Source: a virus. From it: a stretch of 64,000 nucleotides of DNA. A model generated the notes under the pieces. That model searched no databases, was not told the DNA's origin, and was given only the letters and a program-made list of their open reading frames with translations. The stretch lies in the IMG/VR virus record IMGVR_UViG_3300028364_000018, positions 58,488 to 122,487 of that record, one strand, 5' to 3'. Within the stretch, counting starts at the first letter, position 1. Each line of letters begins with the position of its first letter. This document shows, one piece after another, positions 1-64,000 of this stretch. Made by a program: the position numbers and the translations under genes.

Positions 1-321
1 CCCCTTTCAATCGCTCTTGAGCGCATTCATGATGCGGTGCGTACCCATAAAGGCAGGCTTCACTTTGTACACGCTGAAGACCTGACAAACGATCCACAAG
101 AAACGATGAACAAGGTCTGGTCGTATCTGGGGATGGATCCATTTGTACACAACACCAATAACGTGGAACAATACACCACCGAACATGAGCTTGGATTCCC
201 CTATGGGGACCATAAAATAAGACCCAAGATCGAACCGCTTAAAAAAGAGTGGAACGAGGTATTGGGCAGAGATTTATCAAGCGCAATCGCAACAAAATTC
301 CAATGGATAAACGAATTATGA
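1..321 (+). CDS. Sulfotransferase-family protein, C-terminal part (5' end outside window)
   Basis: Frame is open from base 1. LHFVHAEDLTNDPQETMNKVWSYLG matches the sulfotransferase 3'-PB motif region (YEDL..DP...+..+..FLG). Confidence 0.7.
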   Translation, partial: PLSIALERIHDAVRTHKGRLHFVHAEDLTNDPQETMNKVWSYLGMDPFVHNTNNVEQYTTEHELGFPYGDHKIRPKIEPLKKEWNEVLGRDLSSAIATKFQWINEL

Positions 322-875
322 AATACGCAATAACAGGACCAAGAGGACGGATATTTAATATCCTAGACGAAGAACCGCAACGGGAGCATTCTTCTCTTAC
401 GGACGAACAAGCGGTGCAAGCCTCCGAGGGTATCTGGTTCATCGTCGAAGGTGAGTTAAAAACACAGGCGGAGTTCCGTGTAGTGGCACAGGCACAGAGA
501 CAGGCTGAACGCATGACTGAGCTGTATGCTCAAGACCCGGCCCAAGCCAAGGCACACAAACGCCAAGCGCTATCGGATGCACGCTACCAAGCGGAGATAG
601 GAGGCACGACCTTCAACGGCATCCCCCTCCGCACGGACAGGCAGACGCAGGCAACGCTCACAAGCGCGATGCTCTTTGCGCAAGCCGATGCAAACTTCAC
701 GACTGACTGGAAGCTGGGCGATGGGCAATTTATCACGCTGGATGCCGCGACTGTCATCGGCCTTGCGGGTGCGGTTCTCTCCCATGTGCAGACGCAATTC
801 ACGCGGGAGAAAGACCTAAATGCCCTTGTCGATTCCGCGACTACCGCCGAAGAACTTAACACCATCACTTGGTAA
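318..875 (+). CDS. DUF4376-type tail-fibre-associated protein
   Basis: ATG at 318 overlaps the upstream stop (ATGA). The C-terminus RYQAEIGG..RTDRQTQ..DWKLGDGQFITLDA..VQTQF.REKDL..ATTAEELNTITW is typical of DUF4376. Confidence 0.7.
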   Translation: MKYAITGPRGRIFNILDEEPQREHSSLTDEQAVQASEGIWFIVEGELKTQAEFRVVAQAQRQAERMTELYAQDPAQAKAHKRQALSDARYQAEIGGTTFNGIPLRTDRQTQATLTSAMLFAQADANFTTDWKLGDGQFITLDAATVIGLAGAVLSHVQTQFTREKDLNALVDSATTAEELNTITW

Positions 876-885
876 CAAATAAATT

Positions 886-1275
886 ATGACAAAATTACTA
901 CTAACGATTTGCATCCTGACTTTTACAGGGTGCTCAACTCCTACCCCGTCTGACTCCAAACCTGTACCGGAAAACTACATGGGGCATCCTACGCTCACGC
1001 GTGGGCTTTTCCGAGAGCTACATGGCTCCTACTTTAACGAGACCGCTGAAAGTCGTATGGTGGTGCGGGTTGAGATGGGCACTGAGTATCAATACGAGTA
1101 CTCCTCACGCCTCTACGAAAATAAGCTTACCTATGAGTTCCGCGTTTGGATCGGTAATACGCAAACGGATTTTGATCGAGCGGTAAGCGACATCATGGCG
1201 ACGATTAAAACCCTGCCAGAAGAGGATTGGGGTAAGCTTGATGTCGGTCTAAATTATGATCGGGGTCAGCTATGA
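886..1275 (+). CDS. Lipoprotein, partner of S8 protease (copy 1)
   Basis: Signal peptide with lipobox FTGC. Paralog of 8228..8608 (shared L.G.YFN and PEEDWG.LD..L.YDR). Confidence 0.8.
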   Translation: MTKLLLTICILTFTGCSTPTPSDSKPVPENYMGHPTLTRGLFRELHGSYFNETAESRMVVRVEMGTEYQYEYSSRLYENKLTYEFRVWIGNTQTDFDRAVSDIMATIKTLPEEDWGKLDVGLNYDRGQL

Positions 1276-2249
1276 CGTTTCGGGTCGATGATCATGGGGC
1301 ATCTACCCCGCCTGATGTAATTCGGGTTTTGGTTAATGATACCTGGGGCGGAGAATTGCACCCCGCGCAAGCCAAGCTGTTTCCTTGGGCAGATGTCCGT
1401 CGATTGGACTACAAAGCTCTACGCAATCCGCACGGTCACATGGTTCTTGTAGAGTTTCTGCTTGCTTTAAAACGTGCACACATCGAAAAATACGGGATAC
1501 TTCCAAACCGCGTAGAGGTTGATATGTTTCCGTTTTTAGAGATGCAACGCAAGTATCCAGATAGCTGGTTTACAAATATTGCAAAGAAAAAGTATCATGC
1601 CGTAATCAATTCTTGGGGGGATGCCTCTCGCTCCATTTTAGACATGGCCTTTGCCAAATCTAAATTTGCTCAATCCGATAAGCGTAAACGCATTGAGGAT
1701 GCTGTAGGTGACACGCTCCTTTTTTGGGCTTCGGGAAATTCGGATGTTTCGGAGCGTGGAAAGCCTGATGTCCAGTTAAATCTAAATTATACGCAATACC
1801 TTTTACGGAGATTTATCGAGTCCTCAATCATTGTGGGCAGCTGCGATCAGGTTGGATTGCCGTCAACTTTTTCGTCCGATGGCTGGGTGGATGTCGCGTA
1901 CCGCGGCGAAAATATCTTGTTGTACAATCCGATCAACCGCAAATACCAAAAGGGTCAGGGCACAAGCTTTTCAAATCCTGCGGCCTCCGGTGACTGTGTA
2001 GGCCGTGGCCTGTTTACTGCTGAGGGCGTAAGAGCCTATTTCAAGGCTCGAGCAACCTCTCATCCATCTTGGGATGGGGACAAGTTGCATCCTAAATTTG
2101 GTGAGGGTGTGATCGTTTTTGATGGTGAGAAGCAAGTCACGAGTGATGTGCTGGCGATGCCGCTATCGTGGCACGATAATAAAAAACTGACCGTGTTTAA
2201 CCACCGCCGATTTATTAGCGGTTTGAAACTTCGTCGGGTGAGTCGATGA
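1272..2249 (+). CDS. Subtilisin-like (S8) serine protease (copy 1)
   Basis: Catalytic motifs in order: VLVNDT (Asp), PHGHMV (His), INSWG, ASGNSD (oxyanion Asn), IVGSCD..STFSSDG.VDV, GTSFSNP (Ser). Confidence 0.85.
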   Translation: MTFRVDDHGASTPPDVIRVLVNDTWGGELHPAQAKLFPWADVRRLDYKALRNPHGHMVLVEFLLALKRAHIEKYGILPNRVEVDMFPFLEMQRKYPDSWFTNIAKKKYHAVINSWGDASRSILDMAFAKSKFAQSDKRKRIEDAVGDTLLFWASGNSDVSERGKPDVQLNLNYTQYLLRRFIESSIIVGSCDQVGLPSTFSSDGWVDVAYRGENILLYNPINRKYQKGQGTSFSNPAASGDCVGRGLFTAEGVRAYFKARATSHPSWDGDKLHPKFGEGVIVFDGEKQVTSDVLAMPLSWHDNKKLTVFNHRRFISGLKLRRVSR

Positions 2250-2458
2250 AGCTTAAGCTCCTTTGTATGGCTGCTTTAATCCTGCTTACTAGCGGATGCG
2301 TCTATGTTACGATATCAATCGTTGGTGTCCAGAATAGAAGCAACACCCTTTTACCGTCGGGCGAAGCGTTGACCACCTCGGATACTGATAGTACCGGCGG
2401 TGGTTCGGTAGACGCAAAACTTTCGCCTTTAGATGAACCCTTGGAGATTGAATTATGA
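2246..2458 (+). CDS. Small lipoprotein
   Basis: MKLKLLCMAALILLTSGC lipobox; ATGA overlap with the upstream gene. Confidence 0.7.
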   Translation: MKLKLLCMAALILLTSGCVYVTISIVGVQNRSNTLLPSGEALTTSDTDSTGGGSVDAKLSPLDEPLEIEL

Positions 2459-2625
2459 AAAAGAAAATAAATAATTGGTACACCTTTGTAATTTGCTTTG
2501 TCTTACTGTTGCTCTGTCTGCTACCCCTTAGCGGATGCCGAACCTATTACAAATACTCTGATTGGGCCGAGGAGACTTTCGACCCTGATTTTACTCACCC
2601 TCAAATTGAAAACCCAGCGGAATAA
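2455..2625 (+). CDS. Small lipoprotein (56 aa, not in ORF track)
   Basis: Manual translation MKKKINNWYTFVICFVLLLLCLLPLSGCRTYYKY...ENPAE*; lipobox LSGC; ATGA overlap. Confidence 0.65.
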   Translation: MKKKINNWYTFVICFVLLLLCLLPLSGCRTYYKYSDWAEETFDPDFTHPQIENPAE

Positions 2626-2627
2626 TT

Positions 2628-3275
2628 ATGAAAAATAAAAATGGATCTACAACTTTTGAATGGATCGCCCTAATCCTAATCGCGGTCTTTGGCTTCTTTG
2701 TGCTTACAGCTTGCGCCCTAACACCAGACCAGCGGGACTCGTTGAATCGGTTATTCGCATTTGGCGAAGACGTATTCGAGGTCTATGACCAATTTAAAGA
2801 CAACGGTGAAGAAGTACCTCCTACTCCCAACCCCGATCAGCCAGACAATGACCTTGGGGAATTTGTGGATTGTACTAAACATGGCAATTTCCTGTATAAG
2901 GTGGAGGGCGGTAAACGATACCAAAAAAGCGCATCTAAAGAGAAATGGTATCTAGTTGACTGCGAGGGGGTACACTTGCCTTATAGCAACTGGTGGCTAT
3001 TAAAACTGGATTCGGAAACGGGCGGTCAAATGGCCTTACTGGTCCCATATAAATATAGAGGTTTAATTGCTTCTGTATCTGTAAATGGGGTAGGTGCAAA
3101 TGTCCGTAACAATATTGCCAATGGTGGTCGGAGCCACTACTACTTCCCAGTCACAAAGGGCCCTTATGCGGTAGTAGTAACCCTCAAAGATGGTACTGTA
3201 TTAACACATACTGTACCTGATGGCGCAATGCGTAGTGACAGACCCGGGCAAGCGGGTGAGGTTTGGGCAGACTAA
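2628..3275 (+). CDS. Exported protein/lipoprotein with Pro-rich linker
   Basis: Hydrophobic N-terminus ending in VLTAC, a PPTPNPDQP linker, then a beta-rich domain. Confidence 0.65.
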   Translation: MKNKNGSTTFEWIALILIAVFGFFVLTACALTPDQRDSLNRLFAFGEDVFEVYDQFKDNGEEVPPTPNPDQPDNDLGEFVDCTKHGNFLYKVEGGKRYQKSASKEKWYLVDCEGVHLPYSNWWLLKLDSETGGQMALLVPYKYRGLIASVSVNGVGANVRNNIANGGRSHYYFPVTKGPYAVVVTLKDGTVLTHTVPDGAMRSDRPGQAGEVWAD

Positions 3276-3491
3276 TGGCCACACGATTATTTGTGTGACG
3301 TGCTTCCTAAACTTTGCACATCCAAGCAAGCGGCTGAGGTCTTCAAAGAGTTTATGATTTTGGATGGGGTACCAAAACGCATCTGGTACCCAAAATACAA
3401 AGGTGTGCAGCATTTCGGGCCTCAGTTTGGCCGGGCTAAAGATCTGGAGGCGTTGGGCAGCCAGCCGGAGCCTGTTGTGATGTTGGGGTAA
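3276..3491 (+). pseudogene. 5'-truncated DUF1353 remnant
   Basis: Frame reads PHDYLCDVLPKLCTSKQAAEVFKEFM..VQHFGPQF, aligning to the C-terminal half of 9405..9863 (LHDFL..CDTHLASAIFMEAL..EHYGPQF). In-frame stop at 3273 and no in-frame ATG before the HD motif. Confidence 0.65.
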
Positions 3492-3704
3492 ATTTTTTTG
3501 ACCGCTAAATTTCGCTAATGAGATCGGTAAGAAATTGAGTCTTGTTCATCCCGCTTTTTTTAATGGCGATCATTAGCTTTTGATTTAAATCTTCGGGGAG
3601 CGTGAAAGAATGCCGATTGTGGTTGGGACCATCTGGCTAGATGGGGCGGTTGTTGGAGAGGACCAGAACATACAGGTGGAGTTGGTGGTCATCCCATAAA
3701 GGCC

Positions 3705-3733
3705 TTGACAAACTGCTGACTCTAAGGCAATCT
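3705..3733 (+). promoter_or_regulatory. Sigma70-like promoter
   Basis: TTGACA-N17-CAATCT, 6 nt before ATG 3740. Confidence 0.55.
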
Positions 3734-3739
3734 GCGTAG

Positions 3740-3979
3740 ATGCCTATCCAACTCCGAACAACCGATAATAAGGTCCAGATTCTCACCCCGCAAACGCGGT
3801 TTGTGGAGGTTGTGGATGACCAACAGCATTTGGTATCCCTGGTCTGGCAGGACCAGGAGGGTCTAACTTGCGTGGCTAGTACCCCGGATAAGATGATCGA
3901 CCGTTATTGCCGGATGTTCGGACTGACGCCCTGCGAATCGCGAACACTACCCAACCACATGTTTCAGGACTCCCAATGA
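3740..3979 (+). CDS. Hypothetical protein
   Basis: 79-aa ORF directly after a promoter and coupled to the next gene. Confidence 0.6.
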   Translation: MPIQLRTTDNKVQILTPQTRFVEVVDDQQHLVSLVWQDQEGLTCVASTPDKMIDRYCRMFGLTPCESRTLPNHMFQDSQ

Positions 3980-4653
3980 GCTTAATTCAGGGATTACAGG
4001 ATATAGCAGATGCGCAGGATGAGCAGGTGGTGGTGTTCGACACCCCATTGACGGCACCCCCGGAAGTGATACTGGCTGTGGTGGAGAACACATCAGCAGA
4101 CTCCCTTAAACTCGCTATATCAGCGGAGATCACCAGTAAATCCACCACGGGCTTCACCGCCTCCCTCAGTCAGACGACCAACAGTGCGAACTACAAGCTG
4201 AGTTGGTACGTATCAGACGCCGGGGCGCTCGCGGCGCTGGTCAATACAGCGTTGGGTGGCCGGCGTATATCAGAGTTACCGACCGCCCCCACCCTGGAGG
4301 AGGGTGATACGCTGACGCTTATACGTCCCTACCCCTACCCGCATGCCATGCAGGTTCAATGGGGATCTACTGCCAATGGCTTGCTCAGGCGTACTGACGT
4401 ACCGGTCTCAGAGGTAAGCCCGGGTACAGTAGGAGATTGGGCGGCGACTTCCAGTGGCTTCTGGTTCTACGGAGACAGTGGTTGGGTCCTGTATGAGGGT
4501 CAACCCGCTGTTCCACGCCTTAATTGGGTGGAGAGCGTACCGGCTGATAGCGATGCGCCTGGGACGGAGCGGGATGTGGTTTATGACGGCAACTACCTGA
4601 ATCTTTGCGTTGGGCCCAACACCTGGGTACGCTTCCAGGGCCTCACTTTCTAA
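3976..4653 (+). CDS. Tail/tail-fibre-associated protein
   Basis: ATG 3976 (ATGA overlap). RRISELPTA and the C-terminal P.DSDAPG....YDGNYLNLCVGPNTWVR motif are common in phage fibre proteins. Confidence 0.55.
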   Translation: MSLIQGLQDIADAQDEQVVVFDTPLTAPPEVILAVVENTSADSLKLAISAEITSKSTTGFTASLSQTTNSANYKLSWYVSDAGALAALVNTALGGRRISELPTAPTLEEGDTLTLIRPYPYPHAMQVQWGSTANGLLRRTDVPVSEVSPGTVGDWAATSSGFWFYGDSGWVLYEGQPAVPRLNWVESVPADSDAPGTERDVVYDGNYLNLCVGPNTWVRFQGLTF

Positions 4654-4681
4654 TTGACAACCACCAGTAACTACCTATACT
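4654..4681 (+). promoter_or_regulatory. Sigma70-like promoter
   Basis: TTGACA-N16-TATACT, 6 nt before ATG 4688. Confidence 0.7.
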
Positions 4682-4687
4682 CCGATT

Positions 4688-5005
4688 ATGAGCTACATTA
4701 CTACAATCCCATTTGGTCCCGCTGTTTTCACCCTTGTGAATGGGGTGGGAAGCGGTAGTGGCATACCCCTTCCTGCGCTGGGATCCTCCGCAGAACCCCT
4801 GACAGAGGTCGAGCCCGACTTTAGTGGGTTGTACGAGGCCGCGGGAGAGGTACGCAAGATGTACCACCAAGCAGCTTCCTTCGTTCCTCCCAGCACTTGG
4901 GTGTTGATCGGCTCTGGCGCATACGAAGCCGGGGTGTTGAACATCATCTACTTTGAGAAGGTAGGTGCTCGGGTGGAGTACTGGGTAGCACAAGAGGAAG
5001 AGTAA
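4688..5005 (+). CDS. Small fibre-related protein
   Basis: Its C-terminus (YH..W..G..Y..VLNIIYFE.V..VEYW.AQ) matches the C-terminus of tail fibre 53929..55239. Confidence 0.65.
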   Translation: MSYITTIPFGPAVFTLVNGVGSGSGIPLPALGSSAEPLTEVEPDFSGLYEAAGEVRKMYHQAASFVPPSTWVLIGSGAYEAGVLNIIYFEKVGARVEYWVAQEEE

Positions 5006-6483
5006 TGAGTTATCGACAGGCATTACTACAGAATGGTTACTCGCTTGACCCTTTGTTCTTCCGTGATTTTTTCCCAAACGGATCGGCAATTCTTTCGACG
5101 CGGGTTTTGAGTTCGGACTTTGTAGGCTCCGACCTATTAACTTCCCGCCGCTCCAGTGACAATGCGGAACTAGGTTTTACCGCACCGGCAATCGCAGATG
5201 GGACGCTTACAACTTGGGCAGGCGCGAATGATGGACTGGTTCCTACTTGGTACGACCAGAGAGTGCCTACTAATAAGGACTATATGTATTTTGGAGGTGC
5301 AAGTTCAGGGGACAAGGTTGTTTTTGGTAGTCGTATAGAATTAACTGTAAACAATTTTATAATTAAATATAAAAACCTTATCGTAGACACTCCTAGTGAT
5401 ATTGATATTCTAAACTTTGACACAGTGAGCAATGCACAAGCTGTTTGTTATCACAACACGACAAACGTCAGGGTCAGGGCATACAACTCTCCCTTTAATT
5501 TGTATAATATAAGTTTATCAACAGCTTTACCAGTAGGAACAGAATTTGATTTTGAATTGCAAAGAGTTAGCAATACTGTAACTGTGTTTTTGAACGGACT
5601 ATCAGTAGGAACTCAAACTGTTGACTCGGGAGATAACTTCGGCTTTGATAGAGTAAATGGAGATTTGACTAATAGCAGTATGTGGAAAGGATATCTTCGT
5701 AAACTAGAAGTTTATGAGGGTGCTTCTGATGTTTTAACTCATAGTTATCCCGCAGATGGAAATAAAAACTCAAACTGGACAGACCAAATCGGTTCAAACA
5801 ACGGAACAGTTTATGGTTCTCCTGCTAGAGTTTTAAAAACAGATTTTACAAAAACCTCAAGAGACTTTTCTCAATCAACAGCAGGTTCACAACCTTTAAT
5901 TGTAGAAAATGGTACTTTGATAGTTGAAAACACAAAGCCAATGATTGATTATAATGGGACAACAGACCATTTGAGATGTCCTGCTTCTAGTTTTATAACT
6001 CCAACAACAGCTTTGCAGGTGTCAGTTGTGTGTAAAAATGATAGTGCTACTTTAAGTGCTTTTGAAATTTTAATAGGTCAATACGACCACGGTTCAAATC
6101 AAAGAAATTGGTTTATGGGTGTTAATGCTGATGAAAAACTAGAACTAGCTTTTGGAGACCCTAGTAACGGAACTCTTGAAGGTAATTGGACATCAGATGC
6201 AGTCATATCTCCAGCAAATTTACAAACTGTTGGATTTACATATAACGCAGGAATAGTTCAATTAAAAGTAAATGGTTCTAACGTCGCAGGAAGTATTAGT
6301 GGCGCTATCCCAGCCACGTTATACAATTCAAATGTAGATGCAACGATTGGCTGTGTACTTTCTTCAAACTCCCCAGTTTCTCATTGGAACGGACAAATCC
6401 TAGAAGTATATGTCGCAGACAACCTAACCGACAACTTGGACGATATTCAGGCGGCGCAGATGGAAGCATTTAACATTACATAA
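5005..6483 (+). CDS. Putative receptor-binding/tail protein with concanavalin A/LamG-like domains
   Basis: RRSSDNAE..DGTL...G..DG.V.TWYDQ and QP.IV.NG motifs; C-terminal LamG-like ATIG..SHWNGQILEVYVAD. Confidence 0.7.
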   Translation: MSYRQALLQNGYSLDPLFFRDFFPNGSAILSTRVLSSDFVGSDLLTSRRSSDNAELGFTAPAIADGTLTTWAGANDGLVPTWYDQRVPTNKDYMYFGGASSGDKVVFGSRIELTVNNFIIKYKNLIVDTPSDIDILNFDTVSNAQAVCYHNTTNVRVRAYNSPFNLYNISLSTALPVGTEFDFELQRVSNTVTVFLNGLSVGTQTVDSGDNFGFDRVNGDLTNSSMWKGYLRKLEVYEGASDVLTHSYPADGNKNSNWTDQIGSNNGTVYGSPARVLKTDFTKTSRDFSQSTAGSQPLIVENGTLIVENTKPMIDYNGTTDHLRCPASSFITPTTALQVSVVCKNDSATLSAFEILIGQYDHGSNQRNWFMGVNADEKLELAFGDPSNGTLEGNWTSDAVISPANLQTVGFTYNAGIVQLKVNGSNVAGSISGAIPATLYNSNVDATIGCVLSSNSPVSHWNGQILEVYVADNLTDNLDDIQAAQMEAFNIT

Positions 6484-6488
6484 TAATT

Positions 6489-6971
6489 ATGATATACCTC
6501 CCATTAACCGCGCTCCCTCCGCAAACACTCTCTGCTAGTCTTTGGGCCTTGTCTCGACCAGATGCACAAGATAACGATACTCAATTCTATTGCGGGTGGA
6601 TCACACACCCCACGACTGATCAAAAAGCTATCGCGCTTGACCGGCTGGACACCCAGCCAATCCACGCAGACGCGGAACCAGCTATCGACGCACTCACACA
6701 GGGACTGGCTCCGTTTCTACCTGCAAACGAACTGACCGCATTGCAATCTGCTTTGATGGATGCACGAGGCGGGCGAATCAACATCGTGGACATTTTGCCC
6801 ACCACTTTTACCGACAGTCTTTTAACGCGCGATCAAGCTGAATTTGCTGGTTGGTTTCCAAAGGATGACTTGTTCACCATGCTCTCGGCTGCTGGATCAA
6901 CCTATCAGGGCCGGATGCTTTCTATCCCGCAATTTCATCGGGAATATCCGATAAAACAGGAAGAGATTTGA
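6489..6971 (+). CDS. Hypothetical protein (possible fibre chaperone)
   Basis: 160-aa ORF directly downstream of the LamG protein; the functional guess rests on position only. Confidence 0.5.
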   Translation: MIYLPLTALPPQTLSASLWALSRPDAQDNDTQFYCGWITHPTTDQKAIALDRLDTQPIHADAEPAIDALTQGLAPFLPANELTALQSALMDARGGRINIVDILPTTFTDSLLTRDQAEFAGWFPKDDLFTMLSAAGSTYQGRMLSIPQFHREYPIKQEEI

Positions 6972-7141
6972 TGCCCGATCCCACAACACCCAAACCCCAA
7001 GCCATCGATCCCAAGACGGCGTTGACCGTCCTGAAGTTCATATGGAAGTACGCGAAGACCCCTTACGCTAAGTACGCGGCGCGTCGGGCCTGGAAAGAGC
7101 AGAAGGCTATCGATACACAAGACACCCAAGGCGGAGCATGA
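6971..7141 (+). CDS. Small basic amphipathic protein (56 aa, not in ORF track)
   Basis: MPDPTTPKPQAIDPKTALTVLKFIWKYAKTPYAKYAARRAWKEQ...GGA*; TGATG and ATGA overlaps on the two sides. Confidence 0.6.
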   Translation: MPDPTTPKPQAIDPKTALTVLKFIWKYAKTPYAKYAARRAWKEQKAIDTQDTQGGA

Positions 7142-7323
7142 AGACCCTCATACTACTCGCATTACTCAGTACCGGCTGCACCAGTACCCAACGCCTATTC
7201 ATTTGGAGTAAGTCGGGCGAGGCTGTTGACAAAGAAGCGTACGACCGGGAATGGCAGAGGTTGGAGGATCAGGAGCAGGAGCAGAATTTACTGGACAAAC
7301 CGGTTGTACCTGAGTTAGAGTAG
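7138..7323 (+). CDS. Small lipoprotein (o-spanin candidate)
   Basis: MKTLILLALLSTGC lipobox; adjacent to the holin-like gene. Confidence 0.6.
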   Translation: MKTLILLALLSTGCTSTQRLFIWSKSGEAVDKEAYDREWQRLEDQEQEQNLLDKPVVPELE

Positions 7324-7361
7324 GTTGATGTCAAACCACACTCAAACATTAGGAACTTAAA

Positions 7362-7751
7362 ATGGATTTACAAGCATTAACACAGATGAGCGCCGCCGGA
7401 CTACTGGTTATCCTTGTTGTCTATGTCCTAAAGTACATGGTGAAGCAGCAGGATGCCAAAAACACCTATATGTCTGCGCAAATCGAGTCCAAGGATAAGC
7501 TATTGGAGGCCCAACGTCTGTACATCGATGACCTCCATCGTGAGGCACGTGTGGATGCGGTCAACACCGTGGGAGTCCTTGATAACGTGATGAAGGTTGT
7601 GAGGGAAACATCAGCCAATCAAACCAATCTCAGCGGTGACATACACAACCACTTCAGTTCTATAGGTGGGGCACTAACCAAACTCATGGAGAGTCTGGAT
7701 CAGCGCTTTACCCACCTTCAAGAAATGTTAGGAACCCCAAAGAAGGATTAA
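7362..7751 (+). CDS. Holin-like protein (BhlA/UviB-like single TM plus coiled coil)
   Basis: N-terminal TM AAGLLVILVVYVLKYMVK followed by a coiled coil; SD aggaac. Confidence 0.55.
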   Translation: MDLQALTQMSAAGLLVILVVYVLKYMVKQQDAKNTYMSAQIESKDKLLEAQRLYIDDLHREARVDAVNTVGVLDNVMKVVRETSANQTNLSGDIHNHFSSIGGALTKLMESLDQRFTHLQEMLGTPKKD

Positions 7752-7755
7752 TCAG

Positions 7756-8244
7756 ATGAACGCAGTATGCGAGAAATATCACGACCCTGAACTCCAAGCA
7801 TTAAGAACGGAGGTGCGAGCGAAGTCCGATTCTATCAAAGCCCTAGTTAGAGGGGTGTACGTCCCTCTTTCTGAGGGGTGTGTGACAGTCACAGCCATTC
7901 AGTGGGCGCTCACACCCTCTGCCAACGTCAGGATGCGCCTCTGCGCCCTAGACCTCGAAGACCCGGAGCACACAGTCGTAAACGTGGTGTTTGATGCGGA
8001 GGGCACCTTAGGTCTTCATCACCAACCAGAGCAGCTGACCCTATTCTGCCTATCCGGATCGGTGCTGGAAATGATTAGTGGTAAGATTGTGAACGAGGGA
8101 GAGGTGTTATCAATCGGACCACACCAGAAGATCGAGTTGGCGTCCACCCGAGCATACCTGACCCTCACATGGAGGCCCCCATTGGAAACTGCTGAAGTAG
8201 TCAACCCATATAACCCCCGGAATTGCAATGCTAAGACTTCTTAG
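7756..8244 (+). CDS. Cupin-like protein
   Basis: VFDAEGTLGLHHQP..LFCLSGSV..VNEGEVLSIGPHQKI resembles a cupin barrel. Confidence 0.45.
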   Translation: MNAVCEKYHDPELQALRTEVRAKSDSIKALVRGVYVPLSEGCVTVTAIQWALTPSANVRMRLCALDLEDPEHTVVNVVFDAEGTLGLHHQPEQLTLFCLSGSVLEMISGKIVNEGEVLSIGPHQKIELASTRAYLTLTWRPPLETAEVVNPYNPRNCNAKTS

Positions 8245-8608
8245 AACCCAAACTAGATATCTGATACTGGCCCTCGCCCTGGGCCTTCCGGCGTTCACCA
8301 ATACCGGTTGTACGCACGTCGAGATCCCCGCCGCAATAGAGGGGGAGGCCGATCTCTCCAGAGAGGTCTATACAAGACTCAGAGGCACGTACTTCAATTT
8401 GGCGGTGCATACACTGCACATCGAGCACGGAGCACCTCCAGAAGTACGGATGATCGGTCAACGCCTAGAGGTGCAGATAGATGGGTCGGAACCGCAACTT
8501 GATTGGGCGGTGGATGAGGTGGTGCGCCTCATCCAACTAAACACCCCAGAAGAAGATTGGGGAGAACTCGACCCTGCGCTGTTCTACGACCGGAGTTGGG
8601 AACGATGA
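8228..8608 (+). CDS. Lipoprotein, partner of S8 protease (copy 2)
   Basis: Lipobox NTGC; paralog of 886..1275. Confidence 0.8.
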   Translation: MLRLLRTQTRYLILALALGLPAFTNTGCTHVEIPAAIEGEADLSREVYTRLRGTYFNLAVHTLHIEHGAPPEVRMIGQRLEVQIDGSEPQLDWAVDEVVRLIQLNTPEEDWGELDPALFYDRSWER

Positions 8609-9405
8609 GGCCTCGGGTACTGGTGGCAGACACCTGGAGTAAGGATGTGGATAACCGCCTTAAACGGGCTTTCCCCAATGCCCGCTTCATCCCCTTGGGA
8701 ACACCCTCTGGAAACCATCCGCACGGTCATATGGTGACGGAGGCTCTCCTTACCCGATTCGGGCAGGGTGAGATCGATATCTACCTCTATGCACACCTAG
8801 AAGAGCAACAGCAACATACTCAAGGCTGGCTTGAACAAGCACGGAAGCATCAAATCCCATGGATCAACAATAGCTGGGGGGCGACCGCCCGTGGATCCTA
8901 TGTTGTACCGCAACACCGGGATATGGAGGGGCTCCTCGCATTGTTTGCGGCTGGCAACAGCGATAGGTCGCGCAGAGGTAAGCCCGACACTACTTGGGAT
9001 GTGAATGAGCCGCAGAGGAGTCTGGCTCACCTGCAGGGCACCGTAATAATTGGTAGTTGTGATGCACGGGGTCTCCCCAGCACCTGGTCTTCTGATGGAC
9101 TGGTGGATGTGGCCTACCGTGGTGAACGTCATTGGTTATTCAACCCACTCACAGGGTTCTACGAGTGGGTGGATGGTACGTCCTTCGCCTGCCCGTTGGC
9201 ATCGGCAGACGCCGTAAGAATGAACCTGCGTACCGAAGAGCAACTTAAAGAGTGGTGGAGTCAACCCGGGGTTGCAACCCGCGCACCTGGTTGGCCACAG
9301 AACATCCTACACCCGAAAACAGGAAGAGGCTTTATATCTGATGCCCTACCCAAGGCCCCGCACGTGGCCTCACTTTCTTATAGTGAGTATACTCGGGTCT
9401 CCTGA
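8605..9405 (+). CDS. Subtilisin-like (S8) serine protease (copy 2, 266 aa)
   Basis: ATG 8605 (ATGA overlap). Motifs VLVADT, HPHGHMV, INNSWG, AAGNSD, GSCD..STWSSDG.VDVAYRGE, GTSFACP. Confidence 0.85.
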   Translation: MRPRVLVADTWSKDVDNRLKRAFPNARFIPLGTPSGNHPHGHMVTEALLTRFGQGEIDIYLYAHLEEQQQHTQGWLEQARKHQIPWINNSWGATARGSYVVPQHRDMEGLLALFAAGNSDRSRRGKPDTTWDVNEPQRSLAHLQGTVIIGSCDARGLPSTWSSDGLVDVAYRGERHWLFNPLTGFYEWVDGTSFACPLASADAVRMNLRTEEQLKEWWSQPGVATRAPGWPQNILHPKTGRGFISDALPKAPHVASLSYSEYTRVS

Positions 9406-9863
9406 TGTACTACAATAGCCTGTCTAACACGTACTTCGGTAACGATGGTAAGCTAGAGTGGCACGGTTGGCGGGATGTCCCATGGGTTTCCGTGGGAGAT
9501 GGACCTCTGTCCTCCAGACCCTTCACATTGGTACGCCCTGCCCACTTTTATAGTCGCACGGTCGACCGTTGGATAGATCTACCAGACGGCTTCTCCACCG
9601 ACTTCTTTAGTATACCAAGGCCCTGGCGCTGGTACTTCCAAACGATGGGTCCCGGGAGGACAGCCGCGCTTCTACACGACTTCCTAGTGGAAGACCGCCC
9701 TGATTGGTGTGATACCCACCTAGCCTCCGCCATTTTCATGGAGGCCTTGACCCTAGCCAAGATTGGTGGTTGGCGCGTCCAAGCTTTTGGTTGGGCTACT
9801 GAGCATTATGGCCCCCAATTTTCTAAGAAATATCCGTATAATACACAACCCAAGGGACGGTGA
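9405..9863 (+). CDS. DUF1353-family protein
   Basis: GFSTDFFSIPR..W..AALLHDFL..AIFMEAL signature. Confidence 0.8.
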   Translation: MYYNSLSNTYFGNDGKLEWHGWRDVPWVSVGDGPLSSRPFTLVRPAHFYSRTVDRWIDLPDGFSTDFFSIPRPWRWYFQTMGPGRTAALLHDFLVEDRPDWCDTHLASAIFMEALTLAKIGGWRVQAFGWATEHYGPQFSKKYPYNTQPKGR

Positions 9864-11035
9864 TGAAAACAGAAAAGATAGTTAGGCACCAAGGTGGGGT
9901 ACTCACCGAACGACAACAGGAGGTGCTAGACACCTACCTGACCTGCATGTGTAAACAGGAGACAGCCAATAAACTAGGTCTTAGTAGGAGCTCCGTACGC
10001 TCTCACCTACAAGTGATAGAGCGCAAGGGGCAAGCCCCATGGTTATCAGGAGCTCCCCAACCTGAGCACCTTAAGATGGTGAAGACCACAGTCCAGTACG
10101 ACGCAGGCGGTAATGTGGTTCAGGAATGGCGACGGAATATCCCGGACGTGCAATTTATGGAGGATGTGATAGAGGCCTGCGCTGCCCGACTTAAAGGTCT
10201 GGGTAAGGCCAAGGCCCGACGCGGGCGTAACCGTAAAGATAAAGGACGGCTGGTCGAGATCGATATCTACGATCCACACATTGGGATGTACGCAGATGCG
10301 AGGGAGACCAACGACGAGGACTATGATACGGATAAGGCCAGTATCCGGATGGTACAGGCCGTAGAGAACCTACTAGAACGAACACCCCAAGCGGAAGAGC
10401 GAGTTCTGGTGTTCGGAGGAGATATCCAACACAGTGACAACCGTTCTAACACCACGGAGATGAGTAAAAACGTGCTGGATGTGGATACGCGGTATTTCCG
10501 GGTGGTGAATCACGTGGCGAGGACCTGTGTGGATTGTGTGCATATGGCGGCCGCCAGTTGTAAGAAGCTTACAGTGGTGGTCATCCCCGGTAACCACGAT
10601 TACCACGCTGGTATATGGCTCCAGACCCTGCTACGAACCATATACGAGGGACAATCGAATGTAACGATCCTCGATCAGTACAGTTCCCGCAAGGTCATGG
10701 TCTGGGGAGAGAACATGCTTTGTTGGGCACACGGTGACGGCGTGCGCGGTAATAAATGGGCACCTGTGATTGCCGCGGAGTTTGCTAAGGAGTGGGGAAA
10801 CACCACCTTCCGACACCTGAAGCTAGGTCACATCCATCATGCCAAGACCGTCGCACCGGTAGTGGTGGACGAACAAGCGGGGTTACTGGTTGAACACCTA
10901 GAGGCCCTTTGCCCTTCCGACGCCTGGCACAGCCACTCAGGCTTTGTCGGCACCCAGCGTGGGGCCTCCGCCTTTGAGTACGACAAGAAGTACGGACTCT
11001 ACACCAGGCATTATCACAGCGCCACCCGCGTTTAA
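9863..11035 (+). CDS. HTH plus calcineurin-like metallophosphoesterase
   Basis: N-terminal HTH (QETANKLGLSRSSVRSHL); motifs DPHIG, GDIQH, GNHD, AHGD, GHIHH. Confidence 0.85.
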   Translation: MKTEKIVRHQGGVLTERQQEVLDTYLTCMCKQETANKLGLSRSSVRSHLQVIERKGQAPWLSGAPQPEHLKMVKTTVQYDAGGNVVQEWRRNIPDVQFMEDVIEACAARLKGLGKAKARRGRNRKDKGRLVEIDIYDPHIGMYADARETNDEDYDTDKASIRMVQAVENLLERTPQAEERVLVFGGDIQHSDNRSNTTEMSKNVLDVDTRYFRVVNHVARTCVDCVHMAAASCKKLTVVVIPGNHDYHAGIWLQTLLRTIYEGQSNVTILDQYSSRKVMVWGENMLCWAHGDGVRGNKWAPVIAAEFAKEWGNTTFRHLKLGHIHHAKTVAPVVVDEQAGLLVEHLEALCPSDAWHSHSGFVGTQRGASAFEYDKKYGLYTRHYHSATRV

Positions 11036-11049
11036 CACATATTTGTCTC

Positions 11050-11080
11050 GACAGAGTGGGGGATGATCCCCTATTCTGTC
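11050..11080 (+). other. 14-bp hairpin overlapping a promoter-like sequence
   Basis: GACAGAGTGGGGGA-TGA-TCCCCTATTCTGTC (two G-U pairs); contains TCGACA-N18-TATTCT. Confidence 0.6.
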
Positions 11081-11101
11081 TAGAACACCAAAGGATATTT
11101 T

Positions 11102-11410
11102 ATGAGCCAAAACGGAAACATCGCATTACTATTCAAAGATAACACCAGCACCTCTGAGCTGGAGAGCCCCGCTCTTAACCGGGTGAGCTACGGATCCAAC
11201 ACCTTCTATGTGAAGAATCCGAATGGAGTGTCAATCACCTTGGAAGTCAGCCCCGACGGTAACTTCTGGGTACCCCTGCAAGATGCATCCACTGAGGAGG
11301 CGTTTATCGTCCACTCCCTGTTGAACAGCAAGTTCATACGGGCCACACGCTCGGCTGATGCCGGGACAGTCACTGTCTGGGTCATTAGCGGCGGACTCGC
11401 ACACCTGTAA
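11102..11410 (+). CDS. Small beta-sandwich hypothetical protein
   Basis: SD aaggat; ITLEVSPDGNFW..KFIRA pattern. Confidence 0.6.
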   Translation: MSQNGNIALLFKDNTSTSELESPALNRVSYGSNTFYVKNPNGVSITLEVSPDGNFWVPLQDASTEEAFIVHSLLNSKFIRATRSADAGTVTVWVISGGLAHL

Positions 11411-11413
11411 GCT

Positions 11414-13657
11414 GTGAAAGCCGTACAACTACTCATTGAATCCCGGCTTCCTCCAGAACTGCGCGATTATAACCGGGAGTACACAGCTAAGTCCATAGGG
11501 AATCTCCTATCGGACTTGGCAGTTTCGTACCCAGATAAGTACGACGAGGTGAGCAGGCTTATCGGTGACACTGGGCGTAACAGTAGTTACTGGCAGGGTG
11601 ACACCATCAAACTGTCTGACCTGAAGCCCGTATTCGACAAAGAACCGTTGTTGGAGCAGATGAAGGCGGAGATCGCGGGCTTACCACGGGATGACCCGAA
11701 GTTCGAGGACCAGCGCCAGGCTGTATGGATCCGGTACAACGAGGAGATGCAGAGGCTCACCAACGAGGCAGGAGCCACGTCCGATAACAGCATCGCACGA
11801 GCTGTATTGAGCGGTGCGCGTGGTAAACCCGACCAGATGAAGATGATGCTGACCGCCCCCGGACTCTACTCCAACAGTAAGGGTGTAGTTCCGTTATTCA
11901 TCAGTCATAGCTTTGGAGAGGGCCTGCGCCCCGCTGAATACCTGGCTAGTACCTACGGAGCACGTGATAGTATTGTGAAGATCAAGACCGCTACGGCGAA
12001 AGGTGGCGATTTTGGGAAGCAAATTGCGCAAACTGCTGCTACTACGATAGTTACGACGAAAGACTGCGGTACAGACAACGGGTTGGACTTGGATTTGGCA
12101 GACCCCTCGCTGAGAGGCCGGGTGCTGGCTAAGGCCGTGGGTGGGCTGGGAGTCGGAACTGTTTTAGATCGAAGTGCCTTACAACAGTTGGAGAAGGAGA
12201 AGGTCACGACCGTTATAGCGAGGTCGGCCATGACCTGTAATGCCGGTACTGGTGTGTGCCAGCAGTGCATCGGTAAGTTTCACGATCAACGCTTTCCTAA
12301 GATAGGGGAGGCAGTGGGGGTAACAGCGGCTAACGCATTAAGCGAGCCCGTCACTCAAGGCAGCCTTGGATGTCTAACGGACGATACACTGGTTCGTATG
12401 ACAGACTTCACTACCAAAAGAATCGACCAGATCAAGGTCGGGGACATGGTGTTAGGCTCGGATGTAAAGGCCAGGACCTTCCCGGTCAAGGTCCTACATG
12501 TGTGGGATAAAGGACTCCAACCGGTCAAGCGTCGGGTTTTCACCCAGCCGGAGCTATCAGTGGACTGTACTGACGACCATATCATGCTCTTGTCGGATGC
12601 ACAGGGTGTTCTCAGCAAACAACCAGCTGGAACCCCGGGAGAGGTGTTGGCCCCCATAGTCGGGCTTCCACACCCTCTACCCAGAACAGCTGTGGAAGAC
12701 CTAGGCCTTCTTCACTGCATGGACATCAGCGTCGATCACCCGGATGAGCTGTTTGTCCTAGCCAACGGTTTGATAGTTAAGAACAGCAAACATTCGGGAG
12801 GCCAGACAACAGGTAAAAAAGAGTATTCGGGCTTCAACGTCATCAACCAACTTGTGCAATCCCCAGAGGAGTTCCCAGACAGAGCCCTAGTCTCGGAAGA
12901 GAGCGGTACAGTCAGCTCCGTAGAAGAAGCACCCCAAGGTGGGTTCATCGTGACTGTTGGAGAATCCCAGCATTACGTACCCCAGGGGTATCCGGTGATG
13001 GTTAAGTCCGGCGACCGGGTTGAGGCGGGTGATCAGCTCAGCGAGGGCCTGATAGACGCGGGTGACATCGTACGCCTTCGTGGTCTAGGTAGCGGACGGC
13101 GTTACTTTGCGGATCGCCTACACCGTGTACTGGAAGACAGTGGATTCGGAGGGGATAAACGTAATGTGGAGATCGTAAGTCGGTCTGTCATTGATCATGC
13201 TCGTGTCGAGGATGACCAGAACCTACCCGGGACACTCCCTGACGATCAGATCAGCTACAACCGCCTTAGCCAGACCTACACCCCACCAGCGTCCTCCAAA
13301 CGTCTTCCAACAGCAGATACAGTCGGCCAATACCTACAGAGCCCGGCTCTGCACTACTCGATTGGAACCCGGCTAAGCCCCTCCCAAGTAAAACGCCTCC
13401 AAACATCGGGCTATACCCATCTTGAGGTATCTCCGGAAGAGCCGGGGTTCCGTACGGAGATGCAGAGACTTCGGACATCCACACAGACCAACCCCGACTG
13501 GTTGGCCCGGCAAGGCGCTTCGTACCTCAAGAGTAATTTACTGGAAGGGGCGGTCCGAGGACAGGACACCAATATACAATCTAACATTCATTTTGGACCG
13601 AGGCTTGCATTTGGTAAGGATTTCGGTAAGAATACGGCAACTACAGGAGAATTTTAA
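11414..13657 (+). CDS. rpoC: Phage RNA polymerase beta-prime subunit, C-terminal half, intein-containing
   Basis: SGARG, SFGEGL.PAEY..STYGAR (bridge helix), KDCGT and CNAGTGVCQQC (Zn site), GEAVGV.AA..LSEPVTQ, SKHSGG (trigger loop), KRNVEIV. No NADFDGD motif, so this is one piece of a split subunit. Confidence 0.92.
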   Translation: MKAVQLLIESRLPPELRDYNREYTAKSIGNLLSDLAVSYPDKYDEVSRLIGDTGRNSSYWQGDTIKLSDLKPVFDKEPLLEQMKAEIAGLPRDDPKFEDQRQAVWIRYNEEMQRLTNEAGATSDNSIARAVLSGARGKPDQMKMMLTAPGLYSNSKGVVPLFISHSFGEGLRPAEYLASTYGARDSIVKIKTATAKGGDFGKQIAQTAATTIVTTKDCGTDNGLDLDLADPSLRGRVLAKAVGGLGVGTVLDRSALQQLEKEKVTTVIARSAMTCNAGTGVCQQCIGKFHDQRFPKIGEAVGVTAANALSEPVTQGSLGCLTDDTLVRMTDFTTKRIDQIKVGDMVLGSDVKARTFPVKVLHVWDKGLQPVKRRVFTQPELSVDCTDDHIMLLSDAQGVLSKQPAGTPGEVLAPIVGLPHPLPRTAVEDLGLLHCMDISVDHPDELFVLANGLIVKNSKHSGGQTTGKKEYSGFNVINQLVQSPEEFPDRALVSEESGTVSSVEEAPQGGFIVTVGESQHYVPQGYPVMVKSGDRVEAGDQLSEGLIDAGDIVRLRGLGSGRRYFADRLHRVLEDSGFGGDKRNVEIVSRSVIDHARVEDDQNLPGTLPDDQISYNRLSQTYTPPASSKRLPTADTVGQYLQSPALHYSIGTRLSPSQVKRLQTSGYTHLEVSPEEPGFRTEMQRLRTSTQTNPDWLARQGASYLKSNLLEGAVRGQDTNIQSNIHFGPRLAFGKDFGKNTATTGEF
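12371..12784 (+). mobile_element. Mini-intein (138 aa, no homing endonuclease)
   Basis: Starts CLTDDTLV..KRIDQIKVGDMV, block B CTDDH, ends MDISVDHPDELFVLANGLIVKN followed by Ser +1. Confidence 0.9.
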
Positions 13658-14538
13658 TGAACCACACACAGAAACTACAAGCAGCGCAATTAATGATGGA
13701 GAAAGAGGCCGGGATGAAGGCCTTGTTGGGTGGAGCTAAGAAAGTCCTCCCTTTTATGGGACAGGCGTTTAAGGGCGTGCCCGAACAGGTAGGAATTGCT
13801 CGGGCTGCGGGAGGTGCTAAAGGTGTATTGGGAGCTGGTTGGAAATCTATCACGGGAGGCGGGGCAGGTATTCGCAACACCATTGGCGGTTGGAATAACC
13901 GTAGACGGGCCATGGGCTTAACACGCAAGATGAAAGACCTGCGAGGTCAGTATGCGCTTACTGATAACCCCGCACTCCGTACGACCTTGACCGGTAAAAT
14001 GGATGATCTAGGGGTCCAAGCTCGCAAATACCTCAAAATGGATGATGCGCCCAGTTTGGGTAATATGGATGACATTAGCCGGCTTGGAGCTGTTGGCAGG
14101 CTGCAGAAGAACATGGGGGTGAAGACTATGAAGGCCAACCCATTCGGAACCGCAGCCTTAACCGCTGGTGGTATGTACGGCGGTGCCCAAGGCATTGGCT
14201 ACGGCGCGGGGCTCGCCACAGGTGATCGCAGTGGCGAACGCCAGTTTCAGGACATGAGCCAGATGGATACCCTCAGTCGCATTCAGTACCTACTCAACCC
14301 CGAGCAGTTCATTCAGAACCAAGGACAACGCTGGGATGAGAGTGGTAAACAACCTTCGGTCCTGAACTGGGCAATGTCTGGTATCGGTGGATTCCGTAGT
14401 GGTCAACGCCAGATACAGGACGTGATGGATAATCGAGCTTTACAGACCATGGGACAAGCACCCTGGTACCAACGTCTGGGCTACACCGTAGCACCACAAA
14501 CAGCTATAGACCGTGTAAGACAGGGTATGGGACGCTAA
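13657..14538 (+). CDS. Leader-bearing Gly-rich putative internal head/ejection protein
   Basis: N-terminus MNHTQKLQAAQLMMEKEA; Gly/Ala/Met-rich cargo. Confidence 0.6.
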   Translation: MNHTQKLQAAQLMMEKEAGMKALLGGAKKVLPFMGQAFKGVPEQVGIARAAGGAKGVLGAGWKSITGGGAGIRNTIGGWNNRRRAMGLTRKMKDLRGQYALTDNPALRTTLTGKMDDLGVQARKYLKMDDAPSLGNMDDISRLGAVGRLQKNMGVKTMKANPFGTAALTAGGMYGGAQGIGYGAGLATGDRSGERQFQDMSQMDTLSRIQYLLNPEQFIQNQGQRWDESGKQPSVLNWAMSGIGGFRSGQRQIQDVMDNRALQTMGQAPWYQRLGYTVAPQTAIDRVRQGMGR

Positions 14539-15137
14539 TGACCAACCTTGAGAAACTCCAGGCCGCTCAGGCCCTCCGCGTCAAGGAATCCAGCTGGATT
14601 CCCCGGACCGTAGGCTGGTTGGGCGCCAAAGGCTGGGGGGCCGCCAAGTATTTGGCTCCCAAGGCCCTGAAAGGACCGAAGATCAGTCAAGGACCACGGC
14701 GAGCCCTGGGTTGGTTGGGTCAGAGCTATGGCGGGGCAGCCTCCGGAGTTGGGAACTTTGGTTTGCGCAATTCCAAGCATGGTGGCAAGTTCTTTAAGGC
14801 ACTCCGCGACCTAGGCTACCAAGGACAGAACTTTGGGACGCTCCAACGCGATATCATAGGCAATCAAGCGTGGTCCAAGGCATTCGCAGGTGGAAACTAC
14901 AACCCGGCTAACTGGGGGCGCCACGCTCTCCGTAACTGGTCCGGTTTTGCCCTAGGTAGTGGTATGATCCCTCACACAGCTATCCCCTACTTTGGGTTAT
15001 CTCCTATGAACCTTGTGCTGGGCGCCCAAGACGTAGCCAGTAGAGCTAAAGCACAACCCCGGATTCCGAGGGCTCCTCGCCCGCCAGTGCCGTCCCATAA
15101 CAACTATACCTACGCAACTAACTACCCTAGGCGATAA
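14538..15137 (+). CDS. Leader-bearing Gly-rich putative internal head protein
   Basis: N-terminus MTNLEKLQAAQALRVKES. Confidence 0.6.
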   Translation: MTNLEKLQAAQALRVKESSWIPRTVGWLGAKGWGAAKYLAPKALKGPKISQGPRRALGWLGQSYGGAASGVGNFGLRNSKHGGKFFKALRDLGYQGQNFGTLQRDIIGNQAWSKAFAGGNYNPANWGRHALRNWSGFALGSGMIPHTAIPYFGLSPMNLVLGAQDVASRAKAQPRIPRAPRPPVPSHNNYTYATNYPRR

Positions 15138-15138
15138 A

Positions 15139-15837
15139 ATGAATGATGTCATGAAACCAGAACTGCTAGAAACCAACCTTATCAAGATCTGCACATTAGG
15201 CAGCCGTGCCGCGGTACAGAACAGAACTCCGGGATACTACCAACACGTAATCAGCGGTTGCGACTGGGCTGGGTCTGACTACAAGCTACCTAACACCCCG
15301 CCAGATAGCTTCAACGCCCACGTTATGTTGGGTATCACCCCTGCGGGTGAGTTTGATATCCTACATATGGATCAGACCGCGGGCTCAGAACGCCAATGGG
15401 TCGTGAATTGTGTCCTGGACGACCATAAACGCTTGGGAGGCACCGCCCTTGCCAGCGACTTCGGAGCCGGAGTGGTTTCTAATGAGCTACTAGGGAAAGT
15501 TCTGGACCCCGCACAACATACGATCTTTAACTACTGTGGAGCAGACAACCCGGAAGTGCAGGACTCTGAGTTCGGACCCCGTCATGTTAGTATCAACCGC
15601 AATGCATCCCTTACTGGGTTCTTCGATGCCATAAGAGCAGGGCGTATCCGCTGCTATGATTGGGACGAGGCTGAGGCACTGCTGAGTGACTGCCTGTGTA
15701 TGTCCCACAAAGAGACTCCGGCCTTCCGTTATGTCAGAACAGGGTCGGAACCAGTTAACACCATCCACGCCCTGAATTTCGCTTTCACTTTGGGCAAGAT
15801 CATGCTAGGGGAATACCCTAATTACAAAAGGTACTAA
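15139..15837 (+). CDS. Stand-alone paralog of the terminase nuclease domain
   Basis: Colinear with the C-terminus of 60745..62610: ICTLG, SGCDW, VMLGIT..FDI.HM, LASDFGAG, RIRCY.W.EA, NFAF.LGKIMLGE. Confidence 0.85.
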   Translation: MNDVMKPELLETNLIKICTLGSRAAVQNRTPGYYQHVISGCDWAGSDYKLPNTPPDSFNAHVMLGITPAGEFDILHMDQTAGSERQWVVNCVLDDHKRLGGTALASDFGAGVVSNELLGKVLDPAQHTIFNYCGADNPEVQDSEFGPRHVSINRNASLTGFFDAIRAGRIRCYDWDEAEALLSDCLCMSHKETPAFRYVRTGSEPVNTIHALNFAFTLGKIMLGEYPNYKRY

Positions 15838-15838
15838 T

Positions 15839-16207
15839 ATGAATAACTCAGAAAAACTACAAGCCTCACTATTGGTGAAAGAGGCGATAAACTGGGGAGC
15901 TGTACGAAACTACGGCGAACGTATGGGGCGCGGAGTGCGTAGATCTGGAGACTGGCGCGAGTTTGGGAAGGGCCTGGTTTCGGCGCCTGCAAACTTAGCA
16001 AGCGCCCTCAATATAGGTAAAGGTATAGACCCTGTCGGAGCTGCGGGGGGTCTAGGCTCTTACATATCGGGAGCAGGTCTAACAGGTTTGGCGACGGCAC
16101 CCTTTATACTGCTAAATAATAAAATACTTGATAAGAAGCTAGCAGAATCAGAAACTAAACCCGGTGCACGAAGCTTCGCTGACATAGTGTGGAGAAATAA
16201 AATTTAA
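15839..16207 (+). CDS. Leader-bearing Gly-rich putative internal head protein
   Basis: N-terminus MNNSEKLQASLLVKEA. Confidence 0.6.
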   Translation: MNNSEKLQASLLVKEAINWGAVRNYGERMGRGVRRSGDWREFGKGLVSAPANLASALNIGKGIDPVGAAGGLGSYISGAGLTGLATAPFILLNNKILDKKLAESETKPGARSFADIVWRNKI

Positions 16208-16224
16208 TAACGGAGAAAGCAAAT

Positions 16225-18348
16225 ATGAAAGACTTATTCAACAAACTATGGAAGAAACAGGCTTCGGCCCAATTCAGCGACAACGACATCGAACGAGCAT
16301 TTATGGACCAAGCCTACGGCTTCATCCAGAATAAGGCGGGTAAGCTCCTGAGCGACCCCCATCGCCTGGGCTTCGAAATCGTCTACAAGAATGACAACAG
16401 CACCCGCATGGTCGGTATCTTCGCCTTCCGGGCAGAGAAGCGTTTGTTGTACGCCCCTAGCTTCTTCATCAACGGTGAAATCAAAGGTACGGACCTCCTG
16501 TACCAGCATGACCGCAAACTCTTTACACCCCTGACGGAGGAATGGGCCAACTACCTCCTGAAGGCACAGAACATGAATCAAGGAAGTGGTTACCAAGGCG
16601 ACGCCCCCCGGACGCGCTCTGCCGACCTCTATAAGCTGGTCAGTCCCAGCCAAAGTAATAACTTTAGTAAGTACGCCTCCTACGAGTCAGCACCTGCCAC
16701 CATCGAGCCCCCTATTTCCGAGGTGCTGGACGAGATGTTTAAGCGGGCGGAGCTTCAACCAATTCTCCAACGCTTTATACTGGAGGATGGAGGTAGGCAT
16801 GCGGTGGAGTCCATCGAACGCGCGGTTCACACCAATATGAAGTTCGCACGAGCTTTATCAGAGGTAGATCCCTCTCAATACCTTCCGGAACTCCCGGTTG
16901 AGAAGAAGGCGAGTACCGCACCCGTCCTAACGCTAGTCCGGGGACTGCAACAGGGGGTTAAGTCCGCTTTTGACCAAGCCCGAGTTCTTAAGTACGGCTT
17001 TACCCTGCTGGACGACCGCCATGACCTGAACACAGTTGAGGTCGATGACCTTCAGCTGGAGAGTGTCGCGGAATCCGGGGTGTATAAGGTGTTGATGGCA
17101 GACGGCTCCAGGCAGGAAATGGTGTGCGTGGTGGACGACAAAGGAGGTTGTGGTTCCGACGAAATGCGGACGACAGCCAACACCAAATGTGTGGACTCCA
17201 AAGGTCGGATGTCTGTAAGACGGGGCGACCCTGTTTACGGCGAGCAACTGATGGACCAAAACCTAGAGAAATACAAGAAGGCACCTACCGCTGGTAAAAC
17301 CTACCTGTTCTTTGATGCGCAGAACCCCAGCCGGGGACAACTCTTCAAGGTCAAGAGCATTTCAAAACGCGGAGACATCCAGACTCTGGAACTCGAAACC
17401 GAGTACGGGTCTGAAAGGACCATGACGGTCAACCCCGACCTCAAGGGAGACCTTAAGGACAGTGGTGATGAGCTTCTGGCGGGCGCCGGATATATGTGGA
17501 TCCCGGTCAAGACCAAGTCCACCGACTACGGCTTTGATGTGGAGGATGGAGAGGCGTTGGGTACTGACCAGTCGCTAAATCGTATGGTGGAGAAATCCGG
17601 GTCGATCCGGCTCAAGCTCTCAAACCATCCAGACAACGGCTGGAGCTTGAAGATGCTTGACAAAGTCGTGGGCAAGGACCTGGATGTAACGAGCATGGCG
17701 GTTAAGCTGGCTCGGGATCTACACATAGGCGCAGATCATGTATTTGGCTTGCTGGAGACGGCTCAGCCTTCGGTGGACTTCTGGATGAACGTCGACGGGC
17801 TGCGTAAAAGCGGGTCGATGCAGGTCATGGAAGAACCAGACTTTGAAGACGACTACGACAGCCAGTTCGGTGTGCCGGTTAACTACGGGCATGCACAATC
17901 TCTGGAGGTCAGCACCCCATTCGAGGAGCTTCCACAACAGCGCGTTGGCGATACGGAGGATCCAAACGATGGAGGAGGTGCGCCGCACGAGATGCTGATG
18001 AACGCATCTCCAGAGGAATTAGCGCAGTACGCCGAGATGAATCAGCTCCCCAACCTCTTCGAGCATGGGATAGTCGGTTCGATGGTCAAGTCCTTCGACT
18101 CCCCAGCCATGCTCGACCGGTATATGCCTGATCTGGAGAAGGCGCTGGATAGTATGGGACGCTCTCTCTTCCTCCTGTTCTGGAAGCCCGGCGAGTTCGA
18201 CGACGCTTGGGGTCCTGAAGAGCGTCAGAGCACCGAAGACGAGATGCTGGCCAACTTCAAGAGCTTCGGGGACATGGTTCTCCATCTCCTACATAAATCT
18301 AAATCTAATCGAGGTGTGGTTGGTATCTCCAGTAACGCCACCGCATAA
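16225..18348 (+). CDS. Large putative prohead core protein
   Basis: 707 aa with K-x-A sites (KQAS, KYAS, KRAE, KKAS, KSAF); located in the head cluster. Confidence 0.5.
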   Translation: MKDLFNKLWKKQASAQFSDNDIERAFMDQAYGFIQNKAGKLLSDPHRLGFEIVYKNDNSTRMVGIFAFRAEKRLLYAPSFFINGEIKGTDLLYQHDRKLFTPLTEEWANYLLKAQNMNQGSGYQGDAPRTRSADLYKLVSPSQSNNFSKYASYESAPATIEPPISEVLDEMFKRAELQPILQRFILEDGGRHAVESIERAVHTNMKFARALSEVDPSQYLPELPVEKKASTAPVLTLVRGLQQGVKSAFDQARVLKYGFTLLDDRHDLNTVEVDDLQLESVAESGVYKVLMADGSRQEMVCVVDDKGGCGSDEMRTTANTKCVDSKGRMSVRRGDPVYGEQLMDQNLEKYKKAPTAGKTYLFFDAQNPSRGQLFKVKSISKRGDIQTLELETEYGSERTMTVNPDLKGDLKDSGDELLAGAGYMWIPVKTKSTDYGFDVEDGEALGTDQSLNRMVEKSGSIRLKLSNHPDNGWSLKMLDKVVGKDLDVTSMAVKLARDLHIGADHVFGLLETAQPSVDFWMNVDGLRKSGSMQVMEEPDFEDDYDSQFGVPVNYGHAQSLEVSTPFEELPQQRVGDTEDPNDGGGAPHEMLMNASPEELAQYAEMNQLPNLFEHGIVGSMVKSFDSPAMLDRYMPDLEKALDSMGRSLFLLFWKPGEFDDAWGPEERQSTEDEMLANFKSFGDMVLHLLHKSKSNRGVVGISSNATA

Positions 18349-18362
18349 ACAAAGGAAATACA

Positions 18363-19160
18363 ATGAATAACCTCGACAAATTAACAGCGGAGCAAGCCCT
18401 AGCTTTATTAGAAGATAATCCACGTTTCAAAACTCTTTTCTACCGTAAAGCAGACTCTGACAAAAAAACAAATAAGAAAAAACCTAAAGACAAGACGATG
18501 AACAACACAGAAAAATTAGCATCCGCACAGATCCTAGCAGCCTTTTCACATAAACAAGCGGACGCACGTGCTGAGATGCTCGCAGCGCTCCCCTCGAATA
18601 TACTGGCATCACTCATACCCGGACTCACTGGAGGTATGGCTGTAGCATCTGGGGGTATGGCGGGGGGCACCCCCACCTTATCGGATGAAGATTTAGAAAA
18701 AATAAACGGTAATCCAGCCAAGGCGATGATACCGGGTGTGGCGGGATTTCGGCAGTATAAAAGGCTGGGTAAGACCATGCACGGCGACCAAGCCGGTCCC
18801 AATGCCCCCGGAAACGCGTGGGGTGAAGTTCTAGGAGCCGGAGGCTTAAACGCTCTACTTATGGGTGGTGCGGGCGCGGGTCTTGGTGCTTTACTCGCGT
18901 CGAGAGACGGTGGTACTTCTACTCAAGACGGGGCAGTTATGGGCGGGTCCTTAGGTTTGGGGGCTGGTGCGACACTGCAAGCTGCTGGTCTTCTAAGAGG
19001 GTTGATTGAGAATCGTAACAGGGAGTTGGGCGGCCAATCCGAGTACGACCAAGACAATTCATCTCTACGATCAATGCTACTCCCAGGCTCAGCCGGATTA
19101 AACTACATGCGTAGAGTTAGATCCACTGACACTCCTAAGAAGAAGTCTGAAGACATCTAA
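18363..19160 (+). CDS. Leader-bearing Gly-zipper protein with two tandem leaders (alternative start 18498)
   Basis: MNNLDKLTAEQAL.. followed by MNNTEKLASAQIL..KQA; Gly-rich hydrophobic segments. Confidence 0.6.
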   Translation: MNNLDKLTAEQALALLEDNPRFKTLFYRKADSDKKTNKKKPKDKTMNNTEKLASAQILAAFSHKQADARAEMLAALPSNILASLIPGLTGGMAVASGGMAGGTPTLSDEDLEKINGNPAKAMIPGVAGFRQYKRLGKTMHGDQAGPNAPGNAWGEVLGAGGLNALLMGGAGAGLGALLASRDGGTSTQDGAVMGGSLGLGAGATLQAAGLLRGLIENRNRELGGQSEYDQDNSSLRSMLLPGSAGLNYMRRVRSTDTPKKKSEDI

Positions 19161-19182
19161 CCGTGAACTTCCAAAAGATACA

Positions 19183-20310
19183 GTGAACAACATAGGTAGA
19201 CTTAAAGCTGCGCAGTTACTAAAAGAGGCCAAATCGCCCAAGATTGATGGTATGACAGGTGCTGCCAAGCCTAACCTCTCCGCTATTCGCCCAAATGCTG
19301 AAGACTTGCCTGGCACAGATAAACAGTGGGTGAGCCCTGCTCCAGGTGGGGAGTTCTCAAAAAAGAAAGAAGTGAGCCCCCAAAAGTTCTTGGGGTCTTA
19401 CTACGGAGATAATCTTAAAATTGAACAAGAGAAGGCGAGAACCTACGCAGTTAAGAACAACCTTCCTTGGAAAGACAACCAGTGGACCACTCCCGGTTCA
19501 TCCGCGTCTGTACCTATGAACTTCAGCGACAAGCCGTTTGCAGGCGCCTCACCCCCGTATGCTCTAATACGCGGCCCAGGCAGTCCAAGAATCGTAATGC
19601 CTACAACCAATCAGAATATAAACCCTCTGTTCAGTTACGAAAACGGCCTTCCCGAGGAACGACCTATGAGTCTTACATCTAAAGGTGTCTTGGGGCATGA
19701 GTTGTCGCATGTTATGTACCCGTTTGAGAGAGGGGACGTGGAAAGAACGCCCAACCGCGTCTCACGCCCGTGGCGGGCGGCTATGATGAATTTGGCGGAT
19801 AGACGGGCGGTACTATCTGAGCGGAGGATGTACCCAGAGGTAAGTTCCTTTGAGTTCACCCCACCCGCCGCTGCCATCCAACGACACCTCTACAAAACCA
19901 CTGGGAAAAGGTTGGAGAGCCCAGAAGACTATGATAAGTGGATACAAAGTATGGAGGGCGTTGGTGAGTCTAAGAGCTGGCAGGATCCGCTACCAACGGA
20001 GCTCAGGAGATGGCTACGCTATAGAGAGAATATAAAATCGCAACCTATGCTGGACTGGCGCAGGGATATGCGGTTAAATAATATGGACAATACTATGAGA
20101 CACATCATCCCAGGTATTGTGCAGAACCAGCGTCCTAGTATGCGACCTAAACACGCGTTTATTAATAAAACAAGAATGAACAAAATGAACAACACAGAAA
20201 AATCAGCAGCCACGCCTTGGGAAGTCTATAAACGTAAAGAGCTAGAGAAGGAGCTAAGTCAGTACCAGAAGCTAGCAGCTGGTAATATGTTACGTCACTT
20301 AGTATTTTAA
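19183..20310 (+). CDS. Leader-bearing protein with HExxH motif
   Basis: GTG start, MNNIGRLKAAQLLKEA; LGHELSH. Confidence 0.6.
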   Translation: MNNIGRLKAAQLLKEAKSPKIDGMTGAAKPNLSAIRPNAEDLPGTDKQWVSPAPGGEFSKKKEVSPQKFLGSYYGDNLKIEQEKARTYAVKNNLPWKDNQWTTPGSSASVPMNFSDKPFAGASPPYALIRGPGSPRIVMPTTNQNINPLFSYENGLPEERPMSLTSKGVLGHELSHVMYPFERGDVERTPNRVSRPWRAAMMNLADRRAVLSERRMYPEVSSFEFTPPAAAIQRHLYKTTGKRLESPEDYDKWIQSMEGVGESKSWQDPLPTELRRWLRYRENIKSQPMLDWRRDMRLNNMDNTMRHIIPGIVQNQRPSMRPKHAFINKTRMNKMNNTEKSAATPWEVYKRKELEKELSQYQKLAAGNMLRHLVF

Positions 20311-20321
20311 CAACAAGACAA

Positions 20322-21212
20322 ATGAACTTCCAGAAGATACAGCAGCTAAGTTGGTACATGGACTGGGGTGGAGAGCCCGACATGGGGGTTAACTCCCGTA
20401 TGTCGGGTATCCCCCACAAAGCCCGGTTAAGCCGCTACCTCCACAACTACTGTAACCTGGAGTTCGGCTGGGATTGGGCAAAGGCCATGGTCGAGTCCGA
20501 TACACCCCTGCCGGCCATCCTTGACCACCATGATCTACCGATCTACCGAGCTTATTGGTGGATGAAGGGCGAGCCCGACTCGCTGATAGACACGGTTGCC
20601 CAGATCGGGACTTATAAGTGTATGGAGTTCACCAAGGCCATACACGGCGCTTGGCACATGGCCCAGGAGAAGACAGGTAGAACCCGGGAGGACCACCTAC
20701 AGGATCTAGCCTACCAACAGAGTGTGAGCATCGAGGTTATAAACGCCTTCGAGAAGCTGTTCTTCAACATCGAGGACAGACGCCGGGACTCAAAGCTTCT
20801 GCGTCACATTGTGTACCCAGAGACCCGCATGGTCGAGACCATGGAGGGTTATGCGGAGCAAGTGGGTATTGACATGATGTTGATGCGAGCCGCCTACAAC
20901 AACGGGGTGGAGAACCTGTTGCAGATGGCGGGCGACCGCGACATGTACAATAATCCGGCATCCGCCGCAGATCTTGCGTCGCAGATGGAGGGGGTGTTGA
21001 TGGCCCAAGGCCTGTTCCTAGCCAACAACGGCTTCCTGCATCAACGAGATTCTCAAGGCATCCGGCGTGCAACTCAGATGCTGGCCGCCACCAAGGCGGG
21101 CGGTCAGGAGACCGGACGAGATCAGACTCTGAACTTCCTGGGTGACATGATCCAGGACGAGATGAGGCAGCTTCAGCAGATGGACATGCAGGTTAAGGCC
21201 TATACAGACTAA
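20322..21212 (+). CDS. Hypothetical protein
   Basis: 296-aa ORF within the co-oriented cluster. Confidence 0.6.
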   Translation: MNFQKIQQLSWYMDWGGEPDMGVNSRMSGIPHKARLSRYLHNYCNLEFGWDWAKAMVESDTPLPAILDHHDLPIYRAYWWMKGEPDSLIDTVAQIGTYKCMEFTKAIHGAWHMAQEKTGRTREDHLQDLAYQQSVSIEVINAFEKLFFNIEDRRRDSKLLRHIVYPETRMVETMEGYAEQVGIDMMLMRAAYNNGVENLLQMAGDRDMYNNPASAADLASQMEGVLMAQGLFLANNGFLHQRDSQGIRRATQMLAATKAGGQETGRDQTLNFLGDMIQDEMRQLQQMDMQVKAYTD

Positions 21213-21220
21213 TTTTTTTC

Positions 21221-21249
21221 TTGCAAACCACAAACATTGTCTATAATAC
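21221..21249 (+). promoter_or_regulatory. Sigma70-like promoter
   Basis: TTGCAA followed by TATAAT (N15) or TAATAC (N17); ATG lies 35 nt after the first T. Confidence 0.6.
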
Positions 21250-21255
21250 GGATCT

Positions 21256-22611
21256 ATGAACCACTATACTGCCATCGAAGTACTGGAAACGTTGTTACCT
21301 ACCATAAAGGAGGCGGGAGCACCTGAGAACGTACTACTGCAGTACGCGTCGGAGCACAACCTAGCCCCAGCACAGCTGGAGAAGATGGCGCAGGTGTTTA
21401 ACACTGCTAAGACCCTAACCTACTTGGATAAGGCGGCGAACCGTGGAGGTAGCTTTTCGGTGGTGGATACCCAAGACCTTCTTAAACAGTACCAAGCGTA
21501 TGAGGCGCCTACCGAGCGTGTGATGGATAAAGCCGCTTCAGCCCCGATCACACACAACCCCCTCCGATTTCCCGGACCTGGGGTGTACGCGCCCACTGTG
21601 AAAGCCGCTGACATTGATGACGACCTCCAACGCCACCTACGGCAGGCTGAGCGTTGGGCGCAGACCGAACAGCGTAATACCCTCAAGAAAGTTGCGGAGT
21701 TCCAGGATGAGCAACAGGAGATCGTCCTGGAGTGCGTAGAGAAGCTCGCCCGTATAAGCCGGGTTGTAGACAAATCTTTTAGTAACCAACAGATGCAGAT
21801 GGATATGGCTTTCGTCATGGGTAAATCCGCCGCAGAGAGCCTTATTAAGGACGTATGGGGTACGGTTATGGACTTCGATATGGAGGATGTCCACGATAAA
21901 CGGGCGTTTGATCAGGGCATGCGCCAGAACTCCGGTCGTCTGGAAGTACTGGAGATCGTATCGGAGCTTTTGGAAGCCCAGGGGATGCGCAAGGACGCAG
22001 GGGCCTACGCCTCGGAATTGATTAAGAGTGCTGGAGGAGTGGAAGGCCCTTTGACATATGAGCAACGCCTAACTACGGACGTCAACACCCACAATATGCA
22101 GGAGCTGCTATCTAAGTTGAAGCCTGGTAAGGGCAAGCCACCAAAGCCTGTCGAATCACACATCCCAGACCCACTGGACATCGGACCGGCAGCGTCCGAT
22201 ATTGAGAGTAAGATGGTTCGTCCGATGTCTGACAAACTGAACAAGATCGACCCCTCCCAGATTTTGAAATTATTACACGTTGAACCCTCAAAGTACAACA
22301 AGGCGCAGAAAGAGGTGGACGAGACACGGACCGACACAGAGCGTAGTGTGGTACTCGCCCGTCTGATGCAGAGTGATCCGATCATCAGCGAGGCTGATCC
22401 AGATACTGTACAGGATATCTATAACTCACTACAGGACGCTAGCCCTGAGTTCGTACGCGACCCCTCTAGGTTGCGTATGGCCCTGCGCGAGGCAGTGGAG
22501 TACGGAGCTGTCCCTATCCACACCCTTAACGAACTCACAACCTACCGCAAGAACCTAGCGGGTGCCCGTAAAGACGAGCACACCGTAGATACAGACACCT
22601 ACGGAATTTAA
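21256..22611 (+). CDS. Putative prohead core protein (K-x-A rich)
   Basis: KEAG, KAAN, KAAS, KAAD, KVAE, KLAR, KSAA, KSAG sites. Confidence 0.55.
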   Translation: MNHYTAIEVLETLLPTIKEAGAPENVLLQYASEHNLAPAQLEKMAQVFNTAKTLTYLDKAANRGGSFSVVDTQDLLKQYQAYEAPTERVMDKAASAPITHNPLRFPGPGVYAPTVKAADIDDDLQRHLRQAERWAQTEQRNTLKKVAEFQDEQQEIVLECVEKLARISRVVDKSFSNQQMQMDMAFVMGKSAAESLIKDVWGTVMDFDMEDVHDKRAFDQGMRQNSGRLEVLEIVSELLEAQGMRKDAGAYASELIKSAGGVEGPLTYEQRLTTDVNTHNMQELLSKLKPGKGKPPKPVESHIPDPLDIGPAASDIESKMVRPMSDKLNKIDPSQILKLLHVEPSKYNKAQKEVDETRTDTERSVVLARLMQSDPIISEADPDTVQDIYNSLQDASPEFVRDPSRLRMALREAVEYGAVPIHTLNELTTYRKNLAGARKDEHTVDTDTYGI

Positions 22612-22973
22612 TGGATATCCGGCGCACTATCACTCTTATTGACAACGCTTACCACGCTCAGGTGGGCGTAGAGAGCCTGTCTGTGGTGGATCAGGATGCT
22701 GTAGCTCGGTTCGGGCAATGGCCCATTGACCTGGGCGGTGCCTTTGATGACGGGGAGGGTCTAGAGTTTGAGCTACCTCTGCAGGTTAGGTACTTCCCAA
22801 CGCAACGCGTAGCCAAATCTATTTTTTACATATCAGATGCCCTAGCCGCCGATCGCACACTGTTGTGGGTTGACACCATAGTGCAACGTTTGGTAGAGGC
22901 ACAGGCCGCTGCCCTCGGGAAGGACCCGAGAAACATATTGGATACCATAACAACTTACCCAGAGATCGTATAA
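22611..22973 (+). CDS. Hypothetical protein
   Basis: TAATG-coupled 120-aa ORF. Confidence 0.6.
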   Translation: MDIRRTITLIDNAYHAQVGVESLSVVDQDAVARFGQWPIDLGGAFDDGEGLEFELPLQVRYFPTQRVAKSIFYISDALAADRTLLWVDTIVQRLVEAQAAALGKDPRNILDTITTYPEIV

Positions 22974-23875
22974 TGCCAGCTCGCGAAGATTTTATGTCAC
23001 AACTCCAGCAGATCCTTCAGAATAAGGACATCACAACCCCGTTACTCGCCGCAGCAGGTACGGGACTAGTAGGCGGTACACTGGCCGCCAGGAGTCCCAA
23101 ACGCCGCGGAGAAAGTCAGGAAGAACGCCGGAAACGCATTCTCCGCGATGCGATGCTAAGTGCAGGCGCCGGTGGACTTGGTACAGCCGCCTTACGTTAC
23201 GGTTACGGCAGTCTTCAAAACGCGCTACCCGCAGGTTCGGAGAATCCGGCAGCCAAGGGCTTAGGGATTCTCGGACGCGTGGCTGGTGGGGGAGCGGCAG
23301 CGGGTGGTACGCATTGGATAGCTAAAAACCGGTGGAATGCGAGGGCGATGGACACCATAGAAGGGGCCTCTGAGGCTATACGGGCTGGAGCCCCTAAGAA
23401 CACCTCCGAAGCACGTCTCCGACTCAAGAGTATGGTAGAACGTCTTTCTATGAATGAGAACCCCGCCAAGGCACTAAGCGAGGCTTTCCCGGACAAAGAA
23501 CTACCAAAACTCCTAGAGCGCTCGAACATTCGTATGCCCGGATCGGGACCCACAGGTTGGGAAGCTTTTAAAGGTAGTCTGACGGGAGCCTATGGTAAAT
23601 CCAAGGATGTGATTAAAACCGTTAGGCATCAACCAATCAAACAGACTTTGACATCTGTGCGTGGGCGTGTAGCACCCGATGGTGCACGAGCGGCTGCGCG
23701 GAGCCTACCAGGTAAGGCGGAGAAGCAGGTGTTAGAACGCTTAGTACCTTTCGCCCGACGTCACCCCGGATTATCTGCCGGACTCGCAACGGCAGTAGCC
23801 GCTCCCACTGCTTTACATTTGGGTGGTGAACTGCTAGGCTTGGGTACGCCCAACTTCTTAAACTATCAGGATTAA
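22973..23875 (+). CDS. Gly/Ala-rich hypothetical head-associated protein
   Basis: Gly-zipper-like hydrophobic segments; located in the head cluster. Confidence 0.55.
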   Translation: MPAREDFMSQLQQILQNKDITTPLLAAAGTGLVGGTLAARSPKRRGESQEERRKRILRDAMLSAGAGGLGTAALRYGYGSLQNALPAGSENPAAKGLGILGRVAGGGAAAGGTHWIAKNRWNARAMDTIEGASEAIRAGAPKNTSEARLRLKSMVERLSMNENPAKALSEAFPDKELPKLLERSNIRMPGSGPTGWEAFKGSLTGAYGKSKDVIKTVRHQPIKQTLTSVRGRVAPDGARAAARSLPGKAEKQVLERLVPFARRHPGLSAGLATAVAAPTALHLGGELLGLGTPNFLNYQD

Positions 23876-23877
23876 TC

Positions 23878-25377
23878 ATGTTAAAAGTACACTACGACAC
23901 AGACCAGCAAGAGCTCTTCAAAGCCTGTGGTGGACACATGGCCACATTGATTGACACCGAACGCGGTGTGAAGTCCGCTGCCTCCGACCTCATTTCTCGC
24001 GAGATCATAGAGAAGTTCCGCCCAGACGATGACCATTTCCTTGTTCACAACATCGCTATGGGGGACACCGAGACATACGGCCCTAATAAAAATTTTGATG
24101 GGTGGTCGAAGGAAGCGTTGGAGACCAGGCATCAGACTTTCGTAACCAACGGGCACCTATTCCGCGAGCACCGTAATCGTGACCCCAAACAGAAGATTGG
24201 AGATATCAAGTATGCAGCTTTCGATGGAGGTAAGCAGGGTATGCACCGTGTGGAGCTCCTGTGTTGGGGTAACAAGAAGAAGGCCGCTGAGGAGTATGAA
24301 CTGGCTAAGGCTGGCGAACCCCTTAGTTTTTCAATGAGCGCCAGAATTCTATTCGACAAATGCTCGGCTTGTGGCAACGAGGCTAAGACCCGGGAGGCTT
24401 ATTGCGACTGCATGAAAAACCACCCAGGCCAATGGATGGCTGAGTTCCAGAAGTATGCGTTCGTAGACAATCCGGACCCGACCTTTTTCGATAACAGTCG
24501 CGTTAAGCGCCCTGCTGATCGTATTGCGCACTATCTGGAATACAGATTTCCTGATGCGGATATGCGTAAAGCCGCGTCGGAAGACCTTGTTATTCTAGGA
24601 ACGGACTGGGCAGAGTACGAAGGCTTGTCCATCCCGGAACAACGTTGCGAACTACCTCTACCCACCCGAGACCTGGTCGAGAAGCTGGCGTCCTTAGGTA
24701 AGGAGATCCAAGCTGTTCTTGAACAGGGTGTACCCACTACTTCCGAACGCCAGGACTTCATGAAGAACGCCTCGGGGCGCATCCTTGGCGAGGAATTGAC
24801 AGACGCTCAGTTGGATATCGCCCGGTCGGTGCGTCCCGGGACTCTTGCGAGGTTCTTAGCCAAGACCGCATCCATCCTCCCCTTTAAATCCTTTGCGGCC
24901 TATGCACTGCAACGCCCTATAGACTCCTTGGACAATGACCCAGTATGGGCGAAGGCCGCTTGCGGTATGCCCAACATCATGGATACACTACTGGGTGGGG
25001 TTGATACAGAGATGCTCAATATGCTACAGGCGGACGACGAGTTCACCTGCGAGCGCGACCCTCACCAGAAAGACCTGATTCAGGGTCTGATGGATAAAGC
25101 CGACCAGGAATTCAGTATCAATCCAGAAAAGAGCAAACCACGGATTATGATGCTGGTCATTAAAGGGGGTAAACATAACTTGTCTAAGATCGCCTCAGAG
25201 CTTCCGGCGAAGGACGACCAACTATCCCAGGGCCTGGCCCTAGCCTACGCGTCATACCAAGTACAGGCCTTGCAGGACATGCAGAAGCTGGCGGGTGTGG
25301 CGCTCGATGAACCCCTCTTACTCCAGGTAATGCTGGAAAATCGTAAGTACCATTTAAATACCAGCGATAAAAACTAA
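23878..25377 (+). CDS. Prohead maturation protease (HK97/herpes-like fold) with C-terminal extension
   Basis: NKNFDGW, LFREH (His), FSMSA (Ser), Zn-finger insertion CSACGN..YCDC..H; lies upstream of scaffold and capsid. Confidence 0.75.
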   Translation: MLKVHYDTDQQELFKACGGHMATLIDTERGVKSAASDLISREIIEKFRPDDDHFLVHNIAMGDTETYGPNKNFDGWSKEALETRHQTFVTNGHLFREHRNRDPKQKIGDIKYAAFDGGKQGMHRVELLCWGNKKKAAEEYELAKAGEPLSFSMSARILFDKCSACGNEAKTREAYCDCMKNHPGQWMAEFQKYAFVDNPDPTFFDNSRVKRPADRIAHYLEYRFPDADMRKAASEDLVILGTDWAEYEGLSIPEQRCELPLPTRDLVEKLASLGKEIQAVLEQGVPTTSERQDFMKNASGRILGEELTDAQLDIARSVRPGTLARFLAKTASILPFKSFAAYALQRPIDSLDNDPVWAKAACGMPNIMDTLLGGVDTEMLNMLQADDEFTCERDPHQKDLIQGLMDKADQEFSINPEKSKPRIMMLVIKGGKHNLSKIASELPAKDDQLSQGLALAYASYQVQALQDMQKLAGVALDEPLLLQVMLENRKYHLNTSDKN

Positions 25378-25454
25378 AAAAAGTCGTCATTAAGGGTTGA
25401 CCTTCAACCCTGTTTATAGCAGAATACCAACATAACCTAATCAAGGAACTATAT

Positions 25455-26507
25455 ATGAGCCCATCTAAAGATTTTGAAAAAATTGCATCCAGCATCCGTA
25501 AGTGGAAGAGTGATAACGATAAAGCAGCCGCTGACTCCGAAGCACTCAGTATGAAAGACCCGGCAGACAAGGGCGAGAAAGAGATTCCCAGTCACCCCGA
25601 CGGTGATAGCAAGAAAAAAACCATGGTTCCCGACCAACAGGCTGAGAACAAAAGCCGCGAAGGGCAGGACGTGACTGATAAAGACACCAAACCCAGTTCA
25701 ACCGGTGAGAACGTGCCTGGTCCCGTGGAAGACGGTAATGCCAAGGACGACGCTGCTACATCCCCAGACACCCCGCTGTCTAAAATTGCCAACAAAGTAC
25801 CGGGCCTGATGGATCGCATTAAAAATCTTAGCACCGCAACACCTGAGGGCACACCTGAGGGCAAAGCCGCCGGAGAGCAAGATCAGACCCTGCAGAACAT
25901 GCAGTTCACTGATGCCTTCCACTTGAAGCTGGCATCCATCATCCTCTCCTCAGAAGAAGGTATCAACTTTGCTGAGAAACTGGTAGAGAAAGAAGCTGGA
26001 TTAGAGGCCGCACACGACCTCATGAAATCCGCTGGCGAGCAACAGTACCTGATGTCTAAGGAAGCGGCTGAGTACGCACAGTGGGCTGAGTACGTAGAGC
26101 AGTACGCCGCACAGTGCGAGGACCAGTTCAACGACCTTACCAAATCTGCGTCTGAAGAAGACATGCAGGAAATCATCAAATTAGCGCAATCTCACGAAGC
26201 CATATCTAACAAATTTGAGCACGACTTCGAAAAACAAGCCTATGACGTTGGTGCTGCCGACGCCGCTGGCATGGAAGACGTAATGGCCGGTGGTGAGGAA
26301 GTTCCGGGCGAAGCCCAACTCAACCCCGAGGACATCCTGGCCCTTCTGGATCAGGCTGTCCAAAGCGGAGAGCTCGACGAAGAAACCGCCATGATGCTGG
26401 CTGAGCAGTTGCTTGGCGGAGAAATGGGCGGGATGGACGGTGGCGAAGAGATACCACCTGAAGCCATGGCCGCAGAAAAAATGGCCAGTGAAGTACTCTC
26501 TGTCTAA
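25455..26507 (+). CDS. Scaffold-like acidic protein
   Basis: Acidic, low-complexity, 12 K-x-A sites; lies between protease and capsid. Confidence 0.6.
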   Translation: MSPSKDFEKIASSIRKWKSDNDKAAADSEALSMKDPADKGEKEIPSHPDGDSKKKTMVPDQQAENKSREGQDVTDKDTKPSSTGENVPGPVEDGNAKDDAATSPDTPLSKIANKVPGLMDRIKNLSTATPEGTPEGKAAGEQDQTLQNMQFTDAFHLKLASIILSSEEGINFAEKLVEKEAGLEAAHDLMKSAGEQQYLMSKEAAEYAQWAEYVEQYAAQCEDQFNDLTKSASEEDMQEIIKLAQSHEAISNKFEHDFEKQAYDVGAADAAGMEDVMAGGEEVPGEAQLNPEDILALLDQAVQSGELDEETAMMLAEQLLGGEMGGMDGGEEIPPEAMAAEKMASEVLSV

Positions 26508-26516
26508 GGTAACACG

Positions 26517-27011
26517 ATGGAAACCACCTACAAACAAGCTGAAGTAGACGCTATTCTTAAAGAGACAACTCCTGTAATTCAGGAGTTGATGGAAGAGTGT
26601 ATAAAACTGGCTGACGAAAACAAGGACCTTCAAGCCCGTTTGGAAGCGCAAGCAACTAAAATGGCTGAGAAGCAAGCTGAGTCGGAGAAGGTGGTGCTGG
26701 AGAAGGTGGCGCAGGCTCGTAACGGTATCTTTGATGTCCGGGAAATCCGGGACCTCGTAGATGGTATGAAGCTCGCCGGATACATCGTAAAAGAGGAAGA
26801 CGCTAAGGACGTGATGAACGCGATTAGCAACGACCCAGGGCAGTTGCTTAAGGTGGCTGCCACTATTTTAAAACTTTCTACTCCCGCGCCGATTTCCGGT
26901 CAGGGAGTGAATAAAACCGCAGGACACGCTAACCATGGTTCTAATCAGGGTCTTTCATCCGAATGGGTGGAAGATGGCTGGTTGGATATCATAAGTAGCG
27001 GAGAATGCTAA
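26517..27011 (+). CDS. Coiled-coil scaffold/core protein
   Basis: Heptad pattern; 8 K-x-A sites. Confidence 0.55.
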   Translation: METTYKQAEVDAILKETTPVIQELMEECIKLADENKDLQARLEAQATKMAEKQAESEKVVLEKVAQARNGIFDVREIRDLVDGMKLAGYIVKEEDAKDVMNAISNDPGQLLKVAATILKLSTPAPISGQGVNKTAGHANHGSNQGLSSEWVEDGWLDIISSGEC

Positions 27012-27036
27012 ACCACAACCGATAGGAGCACGCAAC

Positions 27037-27654
27037 ATGAACGACAATTATGGTCTAGTAAATGAACGTATCGCACCTCGTATTGAGGTTCTCCGTGGCT
27101 ACCGCCCGGAAACCCCGTATGAAATGCGGACGGCGTACCCTGTCGCCTTCGGAGTCACCATCAAAAGTGGACAGGTCATCGCCCCCAAGTGGAACGCGAC
27201 AGCCCTCACTTATGAATGGGTTCTCCCCGGTGCTGGAACTGGCCATGTGGCTGATTTCTACTGGGCTGCAGATGACTCAACGGACGAGGACGTCCAAGAA
27301 GCCGGCAAATTGCCCGCACTCTCATGTGCTGGTCAGTTCGAATTTGAAACCCCGTACTTTGACGCTGACGGCACGTACACCGTTGGGGCACAGCTTACAC
27401 CTGACCTGGATAATCCAGGGGATGTGAAAGTAGTGACACCCAATGATGGCACACTGCCTGTTATTGGTCAGATCTCTCGGGTGAGCCCCGTGGCTTTACA
27501 GTCCACCGTAAATGGTGTACGCAAAAGTCGCAATTCGAACGTCAAACCCCGAGTCGCAGACCCGGACAACGTCGGTGAGTTGATGGTTAATCCACGTCTC
27601 AACGTCATAACCATCCGTACCATTAGCATTCCCGCTACTGTTGCCATCGCCTAA
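27037..27654 (+). CDS. Capsid decoration/cement protein (putative)
   Basis: Beta-rich 205 aa immediately upstream of the major capsid gene; strong SD aggag. Confidence 0.55.
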   Translation: MNDNYGLVNERIAPRIEVLRGYRPETPYEMRTAYPVAFGVTIKSGQVIAPKWNATALTYEWVLPGAGTGHVADFYWAADDSTDEDVQEAGKLPALSCAGQFEFETPYFDADGTYTVGAQLTPDLDNPGDVKVVTPNDGTLPVIGQISRVSPVALQSTVNGVRKSRNSNVKPRVADPDNVGELMVNPRLNVITIRTISIPATVAIA

Positions 27655-27666
27655 GGAGCCAAGCAA

Positions 27667-28647
27667 ATGAACGAAAACGAAGATATCGAAATCGTTGATG
27701 CCGCTAAGGAAGCCGAGTACTCTCGACAACTCCTGGACGTAATCAACAACGCCGAAAATGGGCAATTGAACAAAGTGGCCAGCGCCGGTACCAGTATGAT
27801 TCGTCGTCGTCTCCGTGAAAACGGTTTCACGCGTCGGATTCTGCCACACACTGACGTTGACGACAGTGCCCTCGCCGAACTGCCGAACTCCGACAGACCT
27901 GCGATCATTGAATACATGGAACCTGACAGTCCTGGTGCCGTCTCCTTGTCGTTTAACGACTCGGCTGACACGCACTTCTACCGGGCTGACAAGTTCATCG
28001 TGTACTTCTCTAAGATCAGTACGCCGGAGTTCACCAAAAATGTAGATGAGTTACGCACCATGCGTATTCCTTTGCGCGAGGTGGTGACCGACAATGCACT
28101 GAAAGACATCCAGACTCATGAAGATGAGCGCTTCCTCCAGTACGTGGACCGGATCCTCGGTACATCTGGAATTGTGGGCGCGGCTGGTGCCATTGGTGCT
28201 TCTGGTGAACAACAGTGGTTCGAAGACCCTGCGTCTATCACCCGTGAATCCTACATCGACAGTATCTCCCACTTGGAAGATGCGGGCCTTAACAACGGTA
28301 CGTTCTTGCTTAACCGCAAAACCGCCTTGGAATGGGTCAAGTTCGCTCGGGAAGAATCTGGTGGAGACCTCGCGGAACGTACGCTAATCGAAGGGCGTAA
28401 TGCTCTGGTTGGTGGTAAGTTCGTGGGGATTCCTCATCTGTTCACGATCAAGAAAGATCTGGTGCCCGACGACGCTGTTTATCAGTTCGCCGAACCTGAC
28501 TATCTCGGTAAAGCCTACGTCCTGCAGAAAGTGCGTATGTTCGTTGAGAAGAAGGAGGACATCCTCCGCTTCAAAGCCGTAGAAAAACTGGGTATCACCA
28601 TTGCTAACGTAGCAGGTGTCGCACGTCATGACTTCAATGTTAGCTAA
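27667..28647 (+). CDS. Major capsid protein (HK97/encapsulin-like fold)
   Basis: 326 aa; RRRLRENGFTRRILP, ISTPEFTKNVDELR, KDIQTHEDERFL; SD aaggag; followed by a strong terminator. Confidence 0.8.
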   Translation: MNENEDIEIVDAAKEAEYSRQLLDVINNAENGQLNKVASAGTSMIRRRLRENGFTRRILPHTDVDDSALAELPNSDRPAIIEYMEPDSPGAVSLSFNDSADTHFYRADKFIVYFSKISTPEFTKNVDELRTMRIPLREVVTDNALKDIQTHEDERFLQYVDRILGTSGIVGAAGAIGASGEQQWFEDPASITRESYIDSISHLEDAGLNNGTFLLNRKTALEWVKFAREESGGDLAERTLIEGRNALVGGKFVGIPHLFTIKKDLVPDDAVYQFAEPDYLGKAYVLQKVRMFVEKKEDILRFKAVEKLGITIANVAGVARHDFNVS

Positions 28648-28673
28648 ACAGTAACAACGAGTCATGTACTAAG

Positions 28674-28707
28674 AAAGGCGGGTAGTGTAAACTACCCGCC
28701 TTTTTTT
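28674..28707 (+). terminator. Rho-independent terminator
   Basis: AAAGGCGGGTAGT-GTAA-ACTACCCGCCTTT plus T run. Confidence 0.9.
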
Positions 28708-28708
28708 A

Positions 28709-28736
28709 TGGACAAAATTAAAAAGATTGGCATACT
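28709..28736 (+). promoter_or_regulatory. Sigma70-like promoter
   Basis: TGGACA-N16-CATACT, 6 nt before ATG 28743. Confidence 0.55.
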
Positions 28737-28742
28737 GCGACT

Positions 28743-29792
28743 ATGAAACTAACATCTGACTCTCCCACTTTTATACTGGCGTTTTGCCAAGAATGCGAAG
28801 ACCATGGTTTGAACGAGAAACAAGCTGGTGAACTCTACCACCTATCACGCCTGGATGAGGCTGGAGACAGCCCTGAGTTTGCTGAGGGGTTTAGAGAGGG
28901 ATTGGAGAAGCAGGCGGTTAAGCCCTTCATCATGTTTCCTAAGTCTACGGTCGCAAAAACGGTCGCAAAAAGGGTCACTAATGAAGCAGCCCGGGCAGCG
29001 CCCGCCGCTGGAGCAGTAGCGCGCAAGGCCAGGAAACCTACCTTGAAGAAGACCCTGCAGTGGGGCGGAGGCCTCGCAGGCCTCGCAGGAGGTGGTTTGG
29101 GACTCTCCGCACTAGGTGGAGGCCTAGCGTCAGGTGGTAATCCGTTTAAGGCGTTCACAGGGCATTCCAGTAACGTGATGGATGCGTACATGATGCCTAA
29201 CATCCCAACCTGGGCTCTCCCCGGACAAGGTCAGACCTCTAACTCCAGAAGCTCCGGCAGGAATGCCTTCAGTCATATAGACGGGTTTGCATCAAACTCT
29301 ACGGGCGCCCCGGCATCCAACACCCCCAGTGCATTACTCATAGCCCAACAGGCCAAACAACGTCTAGGAGAGCTTGATAAGCAGATAGCGGGGTTACAAG
29401 GCCGTACAACCGAAACAGGATTGGCCGGAACCCTTCAATCCCGACAAATACAGAGCCAGATCCGGGAGTTGAACAAACAACGAGCCGAAGCCAGCCGTCA
29501 GATGGTTGGATCCTATACTGGAGGGTTCTTGGGCGACCAACGCCGTGGCCTGCGTCAAATCAGCGACCGACTTGGGACCCTTACCTCTCGTCAGGGGCAG
29601 TTGGAGGATAAAGCAACGGGCATGAACGACTACCTGCAAAACAGCGGACGTAAATGGTACGGACGGTCTTGGAATTGGCTGACAGGCGTAGAGAACCGTG
29701 CGGAGAGCATTCTCAGCAGCCAAGCCCAACTTGAGCGTGAGATGGAGTATCTCAGACAGGCTCGCTACAACCTTCATAACCCGGCGATGTAA
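28743..29792 (+). CDS. Putative internal head protein
   Basis: FAEGFREGLEKQA motif, then a Gly-rich segment and coiled coil. Confidence 0.55.
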   Translation: MKLTSDSPTFILAFCQECEDHGLNEKQAGELYHLSRLDEAGDSPEFAEGFREGLEKQAVKPFIMFPKSTVAKTVAKRVTNEAARAAPAAGAVARKARKPTLKKTLQWGGGLAGLAGGGLGLSALGGGLASGGNPFKAFTGHSSNVMDAYMMPNIPTWALPGQGQTSNSRSSGRNAFSHIDGFASNSTGAPASNTPSALLIAQQAKQRLGELDKQIAGLQGRTTETGLAGTLQSRQIQSQIRELNKQRAEASRQMVGSYTGGFLGDQRRGLRQISDRLGTLTSRQGQLEDKATGMNDYLQNSGRKWYGRSWNWLTGVENRAESILSSQAQLEREMEYLRQARYNLHNPAM

Positions 29793-29995
29793 TGAGCTTG
29801 AAGTACGAGCAATACCGAGCCCTTCATGCTACTCAAAAGTTATTGAGAGCACTTAATCTCGGCGAGCACGGGGCAAGTCCGGAGTTACAGGAGATGGCAC
29901 GGCGTTGTCTCCGACATTACCCTTTTCTATCCAGGAAAGGTGAGCCACTATTTAGTCAGGACGACTTTGAGTGTCTGGACTTGGAGGACGGATGA
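29792..29995 (+). CDS. Small hypothetical phage protein
   Basis: EQYRAL..T.K.L..RRCLRHYP; coupled to both neighbours. Confidence 0.6.
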   Translation: MSLKYEQYRALHATQKLLRALNLGEHGASPELQEMARRCLRHYPFLSRKGEPLFSQDDFECLDLEDG

Positions 29996-30399
29996 ATAAT
30001 AATGATATACTTATAGCGTCTAGGCTCTTAAAGAGCGCCCTTACCGCCTCAGAGCCATTGGATGACCCGGCCTACTTTGAGCTCGGGCGAAGGTCCTTCG
30101 AAGGCGACAATCGCCGGTTGCAGATACTGAACGGGCAGGTCGTTCCGGATCCTCCGTCTAGGTGGGAAACGGCTCTACGAGCGTTGGCGGGAGCCGGTAT
30201 AGGAGGGGTTACTGGCAATATGTTTGGTAGGATGTCAGACGACCCGGACTTACAACTGTTATCCACGCTGGTGGGGGCCGGAGTAGGCGGGGCTTTGGGG
30301 CAACGTGGATCTCATCTACCGAAGGCTCGACAACAACAGGCTGCGGCGGATTACCTGCGACATCTTCACTCCTTAAAATATCAGCAGGAAGAACAATGA
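29992..30399 (+). CDS. Leader-bearing Gly-zipper protein
   Basis: ATG 29992; MNNNDILIASRLLKSA; two GAG.GG glycine zippers. Confidence 0.6.
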   Translation: MNNNDILIASRLLKSALTASEPLDDPAYFELGRRSFEGDNRRLQILNGQVVPDPPSRWETALRALAGAGIGGVTGNMFGRMSDDPDLQLLSTLVGAGVGGALGQRGSHLPKARQQQAAADYLRHLHSLKYQQEEQ

Positions 30400-30818
30400 G
30401 CTATCTAACCGTTGAAGACGTACAGGACTTTATGATGGACCGAGGAGTGGAGGACAACGACCTGGAGTTGGATCTGGCGTTCGCCCCAGAAGAGATCCAA
30501 AAGGCAATGAACCGGGCTGCCCGGGAGTACAACAGCATCCCGCCTCTGGGTATAAGCAGCGCACACGGCAATCGCCTACCGGACGACACCAACATATTTT
30601 TGTATGCGACTTCAGAGCAACTATGCAGATCGCTGTTGCACAAGCTTCGTCGCAATGATGTGGACTACACCGCGGGCGGGGTGGGAGTGAATTTGGTGGC
30701 GAAGCGCATACAGCATCTCCGAGAGCAGGTACAGGAAGAACGTGCGCTATGGGAGCCTCGGGCTCGTGAATTTAAGATCCGGATGAATCTGGATCAGGCT
30801 TTTAGAACATTTGATTAA
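30396..30818 (+). CDS. Head-tail adaptor (putative)
   Basis: Helical 140 aa (YLTVEDVQDFM..EEIQKAM); located after the capsid block. Confidence 0.55.
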   Translation: MSYLTVEDVQDFMMDRGVEDNDLELDLAFAPEEIQKAMNRAAREYNSIPPLGISSAHGNRLPDDTNIFLYATSEQLCRSLLHKLRRNDVDYTAGGVGVNLVAKRIQHLREQVQEERALWEPRAREFKIRMNLDQAFRTFD

Positions 30819-30836
30819 TAACAAAAGGACAAGAAT

Positions 30837-31235
30837 ATGAATAATTCAGATAAATTAATGGCGGCGAAAATATTGAATGGTTTTCAAGAGAAGCAAGCTA
30901 TGGCAACAATCCTTGGAACTCTCATTGGGAGTGCCCCTGGAAACAAGAAAAACCGCGACGCCCGTTCTAACTCAGCTCAGGGCGGGGCCCTGAGGGGTGT
31001 GGGACGAGGAGCTCTAACCGGTTTAGGCGCTGACATCGGCGGTGGAGCGTTGATGATGAGCAGATTAAACCAAGCATTTGGGGCAAAATCTATATTGGAT
31101 AGAATAAAGAATCCCAAAGCACGTGCACTTGCATCAGTGCTCCAAAGCGTGGGTGCAGTGAGTGGTGGTGCATTCCTTGGTGACCGCATCGGTAAAGGTT
31201 TGACTGGTGAATACGGGTACAACCCCGAAGGTTAA
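30837..31235 (+). CDS. Leader-bearing Gly-rich protein
   Basis: MNNSDKLMAAKILNGFQEKQA. Confidence 0.6.
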   Translation: MNNSDKLMAAKILNGFQEKQAMATILGTLIGSAPGNKKNRDARSNSAQGGALRGVGRGALTGLGADIGGGALMMSRLNQAFGAKSILDRIKNPKARALASVLQSVGAVSGGAFLGDRIGKGLTGEYGYNPEG

Positions 31236-32044
31236 TGCAAATCCTAGACATCAATCTCCAACCGGCCTATGGCCAGCGTCAGGCGCTGGTCCGTTGGAGC
31301 TCTGATGTCGCGCTGGAAGCGCAGAACCCAGTCTACCACATCTACCGCTCTCCGGATGGTGCGGGTGACTGGGAGAGGGCTAATACCGATCCCGTAGACG
31401 CCCTAGAATACCTTGACACCAACTTCCATTTCAACAGCCGGCTGACGGTCCCGCACTACAGGGTTCTGGCAGTCCTACCTAATGGGGATATGATCGACAG
31501 CCCAACCAAGGGCCTATATCAGGACATGAGCCGTCAGGAGTACGCAGCGTGCTCCTACATGATACGACAGGAGTACAAGCAGATACGCCACGATGGATGG
31601 AAGATCCTACACTACATACCGCTTACCCGAGGGGAGATCCAACCAGGCTGGGACGGCACTACCGGACAACTTCTAAAGGACTGCCCTGGAGAAGACGACG
31701 GGTATGGTCAGAAGTACGTAGGCGGATACCGCGACCCATTCTACACCGTACTTCACCCGGGAGACATGGGGCCTATCATCAAGCAACGCAAGGATGATGG
31801 TATTGGTGTGTTTGACCAGAACAAGATTACAGTCCGAATGCTGGCGTTCCCCCAACCCCAACCTGGGCACCTCATTGTACACCCCTCCACTGATAACCGG
31901 TGGATGGTGACAGAGGCGGTCAAGCCATTCCTCTTTAAAGGGAACTACCCTATAGCGCACGCCTGTCAGTTGGAGCTACTCCGTAGAGAGAGCCCTGCCT
32001 ACCGCTTGCCCATCCCCGATCTTTCTACTTTGAAATTACCATGA
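31235..32044 (+). CDS. Neck/head-closure protein (putative)
   Basis: Position before the sheath; C-terminal beta-barrel-like pattern (P..GHLIV...DNRWMV). Confidence 0.5.
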   Translation: MQILDINLQPAYGQRQALVRWSSDVALEAQNPVYHIYRSPDGAGDWERANTDPVDALEYLDTNFHFNSRLTVPHYRVLAVLPNGDMIDSPTKGLYQDMSRQEYAACSYMIRQEYKQIRHDGWKILHYIPLTRGEIQPGWDGTTGQLLKDCPGEDDGYGQKYVGGYRDPFYTVLHPGDMGPIIKQRKDDGIGVFDQNKITVRMLAFPQPQPGHLIVHPSTDNRWMVTEAVKPFLFKGNYPIAHACQLELLRRESPAYRLPIPDLSTLKLP

Positions 32045-32694
32045 CCATCCCAGCCTCAGCCCGATCCTACTTTGACTGCGTCTACCACAAGCCGTGGACG
32101 CTGGTGAATATCCGCCAGTTGTTCACCATGGCCTTGCAGACCCATTGGATGCACCCAGAGCATCATCAATCGACCATAGGTACAACCGATCTAGCCTGCC
32201 TACGGTACGCGCCAGACTCTGATAAGGAGATCATCCTGAGCGAACGCCTGACAATCGCTCCCACCCACACCATAGACGAGACACGCCCTACTCAAGGGGT
32301 GTACATCGGAGTACCGGGTGGTATACAGTTCAAGAAGCTGGTGACGGATAACCTGGCGGGCACCTCTATCGATACCTCAGAAGAGATCTTCGCACACCAA
32401 GCTACTGTAGGACTGTTGTTCAGCCATCTACATAGTAATGCCGACACGGCGTTGCTCATGATGCAGTCAACCTCAGTGTTTCTCTACGCCCTTCGCAAAC
32501 ACCTAAAACAACACCCCAACTTCCTGGGTATGGACCCCGGGCAGGCTTCTGACGCCCGGCTCATCGAAAAAGCGAGCGAGCCGATGTATAGGGTTGACTT
32601 ATCCTACTCTTTCAGCTTTAATTACCAGGCAAGCGTAAGCCTGGAGAGTCACCGCCTCAAAACATATGGTGCACAACTTTCAGAAAGTGCTTGA
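32041..32694 (+). CDS. Tail completion/terminator protein (putative)
   Basis: Position immediately before the sheath; 217 aa. Confidence 0.45.
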   Translation: MTIPASARSYFDCVYHKPWTLVNIRQLFTMALQTHWMHPEHHQSTIGTTDLACLRYAPDSDKEIILSERLTIAPTHTIDETRPTQGVYIGVPGGIQFKKLVTDNLAGTSIDTSEEIFAHQATVGLLFSHLHSNADTALLMMQSTSVFLYALRKHLKQHPNFLGMDPGQASDARLIEKASEPMYRVDLSYSFSFNYQASVSLESHRLKTYGAQLSESA

Positions 32695-32719
32695 CCTGCT
32701 TCATCAAATATAGGAAACT
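32691..32719 (+). promoter_or_regulatory. Sigma70-like promoter
   Basis: TTGACC-N17-GAAACT, 6 nt before ATG 32726. Confidence 0.5.
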
Positions 32720-32725
32720 ACCATC

Positions 32726-34681
32726 ATGACAATTCCAAACTACATCCGCCCACAGCAACGCATCTTCCAATTACTGGACATCACACCCACAGCTACGGCT
32801 GGCCGGATTAATGCCCTCGTCGTGGGTCCCGCCTACTTCGTACAGCGCTACGGACAGGAAGAGCGACAGGCCTCGACCTTCGCCTCCGCCGGACAAGACC
32901 TGCTCTACACCTTTGTGGATGAGATGGGAGGAGTATCGGAGTTAGAGGACACGGACTACACTCTAGACACCGCCTCCGTACGAGTGTTCGCTGAGGATGT
33001 AGAGGCGCTGTTAAGCACGTTTGATGACACGGACCTGACCCTCGATGCCGGGCGCACCAAACTTATCAGCTCCGTAGATGACTTCCTGGGAGCCTCTCTC
33101 CGCTCCGAGCTCGACAACCGCCCTGTACAGGTGGGAGACGTGGTTGATGTGGAAGTAACTGGCGGATCGGTATTCCGCCGGACCGTCGCGTCTTTTGAGG
33201 GTGATAACACCATTATACTGAATATGGCTGTACCCGGAGCGGGTCTTGTGGGTTTTAAAACGATTTATATTCACTCTGGCGAACTTGAGGCGTCTCTACT
33301 CACAGTAGCGGGTGCCAAGGTCTCGACCGACGCGTTCATCGGGCTCACCATCGTTGGCAAGGACAGCGCAGCCGCCTTGCAGGATGGTGTAGGTAACTTG
33401 TTCGTGCAGTTCCGGGCCTTAATGAAGCCTCCGGCTGACGAGAGCTACATCAGCATCCGCTCTGCGCAGGACATCATCGACAATCTGGGCACCATTGCCC
33501 TCGATAACGATCTGGCATATGCCGCTAGTCGCGCCCTCAGTGGTTCGGGTGGTAAGCGTATCTATGCCCTGCGTGTCGCTACAGACGACGTCTCGGGCTT
33601 CTCCGCCGCCCTGAATAAGATCAGCTCTACTGATTATACCTACGCCTTGGCTCCCATCACAACCGATACGGGTGTAATGGACATTGTTGCCACCCACGTA
33701 GGAAGTATGTCCCAACCGGATGTCAAGAATTTCCGGCGCGCCTACCTTGGCTACGATAGCCCCGGCGAATACCCGGTGCTTGAGACTGTGGCCTTCACAG
33801 CCGCGACCTTTAATAGTAACGCCAACCGCTACGTAACCGTCACGAACGGTGGGTTGATTTCAGCTGGTGTTAAATCCGGTTATATCTTCCGAGCTGGTGG
33901 AGCCGATTACGAAGTACAAGAACGCATTTCCGACACAGAGTTAATTCTGACTGGTGTGGGTGCTGCGGCCGGCAACGCAGATTTACTGAGTCCCGATACC
34001 GCAAGAGGTCAGGCAGACGCCGTTATCTCTCGTGCTGGAGCGTTCGATAGCCGTCGGGTAGCACACGTATGGTCTCACAAAGGTACGTCCTTCGTCGAGG
34101 GCTCCTACCAGGTGATTCCCAATCGTTTCGCAGCATCCGAGGCCGCTGGTATACGTAGCGCGCTTCAACCTCAACAAGGTTTGACCCGTACGGAGATCAC
34201 GACCTTTACGGACGTAGCGTCCATGCACACGCTTTTCACCAACGATCTGTTGGACGAGATTGCGGCCGCCGGTACTTTCATCATCACCCAAGACGTGGAG
34301 TCTGGATCGGTCTATATTCGTCACCAGCTTACGACCGACACCTCTAATGAGAGCCTCTACTACGAAGATAGTGTGGGTACTAACCTGGACGACCTCTCCT
34401 TCAAGATTAAAGACGCGTTAGAGGGCTTCATCGGTAAGTACAACCTGACACCGCAGACCATAGCACAAGCTCGGGGGGCTGTACGGGATATCCTTCAGGA
34501 AGCTACCGAGTCTGACGCTGGAGCACAGGTGGGTGCACAGATTATCAGCTACGCCGACCTCGTAGTCCAGGCTGACCCGGTTCTTAAAGACCGCTTGCAG
34601 ATCAGTGTCACGGTCGAGATACCGCTCCCTCTCAATAACATCGACACCTACATCAGAGCCTCTATTGGCCTGACTATCTAA
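32726..34681 (+). CDS. Tail sheath protein
   Basis: 651 aa; C-terminal IRHQLTT..EDSV..NLD..FIGKYN..DRLQISVTVEIPLPLNNI is typical of sheath proteins. Confidence 0.85.
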   Translation: MTIPNYIRPQQRIFQLLDITPTATAGRINALVVGPAYFVQRYGQEERQASTFASAGQDLLYTFVDEMGGVSELEDTDYTLDTASVRVFAEDVEALLSTFDDTDLTLDAGRTKLISSVDDFLGASLRSELDNRPVQVGDVVDVEVTGGSVFRRTVASFEGDNTIILNMAVPGAGLVGFKTIYIHSGELEASLLTVAGAKVSTDAFIGLTIVGKDSAAALQDGVGNLFVQFRALMKPPADESYISIRSAQDIIDNLGTIALDNDLAYAASRALSGSGGKRIYALRVATDDVSGFSAALNKISSTDYTYALAPITTDTGVMDIVATHVGSMSQPDVKNFRRAYLGYDSPGEYPVLETVAFTAATFNSNANRYVTVTNGGLISAGVKSGYIFRAGGADYEVQERISDTELILTGVGAAAGNADLLSPDTARGQADAVISRAGAFDSRRVAHVWSHKGTSFVEGSYQVIPNRFAASEAAGIRSALQPQQGLTRTEITTFTDVASMHTLFTNDLLDEIAAAGTFIITQDVESGSVYIRHQLTTDTSNESLYYEDSVGTNLDDLSFKIKDALEGFIGKYNLTPQTIAQARGAVRDILQEATESDAGAQVGAQIISYADLVVQADPVLKDRLQISVTVEIPLPLNNIDTYIRASIGLTI

Positions 34682-34690
34682 GGAACAATT

Positions 34691-35152
34691 ATGGCACAAA
34701 CAGATATACTCGGATACAAACGCGACGTCCACCCCAACGGGCAGATCTTCTCCTCGGAGTTCGCCACCATCAGCTTGGGCTCTAAAATGGCCCTGGTGCA
34801 GAACGTGACGGCCAGCTACGGGCAAACCGTACAACCTAAGTTTGAAGTGGGCTCTCCCACCCTCTACTGGCTTACAGGTCAGCCTATGGGGCAGGTGCAG
34901 ATTGCACGACTCGTTGGACGAGGCGGCTTCTTTGATTCCTTTGGCTCATTAGAGAACTCCTGTGCTAAACTCCTTGGCCTTAAGATTGGTTTGGATGGAA
35001 CGGGCGGCTGTACAGCAGCACAATCCTCTGGGGGTTCCGGCCTTAACTTCGACGGAGGGGTTGTGTCCAACCTAACAGCATCTTTCAGCGCCGGCGACCT
35101 ACAAGTGCAGGAGGGTGCGACCATCCAGGTAGCATCCATGCGCCGCGGTTAA
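34691..35152 (+). CDS. Tail tube protein
   Basis: 153-aa beta-rich ORF after the sheath; SD aaggaa. Confidence 0.75.
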   Translation: MAQTDILGYKRDVHPNGQIFSSEFATISLGSKMALVQNVTASYGQTVQPKFEVGSPTLYWLTGQPMGQVQIARLVGRGGFFDSFGSLENSCAKLLGLKIGLDGTGGCTAAQSSGGSGLNFDGGVVSNLTASFSAGDLQVQEGATIQVASMRRG

Positions 35153-35164
35153 TCTCGTTTGTAC

Positions 35165-35210
35165 TTGCCTTTAAGGCGTTAGGTGTCATATAATAGACAC
35201 CTAACGCCTT
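35165..35210 (+). promoter_or_regulatory. Promoter with -10 element inside the loop of a 15-bp inverted repeat
   Basis: TTGCCT-N18-TATAAT; stem AAGGCGTTAGGTGTC / GACACCTAACGCCTT. Confidence 0.6.
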
Positions 35211-35223
35211 TAATGTGTAATTT

Positions 35224-37641
35224 ATGAGTCACCACGCTAAATCTATCTCAAACGAAGCCACGCAACTTGGCCAAGAACAAGCCGTGTCCCTAGTTTGGGG
35301 TTCTATCTACTCAGGGGTAATCGGGGACTACGACCGGGATAGCGAGACTTATATGGTGGATGTCGACGGGCAACCGTTGTCCTGCACCTACGCAGCCCCC
35401 ACGTTCTGCAGGCTGATCGGTATCCAGTACAAGCAGATACTTCCGGCAGGTACACAGGTGCGGGTAGTCTACGACACACGCCCGTTTATTATAGGAGCAC
35501 TCCCCTCGAACCCAGCAGACCCCGGCAAGCAATCAGCCAACAGTAGTGGTTCAGAAGCCGAACCCAGTTTTACACACCATAGCGGGCACCGGGGTCTGCA
35601 TGGTGAGCAACCTGACCAGGACCAGCTCGAAGGCGAGTTGGACATGACCAACATCATGCAGAGTGGTATCAAGCTACTGACCTTTATGGCCCGGTTACAA
35701 TCGGGGGAGCGGGCGGTCGTCGAAACCTGTGTGCTGAATGATATGGTGCGTATAGTCAGCGACTGCTTCCGCCACCACAGCGCGTTTGGAGATCAACTGA
35801 TATACAACGATGGACGTCTTAACAACGTGGAACACGGGACATCCTACGACCACGAGGCTTGGGGAGTCCTACCGGAAGAGGGCGAGGCCCTTAAGAAGCT
35901 GGATATGGTGGATGGTAAAGTTGACTTAGAGAGTGTGGCAGAGACCGGGCGGTGGCGCTACAGCCGCTTTATAGGCTTCCTGGGTGACATGGTCCACATG
36001 ATGGTCAGTGACCCGACGGAAACCCTCGGGCAATTAGCTGAGTCTGCGCTGCGTGCAGGTAAGGCGCGTGTACAGATCATGAACGATGGTACACTCCTAG
36101 CCCAATCGGTATCTGAAATATGCTTGGAGCGGGTAAGTCGGGTTATCGTCCCGGTTCAGCTCAAGACAGACGATGACCCAGACGGGGTGTTGTCCTCCGA
36201 ATTCGAGCAACTGGAGCAGAAGTTTCTGAAGATCTGGGAGGGGCTTACTGAGGATGCAGAAGGTCCGGATCTGGCTAACATGGCATATCAACTACGGAGC
36301 TACGCTAGGTGGATGAATAGCTATCACAGCCTGGCGCGATTCCTGCAGATGGGTAAAGATTGGAAAGTACCATCGGAGTCTGCGAGTCCAGACCCGAGCT
36401 GGACCAACGCCGAGAAAGATGTTGAACGCCAAAACGAAGGACGCCAAACGTCGTACGACACCTATGCTTGCTTCCGTATCATGCGGGATGGGTCGATCGT
36501 GATATGGGCGGGGGATGGGAGTAGCATGGTGATGGCCGACCGCGATATCCAACTGCACGCCGCGAGACATCTTGACCTGTTTGGGGCCGGGGATGTCCGT
36601 ATTCGGGCCGGTCGCGATCTACACCTGGAGGCCCGGCGCCACACGAACCTGATGTCGGTTGTGGGAGGTCTGCGCCTCAAAAGTCGAACATATTGGGACG
36701 CCCTCTGTGAGCAGGGAAGTCTTTGGATCAAATCCGATGCCGACCCAGATGTGGACCCCCCTGAAGTGCCGGAGGGTGACCCCGAGCCTGTTGTACGCAA
36801 GCACGCGATCATTCTGGACTCCACTAAAGGCAGGGTGTTGGTTAACGGGCAGAAGCAGCTGATGCTCAACACCGAGAGCGCACCCGGCGAGGAGGAGGAA
36901 ACAGACTTCGGTATCACGATTCAATCTGGGCGCGCAGGGCTACGCCTTCGGTCTGGGGACAAGCTGTCATTGATTGGGCGTACGGTGGAGACCCTGGCGT
37001 CTAGTATATACAGCAAGTGCACTACATGGCTTGCTGAGGCTGCCAGCGAGTTTACAGTATTGAATCGTTTTTCACACCAAGGGGGTACGCTTAAGGTGGA
37101 TCTGTTACGTGCACAGTACCTAGACGCCGCGGACGGGTTGATGGGACCCGAGGCTTCCGAGGGTATGAAGCGTCGCGGTATTATGGTTAGAACGACACCC
37201 ACGACCCAGGACGATACTGATGTGGACGCCTACCCCTTCAAAGATCGAGAAGAGTTGGATGATCTGGAATTATCCGAATCGCTAAAAGTAGAAGAGGCTT
37301 TTGAGAAAGATGAGAAGTGGGATTACCTACCCGAGGACTATGCAGAGCGGGTTAACAACCGGGAGACCATCACAGAGCAGTATCTACAACAAGATTTACC
37401 AGACTCATTAGGAGACGACTACGCCAGCGGCAACTGGGGCCCGAACGACACCAAACTCAAGTCCTCAACTCGGACAGGAGCTGGAACTCCGTATAATAAC
37501 TCGACATCGGAGTCTAAGCAGTATAGAGGTGGAGAAGACCTGCGAAAACCCGGTACCACCAACCCCGCGGATCAGGCGGTAAAGGCATCGACCTACGACC
37601 CCAAACCCAGTTTATGGAAGTATCTGAAAAACATAACATAA
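35224..37641 (+). CDS. Baseplate spike/VgrG-like protein (putative)
   Basis: N-terminal OB-like region, beta-helix-like repeats (..DIQLHAARHLDL..DVRIRAGRDLHLEA..), tail module position. Confidence 0.55.
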   Translation: MSHHAKSISNEATQLGQEQAVSLVWGSIYSGVIGDYDRDSETYMVDVDGQPLSCTYAAPTFCRLIGIQYKQILPAGTQVRVVYDTRPFIIGALPSNPADPGKQSANSSGSEAEPSFTHHSGHRGLHGEQPDQDQLEGELDMTNIMQSGIKLLTFMARLQSGERAVVETCVLNDMVRIVSDCFRHHSAFGDQLIYNDGRLNNVEHGTSYDHEAWGVLPEEGEALKKLDMVDGKVDLESVAETGRWRYSRFIGFLGDMVHMMVSDPTETLGQLAESALRAGKARVQIMNDGTLLAQSVSEICLERVSRVIVPVQLKTDDDPDGVLSSEFEQLEQKFLKIWEGLTEDAEGPDLANMAYQLRSYARWMNSYHSLARFLQMGKDWKVPSESASPDPSWTNAEKDVERQNEGRQTSYDTYACFRIMRDGSIVIWAGDGSSMVMADRDIQLHAARHLDLFGAGDVRIRAGRDLHLEARRHTNLMSVVGGLRLKSRTYWDALCEQGSLWIKSDADPDVDPPEVPEGDPEPVVRKHAIILDSTKGRVLVNGQKQLMLNTESAPGEEEETDFGITIQSGRAGLRLRSGDKLSLIGRTVETLASSIYSKCTTWLAEAASEFTVLNRFSHQGGTLKVDLLRAQYLDAADGLMGPEASEGMKRRGIMVRTTPTTQDDTDVDAYPFKDREELDDLELSESLKVEEAFEKDEKWDYLPEDYAERVNNRETITEQYLQQDLPDSLGDDYASGNWGPNDTKLKSSTRTGAGTPYNNSTSESKQYRGGEDLRKPGTTNPADQAVKASTYDPKPSLWKYLKNIT

Positions 37642-37651
37642 GGATGAGAAT

Positions 37652-38344
37652 ATGAATGAAGACCCAAACAATGTGAGTGCAGAGGAAGTCCAGGATTTCC
37701 TGCGGAGTGCAGAGAAAACTACCCCGGTGGAGTTGGACATAGACCCAGAGCAAATCGGTGTGATTTCCCAACCCGAGGAAGTACCGCCCTTTGACTCCCC
37801 TCTACGCCCAGAATTAGATCCGGATGTACAGAGTGAGGCCACCGAAACCCTGTGGACATTACAGGCTAGTCCCGACCTACGGGTGGAGGTTGAGGAGTTG
37901 GAGAAAAACCTATTCTGGAAAGCCGCTCTTAACGACACTCCGGTTATTCTGCCAACCTACGTTAGGAACGTACAGGTTACGTGTAGAACCCTATCTCAGT
38001 TCGAGATGGATGTGATGTTCTCAGCCTTGGACAACGACTCCACTAAACGTGTGGTGCTAACCGAGGGACAGTTCGCTTCTCAGATGCAGGATTACAGCCT
38101 GTTCTGTCAGGTTCAGCAGGTGGGAGACCAACCCTTTAAGTACGCTTTTGAAGCAACTAAGTACGATTCACTGGCAGATGCGGCGCAGGCCTTGCGTCTC
38201 CACCACACCCAAGCTAGTCGCACATTCAACCAAGCTCTTAGAAGTTGTTTGATACACGCCCTACGTGTGTTCAGTATCAAGATCAAACTCTGCACCGACA
38301 ACCTGCATAATGAAAATTTTTGGACACCCCCGGAAGAAGACTGA
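37652..38344 (+). CDS. Tail assembly chaperone (G-like)
   Basis: Two genes upstream of the tape measure; ends just after a slippery heptamer. Confidence 0.65.
   Translation: MNEDPNNVSAEEVQDFLRSAEKTTPVELDIDPEQIGVISQPEEVPPFDSPLRPELDPDVQSEATETLWTLQASPDLRVEVEELEKNLFWKAALNDTPVILPTYVRNVQVTCRTLSQFEMDVMFSALDNDSTKRVVLTEGQFASQMQDYSLFCQVQQVGDQPFKYAFEATKYDSLADAAQALRLHHTQASRTFNQALRSCLIHALRVFSIKIKLCTDNLHNENFWTPPEED
38314..38320 (+). other. -1 programmed ribosomal frameshift site (A AAT TTT)
   Basis: X XXY YYZ heptamer in the reading frame of 37652..38344; the -1 frame opens at exactly this point and runs to 38679. Confidence 0.7.
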
Positions 38345-38679
38345 TGCTCCTGGCTCACCTCCGGGGGCTACTAAAACCAGATTATAAGCATGGACTTGTC
38401 AGCCGAGGCGCTGAGAAGATGATCCTACGCGCCCTCGCAGCTGAGTTGCAGGCAGAGGCTCTAAATGCAGGGGCTCAAGCAGATGCGAGCATACTGCCCA
38501 TTATATCAAAGGATGCTAGGGTGGAGTCTTACGAGAATATGAGCGGAAGGTTGCGCAAGAGCGATAGGTTGCGACGCTTGTTGTTCCGTGAGAACATGGT
38601 CGATAAACAGAAGAGCGCGATTGACTCTATGGTCGATTTGTTCTACGCTCTGGAGAAGGCCCAACTCATAAGATCCTGA
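38320..38679 (+). CDS. Tail assembly chaperone (T-like, frameshift extension; own ATG at 38344)
   Basis: -1 frame relative to the upstream ORF; precedes the tape measure. Confidence 0.65.
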   Translation: MDTPGRRLMLLAHLRGLLKPDYKHGLVSRGAEKMILRALAAELQAEALNAGAQADASILPIISKDARVESYENMSGRLRKSDRLRRLLFRENMVDKQKSAIDSMVDLFYALEKAQLIRS

Positions 38680-41099
38680 TGTCATACAACTATAACCAAA
38701 ACTTCCAGACAGACTACGCGCAACCATTTGGCGGGTTCAACCCCAGCCAGATGGAGTATATCCTGCGTCAATCCCGGATGCAGGACCAAGCGGCGTTCCA
38801 ACAGCAGTTACTACGGTCTGACCCCCGGGCACAGTTCGCGGCCGCCATGTGGGAAAACAACATGGGGGCGTTGGGTAATCAGGGACGTAACACCGCAAGG
38901 TTGATAGCCGGCTCCGCCATTAACTCCAGACAGTTGAGTCCGTTATTCGGGGGAAGTCGGGTTGACATGTACTCAGGCATCGCAACCGGGTTGGGTAACG
39001 CCGGTCTGATGGGCATGCGTATGGTGGGGGATGGTCCGACTCGAACGGAGTCGTTCCATGGACCCGGATCTCTCACATCCTTAACCGCCCGTTCGATGTT
39101 GGGCGTTATGGAGAGTAACATGTACAACCCTCTGGGCGGAGCACGGACGCACCGTACTGGTGGTCTTGATCGTTCGGAACTCGGGGCGGTTGCCGGACAC
39201 ATGCTGTCCAACGGGATGTACGGGGAGGTTGGGAACGTCGGTACGATCCATAAATACAAGACGCGCGCAGAGGCTAAAGCAGCCCGAACAAAATTCAAAG
39301 GTTCGGGTGATACCGACTCGGTGCGTCAGATCGATGCGATGTTGCAGGAGCATACAGGTAAAGACGGGGAGGCTCTTGATTTTGAAATGCCCCAACGCCT
39401 GATGACCATCGACGATGGTATGAAGGAGAAATTTAGGGCTGCGACAGAGCAGGGTGCGAAGGTCGTCGGGCAGATTAAGGATATCCTGGGCGACATCGGC
39501 TCCTCAGCCTTAATCGCTCAGCTAGAGAGTCTAACGGGTGGTGCGGGTGGAGCACAGAGTCTGCGTATGGCCGAACAACGTCTGCAGAAGGTGGGGGCCA
39601 TGGCGGCTGCCGGAGGGGGTAGTCAACAAGCGTACTTGGCGGAGCACGGTCGGGTAGCTGGCTTGTACCAGTCAATGGGTATGTCCTCCTTCTCTGCCGC
39701 GGCTGCCAGTATGGATACGATGGGTGCTATGAGCTCCAAACGGCTTCTTAACCAGAAGTATGTGCAGACCATGGCGGATCAAGGTGTTTACGTGGAGGAC
39801 CGCTCGGAAGATGCGATTACCGAGAGCGTGATGAACGTCGCGGCCATGCATGATGAGAATCCGGAATTGGCGACAATGCTATATGCGGCTCAAACCTCTT
39901 CCAAATTGACTGGAGAACAACGCGCGGCGCTGGAGAAGAAGATTCAGGGCGCGACTAATGCCGGAGCAGGTCTGACGGGCGCAGAACGCCGTCAGGCGGT
40001 CGGAAAAGCTATGGCAGGGGCCGCCTCCGAGGTAGAGCGCCAGACAGGACGCTCCTTGCGCGATTGGAACGATCGGGCTGGTGGAGATGCTCTAGGTCAG
40101 CTCCAACCAGGCGGGGCGTCCATCATGTTCAATATGAGCCAGAAGGAGATGGGTAATCGCTCCTGGGATCTACTCAGTAAGGACCTATACAATGAAATGG
40201 GTGCCAATGTTTCAAAGACCGGTGTAGCTGTAGCGAAGAAGTACAGTAAAGCCACTATAGCCAAACACGCTGCTACAGGGGAAGATTGGGAGGGTATGAC
40301 TTCCGCGCAACTCACGTATCTGGCTGATACTCTGAATGGTAAGGACTACTCTGAATTGGTCTCTGAAGAGGGGCAGACCGAGGCGTTAAAGAAGGAGATA
40401 GAGGAGCGCCATGGTGCGATGACCCTGGGAGACACTCCACGAGGTCAGAATTCTATAATAGAGGGTATACTTGGTGGGGAGACTATATCAGACGCAATGG
40501 TCGGGGAGTCCCTGCGCAATAAAAATAACCGGGGTAAAACACAAGAGACGATGGGTTGGGATGACAAGAAGCGTAAGGCATTCATTGATAAGCACGAGGC
40601 AGGTGGCGGAGCCGTGCTTATGGACAAGGATGGCAATTATGTGGTGTACAACGCGGAGGAGATGGAAGCCGGGCGCAAGGGGTTGGAGCGTGAGTCTTCC
40701 GCAGCAATACAGAAGAAGTTGCTTGGGTCCGAGCATGTGTTTGATGAGACGCTCAGTCCCGAAGCTCTAGGCACGAAATTTAAGGCGCGGACAACAGAAG
40801 TATTTGCGCTGGAAGGAGAGGCTCGTGTAACAGCATTGAATGAGATGACTGAAGGCATTAAAGCGGGTGACGTAGACCCCGGAGTCTTTTTAGCCCAACT
40901 TGAGACAGAGATAGCAACAGGGCAGGAGGCCGCAGATAAGATAAAGCCCAAAAAGGCTGTTGAGAAGAAAACGCAACAGGACTACGTAGATAAGCTGAAA
41001 GGACTCCGAGATGAACTACAAACCACCCAACCTTTCGATCCGCAAACGTGGGCTGTTAAGATCTTCGCTGTACTCGACTCAATCATGAACAAACTATAA
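38679..41099 (+). CDS. Tape measure protein
   Basis: 806 aa, Ala/Gly/Met-rich helical; follows the chaperone pair. Confidence 0.75.
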   Translation: MSYNYNQNFQTDYAQPFGGFNPSQMEYILRQSRMQDQAAFQQQLLRSDPRAQFAAAMWENNMGALGNQGRNTARLIAGSAINSRQLSPLFGGSRVDMYSGIATGLGNAGLMGMRMVGDGPTRTESFHGPGSLTSLTARSMLGVMESNMYNPLGGARTHRTGGLDRSELGAVAGHMLSNGMYGEVGNVGTIHKYKTRAEAKAARTKFKGSGDTDSVRQIDAMLQEHTGKDGEALDFEMPQRLMTIDDGMKEKFRAATEQGAKVVGQIKDILGDIGSSALIAQLESLTGGAGGAQSLRMAEQRLQKVGAMAAAGGGSQQAYLAEHGRVAGLYQSMGMSSFSAAAASMDTMGAMSSKRLLNQKYVQTMADQGVYVEDRSEDAITESVMNVAAMHDENPELATMLYAAQTSSKLTGEQRAALEKKIQGATNAGAGLTGAERRQAVGKAMAGAASEVERQTGRSLRDWNDRAGGDALGQLQPGGASIMFNMSQKEMGNRSWDLLSKDLYNEMGANVSKTGVAVAKKYSKATIAKHAATGEDWEGMTSAQLTYLADTLNGKDYSELVSEEGQTEALKKEIEERHGAMTLGDTPRGQNSIIEGILGGETISDAMVGESLRNKNNRGKTQETMGWDDKKRKAFIDKHEAGGGAVLMDKDGNYVVYNAEEMEAGRKGLERESSAAIQKKLLGSEHVFDETLSPEALGTKFKARTTEVFALEGEARVTALNEMTEGIKAGDVDPGVFLAQLETEIATGQEAADKIKPKKAVEKKTQQDYVDKLKGLRDELQTTQPFDPQTWAVKIFAVLDSIMNKL

Positions 41100-41100
41100 A

Positions 41101-41550
41101 ATGAGCTGTAACTTCATATTCCCCCAACGTGGTTTCGTCCATGTAGCCTCATCATACCAAGCAGGTCTCTACCAAGTAGAGGGCATCCAATTACCACGCG
41201 TGCTCATCACAGGCATGCCATTAGAAGACTCTGATATCATCCTCCGTCAGCAAACCATTAACGGTAATCGTATCCTGTACTCCATGGGTCCGGCCTTCGG
41301 CGAAATCGCTATTACCGGGGAACTGCTTCTCGGTCCTGCTGGAGAATCCAAAGGCGAGATCCTTGACGCCCTCATACGTTGGTTTGAGGCTAACCGTGTG
41401 AGTGCTAAAAAAGGTCCGATCAGTATCAGCGCAGGTCAAACCGGTTATAAGTTTTTTATGTACAGACTGGCCTTGGGCCAGGCCGATCCCGAATTCAATA
41501 CACAAACCTTCATACTCCAAGGCGCCTTAGCCAAACCAGCTTCCAAATGA
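41101..41550 (+). CDS. Tube-like baseplate/tail initiator protein (putative)
   Basis: Beta-rich 149 aa after the tape measure. Confidence 0.45.
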   Translation: MSCNFIFPQRGFVHVASSYQAGLYQVEGIQLPRVLITGMPLEDSDIILRQQTINGNRILYSMGPAFGEIAITGELLLGPAGESKGEILDALIRWFEANRVSAKKGPISISAGQTGYKFFMYRLALGQADPEFNTQTFILQGALAKPASK

Positions 41551-42221
41551 ACAAGTTTCTTATACGACTATTAAACGCCAGCACCCTAGACGCCCGCCCA
41601 CTACCAGGCGCTATGTACATCCCACCCTCTAAACCAGAGGAACAGCGGGTGCGGCAGGCATTGGGGTTGGACAACCCCTCGCTTATTAATGCTCTGATAC
41701 TTGCTCGCCTTGTGGATGCCTTCCCTTCTTTTAAGGGCTTGGTTGAGGAGCGGAGCAGATCCTACGACTACTGGCTGGAGGACTTACCCATGTGGGAGTC
41801 TGAGGCGTTGGTCGGGCGACTTCTGGGCACACACCGCGGACCATCCCACCCAAACGAACTACACTTCGAGGTACTGGCCGACAACAAAGTTCGGGTGAAG
41901 TCCGGGAAGTTCGTCGCGGAGCTGGACTACACCCATGATGGGACGTACCTAGAGGCGTTGTGGCCCGACTGGTCGGGTCTTGCTGGTGTTGCGGAACTAG
42001 CGGATGTCGATGGCTCCGAACTACTTATCCCATACAACCCGGTGCGGGTCAATTGGGTAGACTTCATCACACCCCTCCAGAAAGAGTCTGGCCTTTCTGA
42101 GGTACTGAACAAGACCGGGATGTACCGCTCTTTTCATCAGGGTCACTCGGATGCGGAGCGGGTGGCGGCAGCTGTCACAGCCCTTGCTTTGTATAACAAT
42201 GATGTAGCTTGGGTAGACTAA
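41547..42221 (+). CDS. Hypothetical baseplate-region protein
   Basis: Coupled ORF in the tail module. Confidence 0.55.
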   Translation: MNKFLIRLLNASTLDARPLPGAMYIPPSKPEEQRVRQALGLDNPSLINALILARLVDAFPSFKGLVEERSRSYDYWLEDLPMWESEALVGRLLGTHRGPSHPNELHFEVLADNKVRVKSGKFVAELDYTHDGTYLEALWPDWSGLAGVAELADVDGSELLIPYNPVRVNWVDFITPLQKESGLSEVLNKTGMYRSFHQGHSDAERVAAAVTALALYNNDVAWVD

Positions 42222-43666
42222 TGGGTGCCCCAACCCTAACATTACGGAGTCCACGTATCATACGCTGTATGATAGCTGGTTTCGATAAAAAGCCTGAGGT
42301 CAGTAGTATTACGATCTCTGCGTCCAGAGGTCAGGTGCCCCGATGTGACATTGAGTTACAGCCTGCAGTGGATATTGCTACGGGGCTGATCAATACCGAG
42401 CAGGCGCTACAGACGTTTCAGCGGGTTGCGTCTAACGGAGGTGCGTACCTGGAGAGCCGTGATCTCTCGGCGGGTCCAGACGTAGACATCGAAATAGGAG
42501 AGCCCGGACACACTATTAAATTCCGAGGTTACGTGTCTGATGTGGGTACCAGCATAGGTTTGGGTGATGCAGGTTATAATATCAGCGCCAGTGGTTCTGA
42601 CCGGATACTAGACCTGCTCGACGTGTCGGTCTATACTGTTAAAGAGTTGCACCGGGTCCTATCCGTATTTGGGGATTTAGAGGTGACGAGTTTGAAGCAG
42701 ATCCTGGCTAGTAGTACCGAGTTTTTTAGATCCAATAACATCACGGTCCCGGGTCTGGAATTGAGCGACTACGATGTGCTCCTTGCGAAGCAGTCGTTGG
42801 CGACCAATGATCTACCCTGGGTCTTCTGGGATACACTACTTGCCAAGACCGATGCACCTTTCTGGGATGAGCTCCTGAGTAAGAACTATACCTTCAGGTA
42901 CCCCTCAGCGCAATGTCTGGCGGAGTACATCCTCCAGCAGATGCTACGTCACGGCAAGTCCTCTGCGTTTGCCCTCCTTCAGAGTCTTGGGCGAGCCTTT
43001 AAGATGGAGTATATCCCTAATCTAGCGGGTCCGGGTCACCTGGTGGAGTCCGGACAACTCATAAGCGGTGATCCTCAAGAGATGGTTATTGATTCGGACC
43101 AACTTACCACATCCTCCGGCTCTAACAACCTGGCTCGCATCAACCGTGTTATCTGCAAGGTTAACATGCAGTTCGAAAGACGCACGAAAGCCTCTGGTGT
43201 GGACGAGACTGTGGTAGAGGCACATGCCGTTGGAGGTTACCCCACAACTGCACCGACCTACGCCGGGACTGTGCAGGAGATAGCTCCCCCACCATGGTTT
43301 GCTATACCCAAGTTGATGCCCGCGACTCTAGAATTCGATAAGGCATTCAACATCGCGTCTGTGGCTAAGAAGGTGGGCGAAGATGACGAACAGCATAAGA
43401 GCGCTACGGAATCCGCACGGGCATTTCTGGATTGGTGGTGTGAACAGACCTACCTGTGGTTAAAGGGTTTTAATAACTCAGCATCTCTCACTGGCTTACC
43501 CCTAGACTCATCCTACGAGGTGGGTAACCGTTTACGTTTGACATCCCCCGACGGAGTCGTATTATGTACGGGTTTGGTAGAGAACATTACACACCATCTG
43601 TCCGTTCGGGACAACAACGCTGTTGCCAACACCTCAGCCCGACTAAGTCACGTTACATATGAATAG
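42221..43666 (+). CDS. Baseplate hub protein (putative)
   Basis: ATG 42221 (TAATG); C-terminal SYEVGNRLRL..TGLVENITHHL..TSARLSHV is typical of hub proteins. Confidence 0.6.
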   Translation: MGAPTLTLRSPRIIRCMIAGFDKKPEVSSITISASRGQVPRCDIELQPAVDIATGLINTEQALQTFQRVASNGGAYLESRDLSAGPDVDIEIGEPGHTIKFRGYVSDVGTSIGLGDAGYNISASGSDRILDLLDVSVYTVKELHRVLSVFGDLEVTSLKQILASSTEFFRSNNITVPGLELSDYDVLLAKQSLATNDLPWVFWDTLLAKTDAPFWDELLSKNYTFRYPSAQCLAEYILQQMLRHGKSSAFALLQSLGRAFKMEYIPNLAGPGHLVESGQLISGDPQEMVIDSDQLTTSSGSNNLARINRVICKVNMQFERRTKASGVDETVVEAHAVGGYPTTAPTYAGTVQEIAPPPWFAIPKLMPATLEFDKAFNIASVAKKVGEDDEQHKSATESARAFLDWWCEQTYLWLKGFNNSASLTGLPLDSSYEVGNRLRLTSPDGVVLCTGLVENITHHLSVRDNNAVANTSARLSHVTYE

Positions 43667-46600
43667 AACAGATAAATGCGAACCGAAGGTACTCACACCG
43701 CGGGCTTTGATATTCAAGGCCAGGCCTGATCGTGCGAACTACCGCGGTAATCATTGTGACGGCTACGCTCTTGCTATAGATGAGCTACGGTTCACCCCCT
43801 CCGAACTACTGATAGCTCCCGAAGGTGCAACCGACGTACCCCCGCTGTTGGTCCTGACCAACACCATCTTCAACCTGACTTGTGCGGAAGTCGGGGAAGG
43901 TCCAGAGGGAAGTTCTGTCACCATCGAGGCTGGCGCGCTCCAAACGCTGTTTGATTGGCGGACTATACCCGGGATAAAGGCCGACCGCCTGGCCTACCTC
44001 TCCCGACAATCTGCCGATCACGACCTGGAGAGTACGGTTCTAGGTTGGATGGAAGATACGGAGCTAGACGAGGCGGAGACCGTGGAGTTGATCCGCGGGT
44101 ATAAGCTCCTGCAGGCTCAAGCTCAATATGTTTACGATTTCCTTAGACAGGCGTTGGATGCTCTTCAAAGCGCTGCGGAGGCTGCTGCCCGAGCCCTTAT
44201 CTACTGTTTCTGGTACAATGTGGAGCAAATAGCTAGATGTAGCGATCTGTACACCGACTCCCCCCTTCCTGTCCCTCAAGCGTTCACGGTCGTTGCCGGC
44301 GATTTTCAATCCACAGACGGGCAAGAGGAGGCTAACGCCCTAGCCGTGGCCTACGCACAGTCTCAGCTAGAGTGTGTGTGGGAAAACGTCGAACAGACTG
44401 CTACGTGTGTAGAAGACCTGGATTTCCCGGATGCGGTACCTGGTACGGCTACTACAACGGACACCGGGACTACGTTGGATCCGGTAGACACAGCGCAGGC
44501 GGGCACGTCCGTAGTGGCTGCGGGAGTCGTTACCTCTTCCGCGGGAGCCGCGGCTGCCGACGCAGAGGCACGGGCCCTGGCTATATCCCTGCTAGACTGC
44601 TTTTATGTCAATGCCGCGGTTTCTAAAGATTGTAATACGCTGTATAACAGTGGTGAGGGCCATACAGCAGCCACTGCTCTCGTTAATCTGGGAGCGGCTA
44701 ACCCTGCTATAGGCAAGAAAGGATCCTCAGTAACACTCGGTGCTGGGGACATAATCTCCAGGACAAGTCAGGTTGATGCAGATGAGATGGCAGAGGTAAC
44801 GGCCTTAGCCCTTTTAGATTGCTACTGGGAGAATGACGAGGAGGTTGCTACTTGCGATCCAGAGGTGTTCAGTATCGGTGGAGTCGATTATACAGTGGGC
44901 GCCGATCAGGCAGCGTCTGAGGCTGCGGGGGGTCTGGGGGCCTACCAAGCTACGGTGGTTGCAGGTACCTTTATCAGCATCGCACCAGGTGGAAGTAAGG
45001 AACAAGCGCAGGATCAAGCCGAACTATTTGCCACTAGTCAGCTGTTCTGTATGTACTGCAATCAGGCTGTTGCCGCCACCTGTATAACACCATACCCCGC
45101 CATAGCACCTCCCGACCCTCTGTACTCTTTAGATAAGACCAGGTCCATCTCAGCAGGGGTGTTCTGCAGTACGAGCGCTTCAGCAGCGCAAACACAGGCC
45201 GAAACCCTAGCCGCTATACCTGTCCGGAGTTTAACAGCTTTGGATGACGAGCTCTGCCGATATGGTAACAGACGGGTAGTGGCGCGTTGTATATCCGCCC
45301 CAGAAGAAGGCATCTCTGGTAAATGGGATGTGGGGGACCGGGATGACTTAGACGCCTTGTCTGACCAGAGTTTAAATGCCGAGGTGATTATATCAGAAAA
45401 CACAATGATTCTGGCAGATGGGGATCAGCCAGAGGAGTCAGAAGATGATGTACAGACCTACGTTGACAACCTAGCGCGACAGATAGCGATATCACAACTA
45501 GATTGTTTCTGGGAGAACGAGTATTCACTAGCATCGTGCCCTGATGTCACACCAGAGGAAGTGACGGTATCTTCTTCGATTTCGGCGTCAGCTATTGCGG
45601 TTGCTACATTACCAAGCTACGCCTATAACATATCAGATATAGTACTGGAAGGCGGAGTTTACTCTAGAACTTATTGGACCCCTTATGGTGGTCTGGGGCC
45701 TGGAGCAGTAGGTGTCGCCCAAGTCCCTGCTGGAATGTTTAGTTCTTACTTGAGTTTTGAAGAGGCTCAAGCCCTCGCCTCTACGCTTGCACAGGTTGAA
45801 TTAAACTGCGTATGGTCAAATTGTCCAGTTTGTTATTCAGCGGATCTACGTCCGGCTGTAGAAGCCGACCCCGAAGCAGACCCCCCTATAGCAGCTGAAG
45901 ACGCTGTTACGTGCGAAAGTCTGCACGGGGCCTGTTTTTCGGGGCCAGTAGGGGATACATCATGCGACGATGCTGGTGGTGTATTCCTAAGGATTCCTGT
46001 ACCCGAGGGTATGACTACATCTAATGTGAGTCAAGCTGATGCTAATATGCAGGCAGTAAACTTAGCAGCATCTTTGATGGTTTGTCAGGATGACACGGGG
46101 AGCCTCACCCAGCGCCCTACCCCGGTGCATGATTTCCCGTTTCTGCTCTCCATCACCAGAAAAACTACTATAGGAGGATGCCCTACAATCGTCGAATCCT
46201 TTAATCTGAATCTCTCAAATATAGGAGTAAATGGTACGGGCGCCTCCACCCTAGACACGATCCTGGCCCTGGATGCGGGTACGCACACTGTGCGTGTGGA
46301 TTGGAAATTCGCACCGTTTGCTGGTAGCTGCTTTACGGATGAAGTTTTCGATAGCGCTCTACACGGTTTCGAGGGAGAGGCTCTTGTGGGCCTCAACATA
46401 AGGGTTAACGGAATAGCACCGGCTGGCTACAGTGATAGCGTAGATGTTTATACCGTCACCACTATAGATGATGGGGGAGACAGGGTGGTGGAGTCGTCTG
46501 AAAGGCTGGGGATGTCCCTGGATATGAAACCCCCACCAACACTGATGACTGATTTCCGCATTTACAGAAAATACATGACGTTGATTGAATTTACTTATGA

Positions 46601-46889
46601 TGAGGCGATTGCGGGTTATGACACCGCGGCACACACAAATTGGAGTGTGCAATTTGTGGTGAGTGGTTCATCTATCACCGGACTGGCGGACCCTATGGGC
46701 GTGCCTACGATGGATGTGGGCGGGGAGGAGTTGTTTGATGGCGATGCGAGTGCTGCTGACCCTCAAAATTATTACCGGCTGCCGATAATCCGTGGTGGGA
46801 AAGTGGTTTGCCAAGGCGGGGTCTTTCGGGAGAATATCATGTGTGCTGGGAATCGTGGTTACATCGTCGAACTACTGAGGATTGGGTAA
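43659..46889 (+). CDS. Large Cys-rich repeat tail protein (DUF5977-like repeats)
   Basis: About 8 repeats of V.AG...S..S...A...A...A...L.C.[WY].N......C. Confidence 0.65.
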   Translation: MNRTDKCEPKVLTPRALIFKARPDRANYRGNHCDGYALAIDELRFTPSELLIAPEGATDVPPLLVLTNTIFNLTCAEVGEGPEGSSVTIEAGALQTLFDWRTIPGIKADRLAYLSRQSADHDLESTVLGWMEDTELDEAETVELIRGYKLLQAQAQYVYDFLRQALDALQSAAEAAARALIYCFWYNVEQIARCSDLYTDSPLPVPQAFTVVAGDFQSTDGQEEANALAVAYAQSQLECVWENVEQTATCVEDLDFPDAVPGTATTTDTGTTLDPVDTAQAGTSVVAAGVVTSSAGAAAADAEARALAISLLDCFYVNAAVSKDCNTLYNSGEGHTAATALVNLGAANPAIGKKGSSVTLGAGDIISRTSQVDADEMAEVTALALLDCYWENDEEVATCDPEVFSIGGVDYTVGADQAASEAAGGLGAYQATVVAGTFISIAPGGSKEQAQDQAELFATSQLFCMYCNQAVAATCITPYPAIAPPDPLYSLDKTRSISAGVFCSTSASAAQTQAETLAAIPVRSLTALDDELCRYGNRRVVARCISAPEEGISGKWDVGDRDDLDALSDQSLNAEVIISENTMILADGDQPEESEDDVQTYVDNLARQIAISQLDCFWENEYSLASCPDVTPEEVTVSSSISASAIAVATLPSYAYNISDIVLEGGVYSRTYWTPYGGLGPGAVGVAQVPAGMFSSYLSFEEAQALASTLAQVELNCVWSNCPVCYSADLRPAVEADPEADPPIAAEDAVTCESLHGACFSGPVGDTSCDDAGGVFLRIPVPEGMTTSNVSQADANMQAVNLAASLMVCQDDTGSLTQRPTPVHDFPFLLSITRKTTIGGCPTIVESFNLNLSNIGVNGTGASTLDTILALDAGTHTVRVDWKFAPFAGSCFTDEVFDSALHGFEGEALVGLNIRVNGIAPAGYSDSVDVYTVTTIDDGGDRVVESSERLGMSLDMKPPPTLMTDFRIYRKYMTLIEFTYDEAIAGYDTAAHTNWSVQFVVSGSSITGLADPMGVPTMDVGGEELFDGDASAADPQNYYRLPIIRGGKVVCQGGVFRENIMCAGNRGYIVELLRIG

Positions 46890-47851
46890 TGGCAGACGCG
46901 GACTTATACACAAACAACCTTCACCCCGGCGGGTGCGACATGATTATTTTTAAGGAGCCTCTGGGAACAGATGTGGTTATTCCGCATTTCTCCCATAATA
47001 CAACATACGATGACCTTTATTCTATCACCTTGACGGGGGCCAGGGCCAAGGAGGTTCTCCGCTCTGTCTACATGAAAAAGGAATATGCTGTTACATTCAG
47101 CGCATCTATATCAGCCTCCCTACGTGAGGCTGTGACAGGCACGCTGTCGGCCGCAATAACAGGCAAGTTCTTACATTATGGTGGTGATTACAACAGATAC
47201 CGAGGTATATACATGAGCCTTGAGGGGTCGGGTGATATTCCACGGAAACGAGTCTGTGGTGGTGTATATAGACGTACCTTCTTAACTGATCAATTAGAAG
47301 AATCTGACACCACTGACTATACGCAAAGACCGCACATTCTGCCTTCGGTTGGTGTGTTTGCCAGAGGAGCAATTTTTTCCTATGACCCTGTAGACCAAAA
47401 CCAAACACTGACCGTGCTAGACCCAGATGATGTTGAGGTGGGAAACGTGACGGAAGATATATATGGCGAAGATGCGATAGGAAGTGATGCGGGTATATCT
47501 TTCCATAAAATATGGGTGGTTGGGGATGGGAGTATCAAGGTATGGTTTCGAGCTGATGCGCGGATAGCCCCCGGCGACTATGGTGGGGAGTTCAGCGGCG
47601 ACTTCTACGCTTGCAATTTGTCTAAAGTAGATGCTTCGTTAGGTATTACGCCTGTAAGCGGAGATGAGACCACATTGGTGCAGGGGTATCCGGTTACCTT
47701 CACGGTCTTAGGTCAGACTGTGAATGCATTCATTAACGTTTTACCAGATAAGGGTATCGTCAGTGATACAGACCTCCCATCATACTATAGATGGGTTGAG
47801 TTTCTTTCCTTTTCCATGTCTTATGACTTAGCAGTGACTGAATTTTGGTGA
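46889..47851 (+). CDS. Hypothetical tail-region protein
   Basis: ATG 46889 (TAATG overlap); beta-rich. Confidence 0.55.
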   Translation: MADADLYTNNLHPGGCDMIIFKEPLGTDVVIPHFSHNTTYDDLYSITLTGARAKEVLRSVYMKKEYAVTFSASISASLREAVTGTLSAAITGKFLHYGGDYNRYRGIYMSLEGSGDIPRKRVCGGVYRRTFLTDQLEESDTTDYTQRPHILPSVGVFARGAIFSYDPVDQNQTLTVLDPDDVEVGNVTEDIYGEDAIGSDAGISFHKIWVVGDGSIKVWFRADARIAPGDYGGEFSGDFYACNLSKVDASLGITPVSGDETTLVQGYPVTFTVLGQTVNAFINVLPDKGIVSDTDLPSYYRWVEFLSFSMSYDLAVTEFW

Positions 47852-47903
47852 GTCCCTACACTATAACCCCGACCACCCTTTACACGTACCCACCTTAAAC
47901 CCC

Positions 47904-47932
47904 TTGACACAAACCTGCAACCCAGCTATAAC
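47904..47932 (+). promoter_or_regulatory. Sigma70-like promoter
   Basis: TTGACA-N17-TATAAC, 6 nt before ATG 47939. Confidence 0.7.
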
Positions 47933-47938
47933 CCATTT

Positions 47939-48319
47939 ATGACAGCCTTATACTTATTCCGAATTGAAGATGGCCAACGCATACGCTACAAGTTTGACGT
48001 TGATGAACACCTGACGATCTTCCAAGAAACCCGCATGCCTGATGCAGCAGAGCCCCCGCCACTACCGGGTATGACTGTTGAGGTTAAAGACGGACGCCGG
48101 ACCATAACCAGCGTAACACCCGAGCTACAGGAATGTATGCAGGTGTTTGCATTGGAGAGTCCTTGCCCTGCTGGTATGGAAGATCTACGTCAGCGTTTTG
48201 TGGACGAGCTACAAACCCTTGGTGGTTCTGATTGTCCGGACTGCACCCGTGGGGGTCTGATACGGAAGTACACACCCCTTATTCAAGCGAGAATGCATGA
48301 CAATCCCAAACATCCATAA
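47939..48319 (+). CDS. CxxC-containing hypothetical protein
   Basis: DLRQRFVDEL..LGGSDCPDC...LIRKY. Confidence 0.6.
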   Translation: MTALYLFRIEDGQRIRYKFDVDEHLTIFQETRMPDAAEPPPLPGMTVEVKDGRRTITSVTPELQECMQVFALESPCPAGMEDLRQRFVDELQTLGGSDCPDCTRGGLIRKYTPLIQARMHDNPKHP

Positions 48320-48494
48320 ATACCCAGACCTCCGGCGACGCCTCGACTATGAGCTTAATAAGTTAGGCCGAGACTGTCGGGGGTGTGGGCAAGCTAGTCT
48401 CATACAACGTTATACCAAGCTAGTGAATGAACGAGAAAAGCAAGCCCCACAGGTTGCAACAGGCCATAGCAACCTCCGCAGGTTGACAACATGA
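48297..48494 (+). CDS. Small CxxC protein, paralog of the preceding C-terminal domain
   Basis: DLRRRLDYEL..LGRDCRGC...LIQRY. Confidence 0.6.
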   Translation: MTIPNIHKYPDLRRRLDYELNKLGRDCRGCGQASLIQRYTKLVNEREKQAPQVATGHSNLRRLTT

Positions 48495-48844
48495 TATGGA
48501 CCCTGCTGACTATTTTAGCACTGCACCAAACATGGTTCCACACAAACGCACCGGCCCACCTGTTTGGCGGCCTTCACTGTCTAACCCTGTGGCGTTCCAA
48601 ACCAGGGTTCTGGAGCGCCGAGCTACTTGAAACCCAATTTAAGAGTGATTGGTTTGTGTGGATCAACAGCCATCCGCATATCCACCCCAAGGTGGCGGAG
48701 CTCCTGACCTGCCCAATATGCTTCAGTTGGCACATTAGTTTTTGGGTCGTACTGTTTGCCTATTGTGCGGGGTTACCCTCCTCAGAGGCTTGGGGCGCGC
48801 TTGTCGCCGGGGTAGTAGCCTGCCGTGCTATGGAAAAGCTGTAA
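48491..48844 (+). CDS. DUF1360-like membrane protein
   Basis: ELLTCPICFSWHISFWV plus hydrophobic helices. Confidence 0.6.
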   Translation: MIWTLLTILALHQTWFHTNAPAHLFGGLHCLTLWRSKPGFWSAELLETQFKSDWFVWINSHPHIHPKVAELLTCPICFSWHISFWVVLFAYCAGLPSSEAWGALVAGVVACRAMEKL

Positions 48845-48854
48845 TAGATAGGTC

Positions 48855-48883
48855 TTGCACGAAGACCCTCGTGTATGTAAGGT
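48855..48883 (+). promoter_or_regulatory. Sigma70-like promoter
   Basis: TTGCAC-N17-TAAGGT, 6 nt before GTG 48890. Confidence 0.55.
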
Positions 48884-48889
48884 AAGGGC

Positions 48890-49663
48890 GTGCAAAACCT
48901 TGAAGAAATCCCAACTACTGAGCAAGACCTTACTTTGGAAGTCCCGGGTGTGGATATCACACCCTACGACTCGTGGAAGTCCGACCCCAGCCCACAGAAT
49001 CTGCATCGGGCTGTGAAGAAGATGGACCCGACGATAAAGAACGTGATGCAGAGTATCGGAGCCGGTTCCGACCCCTACATATACTCTCAAGCACGAGTAT
49101 TGACTGCCAAGGCCCTAGAGACCTATGACCCACAGTACGGGGCATCACTCCCTACCTGGGTGAGCCGTCAACTGATGCCTTTACGTCGTATGCGTCGCGA
49201 GAGCCAGGCATCCATCAAAATGCCCGAGAGCATTCAACTAGATGCATACCGCATAATGTCGGCCTCTCGTGAACTGGAGGATATCCATGGGCGAGAACCC
49301 ACATTGGAGGAGATCTCCGAGGAAGCGGGTGTCAGCCTGCCTCGTATCAAGAAAGTACGAAGACTGAACAAGCAGATGCCCGCAGATGGCGTGTTTGCCG
49401 GTGGTGGAGACGACCAGGGAGTGGCGGCTCCCGATCACTCTGAGCCAGACTTTCAGACGGAAGCCGCGGATTACGTGTACCACGAGAGTGATTATGTAGA
49501 TAAAAAGATTTTGGAACACAAACTGGGGTACGCCGGAGCCGATCTGTGGGATGGTCAGACACTAGCCCATAGTCTAAAGGTCAGCCCCGCCCAGATAAGC
49601 CGTAGAAGCGCTAAACTGGCGTTGAAAATGAATGAGTACACTCGAATTCTGGAGGGTCGCTGA
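48890..49663 (+). CDS. Phage sigma70-family sigma factor
   Basis: YDPQYGASLPTWV (region 2), GREPTLEEISEEAGVSLPRIKK (region 3), LAHSLKVSPAQISR (region 4 HTH). Confidence 0.85.
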   Translation: MQNLEEIPTTEQDLTLEVPGVDITPYDSWKSDPSPQNLHRAVKKMDPTIKNVMQSIGAGSDPYIYSQARVLTAKALETYDPQYGASLPTWVSRQLMPLRRMRRESQASIKMPESIQLDAYRIMSASRELEDIHGREPTLEEISEEAGVSLPRIKKVRRLNKQMPADGVFAGGGDDQGVAAPDHSEPDFQTEAADYVYHESDYVDKKILEHKLGYAGADLWDGQTLAHSLKVSPAQISRRSAKLALKMNEYTRILEGR

Positions 49664-50010
49664 TGCAACCTCAAACCGTAGTAAACGCCTTTGATAAAGA
49701 CCAGGCTCAACAAGCCTACGCCATTTTACAGGCCTACACAGATGGGACGCAAGCCCGATCCATCATCTTGGACTACCCGGGCATGGTGGATATGGTTTCT
49801 TCTAACTTGAGCACCGCAGATCAGCAAGTGAGCGCGGCCAAGTCCGATGCGGTTAAACGCGCTAAGTCTACTGTCATGCACGCCCTATCGCGAGATATGG
49901 GACGTGCTCGTTCGTCGCGGGGGCGTATTAAAGCCCTGGGAATCAGCAACGAGGTACAGACCTTACACCGCCTGGCGCTCGTTGACATCCAGACCGAGGG
50001 GACCGCATGA
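49663..50010 (+). CDS. Hypothetical protein
   Basis: TGATG-coupled ORF. Confidence 0.55.
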   Translation: MQPQTVVNAFDKDQAQQAYAILQAYTDGTQARSIILDYPGMVDMVSSNLSTADQQVSAAKSDAVKRAKSTVMHALSRDMGRARSSRGRIKALGISNEVQTLHRLALVDIQTEGTA

Positions 50011-50408
50011 AGGGGTTGAAGCTCATTTTCGGACCATCGGGGGTTGAGATAGATCCCCTAGCATCGGTCTCTGGTGTGGAAGCCAAAATCCAAGGGGCGT
50101 TGGTCAATATCGGCACATCCAGGGGTTCTGACAGCGTCTGGCCTGATAGAGGTACGGAGTTGTTAAAAAACGCGGTGCTGAATGGTGTACCAGGTGTGGT
50201 ACAGGCACAACACCTCGCTAATTTTGCGGCGGTCGACACCCTGTTCTTCCAACGCCAACAGGAGGAGCGGACTGACCTGGACTCCCCGGAAGTCCTCAAA
50301 CTAACACCTGCTTCCCTTGATGCAGGACGTATGGATCTTGACCTATATTTTAAAAGCTTGGGGGGAGCCGAATACGGGCTGTCCTCTACTACACTGGTGA
50401 ACACATGA
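50007..50408 (+). CDS. Baseplate wedge protein (gp25-like, putative)
   Basis: 133 aa; IGTSRGSDSVWPDRGT pattern; precedes the baseplate J-like gene. Confidence 0.55.
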   Translation: MKGLKLIFGPSGVEIDPLASVSGVEAKIQGALVNIGTSRGSDSVWPDRGTELLKNAVLNGVPGVVQAQHLANFAAVDTLFFQRQQEERTDLDSPEVLKLTPASLDAGRMDLDLYFKSLGGAEYGLSSTTLVNT

Positions 50409-52090
50409 GCGATTTGGTACAAACATACTACCCTGAACTAACGGAGTTGACCACAGAACAACAGCAAGCTGCTCGGGCAGCCCTGGTCGGGCGCCTGCGG
50501 TTGGTTTACCCCGAACTAGACATGAGCCCTAACTCTGTGTTTGGGGACCTGTGGGTTACCCCTGCGTCCCAACACCTTGCATCCCTGGACTTAGCGCAAC
50601 AACGCTTCAAAAGCGACCTGAACTTGGAGAATGTGGCAGGTGGTGTAATTTGGGATTGCGACTTCGTGGAGGCCTACCTACAAAACTTTGGATCAAACGA
50701 GGCGATGACCGTACCGAGTTATGGAACCGTACGATTGGTTTTCAATAGTCCGAACGCCCTAGAACTTGACCGAAAATTGGTATTCGCCGACGACCAGGAA
50801 TCTGTGTATAACCTACGCCTCGCAGAGTCCGGAGGACTCTCAATCCTGGCGCCCGGCACTGCCCGTACCGCCGGACGGAATGAGGTGCGTCTGACGCCCA
50901 CCAACGGCACGTCCTGGATCGTGGATATCCCGGTCTACGGGGAGTTTGGTAATGTGCTTCCGGTGGCAGGTACTGCGATGGAGCTCAGTTTCACTCTTGG
51001 TGGTCTGGTAAGCGCCACGGCGTTATCTGATTTCAGCCCGGGTCTCCCGGATAATCGCCTGGCTGAGGCAGCCAAACGTACCAGAGACGTGGTGTACACC
51101 GCCACCCCCTCATCCAAGGGTGGGGTTCGAAGCATGTTCGTCCGACAGTTTCCGGATGCTGCGGGGGTAGTAGTCCAAACCAACGACGACCCAGATCAAT
51201 GGCGGGTACCAACGGTGGATCGCGCGGTTGACGTCTATACCAGAGGTCGTCAGACGTTCCAGGACCAGATCACAATAAAGGCCGTATTGGACGAGGATGA
51301 GGGGGATGGCGTTCTATGGGCCTCGCTCGATACTCCATCAACACCCATTCTAATTGATTTGGTGGAGGTCGCGGGTCAGGACATCACATTGGATCCGGCT
51401 TCCATCAAGTTCTATGCACAGACTCTGGACGCCGCGACAGCGCCTGATCTTAGTGCTGGTCGCTCCCTCAAACAGAAGCTCTGGTTCTCGGTTGACATGC
51501 CTATGGATGGTGTAGACCCCTTGATAGAGACCACTACGGGCGATGATGACAAGGAGTACGCGGATTTTGTAATTCACTACCGGCAGGATCCGGATTGGCT
51601 CGCGCAAGCCCAGTTCCTTAGCTCCGACGACAATTCCCCATTGGGAGTGGACCTACTGGTCCGACAACCTGTTGTGGCCCTGCTCAATAGCCTGACCGTA
51701 CGGTACAGACGTAGGCCGGGAACCACGGTTAAGACCACACAGGCCCAGACCGAGATTCATGCATACGTGAATAGTGTTGTTTGGCCTAACATAATAAGCG
51801 AGGCCCGTATTGTGGACGCCCTATTCTACGCAGGTGCATCCGATGTGCAGGATGTGGTTCCTGATGGAGAGATTCAGTATGGGGTTGCTACGCACAATGC
51901 CGTGGGAAAAGACCCAGATAGTGATTTCTCCGCGTTCTACGCCAGTCCCGCGATCGTTAGACCTCCTCTATCCTTGTTCTCCGACCTAAAGGCATCCTAT
52001 ACTGCACAGTCCGCCCAGTTGGTGAGTGCCAGCCCTCAGAACATCCGGTATTTAGTAGACTTGGAAAACATTCAACTACTGGAAGTCTGA
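50405..52090 (+). CDS. Baseplate J-like wedge protein
   Basis: YPELDMSPNSVFGDLWVTP at the N-terminus; VDVYTRG; position in the baseplate cluster. Confidence 0.7.
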   Translation: MSDLVQTYYPELTELTTEQQQAARAALVGRLRLVYPELDMSPNSVFGDLWVTPASQHLASLDLAQQRFKSDLNLENVAGGVIWDCDFVEAYLQNFGSNEAMTVPSYGTVRLVFNSPNALELDRKLVFADDQESVYNLRLAESGGLSILAPGTARTAGRNEVRLTPTNGTSWIVDIPVYGEFGNVLPVAGTAMELSFTLGGLVSATALSDFSPGLPDNRLAEAAKRTRDVVYTATPSSKGGVRSMFVRQFPDAAGVVVQTNDDPDQWRVPTVDRAVDVYTRGRQTFQDQITIKAVLDEDEGDGVLWASLDTPSTPILIDLVEVAGQDITLDPASIKFYAQTLDAATAPDLSAGRSLKQKLWFSVDMPMDGVDPLIETTTGDDDKEYADFVIHYRQDPDWLAQAQFLSSDDNSPLGVDLLVRQPVVALLNSLTVRYRRRPGTTVKTTQAQTEIHAYVNSVVWPNIISEARIVDALFYAGASDVQDVVPDGEIQYGVATHNAVGKDPDSDFSAFYASPAIVRPPLSLFSDLKASYTAQSAQLVSASPQNIRYLVDLENIQLLEV

Positions 52091-53160
52091 TGCGCACCCT
52101 AGAATCCGTTGTTCTTAAAAACAACCTACACTCGGTGTTCGGGAGGGTTGGTAGCGTCTGGGCATCCAACACGACGGAGGAGTATCGCAAGATCAGCAAG
52201 ATGATGGCGGACTCCACGCAAATCTGCGATGCCCTCGTGGACGCGGCGGGCACCCCTCAGCTTCTGTCTGGAACAACACAGGAGCGCGAATGGTTGAACC
52301 TACCGCTGTCGGATGACAACGTCTGGGCTGTTCATGGCGACCTCGCGGATCAACTGGAGGACTTGGGCGGGAATGTAGAAGGTTGGGTGGGAATCTGGTC
52401 TTACCCGGGATACCCCTCACACCCGGCTTGGACAACCCTATTTGGGGGCTCGGAGAATCTGGTCCTCACCACAGAATACGGGCAACTTATGCTGTATCCG
52501 GATGGTACCCAAACATCTGAAGTTGGTCTACCTGGTTTGGATTCGTTGTCAGCCTGGGTATGGGCGACTCCCCCGATGCTGACAGTGAACCGGATTCAAA
52601 CCGCGGATGGTCGTCAACTAGTGCGGGGGGTGGAGTTCAGCTCCGCGCCTGGAGTGGTGTTGATGTGGGAGGACCCTCAATTACTGTGTCCCTCTGGCTG
52701 GACCTCGGTCAGCGCCATCGAACGCCTTTTATGCCCATTGGCCTACACCCTACAGTTAGACGGTGTACTAGGCCCCGCTCCGTGGGTAATGGCCTACTAC
52801 CGAAACAGTGGTGGTCTGGGTTCACTATATAAAGCTGTGGCGGAGGCCTCGGGCCTGCAGGTGGTGAACCAAGCTGGCGCGGTGCTGGCAGTCAGAGAAC
52901 GCTTGGTAGGACGTACTTATGTACTACCAGAGGGGGAGGTCCTCGCCTGGTACCCGCACACGGCGTTGGAGGTCGGAGACACGGTCGAGGTCGGGCAGGT
53001 GATTGGTGGGGAGAGCTTGACTATGAGTGTCGCGGGCTCTATACTGTCTGTTGTACTAGAACCAACCTTATTTTACCCCGGATCAGCCTACGACCTTCGC
53101 GCTCGGGAATTCCTGACCCGGGAGAAACCTCTGGGTCTAAACCTTGAAATCAGCACATAA
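52090..53160 (+). CDS. Baseplate wedge subunit (putative)
   Basis: Follows the baseplate J-like gene; coupled. Confidence 0.5.
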   Translation: MRTLESVVLKNNLHSVFGRVGSVWASNTTEEYRKISKMMADSTQICDALVDAAGTPQLLSGTTQEREWLNLPLSDDNVWAVHGDLADQLEDLGGNVEGWVGIWSYPGYPSHPAWTTLFGGSENLVLTTEYGQLMLYPDGTQTSEVGLPGLDSLSAWVWATPPMLTVNRIQTADGRQLVRGVEFSSAPGVVLMWEDPQLLCPSGWTSVSAIERLLCPLAYTLQLDGVLGPAPWVMAYYRNSGGLGSLYKAVAEASGLQVVNQAGAVLAVRERLVGRTYVLPEGEVLAWYPHTALEVGDTVEVGQVIGGESLTMSVAGSILSVVLEPTLFYPGSAYDLRAREFLTREKPLGLNLEIST

Positions 53161-53537
53161 TGAGCATAACCTTAAACAGAAACGAAGTTGATTACGAACT
53201 GCAGGCAGCCCTTGCGGTATGGCCTTTGATTGTCCAAGCTACGTCTGACGAGGCTGGGCTTCCCTCTGAGATATTTGTATACCATGTGTTACCGGTCAAC
53301 AACGATCTCGATGAGGTGTTCGAGTGCGTGGCTAGTTTGCCTCAGATGTCGGAGATCGGACTAACCATAGCCGATGGCGTACCATACTACCGAAAAGATA
53401 ACCTACGTATAGATTGCCGGACCGTCTCTGAGGCCGATCGCATATGGGAGTTGATTCAGACGGACACCCGGAGTTTGCTTTGGGGGTTCCGCTATGCAGA
53501 GGGGTTGGAGCTTTCTGAGGAGGTTGTAATCGCATGA
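53160..53537 (+). CDS. Hypothetical protein
   Basis: Coupled 125-aa ORF. Confidence 0.55.
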   Translation: MSITLNRNEVDYELQAALAVWPLIVQATSDEAGLPSEIFVYHVLPVNNDLDEVFECVASLPQMSEIGLTIADGVPYYRKDNLRIDCRTVSEADRIWELIQTDTRSLLWGFRYAEGLELSEEVVIA

Positions 53538-53920
53538 CAGCCTACGCACTACCCGGTTTGATGCCTCCCACCTCTCCACGTCTTGACAGCCAAGTTGTAT
53601 GGAATTGGTATGAACCACTGGAGTTGGTTGTACGAGAAGAAGACGAGTCTTTACCAGAGAAGTCCAGTGAATGGTGGGTGAGCCCCGCTGGGGCGGGATC
53701 TACGTTGGGACGTCAGCAGGGATCCAAGGCCATAACAACCCGAGTTGTTGGGGGTGTCCGGCAGTATGTGCTGGGACTGCCCGCCAAGTACTTACCTCGT
53801 GGTACCCACCTTTTTCAGGTTGTTATAGACGGAGAGCTCTCCGGGCACCTTGTGGGTGTTCCTGCTACGTTGGAGAACCGACGCGCTGAAAACGAGAAAT
53901 TTCCCGCCCCTATAATATAG
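53534..53920 (+). CDS. Hypothetical protein
   Basis: Coupled 128-aa ORF. Confidence 0.5.
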   Translation: MTAYALPGLMPPTSPRLDSQVVWNWYEPLELVVREEDESLPEKSSEWWVSPAGAGSTLGRQQGSKAITTRVVGGVRQYVLGLPAKYLPRGTHLFQVVIDGELSGHLVGVPATLENRRAENEKFPAPII

Positions 53921-53928
53921 AACCGCTT

Positions 53929-55239
53929 ATGACCACCAAGACCGTACAAGTAAACGCCCTCAACGAACTGGTAGCCCCCGTGGCTACTGAGTTCCGGGAT
54001 GCTAATGACCTACGTTCTACTGCTCAGATTACGGCTGAAATTGCTCAGGCGGTGTCGGACCTCGTAGGCGGTGCTCCTGGAGCGTTAGACACTTTGAATG
54101 AGTTGGCGGAGGCCTTGTCGGATGACGCGGCGTTTGCTACGACCGTTACCAACGCGTTAGCGACCAAGGCAGTAGATACAGCCGTACTCCACATCGCAGG
54201 GACCGAAACCGCAACGGGACTGAAAAAGTTCTCGGCTGGCATTTGGGCGGGCGTTTTGCGGGCTTTGACGGGTGGGCATGTGGACATTCAGAACGCCAGT
54301 GGGACAAGCCTTTTGCGTGCGGGTGTTGGCGGCGGGACGGGTGTTGCTGAAGGAGGTAACACAACTGCGAGCGGCACCGCCTCTCACGCTGAAGGGGAAA
54401 TCACACTTGCGAGCGGACGAGCCTCTCACGCTGAAGGAGGTAACACAACTGCGTCCGGCACCGCCTCTCACGCTGAGGGGGATAGCACAATTGCGAGTGG
54501 ATACGCCTCTCACGCTGAAGGAGCTAGCACAACTGCGAGCGGACTACTTTCACGAGCTTCAGGTCGCCGCGCAAAAGCGATCGACGACGGCTCAAACGTA
54601 GAAGCAGATAATCAGGATGCTGACATATCTTCCACCGCGACGAACCAACGCACAGCCCGCTATCAAAATGGATACAGATGGTTTGGTGGCAGTCACTCTG
54701 TCGAAGGCTCGGTCAATCCCGAAACGAACAACACACCGTCACTCGGAACCAATCTCTTACGCTGGCTCTCAGCATACGTCACGACGCTCTACACGTCCAC
54801 CATCCAAGCCCTGACCGCTGGCGGACTCGCTCTCAAAGACTCCACAGGCACGACGCAAGCGACGGTCTCAAGTACGGGCTTGGCACTGACAACCGCTCTG
54901 GCAATCACGGAGGGAGGGACGGGTGCGCGTACGGCTAGTGGCGCGCGGACTAATTTGGGTTTAACTGCGGTACAACGCACAGGTACAAACGTGGCGTATG
55001 ACCGTAGCGTTTACAACGCACGCAGTACTCCAGGCCAAGGTAACATAACCGAGAGTTCGAGCGCAGGCTCTCTAGGGGTTGTTAATAAGTTGTACCACGA
55101 CGATACTACTGAACCATCGTACCCTGCAAGTTGGATTCACGTCGGAGATTCTGTGTATGTGACAGACGTACTAAACATCATATATTTTGAGTGGGTATCA
55201 TCCTCTGAGGTGGAGTACTGGATCGCACAAGACAGTTGA
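53929..55239 (+). CDS. Tail fibre protein with YadA-like SHAEG repeats
   Basis: APGALDTLNELAEAL.DD..FATTV fibre repeat; ASHAEG..T.ASG 14-aa repeats. Confidence 0.85.
   Translation: MTTKTVQVNALNELVAPVATEFRDANDLRSTAQITAEIAQAVSDLVGGAPGALDTLNELAEALSDDAAFATTVTNALATKAVDTAVLHIAGTETATGLKKFSAGIWAGVLRALTGGHVDIQNASGTSLLRAGVGGGTGVAEGGNTTASGTASHAEGEITLASGRASHAEGGNTTASGTASHAEGDSTIASGYASHAEGASTTASGLLSRASGRRAKAIDDGSNVEADNQDADISSTATNQRTARYQNGYRWFGGSHSVEGSVNPETNNTPSLGTNLLRWLSAYVTTLYTSTIQALTAGGLALKDSTGTTQATVSSTGLALTTALAITEGGTGARTASGARTNLGLTAVQRTGTNVAYDRSVYNARSTPGQGNITESSSAGSLGVVNKLYHDDTTEPSYPASWIHVGDSVYVTDVLNIIYFEWVSSSEVEYWIAQDS
54346..54546 (+). repeat. 42-bp tandem coding repeats
   Basis: GCCTCTCACGCTGA at 54379, 54421, 54463 and 54505. 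Confidence 0.9.
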
Positions 55240-55268
55240 GGACAGCCGCTCCTTTAAACAACGCGGGA

Positions 55269-57728
55269 TCAGCGCGTTTTTGACTTCAGAGCAGGCTCCT
55301 CAGGCTCCTCCCAAATACCGGGCTTAACGCCGGCCCCGTAGTAATTACAGATAAAGCGTTGGCCCTCCACTCCAGTTGTGATCATCTGCCCCTCCAGCAG
55401 AACGTCCCCGGCCAAATCCGTCAGTTCCATCACAAGGTCCTGAGTCCGGATCCCCACCTTCTTAGGTAGCTTCCGAAGATCGATAACCATCCGACCCCTG
55501 CGTATGTCCCAGAGAAAGAACCTTTCCACATCCTCAGCCTTCACCTGAGACAACACGCTTTCCAGCACCTCGTAAGGGCGTTGGCTCGCAGGCCAGTTAC
55601 TGAGGTCCGAGCACTTACGGACGATCTGTTGTCCCTCTTCGATCAGAGACGACTCGTAGCAGGCCCGCCGCGCAGGCTCCTGCACCCAACTCTCGCCCCG
55701 GGTCAAGGCCGGTACTGCCATACGCAGGAGGGCGTTAAGAGTCTGGGCCGCACGATCCAGCGTCTCGTATTTACCCCTGGCAAAACTCAGACCCTTATCA
55801 GTCAAAGCTACGATGGGGTTAGCCAAGTCCTTGAGCTGAGCATCCTTCATGCCCTTGGTATAGACCGGATAACCACGCACACCGCTGGTTTGTGTGTTCC
55901 TGGCGTTCTGTCCCCAACTTATGGGTTGAACCTGCCCTAACCCTCTAAACACCCGTTCGATAACACGAGTGTTCCAGCTGGTATGGAGCACACGGATAGG
56001 CTCCACAGCCCAGCTCTGATGCCAGCGCCCGACCAAGCCCAGGATCATCGCCACCAAGTCCGCCAAGTCCGGCGTTAGGTCCTGGTGAAGGTGCGGCTCC
56101 ACCAACCCAGACTGAAAGCACTGCAACTCCCGGGTATCCGGATGCCACGGTACTACCCCGTTATCCAACACACCCTCACCTACATAGAAGTCTGGGTGCC
56201 AGAAGTGATTGCGCAATCCGCTGAATCCCATGAAAGCCAGTCCGTACTGCTGTTCCAGATCCGCCAGGTTCTTCCTTGTCCAGTGTAGGAGTGGTCCGGC
56301 CTTGTCAGGCGCGAGCACCCTTGCTGGGCGAACGTCTGGTTTGTTCTCTGTGTTTAGTAGATGATCCGCCAGCTTCTTACCGGTCTCCAGCATATGCTCG
56401 GGAATGAGCAGCTGGCGCTCGCCCGCGCCCACATCGATCTTGAGGCGGATGTAGCTACCGACAGATTCCGGAAAGGACACACGAGATTCGGGTGTCCAGG
56501 TGAAGTTGGTCAGCGCCATGTTCTCCCCTGTGTCGCGGGCTCGACTGACGTAGCCGGAGGATGTCACGAGCACCTCAGACTTAGTGGTGCTAAAAAGACT
56601 ACCCTGCCCAAAACGCTGGTTAAGAACCTGTAGGGATTTGTATCTACCGAGGTTCTGCAGCATACTCTCCACCCGCCCTTTGAACTGTGGGTCTGGGCCT
56701 TGAGCCTCCAGGAGTTGTACGGCAGATACCGGAAGTTGATCGTTCACGGTCAGAGCCCGCAGTTCCTCCAGTACCACATCCAGCGTATTCTTATCCACCG
56801 TTAGCTGTGGGGAGAACAACTGATGGATGGTACGCATCTGCGGCCAGCCTCCGTTTTGAGACAGTACTCGCCCTATATTGGTCACGGCCTGCAGATCGTC
56901 TGTAAGTATCAGAGTCTGACGTCCTTCTCTGTAGGGAGTGGAGGAGCTGATGTCGGTCAAGGCCGCTGTACAGAACTGTCGCCCCTGCAGACCTGTGCAG
57001 GTCTTAGCCGCCTCCTCCGCGCCGGCAAACACCAACCAGGGCCTATCCGTATGCGCTCTCCATAGTCCGGTGTAGGATATGCTGTTTGTCGCGATACTTA
57101 TGAGCCGGGGGTTCGATCCGTCCGCCCTACGGACTACCAGCTTATCCCATGCGTGCGGGAGGTAAAAATAGGGAGTGACGATCCCCGCCTGTCCGGCTGG
57201 CCACTGCAGATCATGTCCCAGGACCTTCAGGGCCGACACCAACTCCTGCATACGCCGTGGTCCCAAGGGTATGAGCGTATGTCTATCTATTTTAAGGTCT
57301 ATCTCTTGGTTTTGGACGTAGCGCAGGGCCTTGGTGGTCGCCAGGCAGACTGTATGGGGATCGACGTCGGTCATGATGTCGAATACCTGTCGATAAGCTA
57401 TGTAGGTCTCCGCCAGTTGCTCGATCTCCCGGTACTCCGGTGCTTCTGTTAGGTGTAACACCCTCTGGCGTAGATACTGCAGTACCTCTGTGAAAGTCTG
57501 AATGGTGCTGACACCCCTAGTGCGCTTGTGCCACACGAGTAGCTCGACTGCACTCCCCGCATGAAAAGAGGAATGAGGAGAGTAGCATACGACGGAGGAT
57601 GGGCCGACACGCATCAAACCCGTGCCACCAAGCTCCACCTTATTGTCCACCACCGGGTATGATGGGAGGTCGATTAAGGCAGATGCAGGTGCTAACTCAA
57701 TATAGGGTCTGATACTTTCAAAGGTCAT
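55269..57728 (-). CDS. Large hypothetical protein, possibly a degenerate primase/DUF927-like protein
   Basis: 819-aa ORF with its own promoter; only weak resemblance to CHC2/TOPRIM/DUF927 segments. Confidence 0.4.
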   Translation of the reverse strand: MTFESIRPYIELAPASALIDLPSYPVVDNKVELGGTGLMRVGPSSVVCYSPHSSFHAGSAVELLVWHKRTRGVSTIQTFTEVLQYLRQRVLHLTEAPEYREIEQLAETYIAYRQVFDIMTDVDPHTVCLATTKALRYVQNQEIDLKIDRHTLIPLGPRRMQELVSALKVLGHDLQWPAGQAGIVTPYFYLPHAWDKLVVRRADGSNPRLISIATNSISYTGLWRAHTDRPWLVFAGAEEAAKTCTGLQGRQFCTAALTDISSSTPYREGRQTLILTDDLQAVTNIGRVLSQNGGWPQMRTIHQLFSPQLTVDKNTLDVVLEELRALTVNDQLPVSAVQLLEAQGPDPQFKGRVESMLQNLGRYKSLQVLNQRFGQGSLFSTTKSEVLVTSSGYVSRARDTGENMALTNFTWTPESRVSFPESVGSYIRLKIDVGAGERQLLIPEHMLETGKKLADHLLNTENKPDVRPARVLAPDKAGPLLHWTRKNLADLEQQYGLAFMGFSGLRNHFWHPDFYVGEGVLDNGVVPWHPDTRELQCFQSGLVEPHLHQDLTPDLADLVAMILGLVGRWHQSWAVEPIRVLHTSWNTRVIERVFRGLGQVQPISWGQNARNTQTSGVRGYPVYTKGMKDAQLKDLANPIVALTDKGLSFARGKYETLDRAAQTLNALLRMAVPALTRGESWVQEPARRACYESSLIEEGQQIVRKCSDLSNWPASQRPYEVLESVLSQVKAEDVERFFLWDIRRGRMVIDLRKLPKKVGIRTQDLVMELTDLAGDVLLEGQMITTGVEGQRFICNYYGAGVKPGIWEEPEEPALKSKTR

Positions 57729-57736
57729 TTGGTAGG

Positions 57737-57765
57737 ATCGTAGCAGAAAGACGTGGTTTACGCAA
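57737..57765 (-). promoter_or_regulatory. Sigma70-like promoter
   Basis: Minus strand TTGCGT-N17-TACGAT, 8 nt before ATG 57728. Confidence 0.6.
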
Positions 57766-57839
57766 GTTCGGCGTTGGTCCTAACTTAGGGTGTTTTTTAT
57801 GCAATAACAGAGGGTTCTGCGTTATATATACTTGAACCC

Positions 57840-58258
57840 CCTCAAAAGGATTCAAACAAGGGCGGACGCAACGCCTCTTAGACCCTTTCCACTAGAATGG
57901 TCTAAGCCTCAGAGGGATAAAGCCCCTGTACGGTATACATTGCGCGGACTCGACAGGTGGATGTCGGGGAGGCCACTCATTGAAGTGGTAGGTTGCTCAA
58001 AAGGCAACAAAGGTTCTGACGTTCACGTCGGGGACTCTTGGTGGGATACGTTGACCACCAGCTTTTGAATCGGCGGGGTTTCCCCGTCATCGCTCTCCAC
58101 CCAGGGAGCGTGCAGCGCACTAGCTACCTTTACTGGTAGCCTTCCCTGGACTTGTACGACCAGGGGTGAAATGGGTAGTACTATTCGGGAACCTCGGAAT
58201 TCCGGGCGTGCGTTCGCTGGTGGGTAGACCAGTGGACCACGCCCGGACACCCTTTTTT
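57840..58258 (+). ncRNA. Candidate structured ncRNA (unidentified)
   Basis: About 11 adjacent hairpins, ending in a 20-bp hairpin plus T6; no convincing ORF. Confidence 0.5.
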
Positions 58259-58298
58259 AACCGTAGAGCAGAGTAACCAACCAAACAAGGAAAGTAAG

Positions 58299-58496
58299 AT
58301 GAGTAAACGAAAAGTAAAGAAAGGCCCACTCCCCCACGAGGTAGACGCGGCTTTAAAGATGCTGGACCTAGTTGGTCCATTCGATGCTACGGATTTCGAG
58401 ATCCGTAAGCAAGCCCTTCTACGGAAGGGCGTACAGCTCCGCAATACGCGGGGGTGGAGTTGGACGGACTTTCAGCAGCAGGCCTCCGCCCGCTGA
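58299..58496 (+). CDS. Small basic hypothetical protein
   Basis: SD aagga; 65 aa. Confidence 0.55.
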   Translation: MSKRKVKKGPLPHEVDAALKMLDLVGPFDATDFEIRKQALLRKGVQLRNTRGWSWTDFQQQASAR

Positions 58497-58604
58497 AAAC
58501 CTATGCAGACAGGCCGGGGATATACCCAGCCTGTCTGCATGGGGGTACTACAGAAGTCGGGAATTCCCCACGCTTCTGTTTTAGCTACTAGCCCGATTTG
58601 AAGG

Positions 58605-58633
58605 TTGACAACCACGAACAAAACATGCAAGAT
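58605..58633 (+). promoter_or_regulatory. Sigma70-like promoter
   Basis: TTGACA-N17-CAAGAT, 9 nt before ATG 58643. Confidence 0.6.
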
Positions 58634-58642
58634 GCACACACT

Positions 58643-59716
58643 ATGAAGCTTCAAGACCAGATTCACGACCAGAACCCCACTCCCATTTTTTACTTAGAGG
58701 AGCAAGGGATACTCCCAGATTTCGCTAAGGACGCCAGTGCCCCTCCAGACGATCTGTCTGACGCGGGTTGGGCGATGCCCGACAAGCGGTTATTCCCCCT
58801 GCATGATAAGTCAGCGACTTACCGTAGTATCGCTTACTTCCACGGCAAAGGCCTATCCAACACCCACCCGGATGTCGCACAGCGTCTTAAACAGGCGGCA
58901 GAGTCCTATGACCTGGTAGAGCACCATGACGTGCTCCGAGACCTATTCCGGGCTCAAGTTAAACAAGCATCTGAGCCTGAAACGCTTTATGCTCTGGCTG
59001 TAAATATGGGGCAGTCCATGGGCGACCAACAGTTCTACCCTATGAATGATTCATTGGAGTTGGAGCTCAGCATGGACATGGTACGCAAAGATGCCTCTGA
59101 AGGACGCCTACCCCTGGAGCTCCAACGTGAGGCATCTCTTGCCCTGTGCAAGCGAGCTTCCGAACTTGGCTACGATCCGCAGGACATCCCGCTTGCTATC
59201 TCCAGCTTGGGCGTACCCCGTGTCCCCAACTACGATCATGCCGATTCGTGCGTCGGCCTCCGCAAACTAGCGGGTGTACCTACAGAAGCGCTGGACATGT
59301 ACCGGGAACTCGTGAAGGCCGCGCGCGCCGACGCAGAGAACATAGGGTCGATGCAGGAAGAGCAGGAGATGGTGGAGAAATACGCGGAGTTGATGTTAGA
59401 GCTCGACCGCAATTGCGGGATCCAGTCCTACGACAACAACGTGGTAGACCCCTACACGTCCTTCTTCTTTGGCACCCCTGTATCCGAGATCAAGACCGCC
59501 GCAGAACAAATGCTGTTCTTGGGTGATACCATGGTACCGATGTGCGCCCTGCAGGCCATCCCGGATCAGAAGCTGGATGTGCGGTTCAGTAAAGTAGCCT
59601 CTCAAGCCATTAAAAGTATGAAGGGTGGTAGCACCTACGACGCCAACCATGCAATTGGGTTGATGAACGAGGCGGATGTTCAGGAATTACTGGATCTGTC
59701 TATCCAATACGGCTAG
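58643..59716 (+). CDS. K-x-A-rich putative head protein
   Basis: 11 K-x-A sites; WAMPDKRLFPLHD motif. Confidence 0.55.
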   Translation: MKLQDQIHDQNPTPIFYLEEQGILPDFAKDASAPPDDLSDAGWAMPDKRLFPLHDKSATYRSIAYFHGKGLSNTHPDVAQRLKQAAESYDLVEHHDVLRDLFRAQVKQASEPETLYALAVNMGQSMGDQQFYPMNDSLELELSMDMVRKDASEGRLPLELQREASLALCKRASELGYDPQDIPLAISSLGVPRVPNYDHADSCVGLRKLAGVPTEALDMYRELVKAARADAENIGSMQEEQEMVEKYAELMLELDRNCGIQSYDNNVVDPYTSFFFGTPVSEIKTAAEQMLFLGDTMVPMCALQAIPDQKLDVRFSKVASQAIKSMKGGSTYDANHAIGLMNEADVQELLDLSIQYG

Positions 59717-59717
59717 A

Positions 59718-60293
59718 ATGGAATTTAACCGGCAATTCCGATTTGACCTACGTGAGGCCTCTGAGCTTATCCGCGATGAGAGCACCTACGGGTTGGTGCT
59801 GATAACTATCTTACTGGAGGCCTACGGAGAACAACTCTTTGAGGTAGACAGTATAGAACTCTACCTTGAGATCGAAGAAGACTTTAGAGCACTCATGTCG
59901 GAAGCTGGTGAGAACCGGGTTCAGGCGTGTTTGATATCTATGATGAGCGATGATTTCTACACAGACCCGCTGATACTACGGGCAGTGGCTATGGCCTTAT
60001 ACGAGGGCTCTCTGGGGGATTTGGTAAATGGGGTACTCGAACCCGTGGAAGTACCGGAAGTCCTCTGGGCGGTCTATGAGGTAGGCCTACTGCGGGATGA
60101 TGACGCCGAGTTCTCTCAATCTACGAAGAAGTGGCTGGAGGAACTGATGGAGAGTACGGCAGAGGAGTTGGACTTAGAAAGTGAGGATGAGGTTCTACCG
60201 TATTACGTACGAGCGTTGGAGCCGGAAAAAGCGGAGTTAAAACGGCAATTGGATTTGCTTGGGGTGGATAAGACGATTATTGATGAACTTTGA
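59718..60293 (+). CDS. Acidic hypothetical protein
   Basis: ATG two bases after the upstream TAG. Confidence 0.6.
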   Translation: MEFNRQFRFDLREASELIRDESTYGLVLITILLEAYGEQLFEVDSIELYLEIEEDFRALMSEAGENRVQACLISMMSDDFYTDPLILRAVAMALYEGSLGDLVNGVLEPVEVPEVLWAVYEVGLLRDDDAEFSQSTKKWLEELMESTAEELDLESEDEVLPYYVRALEPEKAELKRQLDLLGVDKTIIDEL

Positions 60294-60308
60294 ACAAAAG
60301 GAATTAAG

Positions 60309-60548
60309 ATGAATAGTGATCAGGTATTAACAGACGAGCACTTTAAATGTTTCGGTTACGAGCCTACTACGCACACAGGGGTGTTTGTTAAACAGGCGGC
60401 CTACGGTCAATCCGAGGTACACCGGAATGAGATCAGGGACGGGTCCGGTAACTACGATGGGTACATACTGACACAACCAGAGTCCAGGTTAATAAGAACT
60501 GTGGGTGACTTACTACACAGATCTGAAGGTAAAGGCTCGGGTAGATAA
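60309..60548 (+). CDS. Hypothetical protein
   Basis: SD aaggaa; 79 aa. Confidence 0.5.
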   Translation: MNSDQVLTDEHFKCFGYEPTTHTGVFVKQAAYGQSEVHRNEIRDGSGNYDGYILTQPESRLIRTVGDLLHRSEGKGSGR

Positions 60549-60575
60549 ACTTCTTTTACCTAACGCGTGGAAACC

Positions 60576-60734
60576 ATGAGCGAGTACCTAATAATATTTA
60601 AAGGGAGAGCCCCGTGCACCTGTGGCTCCAAAGCCCTGTTCTGGGGGTTAACAAAAGATCGGCGTCTTATCTACAGGTGTGAGGACCACAAGTGTCAAAT
60701 AGTACACCCACCACCTACAGACATACGCCGGTAA
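60576..60734 (+). CDS. Small Cys/His (Zn-ribbon-like) protein (not in ORF track)
   Basis: MSEYLIIFKGRAPCTCGSKALFWG..YRCEDHKC..*. Confidence 0.45.
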   Translation: MSEYLIIFKGRAPCTCGSKALFWGLTKDRRLIYRCEDHKCQIVHPPPTDIRR

Positions 60735-60744
60735 CCGTCAGAGG

Positions 60745-62610
60745 CTAACCCATGTAAGGATCTGGAACGTGTTGGATCGGGCTGTCAAAGTGTGTGAGTT
60801 TATTCTGCAACTCGCGTTGCAGGCCCTGATCCGGTACAAGCTGCTCACCCAACATTATCTTACCCAGCACAAACGCGAAGTTTGTGGCATGCAACGTATC
60901 GTCAGGCTGTTCCCCGGACCTTAAGTATCGGAAGGTGGTTGAACCCGTCGCGCTGTTCTCACTCTGAGTACGCGTCATGTTGAGGAAGTAACTTAAAAGG
61001 GTCTTGGCCTCCTCCCACTCATAACAACGAATACGACTTTCCTTTACAGCCATAAACAACTTGGTAATCGCTTCATTGCGGTTCAAGCTGAGTTGGTTGA
61101 ACATGTGGTCACCATGTGGTTCGGCGACCGCCGCACTGTTGGGTCCCACGTAGTTAAAGATAATATGACGGCTGGCGCTCAGAGCGCTGGACTCCCGTAG
61201 CAGCATGTTGTAGGCGGCTCCCGCTCCAAAGTCACTGGCAAGGGCGTTCCCACCCAGTCGTCGGTGATCCGCAAGGATGTGGCCTACAATCTCCCGGTAG
61301 CCCATACCAGAGTAACGGCGCATGTGAATGATATCGAACTTCCCGTCGTTGGTGATACCCAACATAACATGGACAGTATAACTCTCCTTGGTATGGGTAG
61401 CCCGATTGTAGTCCGACCCACCCCAGTCACAACCGCTGACAATATACTTGTAGTAACCCTGTGTTTTAGCCTTCTTCTGTACTACATCCTGTGTCCCAAG
61501 AGTGCAGATGCTGATGAGTTCCTGCTCAGTTAACTCCCGGGCACCCTGCTCGGTTGGTATACCCATAACTTCCTGTAAGAACTTGGGGGTGTCGTACTCG
61601 TTGTAGGCATCCCATATCTCCTTCCACTTGACTGGGTCGATTGTGAAGTCCGGTATGATTATCTGAGGGACGTGCAGGCTAGTATTGTATTGCTCGAACC
61701 GACCCTGCATCTCGTGGACAAAGAAGCCAGAACGCGGGTCCAACCTGACCCCGGTCCAGGGGCAGCACAGCCCCTTCTGCTGAATGGCCGCCATTATCTG
61801 CTTCTGGTTCCCGCAGTCCAGGTAACGAGGAGCCCCGGTCTTCGTCCGACCCGGACACCGGATGTGCCAGGTGCCTCTTGAGCCGTTCTGATAGTTGGAT
61901 TCCAAGAATGTATCAATCGTGAGTGACGTGCCGGCTACCAGAAATACAGGCCAATTACTGGCCTTCATCACCTGCTGAACCTCCGGCCAGAGTCCCCCAT
62001 CAAAGCTCTGGGCCTCGTCGATGCTTAGCCAGTCTGTGGTCTTACCACGAGTCTGCTCGGCGGAGGTATAGGCATACACCAGATCGAACACAGCGCCCGA
62101 TGGGTACTCCTTATAATACTGGTTTTGCTTAAACTCTACGGAGCTGACCTTGATCCGACAGTAGCGTTCGAGCTCCATGACCTTTCGGGCAAAAGTCTCC
62201 AACTGCTTATTATGAGGTGCCAAGTACATCATCCTCTTACCCAGAACATGAGCCACCACCAGCTTGAGAGCTGCCAAGGTCGTGGACTTCGCGGCCTGGC
62301 GCCCCGCCCTAACCACGGTCTTGGAACCGGGTACGACTGATGTCATGCTGAACCCAAAAGGGCGATTGAGTAGTGAGAGGGGTTGGCGTTTGTTGTCCCT
62401 ATCTATTATATAAGCCGGAAACATATAAGGAAAAAGCATTCCCAGATTATAGTTGCAAGCTTCAAGTAGTTTGTTCATACTACGAGCAAGATTACGACCA
62501 CCCCTGGGATCTCGTTCCAACACAGACACGCAGGCACCAAGCCTTGACAGAAGTTGTTGGAACTCCCGGTCGGTCTTCATCCTTTGATATAAATCCCAAT
62601 TCTGGCGCAT
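60745..62610 (-). CDS. terL: Terminase large subunit (GpA-like)
   Basis: Walker A RAGRQAAKST, TRG, Walker B IDEAQ, Cys-rich insert, nuclease motifs SGCDW, SDFG and QPDDTLHA. Confidence 0.9.
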   Translation of the reverse strand: MRQNWDLYQRMKTDREFQQLLSRLGACVSVLERDPRGGRNLARSMNKLLEACNYNLGMLFPYMFPAYIIDRDNKRQPLSLLNRPFGFSMTSVVPGSKTVVRAGRQAAKSTTLAALKLVVAHVLGKRMMYLAPHNKQLETFARKVMELERYCRIKVSSVEFKQNQYYKEYPSGAVFDLVYAYTSAEQTRGKTTDWLSIDEAQSFDGGLWPEVQQVMKASNWPVFLVAGTSLTIDTFLESNYQNGSRGTWHIRCPGRTKTGAPRYLDCGNQKQIMAAIQQKGLCCPWTGVRLDPRSGFFVHEMQGRFEQYNTSLHVPQIIIPDFTIDPVKWKEIWDAYNEYDTPKFLQEVMGIPTEQGARELTEQELISICTLGTQDVVQKKAKTQGYYKYIVSGCDWGGSDYNRATHTKESYTVHVMLGITNDGKFDIIHMRRYSGMGYREIVGHILADHRRLGGNALASDFGAGAAYNMLLRESSALSASRHIIFNYVGPNSAAVAEPHGDHMFNQLSLNRNEAITKLFMAVKESRIRCYEWEEAKTLLSYFLNMTRTQSENSATGSTTFRYLRSGEQPDDTLHATNFAFVLGKIMLGEQLVPDQGLQRELQNKLTHFDSPIQHVPDPYMG

Positions 62611-62704
62611 AATTTGAATAACTCCGCGAAAAACTTAGTAGAGGAACCGGCAAGTATCTTTCCGGTAGCTCGGCTGTACCTGAACCCTAACATGGATATT
62701 GTTG

Positions 62705-63271
62705 ATGACACAAGCGAAAACCAAACCGAAGATCAAGAAGAAAGCGAACACCCGGAGCTCGACGAGCGCTACAACTAAGACCCAACCCCTTGCGGTGGAG
62801 GACACCAACCAGGAGCTCATCAAGTCCTTGGAACTGGCCTTGGCCCTAGCCCGTGGTGTGAAGTCAGAGGGTCGGGCGAAGTCCGAATCCGAGCAGAGTG
62901 TGATAGAGACCTTACGCCAGCGTCTGGGCGACACCTCCTGCATTCTGCAGGTGAGTGTCCAGCTGTGGGGGCGTGACAAGGAGTTGTTTCACGTAACAGG
63001 ACTCCACGAGCTCCATTCAATCCTGAAAGAAAGTGCACTATCACAGGCACCCCAACGTTTCAACTATACCATACACGATTCGATAATGGGGCCATTGAGC
63101 TCAGATTTTATGGACCTAGTCAACAGCCTGCACAACAAGGAGCATATTTCGGACAACCTACGGGATGATATGGATGCTGTTCGGGACGACCGGGACCTTC
63201 CGGATGTACGGAGTGTAGACAACAGCACACCCTCGGTTATAACCGGGGGCTTGTCTGGGATCGATGATTAA
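62705..63271 (+). CDS. Hypothetical protein
   Basis: Lys-rich N-terminus; divergent from terL. Confidence 0.55.
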   Translation: MTQAKTKPKIKKKANTRSSTSATTKTQPLAVEDTNQELIKSLELALALARGVKSEGRAKSESEQSVIETLRQRLGDTSCILQVSVQLWGRDKELFHVTGLHELHSILKESALSQAPQRFNYTIHDSIMGPLSSDFMDLVNSLHNKEHISDNLRDDMDAVRDDRDLPDVRSVDNSTPSVITGGLSGIDD

Positions 63272-63352
63272 TTTTACCCAAGTTGGGTGTAAATGCGCTG
63301 GTTGTCCTCGTACCACCGTATTACCTATATAGAGGTCAAGGAGTTAAAACCC

Positions 63353-63532
63353 ATGGAAGAAATGAAGAAAGCACTAGAAGAAGCGGTTGTGGCACACGCC
63401 AACAACTCAAGGGGCGTCAGCGCAAATAGCGTCAACGTGTCGCTGGAAGCCATGCACCACTCGCAAGCCGCGCTTAACTGCGTGCAGGCGTACTGCGTCC
63501 TGGTTGAGATCGGACTAAGACAGCGAGAATAG
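63353..63532 (+). CDS. Small hypothetical phage protein
   Basis: SD aaggag; HSQAALNCVQA. Confidence 0.55.
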   Translation: MEEMKKALEEAVVAHANNSRGVSANSVNVSLEAMHHSQAALNCVQAYCVLVEIGLRQRE

Positions 63533-63554
63533 GATCGCAGAAGCGTAAACAACC

Positions 63555-63585
63555 AAAGGGGTGGGCGTGATGCCCTCCCCTTTTT
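63555..63585 (+). terminator. Rho-independent terminator
   Basis: AAAGGGGTGGGC-GTGAT-GCCCTCCCCTTTTT. Confidence 0.75.
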
Positions 63586-63600
63586 ATTTGAGGAAATGAT

Positions 63601-64000
63601 ATGAAACTAGTATTAATGTCAGATACACACGGAAAGAGGCCCCTCACTGTCCCCGACGGGGATGTACTGATTCATGCGGGCGACCTGTCTATGATGGGTA
63701 CCCTAGGTCAACTGCAGTCATCCATCAGATGGCTGGACAGCCTTCCACACAAACACAAGATTGTAATTGCCGGGAACCACGACTGGTTATTCCAGAAGGC
63801 TCCGAGCGTAGCCCGACAGTTGTTTGACCGGACAAGTATAACCTACCTTCAGGACGAGCAGGTGGATATAGATAGGGTGTTGTTCTACGGCAGCCCATGG
63901 CAGCCAGAGTTCTGTAACTGGGCGTTTAACCTACCGAGAGGTGGGGAAGGCCTGAGACGTAAGTGGGATGCCATCCCAAATGACGCGGACGTGGTGATCA
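63601..64000 (+). CDS. MPPED/239FB-like metallophosphoesterase (3' end outside window)
   Basis: SDTHG, GDVLIHAGD, IAGNHD, YLQDE, YGSPWQPEF. Confidence 0.9.
   Translation, partial: MKLVLMSDTHGKRPLTVPDGDVLIHAGDLSMMGTLGQLQSSIRWLDSLPHKHKIVIAGNHDWLFQKAPSVARQLFDRTSITYLQDEQVDIDRVLFYGSPWQPEFCNWAFNLPRGGEGLRRKWDAIPNDADVVI

Follow-up and report, generated by a model that had tools for sequence, protein, structure and literature searches.

SphB1 and NalP are lipoprotein subtilase autotransporters that carry lipobox, protease and transporter on one polypeptide and act on envelope proteins, while the intracellular subtilisins of Bacillus are bacterial housekeeping proteins with a short N-terminal blocking extension. 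Lipid cleavage is directed against an outer envelope layer by mycobacteriophage LysB, by other lipolytic lysis proteins and by the patatin-like phospholipases of phage WO. Gram-negative phages are known for holin/endolysin/spanin cassettes, including the o-spanin Rz1 (PMC6139136), and one preprint puts the share of phages of Gram-negative hosts without recognisable spanins at about 15% (10.1101/515445). TtaP, the founding characterised member of the DUF1353 family, has a His/Asp dyad and measured phospholipase A2 (PLA2) activity, its catalytic residues being H70 with the adjacent D71, and D85 as the second Asp of the dyad (PMC11525133). Its gene neighbours that of the TtsA muramidase in the typhoid toxin islet, and DUF1353 proteins occur in prophages as well (PMC11525133).

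Here, we analyse a gene set of the large, uncultured phage IMGVR_UViG_3300028364_000018 that consists of a small lipoprotein, a signal-less subtilisin-type protease (S8) and a DUF1353 protein. It is present as two diverged copies in the window, a stretch of 64,000 nucleotides from this record.

Two diverged cassettes and their neighbours

The genes of the two cassettes and of the region between them are as follows:

886-1275, + strand, partner lipoprotein 1 (129 aa; lipobox ...FTGC; stop overlaps the S8 start, ATGA)
1272-2249, + strand, subtilase 1 (325 aa; Pfam PF00082, E 3.4e-11; without signal peptide or propeptide)
2246-2458, + strand, small lipoprotein (70 aa; lipobox ...TSGC)
2455-2625, + strand, small lipoprotein (56 aa; lipobox ...LSGC)
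2628-3275, + strand, lipoprotein (215 aa; lipobox ...LTAC)
3276-3491, + strand, DUF1353 remnant (C-terminal part only; starts at HD; in frame directly after the 2628-3275 stop)
7138-7323, + strand, small lipoprotein, o-spanin-like by size only (61 aa; lipobox ...STGC)
7362-7751, + strand, single-pass membrane protein (129 aa; by hydropathy, a single hydrophobic segment at the N terminus, followed by a long hydrophilic tail)
7756-8244, + strand, cupin-like protein (162 aa; 32% identity, E 6e-23, to a gene with Pfam Cupin_2 in the related phage L003)
8228-8608, + strand, partner lipoprotein 2 (126 aa; lipobox ...NTGC; stop overlaps the S8 start, ATGA)
8605-9405, + strand, subtilase 2 (266 aa; Pfam PF00082, E 6.7e-12; without signal peptide or propeptide)
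9405-9863, + strand, intact DUF1353 protein, PLA2-like (152 aa; Pfam PF07087, E 1.9e-14; 53.4 bits, cut-off 22.5)

An earlier note on this DNA had described two paralogous cassettes, and the comparison bears this out: the S8 proteases are 37% identical over 266 aa (E 2e-47), the partner lipoproteins are 29% identical (E 5e-13), and lipoprotein stop and S8 start overlap as ATGA in both. At the 3' side, cassette 2 closes with the intact DUF1353 gene and cassette 1 with a truncated DUF1353 beginning at HD. Judged by sequence, the cassettes are not a recent duplication; subtilase 1 is 47% identical to the metagenome protein P0006 and subtilase 2 is 56-58% identical to the metagenome proteins P0002-P0004, in each case more than to its paralogue. 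The G+C content is 47.1% in cassette 1, 55.0% in cassette 2 and 51.9% in the genome.

The window proteases score 43.4 and 45.7 bits with the Peptidase_S8 profile (PF00082; cut-off 21.8), and a six-frame search of the genome for this domain returned exactly these two copies. As the earlier note had read them, both keep the Asp, His, Asn and Ser catalytic motifs and share the motif VDVAYRGE. A family alignment of 35 sequences shows no variation at Asp9, His40, the oxyanion Asn118 or Ser193 (copy-2 numbering), and in a profile alignment to subtilisin Carlsberg-type chains the catalytic motifs pair with VLDTG, HGTH, AAGNS and GTSMASP. All 35 aligned members reach the catalytic Asp within their first 9-30 residues, and none has a hydrophobic leader, signal peptide or propeptide; accordingly, the window proteases carry neither the signal peptide nor the I9 propeptide of classical secreted subtilisins. 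The phage family resembles the Bacillus intracellular subtilisins in being without signal peptide and classical I9 prodomain, but differs from them in starting almost at the catalytic Asp, in a conserved C-terminal aromatic-x-[D/E]-hydrophobic tail motif and in having a lipoprotein partner. It comprises about 74 cluster representatives at E<=1e-10, all metagenomic; no members were found among 50,697 cultured-phage records, and the nearest sequence matches are ordinary subtilisins and mycosins.

All predicted lipoproteins listed above have a basic start, a hydrophobic core and a lipobox Cys, including the three further ones that had been assigned to copy 1 (2246-2458, 2455-2625 and 2628-3275). 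The C-terminal part of 2628-3275 weakly resembles a 210-aa lipoprotein of L003 (L003:10823-11455; BLASTP E 2e-5), whose gene stands 3' of the L003 S8 gene. The AlphaFold2 model of mature lipoprotein 2 is a small α/β domain (pLDDT 83-95). Fold searches with the partner lipoprotein were uninformative: the matches were weak and zincin-like (Z up to 5.2), without any I9 entry among them. Neither partner lipoprotein had a Pfam match. The combination of subtilase and lipobox recalls SphB1 and NalP; in the window, however, lipoprotein and protease are separate genes, and no frameshift signal was seen at the junctions of either cassette. For a periplasmic partner of a cytoplasmic enzyme, an inhibitor or immunity role fits as well as docking.

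Copy 2 had been said to follow a holin-like gene and a cupin. The membrane protein gene at 7362-7751 is indeed there, with a homologue at the equivalent place in L003 (E 3e-13), but the holin assignment is weak, its sole family match being to Holin_BhlA below cut-off (E 0.056, 13.9 bits against 22.6). The product could be a holin or an i-spanin: its topology fits an i-spanin, but the lipoprotein at 7138-7323 precedes it, the reverse of the i-spanin/o-spanin order, and it matches no spanin family. That lipoprotein itself had no match among Pfam and PHROG families. The cupin assignment stands through homology to the Cupin_2 gene of L003, although the protein's own Pfam search gave no match.

The lipoprotein-protease pair in other phages

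Uncultured phages of very different kinds carry the pair. The 13 contexts compared include RNA-polymerase phages, a contig with a Mu-type portal, a contig with an SU10-type capsid and contigs with replication genes. Under a strict rule, 10 of the 13 contexts have a lipobox ORF that reaches or overlaps the S8 start; judged by eye, 12 of 13 do. Among the other ORFs of 150 aa or more in this DNA, 4 of 176 have such a neighbour (Fisher p = 2e-11, strict count). The tail motif EEDW...YDR of lipoprotein 1 is common to the lipoproteins of copy 2, L003 and L011, and a [D/E/P]-W motif lies within the last 32 residues of 11 of the 13 partner lipoproteins; the L020 lipoprotein terminates in this Trp, which gives its tail a product-like look. 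From gene order and sequence conservation, lipoprotein and minimal subtilase are a conserved phage two-gene unit, predicted to be translationally coupled.

The protease might instead serve in the cytoplasm, processing phage proteins or degrading host proteins in the manner of the Bacillus intracellular subtilisins, with the lipoprotein co-translated for a separate function. This would agree with the missing signal peptide and propeptide in 35 of 35 members, with ordinary subtilisins and mycosins as nearest sequences, and with L017 and L021, where no membrane proteins lie nearby. However, it leaves unexplained both the lipobox gene abutting S8 in 12 of 13 contexts and the shared tail motif, and two of the contigs already encode a dedicated prohead protease (Peptidase_S78 in L013 and Mu-like_Pro_N in L015). 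We consider a purely cytoplasmic role quite improbable.

In other phages, the pair is surrounded by head and tail genes or by genes for replication: it lies inside a structural gene block in three contexts and among replication or nucleotide-metabolism genes in L014/L017, L021 and L022. Membrane proteins and further lipoproteins cluster about it in most contexts. DUF1353 adjoins the pair in L020 as well as in the two cassettes of the window, and in L022 it is encoded on the same contig. The relatives L003, L005 and L016 have a Lipase_3 gene 1-3 kb downstream. No holin or endolysin was recognisable beside the pair in the other phages' contexts. A survey of gene neighbourhoods, which the earlier note had suggested as a check of the lysis link, did not bear it out, the pairs of other phages lying outside recognisable lysis cassettes.

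Mobile accessory genes typically show this kind of scatter, and the cassettes could be morons that alter the surface of the infected host, for instance through receptor destruction or cleavage of surface or defence proteins, and play no part in lysis. The differing G+C content of the cassettes (47.1% versus 55.0%), the greater similarity of each protease to foreign sequences than to its paralogue, and the tail-fibre-like, lectin-like and sulfotransferase genes among the pair's neighbours are in line with this. We nevertheless regard it as unlikely: the surface of an intact cell would be out of reach for a signal-less protease, there was no match to a PADLOC family, and promoter-like and terminator-like sites around both cassettes were no commoner than in shuffled sequence.

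Another explanation is a protease-immunity pair for superinfection exclusion or entry, in which an external subtilase, virion-borne or set free from lysed neighbours, cuts envelope proteins and the periplasmic lipoprotein blocks the incoming protease, its acidic-Trp tail acting as a substrate-like blocker. T4 Spackle blocks the tail lysozyme gp5, and the pair would resemble this. Enzyme and lipoprotein are predicted in different compartments, the tail motif ends in Trp with the product-like terminal Trp of L020, and the pair is located in structural blocks in three contexts and adjoins tail-fibre-like genes in the window, all as would be expected of such a pair. Exclusion presupposes a packaged or released protease, however, and nothing points to packaging; it also fits poorly with the pairs among replication and nucleotide-metabolism genes (L014/L017, L021, L022) and does not explain the link to DUF1353 and Lipase_3 or the occurrence of DUF1353 in lysis cassettes. 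This explanation, too, is a doubtful one.

The DUF1353 gene and the search for lysis genes

The earlier note had tentatively grouped DUF1353, with its HD motif, with phospholipase A2-like folds, and both the measured activity of TtaP (PMC11525133) and the conservation of HD agree with this. H91 and D92 of the intact window protein are invariant in five full-length sequences, and an acidic residue about 22 positions after the His is present in 6 of 6 alignment rows; a semi-conserved acidic residue at about +17/18 is kept in the other five rows, but the intact window copy has Ser-Ala there. Either of these two positions may be the counterpart of D85 in TtaP. Group XIV secreted PLA2s (1LWB, 4AUP) were taken as the fold reference for TtaP-type DUF1353 proteins. 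The model of the window protein ranked the Tuber borchii PLA2 4AUP first of 48,161 PDB chains (Z 5.7, rmsd 3.5, 89 residues aligned), a match within the chance range for helical models, and a Foldseek search with this model returned no match. The window protein and TtaP belong to the same Pfam family, keep HD, have no secretion signal and are encoded near envelope-breaching genes. They differ in that the neighbours are a subtilase and a lipoprotein instead of a muramidase, in length (152 aa versus 125 aa, with a longer N-terminal β-rich part) and in the one semi-conserved acidic residue that this predicted PLA2 is without.

The remnant reported for copy 1 is real: besides its frame and HD start, it matches the intact copy (tblastn E 2.6e-5, 30% identity over 53 aa) and phrog_1158 (E 5.3e-5). 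The PHROG label of the latter, 'tail assembly chaperone', looks wrong because DUF1353 is a PLA2 family found in lysis cassettes. In cultured phages, DUF1353 lies in or beside lysis cassettes in three of four cases checked, namely inside the cassette in Salmonella phage Segz_1 and Erwinia phage Machina and next to a putative endolysin gene in Pseudomonas phage Cygsa01.

No peptidoglycan hydrolase domain was found in the module genes (Pfam, PHROG) or in the about 150 ORFs of the 122-kb record, so that the absence of a recognisable muramidase or amidase first noticed in the window extends to the whole record; since this is only about 63% complete, an endolysin may sit in the missing third, and its absence proves nothing. 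Matches to the 'endolysin' phrog_938 were rejected, as they are confined to the InPase segment of a polyvalent protein. No holin or spanin family matched within the module above cut-off (Pfam, PHROG).

The earlier note had suggested that protease and DUF1353 could act in place of or alongside an endolysin. Action alongside it, on the envelope, is plausible, whereas replacement is speculation because the record is incomplete, the proteases have no export signal, the holin match is below threshold and the other pairs lie outside lysis cassettes. Replacement would imply that the wall of the host is proteinaceous. The 122 kb without a peptidoglycan hydrolase speak for it, as does S8 filling the slot beside DUF1353 that an endolysin holds in Machina and Cygsa01, but about one third of the genome is missing, L017 encodes a Hydrolase_2 cell-wall hydrolase in addition to its S8 family member, and no subtilase is known to cleave peptidoglycan. 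We regard replacement as very improbable.

Proposed role at the host envelope

Because it recurs in very different uncultured phages, the lipoprotein-protease pair probably serves as a so far undescribed tool against the bacterial envelope. We tentatively propose, as our favoured reading though held at less than even confidence, that the module is an accessory envelope-attack unit used late in infection. Protease and phospholipase would accumulate in the cytoplasm, like signal-less endolysins, and would enter the periplasm only upon permeabilisation of the inner membrane. The lipoprotein, predicted to be exported and lipid-anchored, may bind the protease via its conserved acidic-Trp tail and thereby either position it at the outer membrane or restrain it. 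The protease would then cleave protein tethers or surface layers while the phospholipase attacks membrane lipids alongside, aiding breakage of the outer envelope.

Like a holin/endolysin/spanin cassette, the module combines a signal-less hydrolase with a small lipoprotein and membrane proteins in tightly overlapping genes, and many partner lipoproteins are predicted to be short (about 25-45 residues after signal cleavage) with several prolines. In contrast, its hydrolase is a protease, the lipoprotein gene precedes the enzyme gene, and no i-spanin gene is embedded in or overlaps the lipoprotein gene. LysB and the patatin-like phospholipases of phage WO share the cleavage of lipids but belong to other enzyme families and have neither protease nor partner lipoprotein. 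A bolder and rather unlikely extension would be that the pair, often with a phospholipase or lipase, constitutes a new class of lysis effectors combining proteolysis and lipolysis of the outer envelope, which might replace spanins or, in some hosts, the endolysin, with the lipoprotein tail as dock or switch of the protease.

Knowledge of how phages without recognisable spanins breach the outer membrane is still partial, and the pair is a concrete, clonable candidate. If it is a protease-immunity pair instead, it would represent a new kind of superinfection exclusion. A compact subtilase seemingly without need of a prodomain may also interest enzymologists.

Setting of the two cassettes in the phage record

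The record is 122,487 bp long, with the window as its final 64 kb, and is about 63% complete by CheckV (IMG/VR record). It encodes a multisubunit RNA polymerase (Rpb2_6, Rpb1_2 and Rpb1_5 domains), contains inteins, yields very few Pfam matches and carries nearly all of its genes on the plus strand. No close cultured relative of the phage was found, and a near-match search of the region itself against 50,697 cultured-phage records returned nothing. Bacterial and archaeal genomes were likewise scanned without a match, and therefore no host was inferred.

The twofold presence of the module, proposed in the earlier note, is borne out by the similarity of both the S8 proteases (37% identity, E 2e-47) and the lipoproteins preceding them (29%, E 5e-13). 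The components of the two cassettes are:

886-1275, lipoprotein, cassette 1
1272-2249, S8 protease, cassette 1 (copy 1)
3276-3491, DUF1353 remnant, cassette 1
8228-8608, lipoprotein, cassette 2
8605-9405, S8 protease, cassette 2 (copy 2)
9405-9863, intact DUF1353, cassette 2 (Pfam E 1.9e-14)

In both pairs, lipoprotein stop and protease start overlap in the sequence ATGA, and VDVAYRGE is common to both proteases within the 37%-identity alignment. As also described earlier, three further lipobox genes lie downstream of the copy-1 protease. The DUF1353 remnant is found in frame directly after the stop of 2628-3275 and extends from the HD motif onward, and thus cassette 1 formerly consisted of lipoprotein, protease and DUF1353; the front half of DUF1353 was lost later. 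Based on G+C content (47.1% in cassette 1, 55.0% in cassette 2 and 51.9% genome-wide) and on protease similarities, the nearest proteins to each S8 copy being from other metagenomes and not its paralogue, the cassettes are old or were separately acquired. Promoter and terminator scans performed no better than on shuffled sequence.

Window positions 1-6483 constitute a host-recognition neighbourhood that looks like a mosaic, exchangeable stretch, with 5005-6483 the likely source of a Laminin_G_3 match:

1-321, end of a sulfotransferase gene
249-875, DUF4376 tail-fibre-like protein
3907-4653, weak tail-protein match
5005-6483, low-G+C ORF (only 39% G+C)

Window positions 11414-13657 encode an RNA polymerase beta-prime fragment in which a Hint-type mini-intein appears to be present, and the orthologue on a related metagenomic contig (L003; 1011 aa) shows a faint LAGLIDADG_3 match at the same position. 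In the whole record (G000:C1), Cas12f1-like_TNB (TnpB-type), Resolvase and transposase PHROG matches in 1-39090 and 38400-58399 indicate putative IS607-like elements; the TNB domain was detected in one ORF of the 38400-58399 set (A3, E 1.8e-19) and weakly in one of the 1-39090 set (A2, E 8.9e-5). One ORF in G000:C1:1-39090 matches the Acb2/Tad1 hairpin domain (E 1.5e-5), a family of anti-CBASS/anti-Thoeris sponges, and a tRNA-His guanylyltransferase (Thg1) gene is located at G000:C1:42219-43025 (L010:3820-4626, L010 being part of the same record; phrog_4717 E 3e-84).

A leaderless S8 protease family and its lipoprotein partner

Both S8 copies score above the Pfam S8 threshold. The catalytic motifs are kept, as previously noted: Asp9, His40, Asn118 and Ser193 (copy 2 numbering) are invariant in a 35-sequence alignment and pair with VLDTG, HGTH, AAGNS and GTSMASP in a profile alignment against subtilisin Carlsberg-type chains. 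All members share a C-terminal HPKxGxG and the tail motif aromatic-x-[D/E]-hydrophobic. When 1.84 billion representatives were searched with a profile, 74 family proteins were identified at E<=1e-10, nearly all of 260-350 aa. Four protein queries (S8 copy 2 and three distant members) found no member in 50,697 cultured-phage records, and none of the fetched contexts is from a cultured phage. Scans of IMG/VR and JGI metagenomes with family alignments added only one contig and a fragment, a protein atlas search returned generic subtilase clusters only, and nothing useful came from PADLOC or NCBIfam. On contig L021 (4263-6104), the gene of a leaderless member has immediately behind it another S8 gene (309 aa), of ordinary appearance.

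Every family member starts almost at the catalytic Asp, without signal peptide or prodomain. This leaderless start speaks for an intracellular protease and the adjoining lipobox gene against it; the reading is considered improbable.

The main new result is the partnership of this protease with a lipoprotein. The region preceding the protease gene was readable in 13 contexts, and a lipobox ORF reaches or overlaps the protease start in 10 of them under a strict rule and in 12 when judged by eye. The background among other ORFs (150 aa or longer) of this DNA is 4 of 176, and the strict count gives a Fisher p of 2e-11. These contexts represent very different phages:

L003, L005, L016: relatives with the same RNA polymerase
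L015: contig with Mu-type portal and prohead protease
L020: contig with SU10-type capsid gene
L014, L017: contigs with replication genes (e.g. RecA, DnaB, RNA ligase)
L022, L021: contigs with recombination or nucleotide-metabolism genes

Literature searches brought up no account of a lipoprotein-protease pair of this kind. The partners are 42-223 aa long and not alignable beyond the near group, and 11 of the 13 carry a [D/E/P]-W motif within their last 32 residues. The AlphaFold2 model of the cassette 2 partner shows a small, confident alpha/beta core (pLDDT 83-95), for which fold matches were weak and zincin-like only (Z up to 5.2); this partner contains no HExxH motif. A homologue search with the partner lipoprotein retrieved only a 93% identical sequence. 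Fold searches gave no support for a possible role of the partner as an I9-type prodomain acting in trans. A protease together with its immunity protein, serving exclusion or entry, is an unlikely explanation of the pair. Fusion of lipoprotein and protease by frameshifting was rejected: the junctions hold no slippery site, and the overlaps (0-41 nt) differ in frame between contexts.

In L005, the lipoprotein at 9329-10000, immediately ahead of the S8 gene, contains HETGH, an HExxH motif, and a separate 195-aa lipoprotein of L003 (5467-6054) contains HEMIH; judging from these motifs, the subtilase may be paired with a lipoprotein zinc protease in some relatives. In a profile comparison between the partner and the L005 lipoprotein, the lipobox alone was aligned. 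PAS-domain proteins adjoin the pair in two unrelated contigs (L013:6978-7613 and L021:6384-7034), their place being occupied by a cupin in the RNA-polymerase phages; a partner that senses small molecules is possible. Three contigs (L003:8972-9604, L012:3-602 and L020:7425-7880) encode, ahead of the pair, proteins recognised by eye only in which ENPxKT is followed by a Gly/Thr-rich hydrophobic stretch and a Gly/Ser/Asp/Asn-rich tail; these may represent a third recurring partner.

DUF1353, lipolytic genes and the endolysin search

The grouping of DUF1353 with phospholipase A2-like folds, made in the earlier note, agrees with the characterised member TtaP, which is a phospholipase A2 and has a His/Asp dyad, and whose activity was measured in lysates and is absent from a D85A mutant (PMC11525133). 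Its authors suspect a role in outer-membrane perturbation alongside the muramidase TtsA (PMC11525133). The best structural match of the window DUF1353 model (pLDDT 77) among 48,161 chains is 4AUP, a Tuber borchii phospholipase A2, at a Z of 5.7 that is weak in absolute terms; 4AUP is also one of two structures found by HHpred for TtaP (PMC11525133). A PDB sequence search with the DUF1353 profile returned noise only. HD is invariant in the DUF1353 alignment, and every row has an acid about 22 residues after His; the intact window copy lacks another acid, located at about +17/18 from His.

In L020 the gene after the lipoprotein-protease pair encodes DUF1353, and L022 has a DUF1353 gene elsewhere on its contig, while the RNA-polymerase relatives L003, L005 and L016 instead encode a Lipase_3 gene 1-3 kb downstream of the pair. 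Of four cultured phages checked, one (Campylobacter phage F356) shows no link between DUF1353 and lysis genes, and the other three have DUF1353 among or next to such genes:

Salmonella phage Segz_1: endolysin, endolysin, holin, Rz-like spanin, DUF1353
Erwinia phage Machina: endolysin, 38-aa gene, DUF1353
Pseudomonas phage Cygsa01: DUF1353 overlapping the start of a putative endolysin

Because DUF1353 is a phospholipase A2 family, as seen for TtaP, and sits by lysis genes, the phrog_1158 label 'tail assembly chaperone' looks like a misnomer.

Six-frame searches gave no match to Phage_lysozyme, SLT or Amidase_2, and Pfam and PHROG scans of 146 record ORFs and the module genes revealed no peptidoglycan hydrolase. 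Two phrog_938 'endolysin' matches were dismissed, as they cover 60-90 residues, the InPase segment only, of a 2185-position polyvalent profile; the protein behind them is split over two ORFs. Of these ORFs (G000:C1:49980-55600; L010:11581-17201), one of 442 aa holds part of the InPase domain at its end and one of 1447 aa, which also contains RNA_pol_Rpb1_2, holds the rest at its start. The arrangement may be due to an intein or a frameshift, or be a true split.

The earlier failure to recognise a peptidoglycan hydrolase thus extends from the window to the 122-kb record. Since about a third of the genome is missing, this absence is no evidence for an endolysin-less phage, and the suggestion that the module acts in place of an endolysin is the least supported reading and very improbable.

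Possible role of the pair

Membrane proteins and lipoproteins are clustered around the pair. An accessory cassette for surface remodelling is an unlikely reading, to the same degree as the immunity explanation. We tentatively regard a late-acting envelope-attack accessory as the most likely role. The anatomy of the module points to the envelope: the partner is predicted to be exported and held by a lipid anchor, and the enzyme coupled with it would reach it only once the membrane has been permeabilised. The recurrence of phospholipase and lipase genes nearby and the clustering of membrane proteins and lipoproteins point the same way.

What the first reader, a model, noticed from the sequence alone, without database searches (positions are those of the whole stretch)
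15139..15837. Stand-alone terminase nuclease domain lacking the C-terminal catalytic Asp pair
Seen: a 232-aa paralog of this phage's own TerL C-terminal domain, starting at the inter-domain linker (ICTLG) and similar even at DNA level (tcagcggttg.gactggg). It is on the opposite strand 45 kb away, between leader-bearing genes. The first acidic motifs (GCDW, SDFG) are kept, but QPDDTLHA has become EPVNTIHA, and the frame is intact. Established: the late Asp is a metal ligand in TerL RNase H folds, and Avs/STAND defence proteins recognise TerL. Inference: a pseudo-nuclease acting as a defence decoy or a packaging regulator.
Basis: partly seen in the sequence, partly recalled or inferred. Interest (0 to 1): 0.75.

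Follow-up and report, generated by a model that had tools for sequence, protein, structure and literature searches.

The report
Dead stand-alone copy of terminase nuclease
An uncultured large phage carries, next to its head genes, a young extra copy of only the DNA-cutting half of its own packaging enzyme. The copy has lost a key catalytic residue but is still kept by selection, so it is probably a non-cutting helper whose job is untested.

Summary
ORF 15139-15837 (232 aa) is a paralog of the nuclease domain of this phage's own TerL (60745-62610, minus strand): 47% identity, E 3e-70. AlphaFold2 gives pLDDT 91, and the best PDB fold matches are TerL nuclease domains.

In 210 TerL homologs D42, D107 and D207 are invariant and D206 is 96% conserved. 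The ORF keeps D42 and D107 but reads V206-N207. It has also changed about 15 other strongly conserved positions and lacks the C-terminal tail.

It is not decaying. Synonymous sites are saturated, and a three-taxon codon model gives omega about 0.11, against 0.014 for TerL. Neutrality is rejected.

It is young and lineage-specific. It groups with its own TerL inside the nine closest sequences, on a branch 12-13 times longer. Two relatives lack it at the syntenic site. No ortholog appeared among 1.84 billion representatives; one other stand-alone copy (P0223), in another jumbo phage, has also lost the Asp pair.

Best reading: a selected, catalytically crippled accessory protein made with the head genes, acting by binding rather than cutting. 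The mechanism is inferred. The Avs-decoy idea is untested and disfavoured. The scan had earlier noted ATPase-domain paralogs of TerL on other DNA, but no nuclease-domain one.

The parts
15139..15837 (+). ORF232: stand-alone paralog of the TerL nuclease domain (linker helix plus RNase H-like fold), without the C-terminal tail.
   Evidence: 47% identity to own TerL residues 359-589, E 3e-70. AF2 pLDDT 91.4, pTM 0.90. Foldseek top PDB hits are TerL nuclease domains 5m1f, 4ife, 8dkr and 3cpe. Omega 0.11.
15262..15264 (+). Codon of D42, the first catalytic Asp at the end of strand beta1. Retained.
   Evidence: D in 210 of 210 TerL homologs. Strand E36-42 in the model.
15457..15459 (+). Codon of D107, the second catalytic Asp at the end of strand E103-107. 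Retained.
   Evidence: D in 210 of 210 TerL homologs (structure).
15754..15759 (+). Codons of V206 and N207, which replace the conserved Asp-Asp pair at the start of the last helix.
   Evidence: Position 206 is D in 201 of 210 homologs and position 207 is D in 210 of 210. All 26 short hits or fragments that cover the motif keep D207. Helix H207-222. G20c D428/D429 mutants: PMC5389553.
60745..62610 (-). The phage's complete TerL (621 aa), the parent of the duplicate. The nuclease domain is roughly 60745-61536.
   Evidence: phrog_675 TerL at E 2.4e-26. tblastn to annotated TerLs. 269 homologs found, many on ~200-kb contigs. Sister to ORF232 in the tree.
13657..14538 (+). Leader-bearing gene A (293 aa, Gly-rich, pI 10.3). 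Conserved in relatives.
   Evidence: KLQAAQ..EKE leader. Positional counterparts of similar make-up lie in L010 and L012, with no significant sequence match. pI.
14538..15137 (+). Leader-bearing gene B (199 aa, pI 11.2). Conserved in relatives; lies directly upstream of ORF232.
   Evidence: 34% identity, E 7e-8 to the 199/212-aa gene of L012-L014. pI.
15839..16207 (+). Leader-bearing gene C (122 aa). Lineage-specific like ORF232; its leader is a DNA-level copy of gene A's leader.
   Evidence: No counterpart in L010 or L012. Local DNA alignment score 33 against a shuffle maximum of 26.
16225..18348 (+). Conserved 707-aa core gene of this phage group, the downstream anchor of the synteny comparison. 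Function unknown.
   Evidence: 149 homologs, on the same ~200-kb contigs as the TerL homologs. AF2 pLDDT 79 with no significant PDB fold match.
11414..13657 (+). RNA polymerase beta'-like subunit with a Hint (mini-intein) insert, the upstream anchor of the synteny comparison.
   Evidence: Pfam RNA_pol_Rpb1_5 at E 6e-11 and Hint at E 4e-5. Orthologs in L008, L010 and L012.

Best explanation
ORF232 is a young intragenomic duplicate of the nuclease domain of this jumbo-type phage's own large terminase. It was inserted into the head-gene operon between the leader-bearing basic proteins and a conserved 707-aa core gene.

After duplication it lost the metal-A Asp pair (DD to VN), several conserved basic and aromatic residues, the conserved linker motif and the C-terminal tail. 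It evolved about 12-13 times faster than TerL, yet stayed under purifying selection.

Shown: homology, fold, the residue losses, selection, lineage-specific presence and operon position.

Inferred: it no longer cuts DNA, and it works as a non-catalytic binding module made together with the head and packaging proteins. The most likely mode is that it associates with the packaging motor (TerL or its docking site) through surfaces inherited from the nuclease domain and linker helix, and so modulates when or where TerL cuts or docks. It would be an accessory, not a core part of the motor.
For: Homology and fold.

Active site: D42 and D107 are kept. D206 and D207 are replaced, although D207 is invariant in 210 homologs and in every short hit that covers the motif. 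In G20c, D429N was among the least active mutants and D428N/A were strongly reduced (PMC5389553).

Other changes at positions that are at least 85% conserved: K55P, R119G, R190H, Y114S, N148R, G44A, T59N, M83S, Y85R, N187C and D226Y. In all, 17 of 49 such positions differ, against 2 of 49 in the phage's own TerL. The pI is 5.4 against a family median of 6.9.

The isolated P74-26 nuclease domain neither binds nor cuts DNA, and the TerL C-terminal tail is thought to bind portal (PMC5389665).

Selection: pS 0.77 (saturated) and dN 0.41; codon-position identities are 66, 70 and 39%. Omega is 0.11, and the test of omega = 1 gives 2dlnL 9.9 without and 57.7 with equal times for the two paralogs. P(no stop) under drift is 0.007 or less. 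All internal gaps are in frame.

Origin: ORF232 is sister to its own TerL (UFBoot 99, aLRT 75) inside a 100/98 clade of nine; branch lengths are 1.07 and 0.086.

Accessory status: absent between gene B and the 707-aa homolog in L010 and L012-L014.

Expression context: translational coupling with head-module neighbours. The same gene is present, letter for letter, in the contigs compared from three other samples; eight contigs carry it in all.

Precedent: the phi29 gp16 CTD is a vestigial terminase nuclease that kept a binding role (PMC7672431).
Against: There is no biochemical, expression or interaction evidence.

Asn can still ligate a metal, and D42, D47, D107 and H210 are retained, so residual or altered nuclease activity is not excluded.

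The ORF lacks the C-terminal tail through which TerL is thought to dock on portal, so the contact it would use is unknown.

A gene found in only one lineage, with no sequence variation among samples, gives no ortholog-based test. The omega estimate rests on saturated dS and on a home-made three-taxon model.

The AU test does not reject a somewhat older duplication (p 0.29).

The mapping of D206/D207 onto G20c D428/D429 rests on motif, invariance and secondary-structure position, not on a residue-level superposition.
Confidence: 0.45

Rival explanations
1. It is still an active or re-tuned nuclease or nickase, using D42, D47, D107, H210 and N207. It would act on phage or host DNA independently of the motor, for example in trimming, branch resolution or host DNA attack.
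For: Two of the three metal ligands and the neighbouring His are retained after about 1.07 substitutions per site. Omega is 0.11. The fold is RuvC/RNase H-like.
Against: In G20c, D429N was among the least active mutants and D428 mutants were strongly impaired (PMC5389553). ORF232 carries both changes plus the loss of the conserved K55, R119 and R190, and it is unusually acidic. The isolated P74-26 nuclease domain does not bind or cut DNA without the ATPase domain (PMC5389665). No second ATPase-domain copy exists in the 122-kb record.
Confidence: 0.15
2. It acts in the conflict with terminase-sensing host immunity (Avs1-3 or Upx type), either as a decoy that soaks up a sensor or as a modulator of TerL detection.
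For: It is lineage-specific, fast-evolving and accessory. It would be made late, when TerL is made. SeAvs3 binds the folded nuclease domain extensively, and KpAvs2 can be activated by some nuclease domains alone (PMC13601566).
Against: SeAvs3 recognises active-site residues and the ATP bound to the ATPase domain, and EcAvs2 is activated by the ATPase domain. ORF232 has neither. The known stand-alone TerL-like proteins (vs.8, Ksap1/2) activate Avs2 rather than inhibit it (PMC13601566). Binding to a STAND sensor normally triggers oligomerisation, so a binder would more likely be a liability. The host and its defences are unknown.
Confidence: 0.12
3. It serves the neighbouring leader-bearing basic proteins or the head interior. 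It could be an acidic chaperone or assembly partner for them, or itself a packaged or ejected protein, with no link to TerL function.
For: It sits between genes whose products carry an N-terminal leader ending in x-K-E followed by A or S. These products are very basic (pI 10-11.2), whereas ORF232 is acidic (pI 5.4). It arrived together with a new leader-bearing gene.
Against: ORF232 has no such leader. Adjacency alone is weak evidence. No virion proteome exists.
Confidence: 0.15
4. It is a functionless duplicate on its way to decay.
For: It occurs in a single lineage. It has lost 17 of 49 strongly conserved positions, including a catalytic Asp. Its branch is very long.
Against: The frame is open, with P of 0.007 or less under drift. 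All internal gaps are in frame, and first and second codon positions are far better conserved than third positions (chi-square 52.6, p 4e-13). Omega is 0.11 and omega = 1 is rejected. The gene starts are tightly coupled.
Confidence: 0.05

Closest known systems
C-terminal nuclease domain of large terminases (RNase H/RuvC-like; solved for G20c 5m1f, P74-26 5tge, Sf6 gp2, T4 gp17, SPP1 G2P, E217, HCMV UL89)
   Same: It is clearly homologous to this phage's own TerL (47% identity) and has the same fold (Foldseek probability 1.00). The first two catalytic Asp residues are kept.
   Different: It is encoded as a separate gene without the ATPase domain. The third metal-ligand Asp and its neighbour are replaced (VN). 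The linker motif and the C-terminal tail are missing. About 15 other family-conserved residues are changed.
phi29 gp16 C-terminal domain, a 'vestigial nuclease' (Mahler et al. 2020, PMC7672431)
   Same: It is a terminase-type nuclease fold that lost catalysis but was kept for a non-catalytic role in packaging.
   Different: The phi29 CTD is still fused to the ATPase and is the motor's only C-terminal domain. ORF232 is an extra, stand-alone copy beside an intact TerL. DNA binding by ORF232 is untested, and its charge argues against it.
HSV-1 UL15.5 (C-terminal product of the terminase gene UL15; PMC2885020)
   Same: It is a separate polypeptide comprising only the C-terminal part of the large terminase, made alongside the full-length protein, and is non-essential.
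   Different: UL15.5 is an in-frame product of the same gene with an identical sequence. ORF232 is a diverged paralogous gene 45 kb away with a mutated active site.
Stand-alone TerL ATPase-like phage proteins (T4 vs.8, Ksap1/Ksap2; PMC13601566), and the ATPase-domain paralogs noted earlier in this scan
   Same: They are single-domain, lineage-restricted derivatives or look-alikes of the large terminase with unknown function.
   Different: They copy the ATPase half, whereas ORF232 copies the nuclease half. vs.8 and Ksap1/2 are Avs2 triggers; nothing of that kind is known for ORF232.
P0223 (215 aa; L007 10001-10648, 181-kb contig of assembly GCA_040384045.1)
   Same: It is the only other stand-alone TerL-nuclease-like protein found here. 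It also comes from a phage with multisubunit RNA polymerase genes, and it has also lost the Asp pair.
   Different: It shares only ~30% identity and has a different context, next to an RNase H gene. It has a hydrophobic N-terminal segment, the whole beta-hairpin plus the DD motif is deleted, and it is basic (pI 9.4). It is probably an independent event.
C-terminal TerL pieces of split terminase genes (e.g. the 254-aa 'terminase large subunit' of Enterococcus phage EFLK1, the top BFVD hit)
   Same: It is a short ORF holding only the nuclease fold (TM 0.76/0.70).
   Different: Whether such short entries are pieces of split genes was not checked here; that they are rests on my own knowledge. If so, the piece is the phage's only nuclease domain, whereas ORF232 is an additional copy beside a complete TerL.

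Membership tests
Large-terminase nuclease domain (RNase H/RuvC-like) | Terminase-type RNase H-like fold | tested here: met
   AF2 pLDDT 91.4. The Foldseek top hits are all TerL nuclease domains, E 1e-7 to 1e-4, probability 1.00. In BFVD the named top hits are TerLs.
Large-terminase nuclease domain (RNase H/RuvC-like) | Sequence homology to a bona fide TerL | tested here: met
   47% identity, E 3e-70 to the phage's own TerL. 131 hits, the full-length ones all TerL-sized or intein-bearing TerLs.
Large-terminase nuclease domain (RNase H/RuvC-like) | First and second metal-ligand Asp residues (G20c D294 and D347 equivalents) | tested here: met
   D42 and D107 are present. Both are invariant in 210 homologs.
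Large-terminase nuclease domain (RNase H/RuvC-like) | Third metal-ligand Asp at the start of the last helix (G20c D429 equivalent) and its neighbour (D428) | tested here: not met
   N207 and V206. D207 is invariant in 210 of 210 homologs and D206 occurs in 201 of 210. The equivalence to G20c residues is inferred from motif and secondary structure.
Large-terminase nuclease domain (RNase H/RuvC-like) | Covalent fusion to the N-terminal packaging ATPase | tested here: not met
   The ORF starts at the linker. The upstream gene is unrelated. No second ATPase-domain copy exists in the record.
Large-terminase nuclease domain (RNase H/RuvC-like) | C-terminal tail (thought to bind portal) | tested here: not met
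   The phage's own TerL continues 32 residues past GKIMLGE. ORF232 ends after 7 unrelated residues.
Large-terminase nuclease domain (RNase H/RuvC-like) | Endonuclease activity | not testable with these tools
   This needs an enzyme assay.
Vestigial (non-catalytic) terminase nuclease, phi29 gp16 CTD type | Terminase nuclease fold with catalytic residues lost | tested here: inconclusive
   One of three metal ligands and its helper Asp are lost; two ligands are kept.
Vestigial (non-catalytic) terminase nuclease, phi29 gp16 CTD type | [quoted passage not shown] | tested here: not met
   ORF232 is a separate gene 45 kb from TerL.
Vestigial (non-catalytic) terminase nuclease, phi29 gp16 CTD type | Binds DNA or RNA in the motor | not testable with these tools
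   Only indirect evidence exists: loss of conserved basic residues and a pI of 5.4.
Anti-defence decoy against terminase sensors (Avs1-3, Upx) | Binds the sensor without activating it, or protects TerL from detection | not testable with these tools
The features read by SeAvs3 and EcAvs2 (active-site residues, ATP, ATPase domain; PMC13601566) are absent from ORF232.

The most novel reading that the evidence does not exclude
ORF232 and P0223 may be the first examples of a nuclease-half counterpart to the TerL-ATPase look-alikes (vs.8, Ksap1/2). Phages would repeatedly spin off a catalytically dead copy of the terminase nuclease domain as a trans-acting accessory. That accessory would tune cutting or docking of the packaging motor, or interfere with a competitor's or satellite's motor, or with a host sensor that reads the nuclease domain.
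Probability: 0.2. Interest if true: 0.7.

Novelty: new variant of a known kind. Interest (0 to 1): 0.5.

Why it matters
Large terminases are the universal packaging enzymes of tailed phages and herpesviruses, and they are a major target of bacterial pattern-recognition immunity.

Stand-alone copies of the ATPase half have recently come into view (T4 vs.8, Ksap1/2). I found no description of a selected, stand-alone, inactivated copy of the nuclease half beside an intact TerL in the papers searched.

If it acts on the motor in trans, it would be a natural handle on how nuclease activity is held off during translocation and released at headful. If it acts in phage-host or phage-phage conflict, it would widen the set of terminase-derived players.

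It is also a clean, datable case of a pseudoenzyme born by intragenomic domain duplication in a virus.

The limits are real. It is one uncultured lineage with an unknown host, and no functional data exist.

Tried and rejected
**Orthologs.** None were found. Searches of 5.8 billion clustered proteins, 1.84 billion representatives, IMG/VR contigs, cultured phages and GTDB genomes (three loci, all full-length TerLs) gave only TerLs.

**P0128 as a possible ortholog.** Rejected. Its frame is open to the end of a 1.1-kb contig, it keeps the TerL tail, and it is 64% identical to a full-length TerL. It is a TerL fragment.

**Other short hits.** They are fragments or C-terminal pieces that keep D207.

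**Population pN/pS.** Impossible. The contigs from the three other samples compared are identical across the gene.

**Exact dating of the duplication.** The AU test does not reject placing ORF232 just outside the eight closest TerLs (p 0.29). FastTree under plain LG put it deeper still, which I take to be long-branch attraction.

**The 707-aa neighbour as portal.** Not supported. Pfam, PHROGs, the ESM Atlas and Foldseek against the PDB all gave no match.

**ORF232's last codons as a copy of the 3' end of the RNA polymerase gene.** Not supported by local alignment; only the leader of gene C matches gene A.

**ORF232 as the C-terminal half of a split second TerL.** No second ATPase-domain copy exists in the record.

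**Sequence links to solved structures.** None, so the catalytic mapping rests on fold topology and invariance.

**L008.** This closest relative has a scaffold gap exactly at the site, so it is uninformative.

Full report
**Where the window lies.** The window is bases 58488-122487 of a 122.5-kb IMG/VR virus record that CheckV rates as 63% complete. It encodes multisubunit RNA polymerase pieces, a long structural module and a TerL. It is therefore a large, uncultured tailed phage of roughly 200 kb. Homologs of its TerL and of its 707-aa core protein lie on many ~200-kb metagenomic contigs. The INPHARED collection holds no close relative; the best TerL match there is 22% identical.

**The observation.** ORF 15139-15837 encodes 232 aa. 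Its start follows the stop of the upstream gene by one base, and its own stop is followed after one base by the next start.
- BLASTP against the 621-aa ORF at 60745-62610 (minus strand) gives 47% identity over 231 columns, E 3e-70, covering residues 359-589 of that protein.
- That protein is the large terminase. It matches phrog_675 at E 2.4e-26 over nearly its whole length, it matches annotated TerLs by tblastn, and several homologs carry the Pfam families Terminase_6N or GpA ATPase.
- With an alignment of 78 sequences, AlphaFold2 models ORF232 at pLDDT 91.4 and pTM 0.90.
- The best PDB fold matches are all terminase nuclease domains: G20c, Sf6, E217, D6E, T4, SPP1, P22, P74-26 and the herpesvirus terminases.
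- In BFVD the named top matches are TerLs.

**Active site.** I cut the homologous domain out of 210 TerL relatives and aligned them.
- D42, D107 and D207 (ORF232 numbering) are Asp in all 210, and D206 is Asp in 201.
- In the model these positions sit where the RNase H/RuvC-type terminase nucleases carry their metal ligands: the end of strand beta1 (E36-42), the end of strand E103-107, and the first turn of the last helix (H207-222).
- ORF232 keeps D42 and D107 but has V206 and N207.
- Among all short hits and fragments that cover the motif, every one keeps D207.
- In G20c TerL, D294 and D429 coordinate metal A. D294N, D347N and D429N were the least active mutants, and D428N/A were strongly impaired (PMC5389553). 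ORF232 is in effect a natural D428V/D429N double mutant. This equivalence is inferred from motif, invariance and secondary structure, because no sequence-level link to a solved structure could be made.
- Seventeen of the 49 positions that are at least 85% conserved in the family are changed in ORF232. They include the basic residues K55, R119 and R190, plus Y114, N148, G44, T59 and D226. The phage's own TerL differs at only two of these positions.
- The protein is unusually acidic: pI 5.4, against a family median of 6.9 and a 5th percentile of 5.9.
- The conserved linker motif GIPTE.G is deleted, and the 32-residue C-terminal tail of TerL is missing. That tail is the part thought to dock TerL on portal (PMC5389665).

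**Is it decaying?** No.
- Between ORF232 and the TerL domain, the proportion of synonymous differences is 0.77 (saturated), while dN is 0.41.
- Identity is 66% and 70% at first and second codon positions but 39% at third positions (chi-square 52.6, p 4e-13).
- All internal gaps are in frame.
- Simulated neutral drift of the parental sequence leaves the frame free of stops in 0.7%, 0.3% and 0.07% of runs at 0.3, 0.45 and 0.6 substitutions per site.
- I wrote a three-taxon codon model (GY94 type, F3x4, one omega per branch), with TerL P0004 as the third sequence (DNA). It gives omega 0.11 for ORF232, 0.014 for the phage's own TerL and 0.022 for P0004.
- Fixing omega of ORF232 at 1 costs 2dlnL 9.9. 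The cost is 57.7 when the two paralogs are given equal time since duplication, as they must have had in one genome.
- Because dS is saturated, the value 0.11 is rough. The direction is clear: constraint is about eight-fold relaxed relative to TerL but is still purifying.
- A population test was not possible. The contigs from the three other samples compared are identical over the gene and almost identical (1 difference) over about 15 kb around it; eight contigs carry the gene in all.

**Origin and age.**
- With LG+C20 (PMSF), ORF232 is sister to its own TerL (UFBoot 99, SH-aLRT 75). Both sit inside a clade of the nine closest sequences (100/98).
- The end branches are 1.07 and 0.086 substitutions per site.
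- ORF232 is also most similar to its own TerL: 47% identity, against at most 43.5% to any other TerL.
- The AU test does not reject placing ORF232 just outside the eight TerLs (p 0.29). The duplication therefore happened within this TerL sub-lineage, but it cannot be dated more finely.
- Synteny agrees with a recent gain. The order in relatives L010 and L012-L014 is RNAP beta', then leader gene A, leader gene B, then the 707-aa homolog, with nothing between B and the 707-aa gene. In these relatives the 707-aa protein is 41-42% identical to the window's.
- tblastn finds no ORF232-like sequence in those loci.
- In the window, ORF232 and a third leader gene (15839-16207) lie between B and the 707-aa gene. 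The leader of that third gene is a DNA-level copy of gene A's leader.
- L008 has a scaffold gap at this spot and is uninformative.
- No ortholog appeared in any protein or contig collection.

**A second case.** The only other stand-alone relative is P0223 (215 aa), on a 181-kb contig with multisubunit RNA polymerase genes.
- It keeps the first two Asp residues.
- It has lost the whole beta-hairpin together with the DD motif.
- It has a hydrophobic N-terminal segment and sits next to an RNase H gene.
- It is about 30% identical to ORF232 and no closer to it than to TerLs.
- I read it as an independent event with the same outcome, namely loss of the third Asp.

**What it most likely does.** A stand-alone nuclease domain with both late Asp residues replaced, fewer basic residues and no ATPase partner is unlikely to cut DNA. 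Even the wild-type isolated nuclease domain of P74-26 TerL neither binds nor cuts DNA (PMC5389665). Yet the protein is held by selection and is translationally coupled to head-module genes. It should therefore be made late, alongside TerL.

The phi29 gp16 C-terminal domain shows that a terminase nuclease fold can lose catalysis and keep a binding role in the motor (PMC7672431). That paper also reports that the inter-domain linker promotes oligomerisation, and ORF232 keeps the linker helix (H7-16).

My best reading, at moderate confidence, is a non-catalytic accessory that uses inherited surfaces to associate with the packaging machinery and modulate TerL. Because close relatives do without it, it is not a core motor part.

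**Rivals.** The alternatives are:
- residual or altered nuclease activity;
- a role with the very basic leader proteins or inside the head;
- an immune-conflict role;
- decay.

SeAvs3 reads active-site residues and ATP, EcAvs2 is activated by the ATPase domain, and the known stand-alone TerL look-alikes (vs.8, Ksap1/2) trigger Avs2 rather than block it (PMC13601566). Decay is largely refuted.

**Relation to earlier notes of this scan.** Several earlier notes describe stand-alone paralogs of the TerL ATPase domain in other genomes. None concerns the nuclease domain, and none is on this genome. They gave me the pointer to vs.8 and place this finding in a wider class of terminase-derived single-domain genes.

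**Limits.** There are no expression, interaction or activity data. The record is incomplete, and the host is unknown.

Noticed in passing
window 11414-13657 (+): The RNA polymerase beta'-like subunit (747 aa) carries a Hint-type mini-intein of roughly residues 317-460 (CLTDD...VKNS). Orthologs in L008 and L012 are 610 aa without it. The L010 ortholog is 978 aa, with a Hint plus LAGLIDADG insert.
   Followed up: partly
window 13657-14538, 14538-15137, 15839-16207 (+); L010 8191-10004; L012 6047-7452: Three very basic, Gly-rich proteins (pI 10-11.2) share an N-terminal leader (KLQA[AS]...) that ends in x-K-E followed by A or S at residues 15-18. Three of the four counterparts in relatives end their leaders the same way (MTKE/A, MVKE/A, AIKE/A). 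This looks like a prohead-protease cleavage or capsid-targeting signal, in the manner of the T4 internal proteins. These are the only three such leaders in the 122-kb record.
   Followed up: partly
window 15839-15890 vs 13657-13710: The leader of the 122-aa gene is a DNA-level copy of the leader of the 293-aa gene (local score 33, shuffle maximum 26). The site between gene B and the 707-aa gene has therefore gained two genes by intragenomic copying.
   Followed up: partly
L007 10001-10648 (contig JAWVHH010000141.1, 181 kb): P0223 is a second stand-alone TerL-nuclease-like protein, with a hydrophobic, Arg-rich N-terminal segment. Its beta-hairpin and DD motif are deleted. It overlaps the start of an RNase H (PF00075) gene and lies 1.8 kb upstream of the RNAP beta' gene.
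   Followed up: partly
window 16225-18348 (+): A 707-aa protein is conserved across this phage group (149 homologs). It has a confident multi-domain AF2 model (pLDDT 79) but no Pfam, PHROG or PDB fold match. It occupies the place where a portal might be expected, but no portal fold match was found.
   Followed up: partly
TerL homologs P0039, P0049, P0053, P0054 and others: Many TerLs of this family are 800-1100 aa long and carry inteins or homing-endonuclease domains (PF14890, PF05204, PF14528). The window's own TerL has none.
   Followed up: no
window 8557-9405 and 9405-9863 (+): A subtilisin-like Peptidase_S8 gene and a DUF1353 gene lie just upstream of the RNAP beta'/head block. The same pair is seen in L003, and Peptidase_S8 also in L008. 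Whether S8 is the prohead protease that would cut the x-K-E leaders is open.
   Followed up: no
L016, L017, L018 (GTDB MAG contigs): Full-length TerLs of this family sit on contigs binned into Polynucleobacter, Oscillospiraceae and Bacteroidales MAGs of 14-203 kb. These are probably mis-binned phage contigs. The family spans freshwater and gut habitats.
   Followed up: no

Follow-up and report, generated by a model that had tools for sequence, protein, structure and literature searches.

A candidate structured non-coding RNA of about 420 nt in a moron-like insertion of an uncultivated lake phage

A stretch of about 420 nt in the genome of an uncultivated lake phage is best read as a stand-alone or processed non-coding RNA, with read-through to a gene for a 65-aa protein, in a self-contained moron. 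The probability of this reading was put at about 45%. An earlier note on the same DNA had pointed to the stretch as a candidate novel phage non-coding RNA or an origin. The RNA reading is plausible, given the absence of Rfam, tRNA or tmRNA matches and of coding signal, together with a recurring promoter and a strand-biased structure. It had to be amended in one respect: the element is the 5' part of an inserted unit that also holds the 65-aa gene, and is not simply a stand-alone intergenic gene. The origin was not supported.

The window, that is, the whole stretch of 64,000 nt that was analysed, corresponds to bases 58,488-122,487 of a linear IMG/VR record of 122,487 bases, which is 63% complete by estimate. 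From record length and completeness, the phage genome is expected to be about 200 kb. The large terminase, encoded 2.5 kb from the element, shows only 22% identity to the nearest cultured-phage terminase, while its relatives number hundreds at 40-64% identity on contigs of uncultivated origin, the longest of about 220 kb, with P0003 among the closer ones at 64%. The other half of the record contains tRNA-Met, tRNA-Pro, tRNA-Thr and a tmRNA. The latter, at genome 20110-20506 (L004:1110-1506), matched RF00023 with 109.9 bits and was not called by ARAGORN. The element lies in a gap (57729-58298) between an 819-aa gene, whose protein has a 99% copy (P0001) as its sole match, and the 65-aa ORF. With 570 nt versus 465 nt at 3276-3740, this was the longest gene-free gap, as had been claimed. 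The features are collected in Table 1.

Table 1. Features of the element, its surroundings and the related unit RNA2 (window positions unless marked as genome).
Feature	Position	Strand	Remarks
819-aa orphan gene	55269-57728	-	Left neighbour of the gap
Putative leaderless-type sigma70-like promoter of the 819-aa gene	57737-57765	-	TTGCGT (rc 57760-57765), 17-nt spacer, TACGAT (rc 57737-57742), 8 nt to ATG at 57728; hexamers and spacing read by eye; left edge of the insertion
Putative class-2 promoter/operator, TGCAATAAC-N12-GTTATATATACTTGA	57800-57835	+	Five copies in the record; scanner call
Predicted structured non-coding RNA, about 420 nt	57838-58258	+	From fold z, genome rank, no coding signal, no Rfam or ARAGORN match
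Predicted 5' multibranch domain	57849-58071	+	Closed by a predicted 8-bp helix, GAUUCAAA (57849-57856) / UUUGAAUC (58064-58071)
Predicted three-way junction	57946-58036	+	Stem of 19 bp, six of the pairs G-U; carries the hairpins GCCACU/AGUGGU and GUUGCU/GGCAAC
Predicted tandem array of six short hairpins	58038-58168	+	Stems of 4-7 bp; pair probabilities 0.82-1.0
Predicted 3' hairpin	58201-58258	+	10+10 bp with one bulge (58201-58247), then CACCC, then U6 (58253-58258)
RBS and 65-aa basic protein gene	58287-58496	+	RBS AAGGAAAG (58287-58294); gene 58299-58496; coding score 0.303
Long hairpin and canonical terminator	58500-58583	+	Hairpin 58500-58543; ACAGAAG (58550-58556)/CUUCUGU (58573-58579), then UUUU; -53.8 kcal/mol, z -7.6; right end of the unit
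Putative own promoter of the 372-aa gene	58606-58645	+	TTGACA (58606-58611), 17-nt spacer, CAAGAT (58629-58634), 8 nt to ATG at 58643; read by eye; right edge of the insertion
Large terminase	60745-62610	-	Matches phrog_675
RNA2, ORF-free stretch of about 330 nt	genome C1:19552-19895 (L003:19552-19895)	+	Headed by a motif copy

The proposal of a hairpin-dense element implied a folding energy better than that of shuffled controls, and this was found. Positions 57840-58258 gave -181.9 kcal/mol on the + strand, with a z of -6.25 and 0 of 100 shuffles as good, and -161.9 kcal/mol with a z of -4.29 on the - strand. When the 3' hairpin was left out (57838-58195), z was still -3.66 on the + strand and -2.04 on the - strand. 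The window has one other large gap that is poor in genes, 3276-3740, which served as a control and showed a z of -0.21 on its + strand. In a scan of the genome with 611 windows of 400 nt, where the minimum free energy (MFE) was regressed on G+C, the element ranked in the top three on the + strand (z -3.4), with a z of -1.0 on the - strand. Windows starting at genome positions 12001, 13201, 36001 and 47601 were as far below the G+C expectation (z -2.9 to -3.7), and those at 12001 and 47601 had low folding energy on both strands.

The significance of the fold is uneven. Two parts carry most of it, the three-way junction with a z of -5.1 and the 3' hairpin with a z of -6.8, while the 5' hairpins and the tandem hairpin array, each with a z of about -1.9 to -2.0 alone, are marginal; positions 58072-58195 folded alone reached a z of only about -2. 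About half of the hairpins are individually no better, or only marginally better, than shuffles. The + strand is more stable than the - strand by 17-20 kcal/mol, nearly all of it from the junction helix with its six G-U pairs, and the strand bias rests mainly on this single predicted helix. The earlier claim that G-U pairs favour the + strand was therefore right for the junction helix, but not for the fold as a whole, as the total G-U pairs in the MFE fold of each strand are alike (17 vs 16). By these modelled energies, the structure of the element is well above chance and strand-biased.

All the stems that had been listed were located in the sequence. Those retained by both the MFE and the partition function, at pair probabilities of 0.82-1.0, are CUUAGACC/GGUCUAAG (57877-57906), GCCACU/AGUGGU, GUUGCU/GGCAAC, UGGUGG/CCACCA, GGCGGGG/CCCCGUC, GCUCUC/GGGAGC, GUGC/GCAC, GCUACC/GGUAGC, CCCUGG/CCAGGG and the 10+10-bp hairpin at 58201-58247. 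The local stems CTCGACA/TGTCGGG and GACG/CGTC are present as well, but the fold favours a 19-bp long-range helix over them: the three-way junction was calculated at -39.5 kcal/mol on the + strand (-21.4 on the - strand), compared with -33.4 for the local-hairpin alternative. The 8-bp closing helix has a pair probability of 0.72 in the partition function and would enclose a multibranch domain of 223 nt; it stands as a prediction only, since chance alone would produce about one 8-bp match in a stretch of 420 nt.

The 3' hairpin reaches -40.8 kcal/mol. The run of six T after it is present, as had been noted, but 5 nt from the stem. A strong hairpin and a U6 tract, two marks of an intrinsic terminator, are thus in place with a spacer of 5 nt versus the 0-2 nt required, and because of this spacer the terminator scanner made no call. 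The hairpin could serve as a terminator of atypical form, as a site of processing or to stabilise the 3' end, and termination may be poor with the U-run 5 nt away. Hairpins of about 20 bp have the size of substrates for double-strand-specific RNases such as RNase III. No pairing that competes with this 20-bp hairpin was seen in MFE or ensemble folds, and a structure so stable with no visible competitor is unlikely to work as a conditional switch. No aptamer family of Rfam matched the element at E <= 10.

The TATA-rich, promoter-like site reported upstream of the element is real and recurs elsewhere in the genome. The 122-kb record contains a 33-nt motif in five near-identical copies, every one of them on the + strand, at genome positions 11537, 19552, 27884, 31254 and 116310 (the last being window 57823). 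The copies share AATAAC-N12-GTTATATATAYTTGA followed by NNCCCCTCAA. The scanner read the motif as sigma70-like, ATAACA-17-TATACT, and it includes the dyad ATAAC/GTTAT (ATAAC-N12-GTTAT). From its position, transcription would likely start near 57838-57841. Three of the copies head protein genes, with leaders of about 60-100 nt. This pattern of recurrence indicates that the motif is a dedicated promoter/operator class. The early promoter of the virion polymerase of phage AR9 has been described as AAATATATATTAT-(6N)-G (PMC5312081), which the alternating TATATAT core of the motif loosely recalls.

Another copy heads RNA2, for which a fold z of -3.5 and no Rfam match were obtained. The 3' ends of both stretches are alike, hairpin-ACA-U5 in RNA2 and hairpin-CACCC-U6 in the element. 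Downstream of RNA2 lie a separate sigma70-like promoter, tRNA-Met and the tmRNA, with no gene before that next promoter. The region of RNA2, tRNA and tmRNA is about 93% identical on the JGI contig Ga0222708_1010463 (L054:153-520). In the consensus fold of RNA2, 6 of 6 predicted pairs with substitutions keep their pairing (five with one side changed, one with both), counts that are only suggestive and not independent, because the structure was predicted from the same two sequences. Beyond the promoter, no homology between RNA2 and the element was detected.

Coding potential was evaluated by codon-usage log-odds, with the genome's 37 longest ORFs as the training set. Pieces of real genes of 78 codons scored 0.27 +/- 0.11 and off-frame pieces -0.47. 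Coding signal is absent from the gap, where the seven internal ORFs scored from -0.22 to 0.08, while the 65-aa ORF, at 0.303, is within the range of real genes.

Known RNA families were searched with the covariance models of Rfam 15 (4227 models, including GOLLD, ROOL, HEARO, OLE, raiA, 6S, SRP, phage pRNA, riboswitches and ribozymes). At gathering thresholds, there were 0 matches in the window, and the element matches no known family. At E <= 10, three noise matches of 7.5-12.5 bits appeared, all on the - strand. The earlier statement that hallmarks of tRNA, tmRNA or RNase P are lacking agrees with this result and with ARAGORN, which called none in the window. RNase P RNA was rejected, as its sole match, of 7.5 bits, fell on the - strand of the 3' hairpin and left out 333 positions of the model. 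The conserved blocks of its P4 pseudoknot, GAGGAAAGUCC and ACAGAAnCCGGCUUA, have loose look-alikes in GAGGGAUAAAGCCCC and GGGUGAAAUGGGUAG that, by eye, form no P4. A phi29 pRNA, a CsrB-like GGA sponge, a CRISPR-repeat mimic and a tRNA remnant were also considered and dropped for want of motif or model support. Complementarity of at least 15 nt between the element and the rest of the phage genome was not found, apart from one 19-nt match in the same sense.

Relatives of the RNA were not detected by blastn against 50,697 phage records, nor by nhmmer and blastn against 46 related loci. A covariance model (R1) was built from the single sequence of 57946-58168 with its MFE structure. It returned only the self-match in the 46 loci and the rest of the genome, and no match in the whole records of 35 relatives, of which 11 have a completeness of 90% or more; these negatives are soft, since a model made from one sequence is weak. 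Searches of IMG/VR with the 819-aa protein, the terminase and P0123, the homolog of the 65-aa protein, led to no close relatives, and the promoter pattern gave 0 matches there. The same pattern gave 4 matches in JGI metagenomes, one of which is the 93% relative, covering the RNA2-tRNA-tmRNA region only, and 1 unrelated match in GTDB genomes. By these searches, the element is an orphan with no family, and would join the moron-borne or stand-alone phage non-coding RNAs of unknown function.

The 65-aa protein has one homolog, P0123, with 70-75% identity, on ENA contigs of 715 nt. No family was found for it in Pfam or PHROG, and the ESM Atlas returned only unnamed clusters below 0.9. Its N-terminus is Lys-rich, and three helices were predicted by AlphaFold with a pLDDT of 60, which is too uncertain for a fold-based search. 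Residues 35-58 matched two long repeat proteins weakly and repeatedly. From the 3' hairpin to the RBS, no promoter that would belong to the gene itself was seen.

Across 46 related loci from IMG/VR, the gene order terminase, 205-aa, 372-aa and 819-aa is kept. Sixteen of these loci have both the 372-aa and 819-aa homologs, and in 13 of the sixteen the two are 17-195 nt apart (most commonly 92 nt), just space for two back-to-back promoters, compared with about 900 nt here. By tblastn in relatives, homology starts at residue 18-20 of the listed 372-aa ORF, in agreement with the ATG at 58643. Since the junction is short in 13 of 16 relatives and the flanking genes have their own promoters, the roughly 830 nt found here (promoter, RNA, small gene and terminators) are a moron-like insertion. 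As judged from sequence, a promoter and a terminator (58550-58583) both belong to the unit, which is absent from the junction in relatives. In L013:14618-17895, L014:12443-15720 and L028:13713-18376, the same junction holds other material of 3.3-4.7 kb. The comparison of loci points to the 372-aa/819-aa junction as an insertion hot spot. At the right end of the unit, the motif TTTTAGCTACTA (58580-58592) was observed also at genome C1:28355-28368, in both places after a terminator and before a sigma70-like promoter, and may be a conserved terminator-promoter joint.

According to the preferred reading, a moron of promoter, RNA of about 420 nt, 65-aa gene and terminator would have entered between two conserved genes of the virion region, whose leaderless promoters stand back to back. 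Transcription would begin at the recurring promoter/operator motif, which would also drive RNA2, and the transcript would fold into a multibranch 5' domain with the three-way junction, a row of short hairpins and the stable 20-bp 3' hairpin with its U-run. Most likely, the 3' hairpin would set the end of a discrete stable RNA, via inefficient termination or cleavage of the long duplex. This RNA could bind proteins in trans, as a scaffold or as a decoy, perhaps together with the small basic protein inserted alongside it, and read-through or processed transcripts would supply the mRNA for the latter.

The same unit could also be a single mRNA (57838-58583) in which a purely cis-acting 5' leader of 460 nt, with no function in trans, sets stability, processing or translation. 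This is somewhat unlikely, but it has to be weighed because the 65-aa gene, which is real and conserved, lies in the same unit with no visible promoter of its own and fits a plain 5' leader equally well. The U-run displaced from the stem of the 3' hairpin and a canonical terminator found only 3' of the 65-aa gene point the same way. In addition, CUUUCC in a hairpin loop (57885-57890) pairs with GGAAAG of the RBS, a 6-nt match near chance level. A discrete RNA is nevertheless favoured, since RNA2 shares the promoter motif and the kind of 3' end but is followed by no gene before the next promoter, and a leader of this length would far exceed the leaders of about 60-100 nt in the three other protein-coding units behind the motif. 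The 3' hairpin also argues for a discrete RNA, because it is extremely stable, no alternative pairing rivals its -40.8 kcal/mol, and its 20 bp or so are of the size cut by RNase III-type enzymes. The stretch could, on the other hand, have no sequence-specific function and be leftover or filler DNA of the insertion, e.g., a decayed gene, in which a few strong hairpins do no more than end transcripts. An orphan with no homolog in 46 loci, 35 whole relative genomes and the phage and Rfam libraries, half of whose hairpins beat shuffles only marginally, and which is located at an insertion hot spot (3.3-4.7 kb in L013, L014 and L028), would fit such a description. This is nonetheless quite improbable, as the body keeps its z of -3.66 even when the 3' hairpin is omitted, the three-way junction is strongly strand-specific besides its z of -5.1, the element sits precisely behind a strong conserved promoter, and it is among the top three of 611 genome windows.

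A function at the DNA level, as a replication origin, a site of packaging or clustered palindromes that bind proteins close to the terminase gene, is suggested by the many inverted repeats, the large terminase gene 2.5 kb away and the dyad in the promoter motif. It was considered highly improbable because iterons and an AT-rich block are lacking, folding is strand-biased and relatives have no counterpart. No repeated boxes were found either, only two short two-copy matches. The body has a G+C of 0.55, the same as its flanks and like that of the genome, and only the promoter zone is AT-richer. The best helix needs G-U pairs, the fold of the other strand being 17-20 kcal/mol weaker, and no such region is present at this site in relatives whose terminase neighbourhood is the same. 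The suggestion of an origin in the earlier note is consequently not supported.

Among known systems, the preferred reading of a moron-borne RNA can be compared with several. Morons are autonomous promoter-gene-terminator units between conserved genes, first described in lambdoid phages. The present unit resembles them in having its own promoter and terminator, in sitting between genes that are adjacent in relatives and in being absent from 13 of 16 loci. It differs in being mostly non-coding structured RNA, and in that the phage is an uncultivated one of about 200 kb and of virulent type, not a temperate lambdoid phage. With GOLLD (RF01998), ROOL (RF03087) and HEARO/omega RNA, the element shares a phage location, a length of several hundred nt, multiple hairpins and a genome with tRNA and tmRNA, but it matches none of their covariance models even at E = 10. 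Since no homologs are known, a conserved core of the element cannot be defined.

The N gene of lambda is preceded by a long structured leader that is processed by RNase III. The lambda pL-nutL-N leader and the early RNase III sites of T7 recall the present arrangement, on sequence grounds, in the early-type promoter, the extended, structured leader or the processing hairpin, which spans about two helical turns, and the gene for a small basic protein. Unlike in lambda, no boxA/boxB-like motif was identified in the element, and the N-terminus of the 65-aa protein is Lys-rich and not an arginine-rich motif. In phiKZ-like jumbo phages, intergenic sRNAs and early stand-alone RNA genes have reportedly been mapped by dRNA-seq or ONT-cappable-seq. 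They resemble the element as promoter-driven, unannotated non-coding transcripts of a large phage, the transcript being predicted from sequence in the present case, whereas the element is much longer and has no sequence relation to them.

To our knowledge, large structured phage RNAs are few, and almost none has a known function. The element is now one orphan sequence with good thermodynamic and contextual support. A bolder proposal, which we regard as unlikely, is that the phage makes at least two unrelated large structured RNAs (330-420 nt) from one promoter/operator class, possibly via its own virion-borne RNA polymerase. The element would then be a new phage RNA class that forms, with the 65-aa protein, a small mobile RNA-protein module, e.g., a decoy or scaffold against a host factor. 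If the main reading is true, an insertable unit made up of a promoter-driven RNA of 420 nt and a small basic protein would serve conveniently as a model, with two parts that are easily expressed. Together with RNA2 beside the tmRNA, it would suggest that a clade of lake phages of about 200 kb invests in early RNA-based functions.
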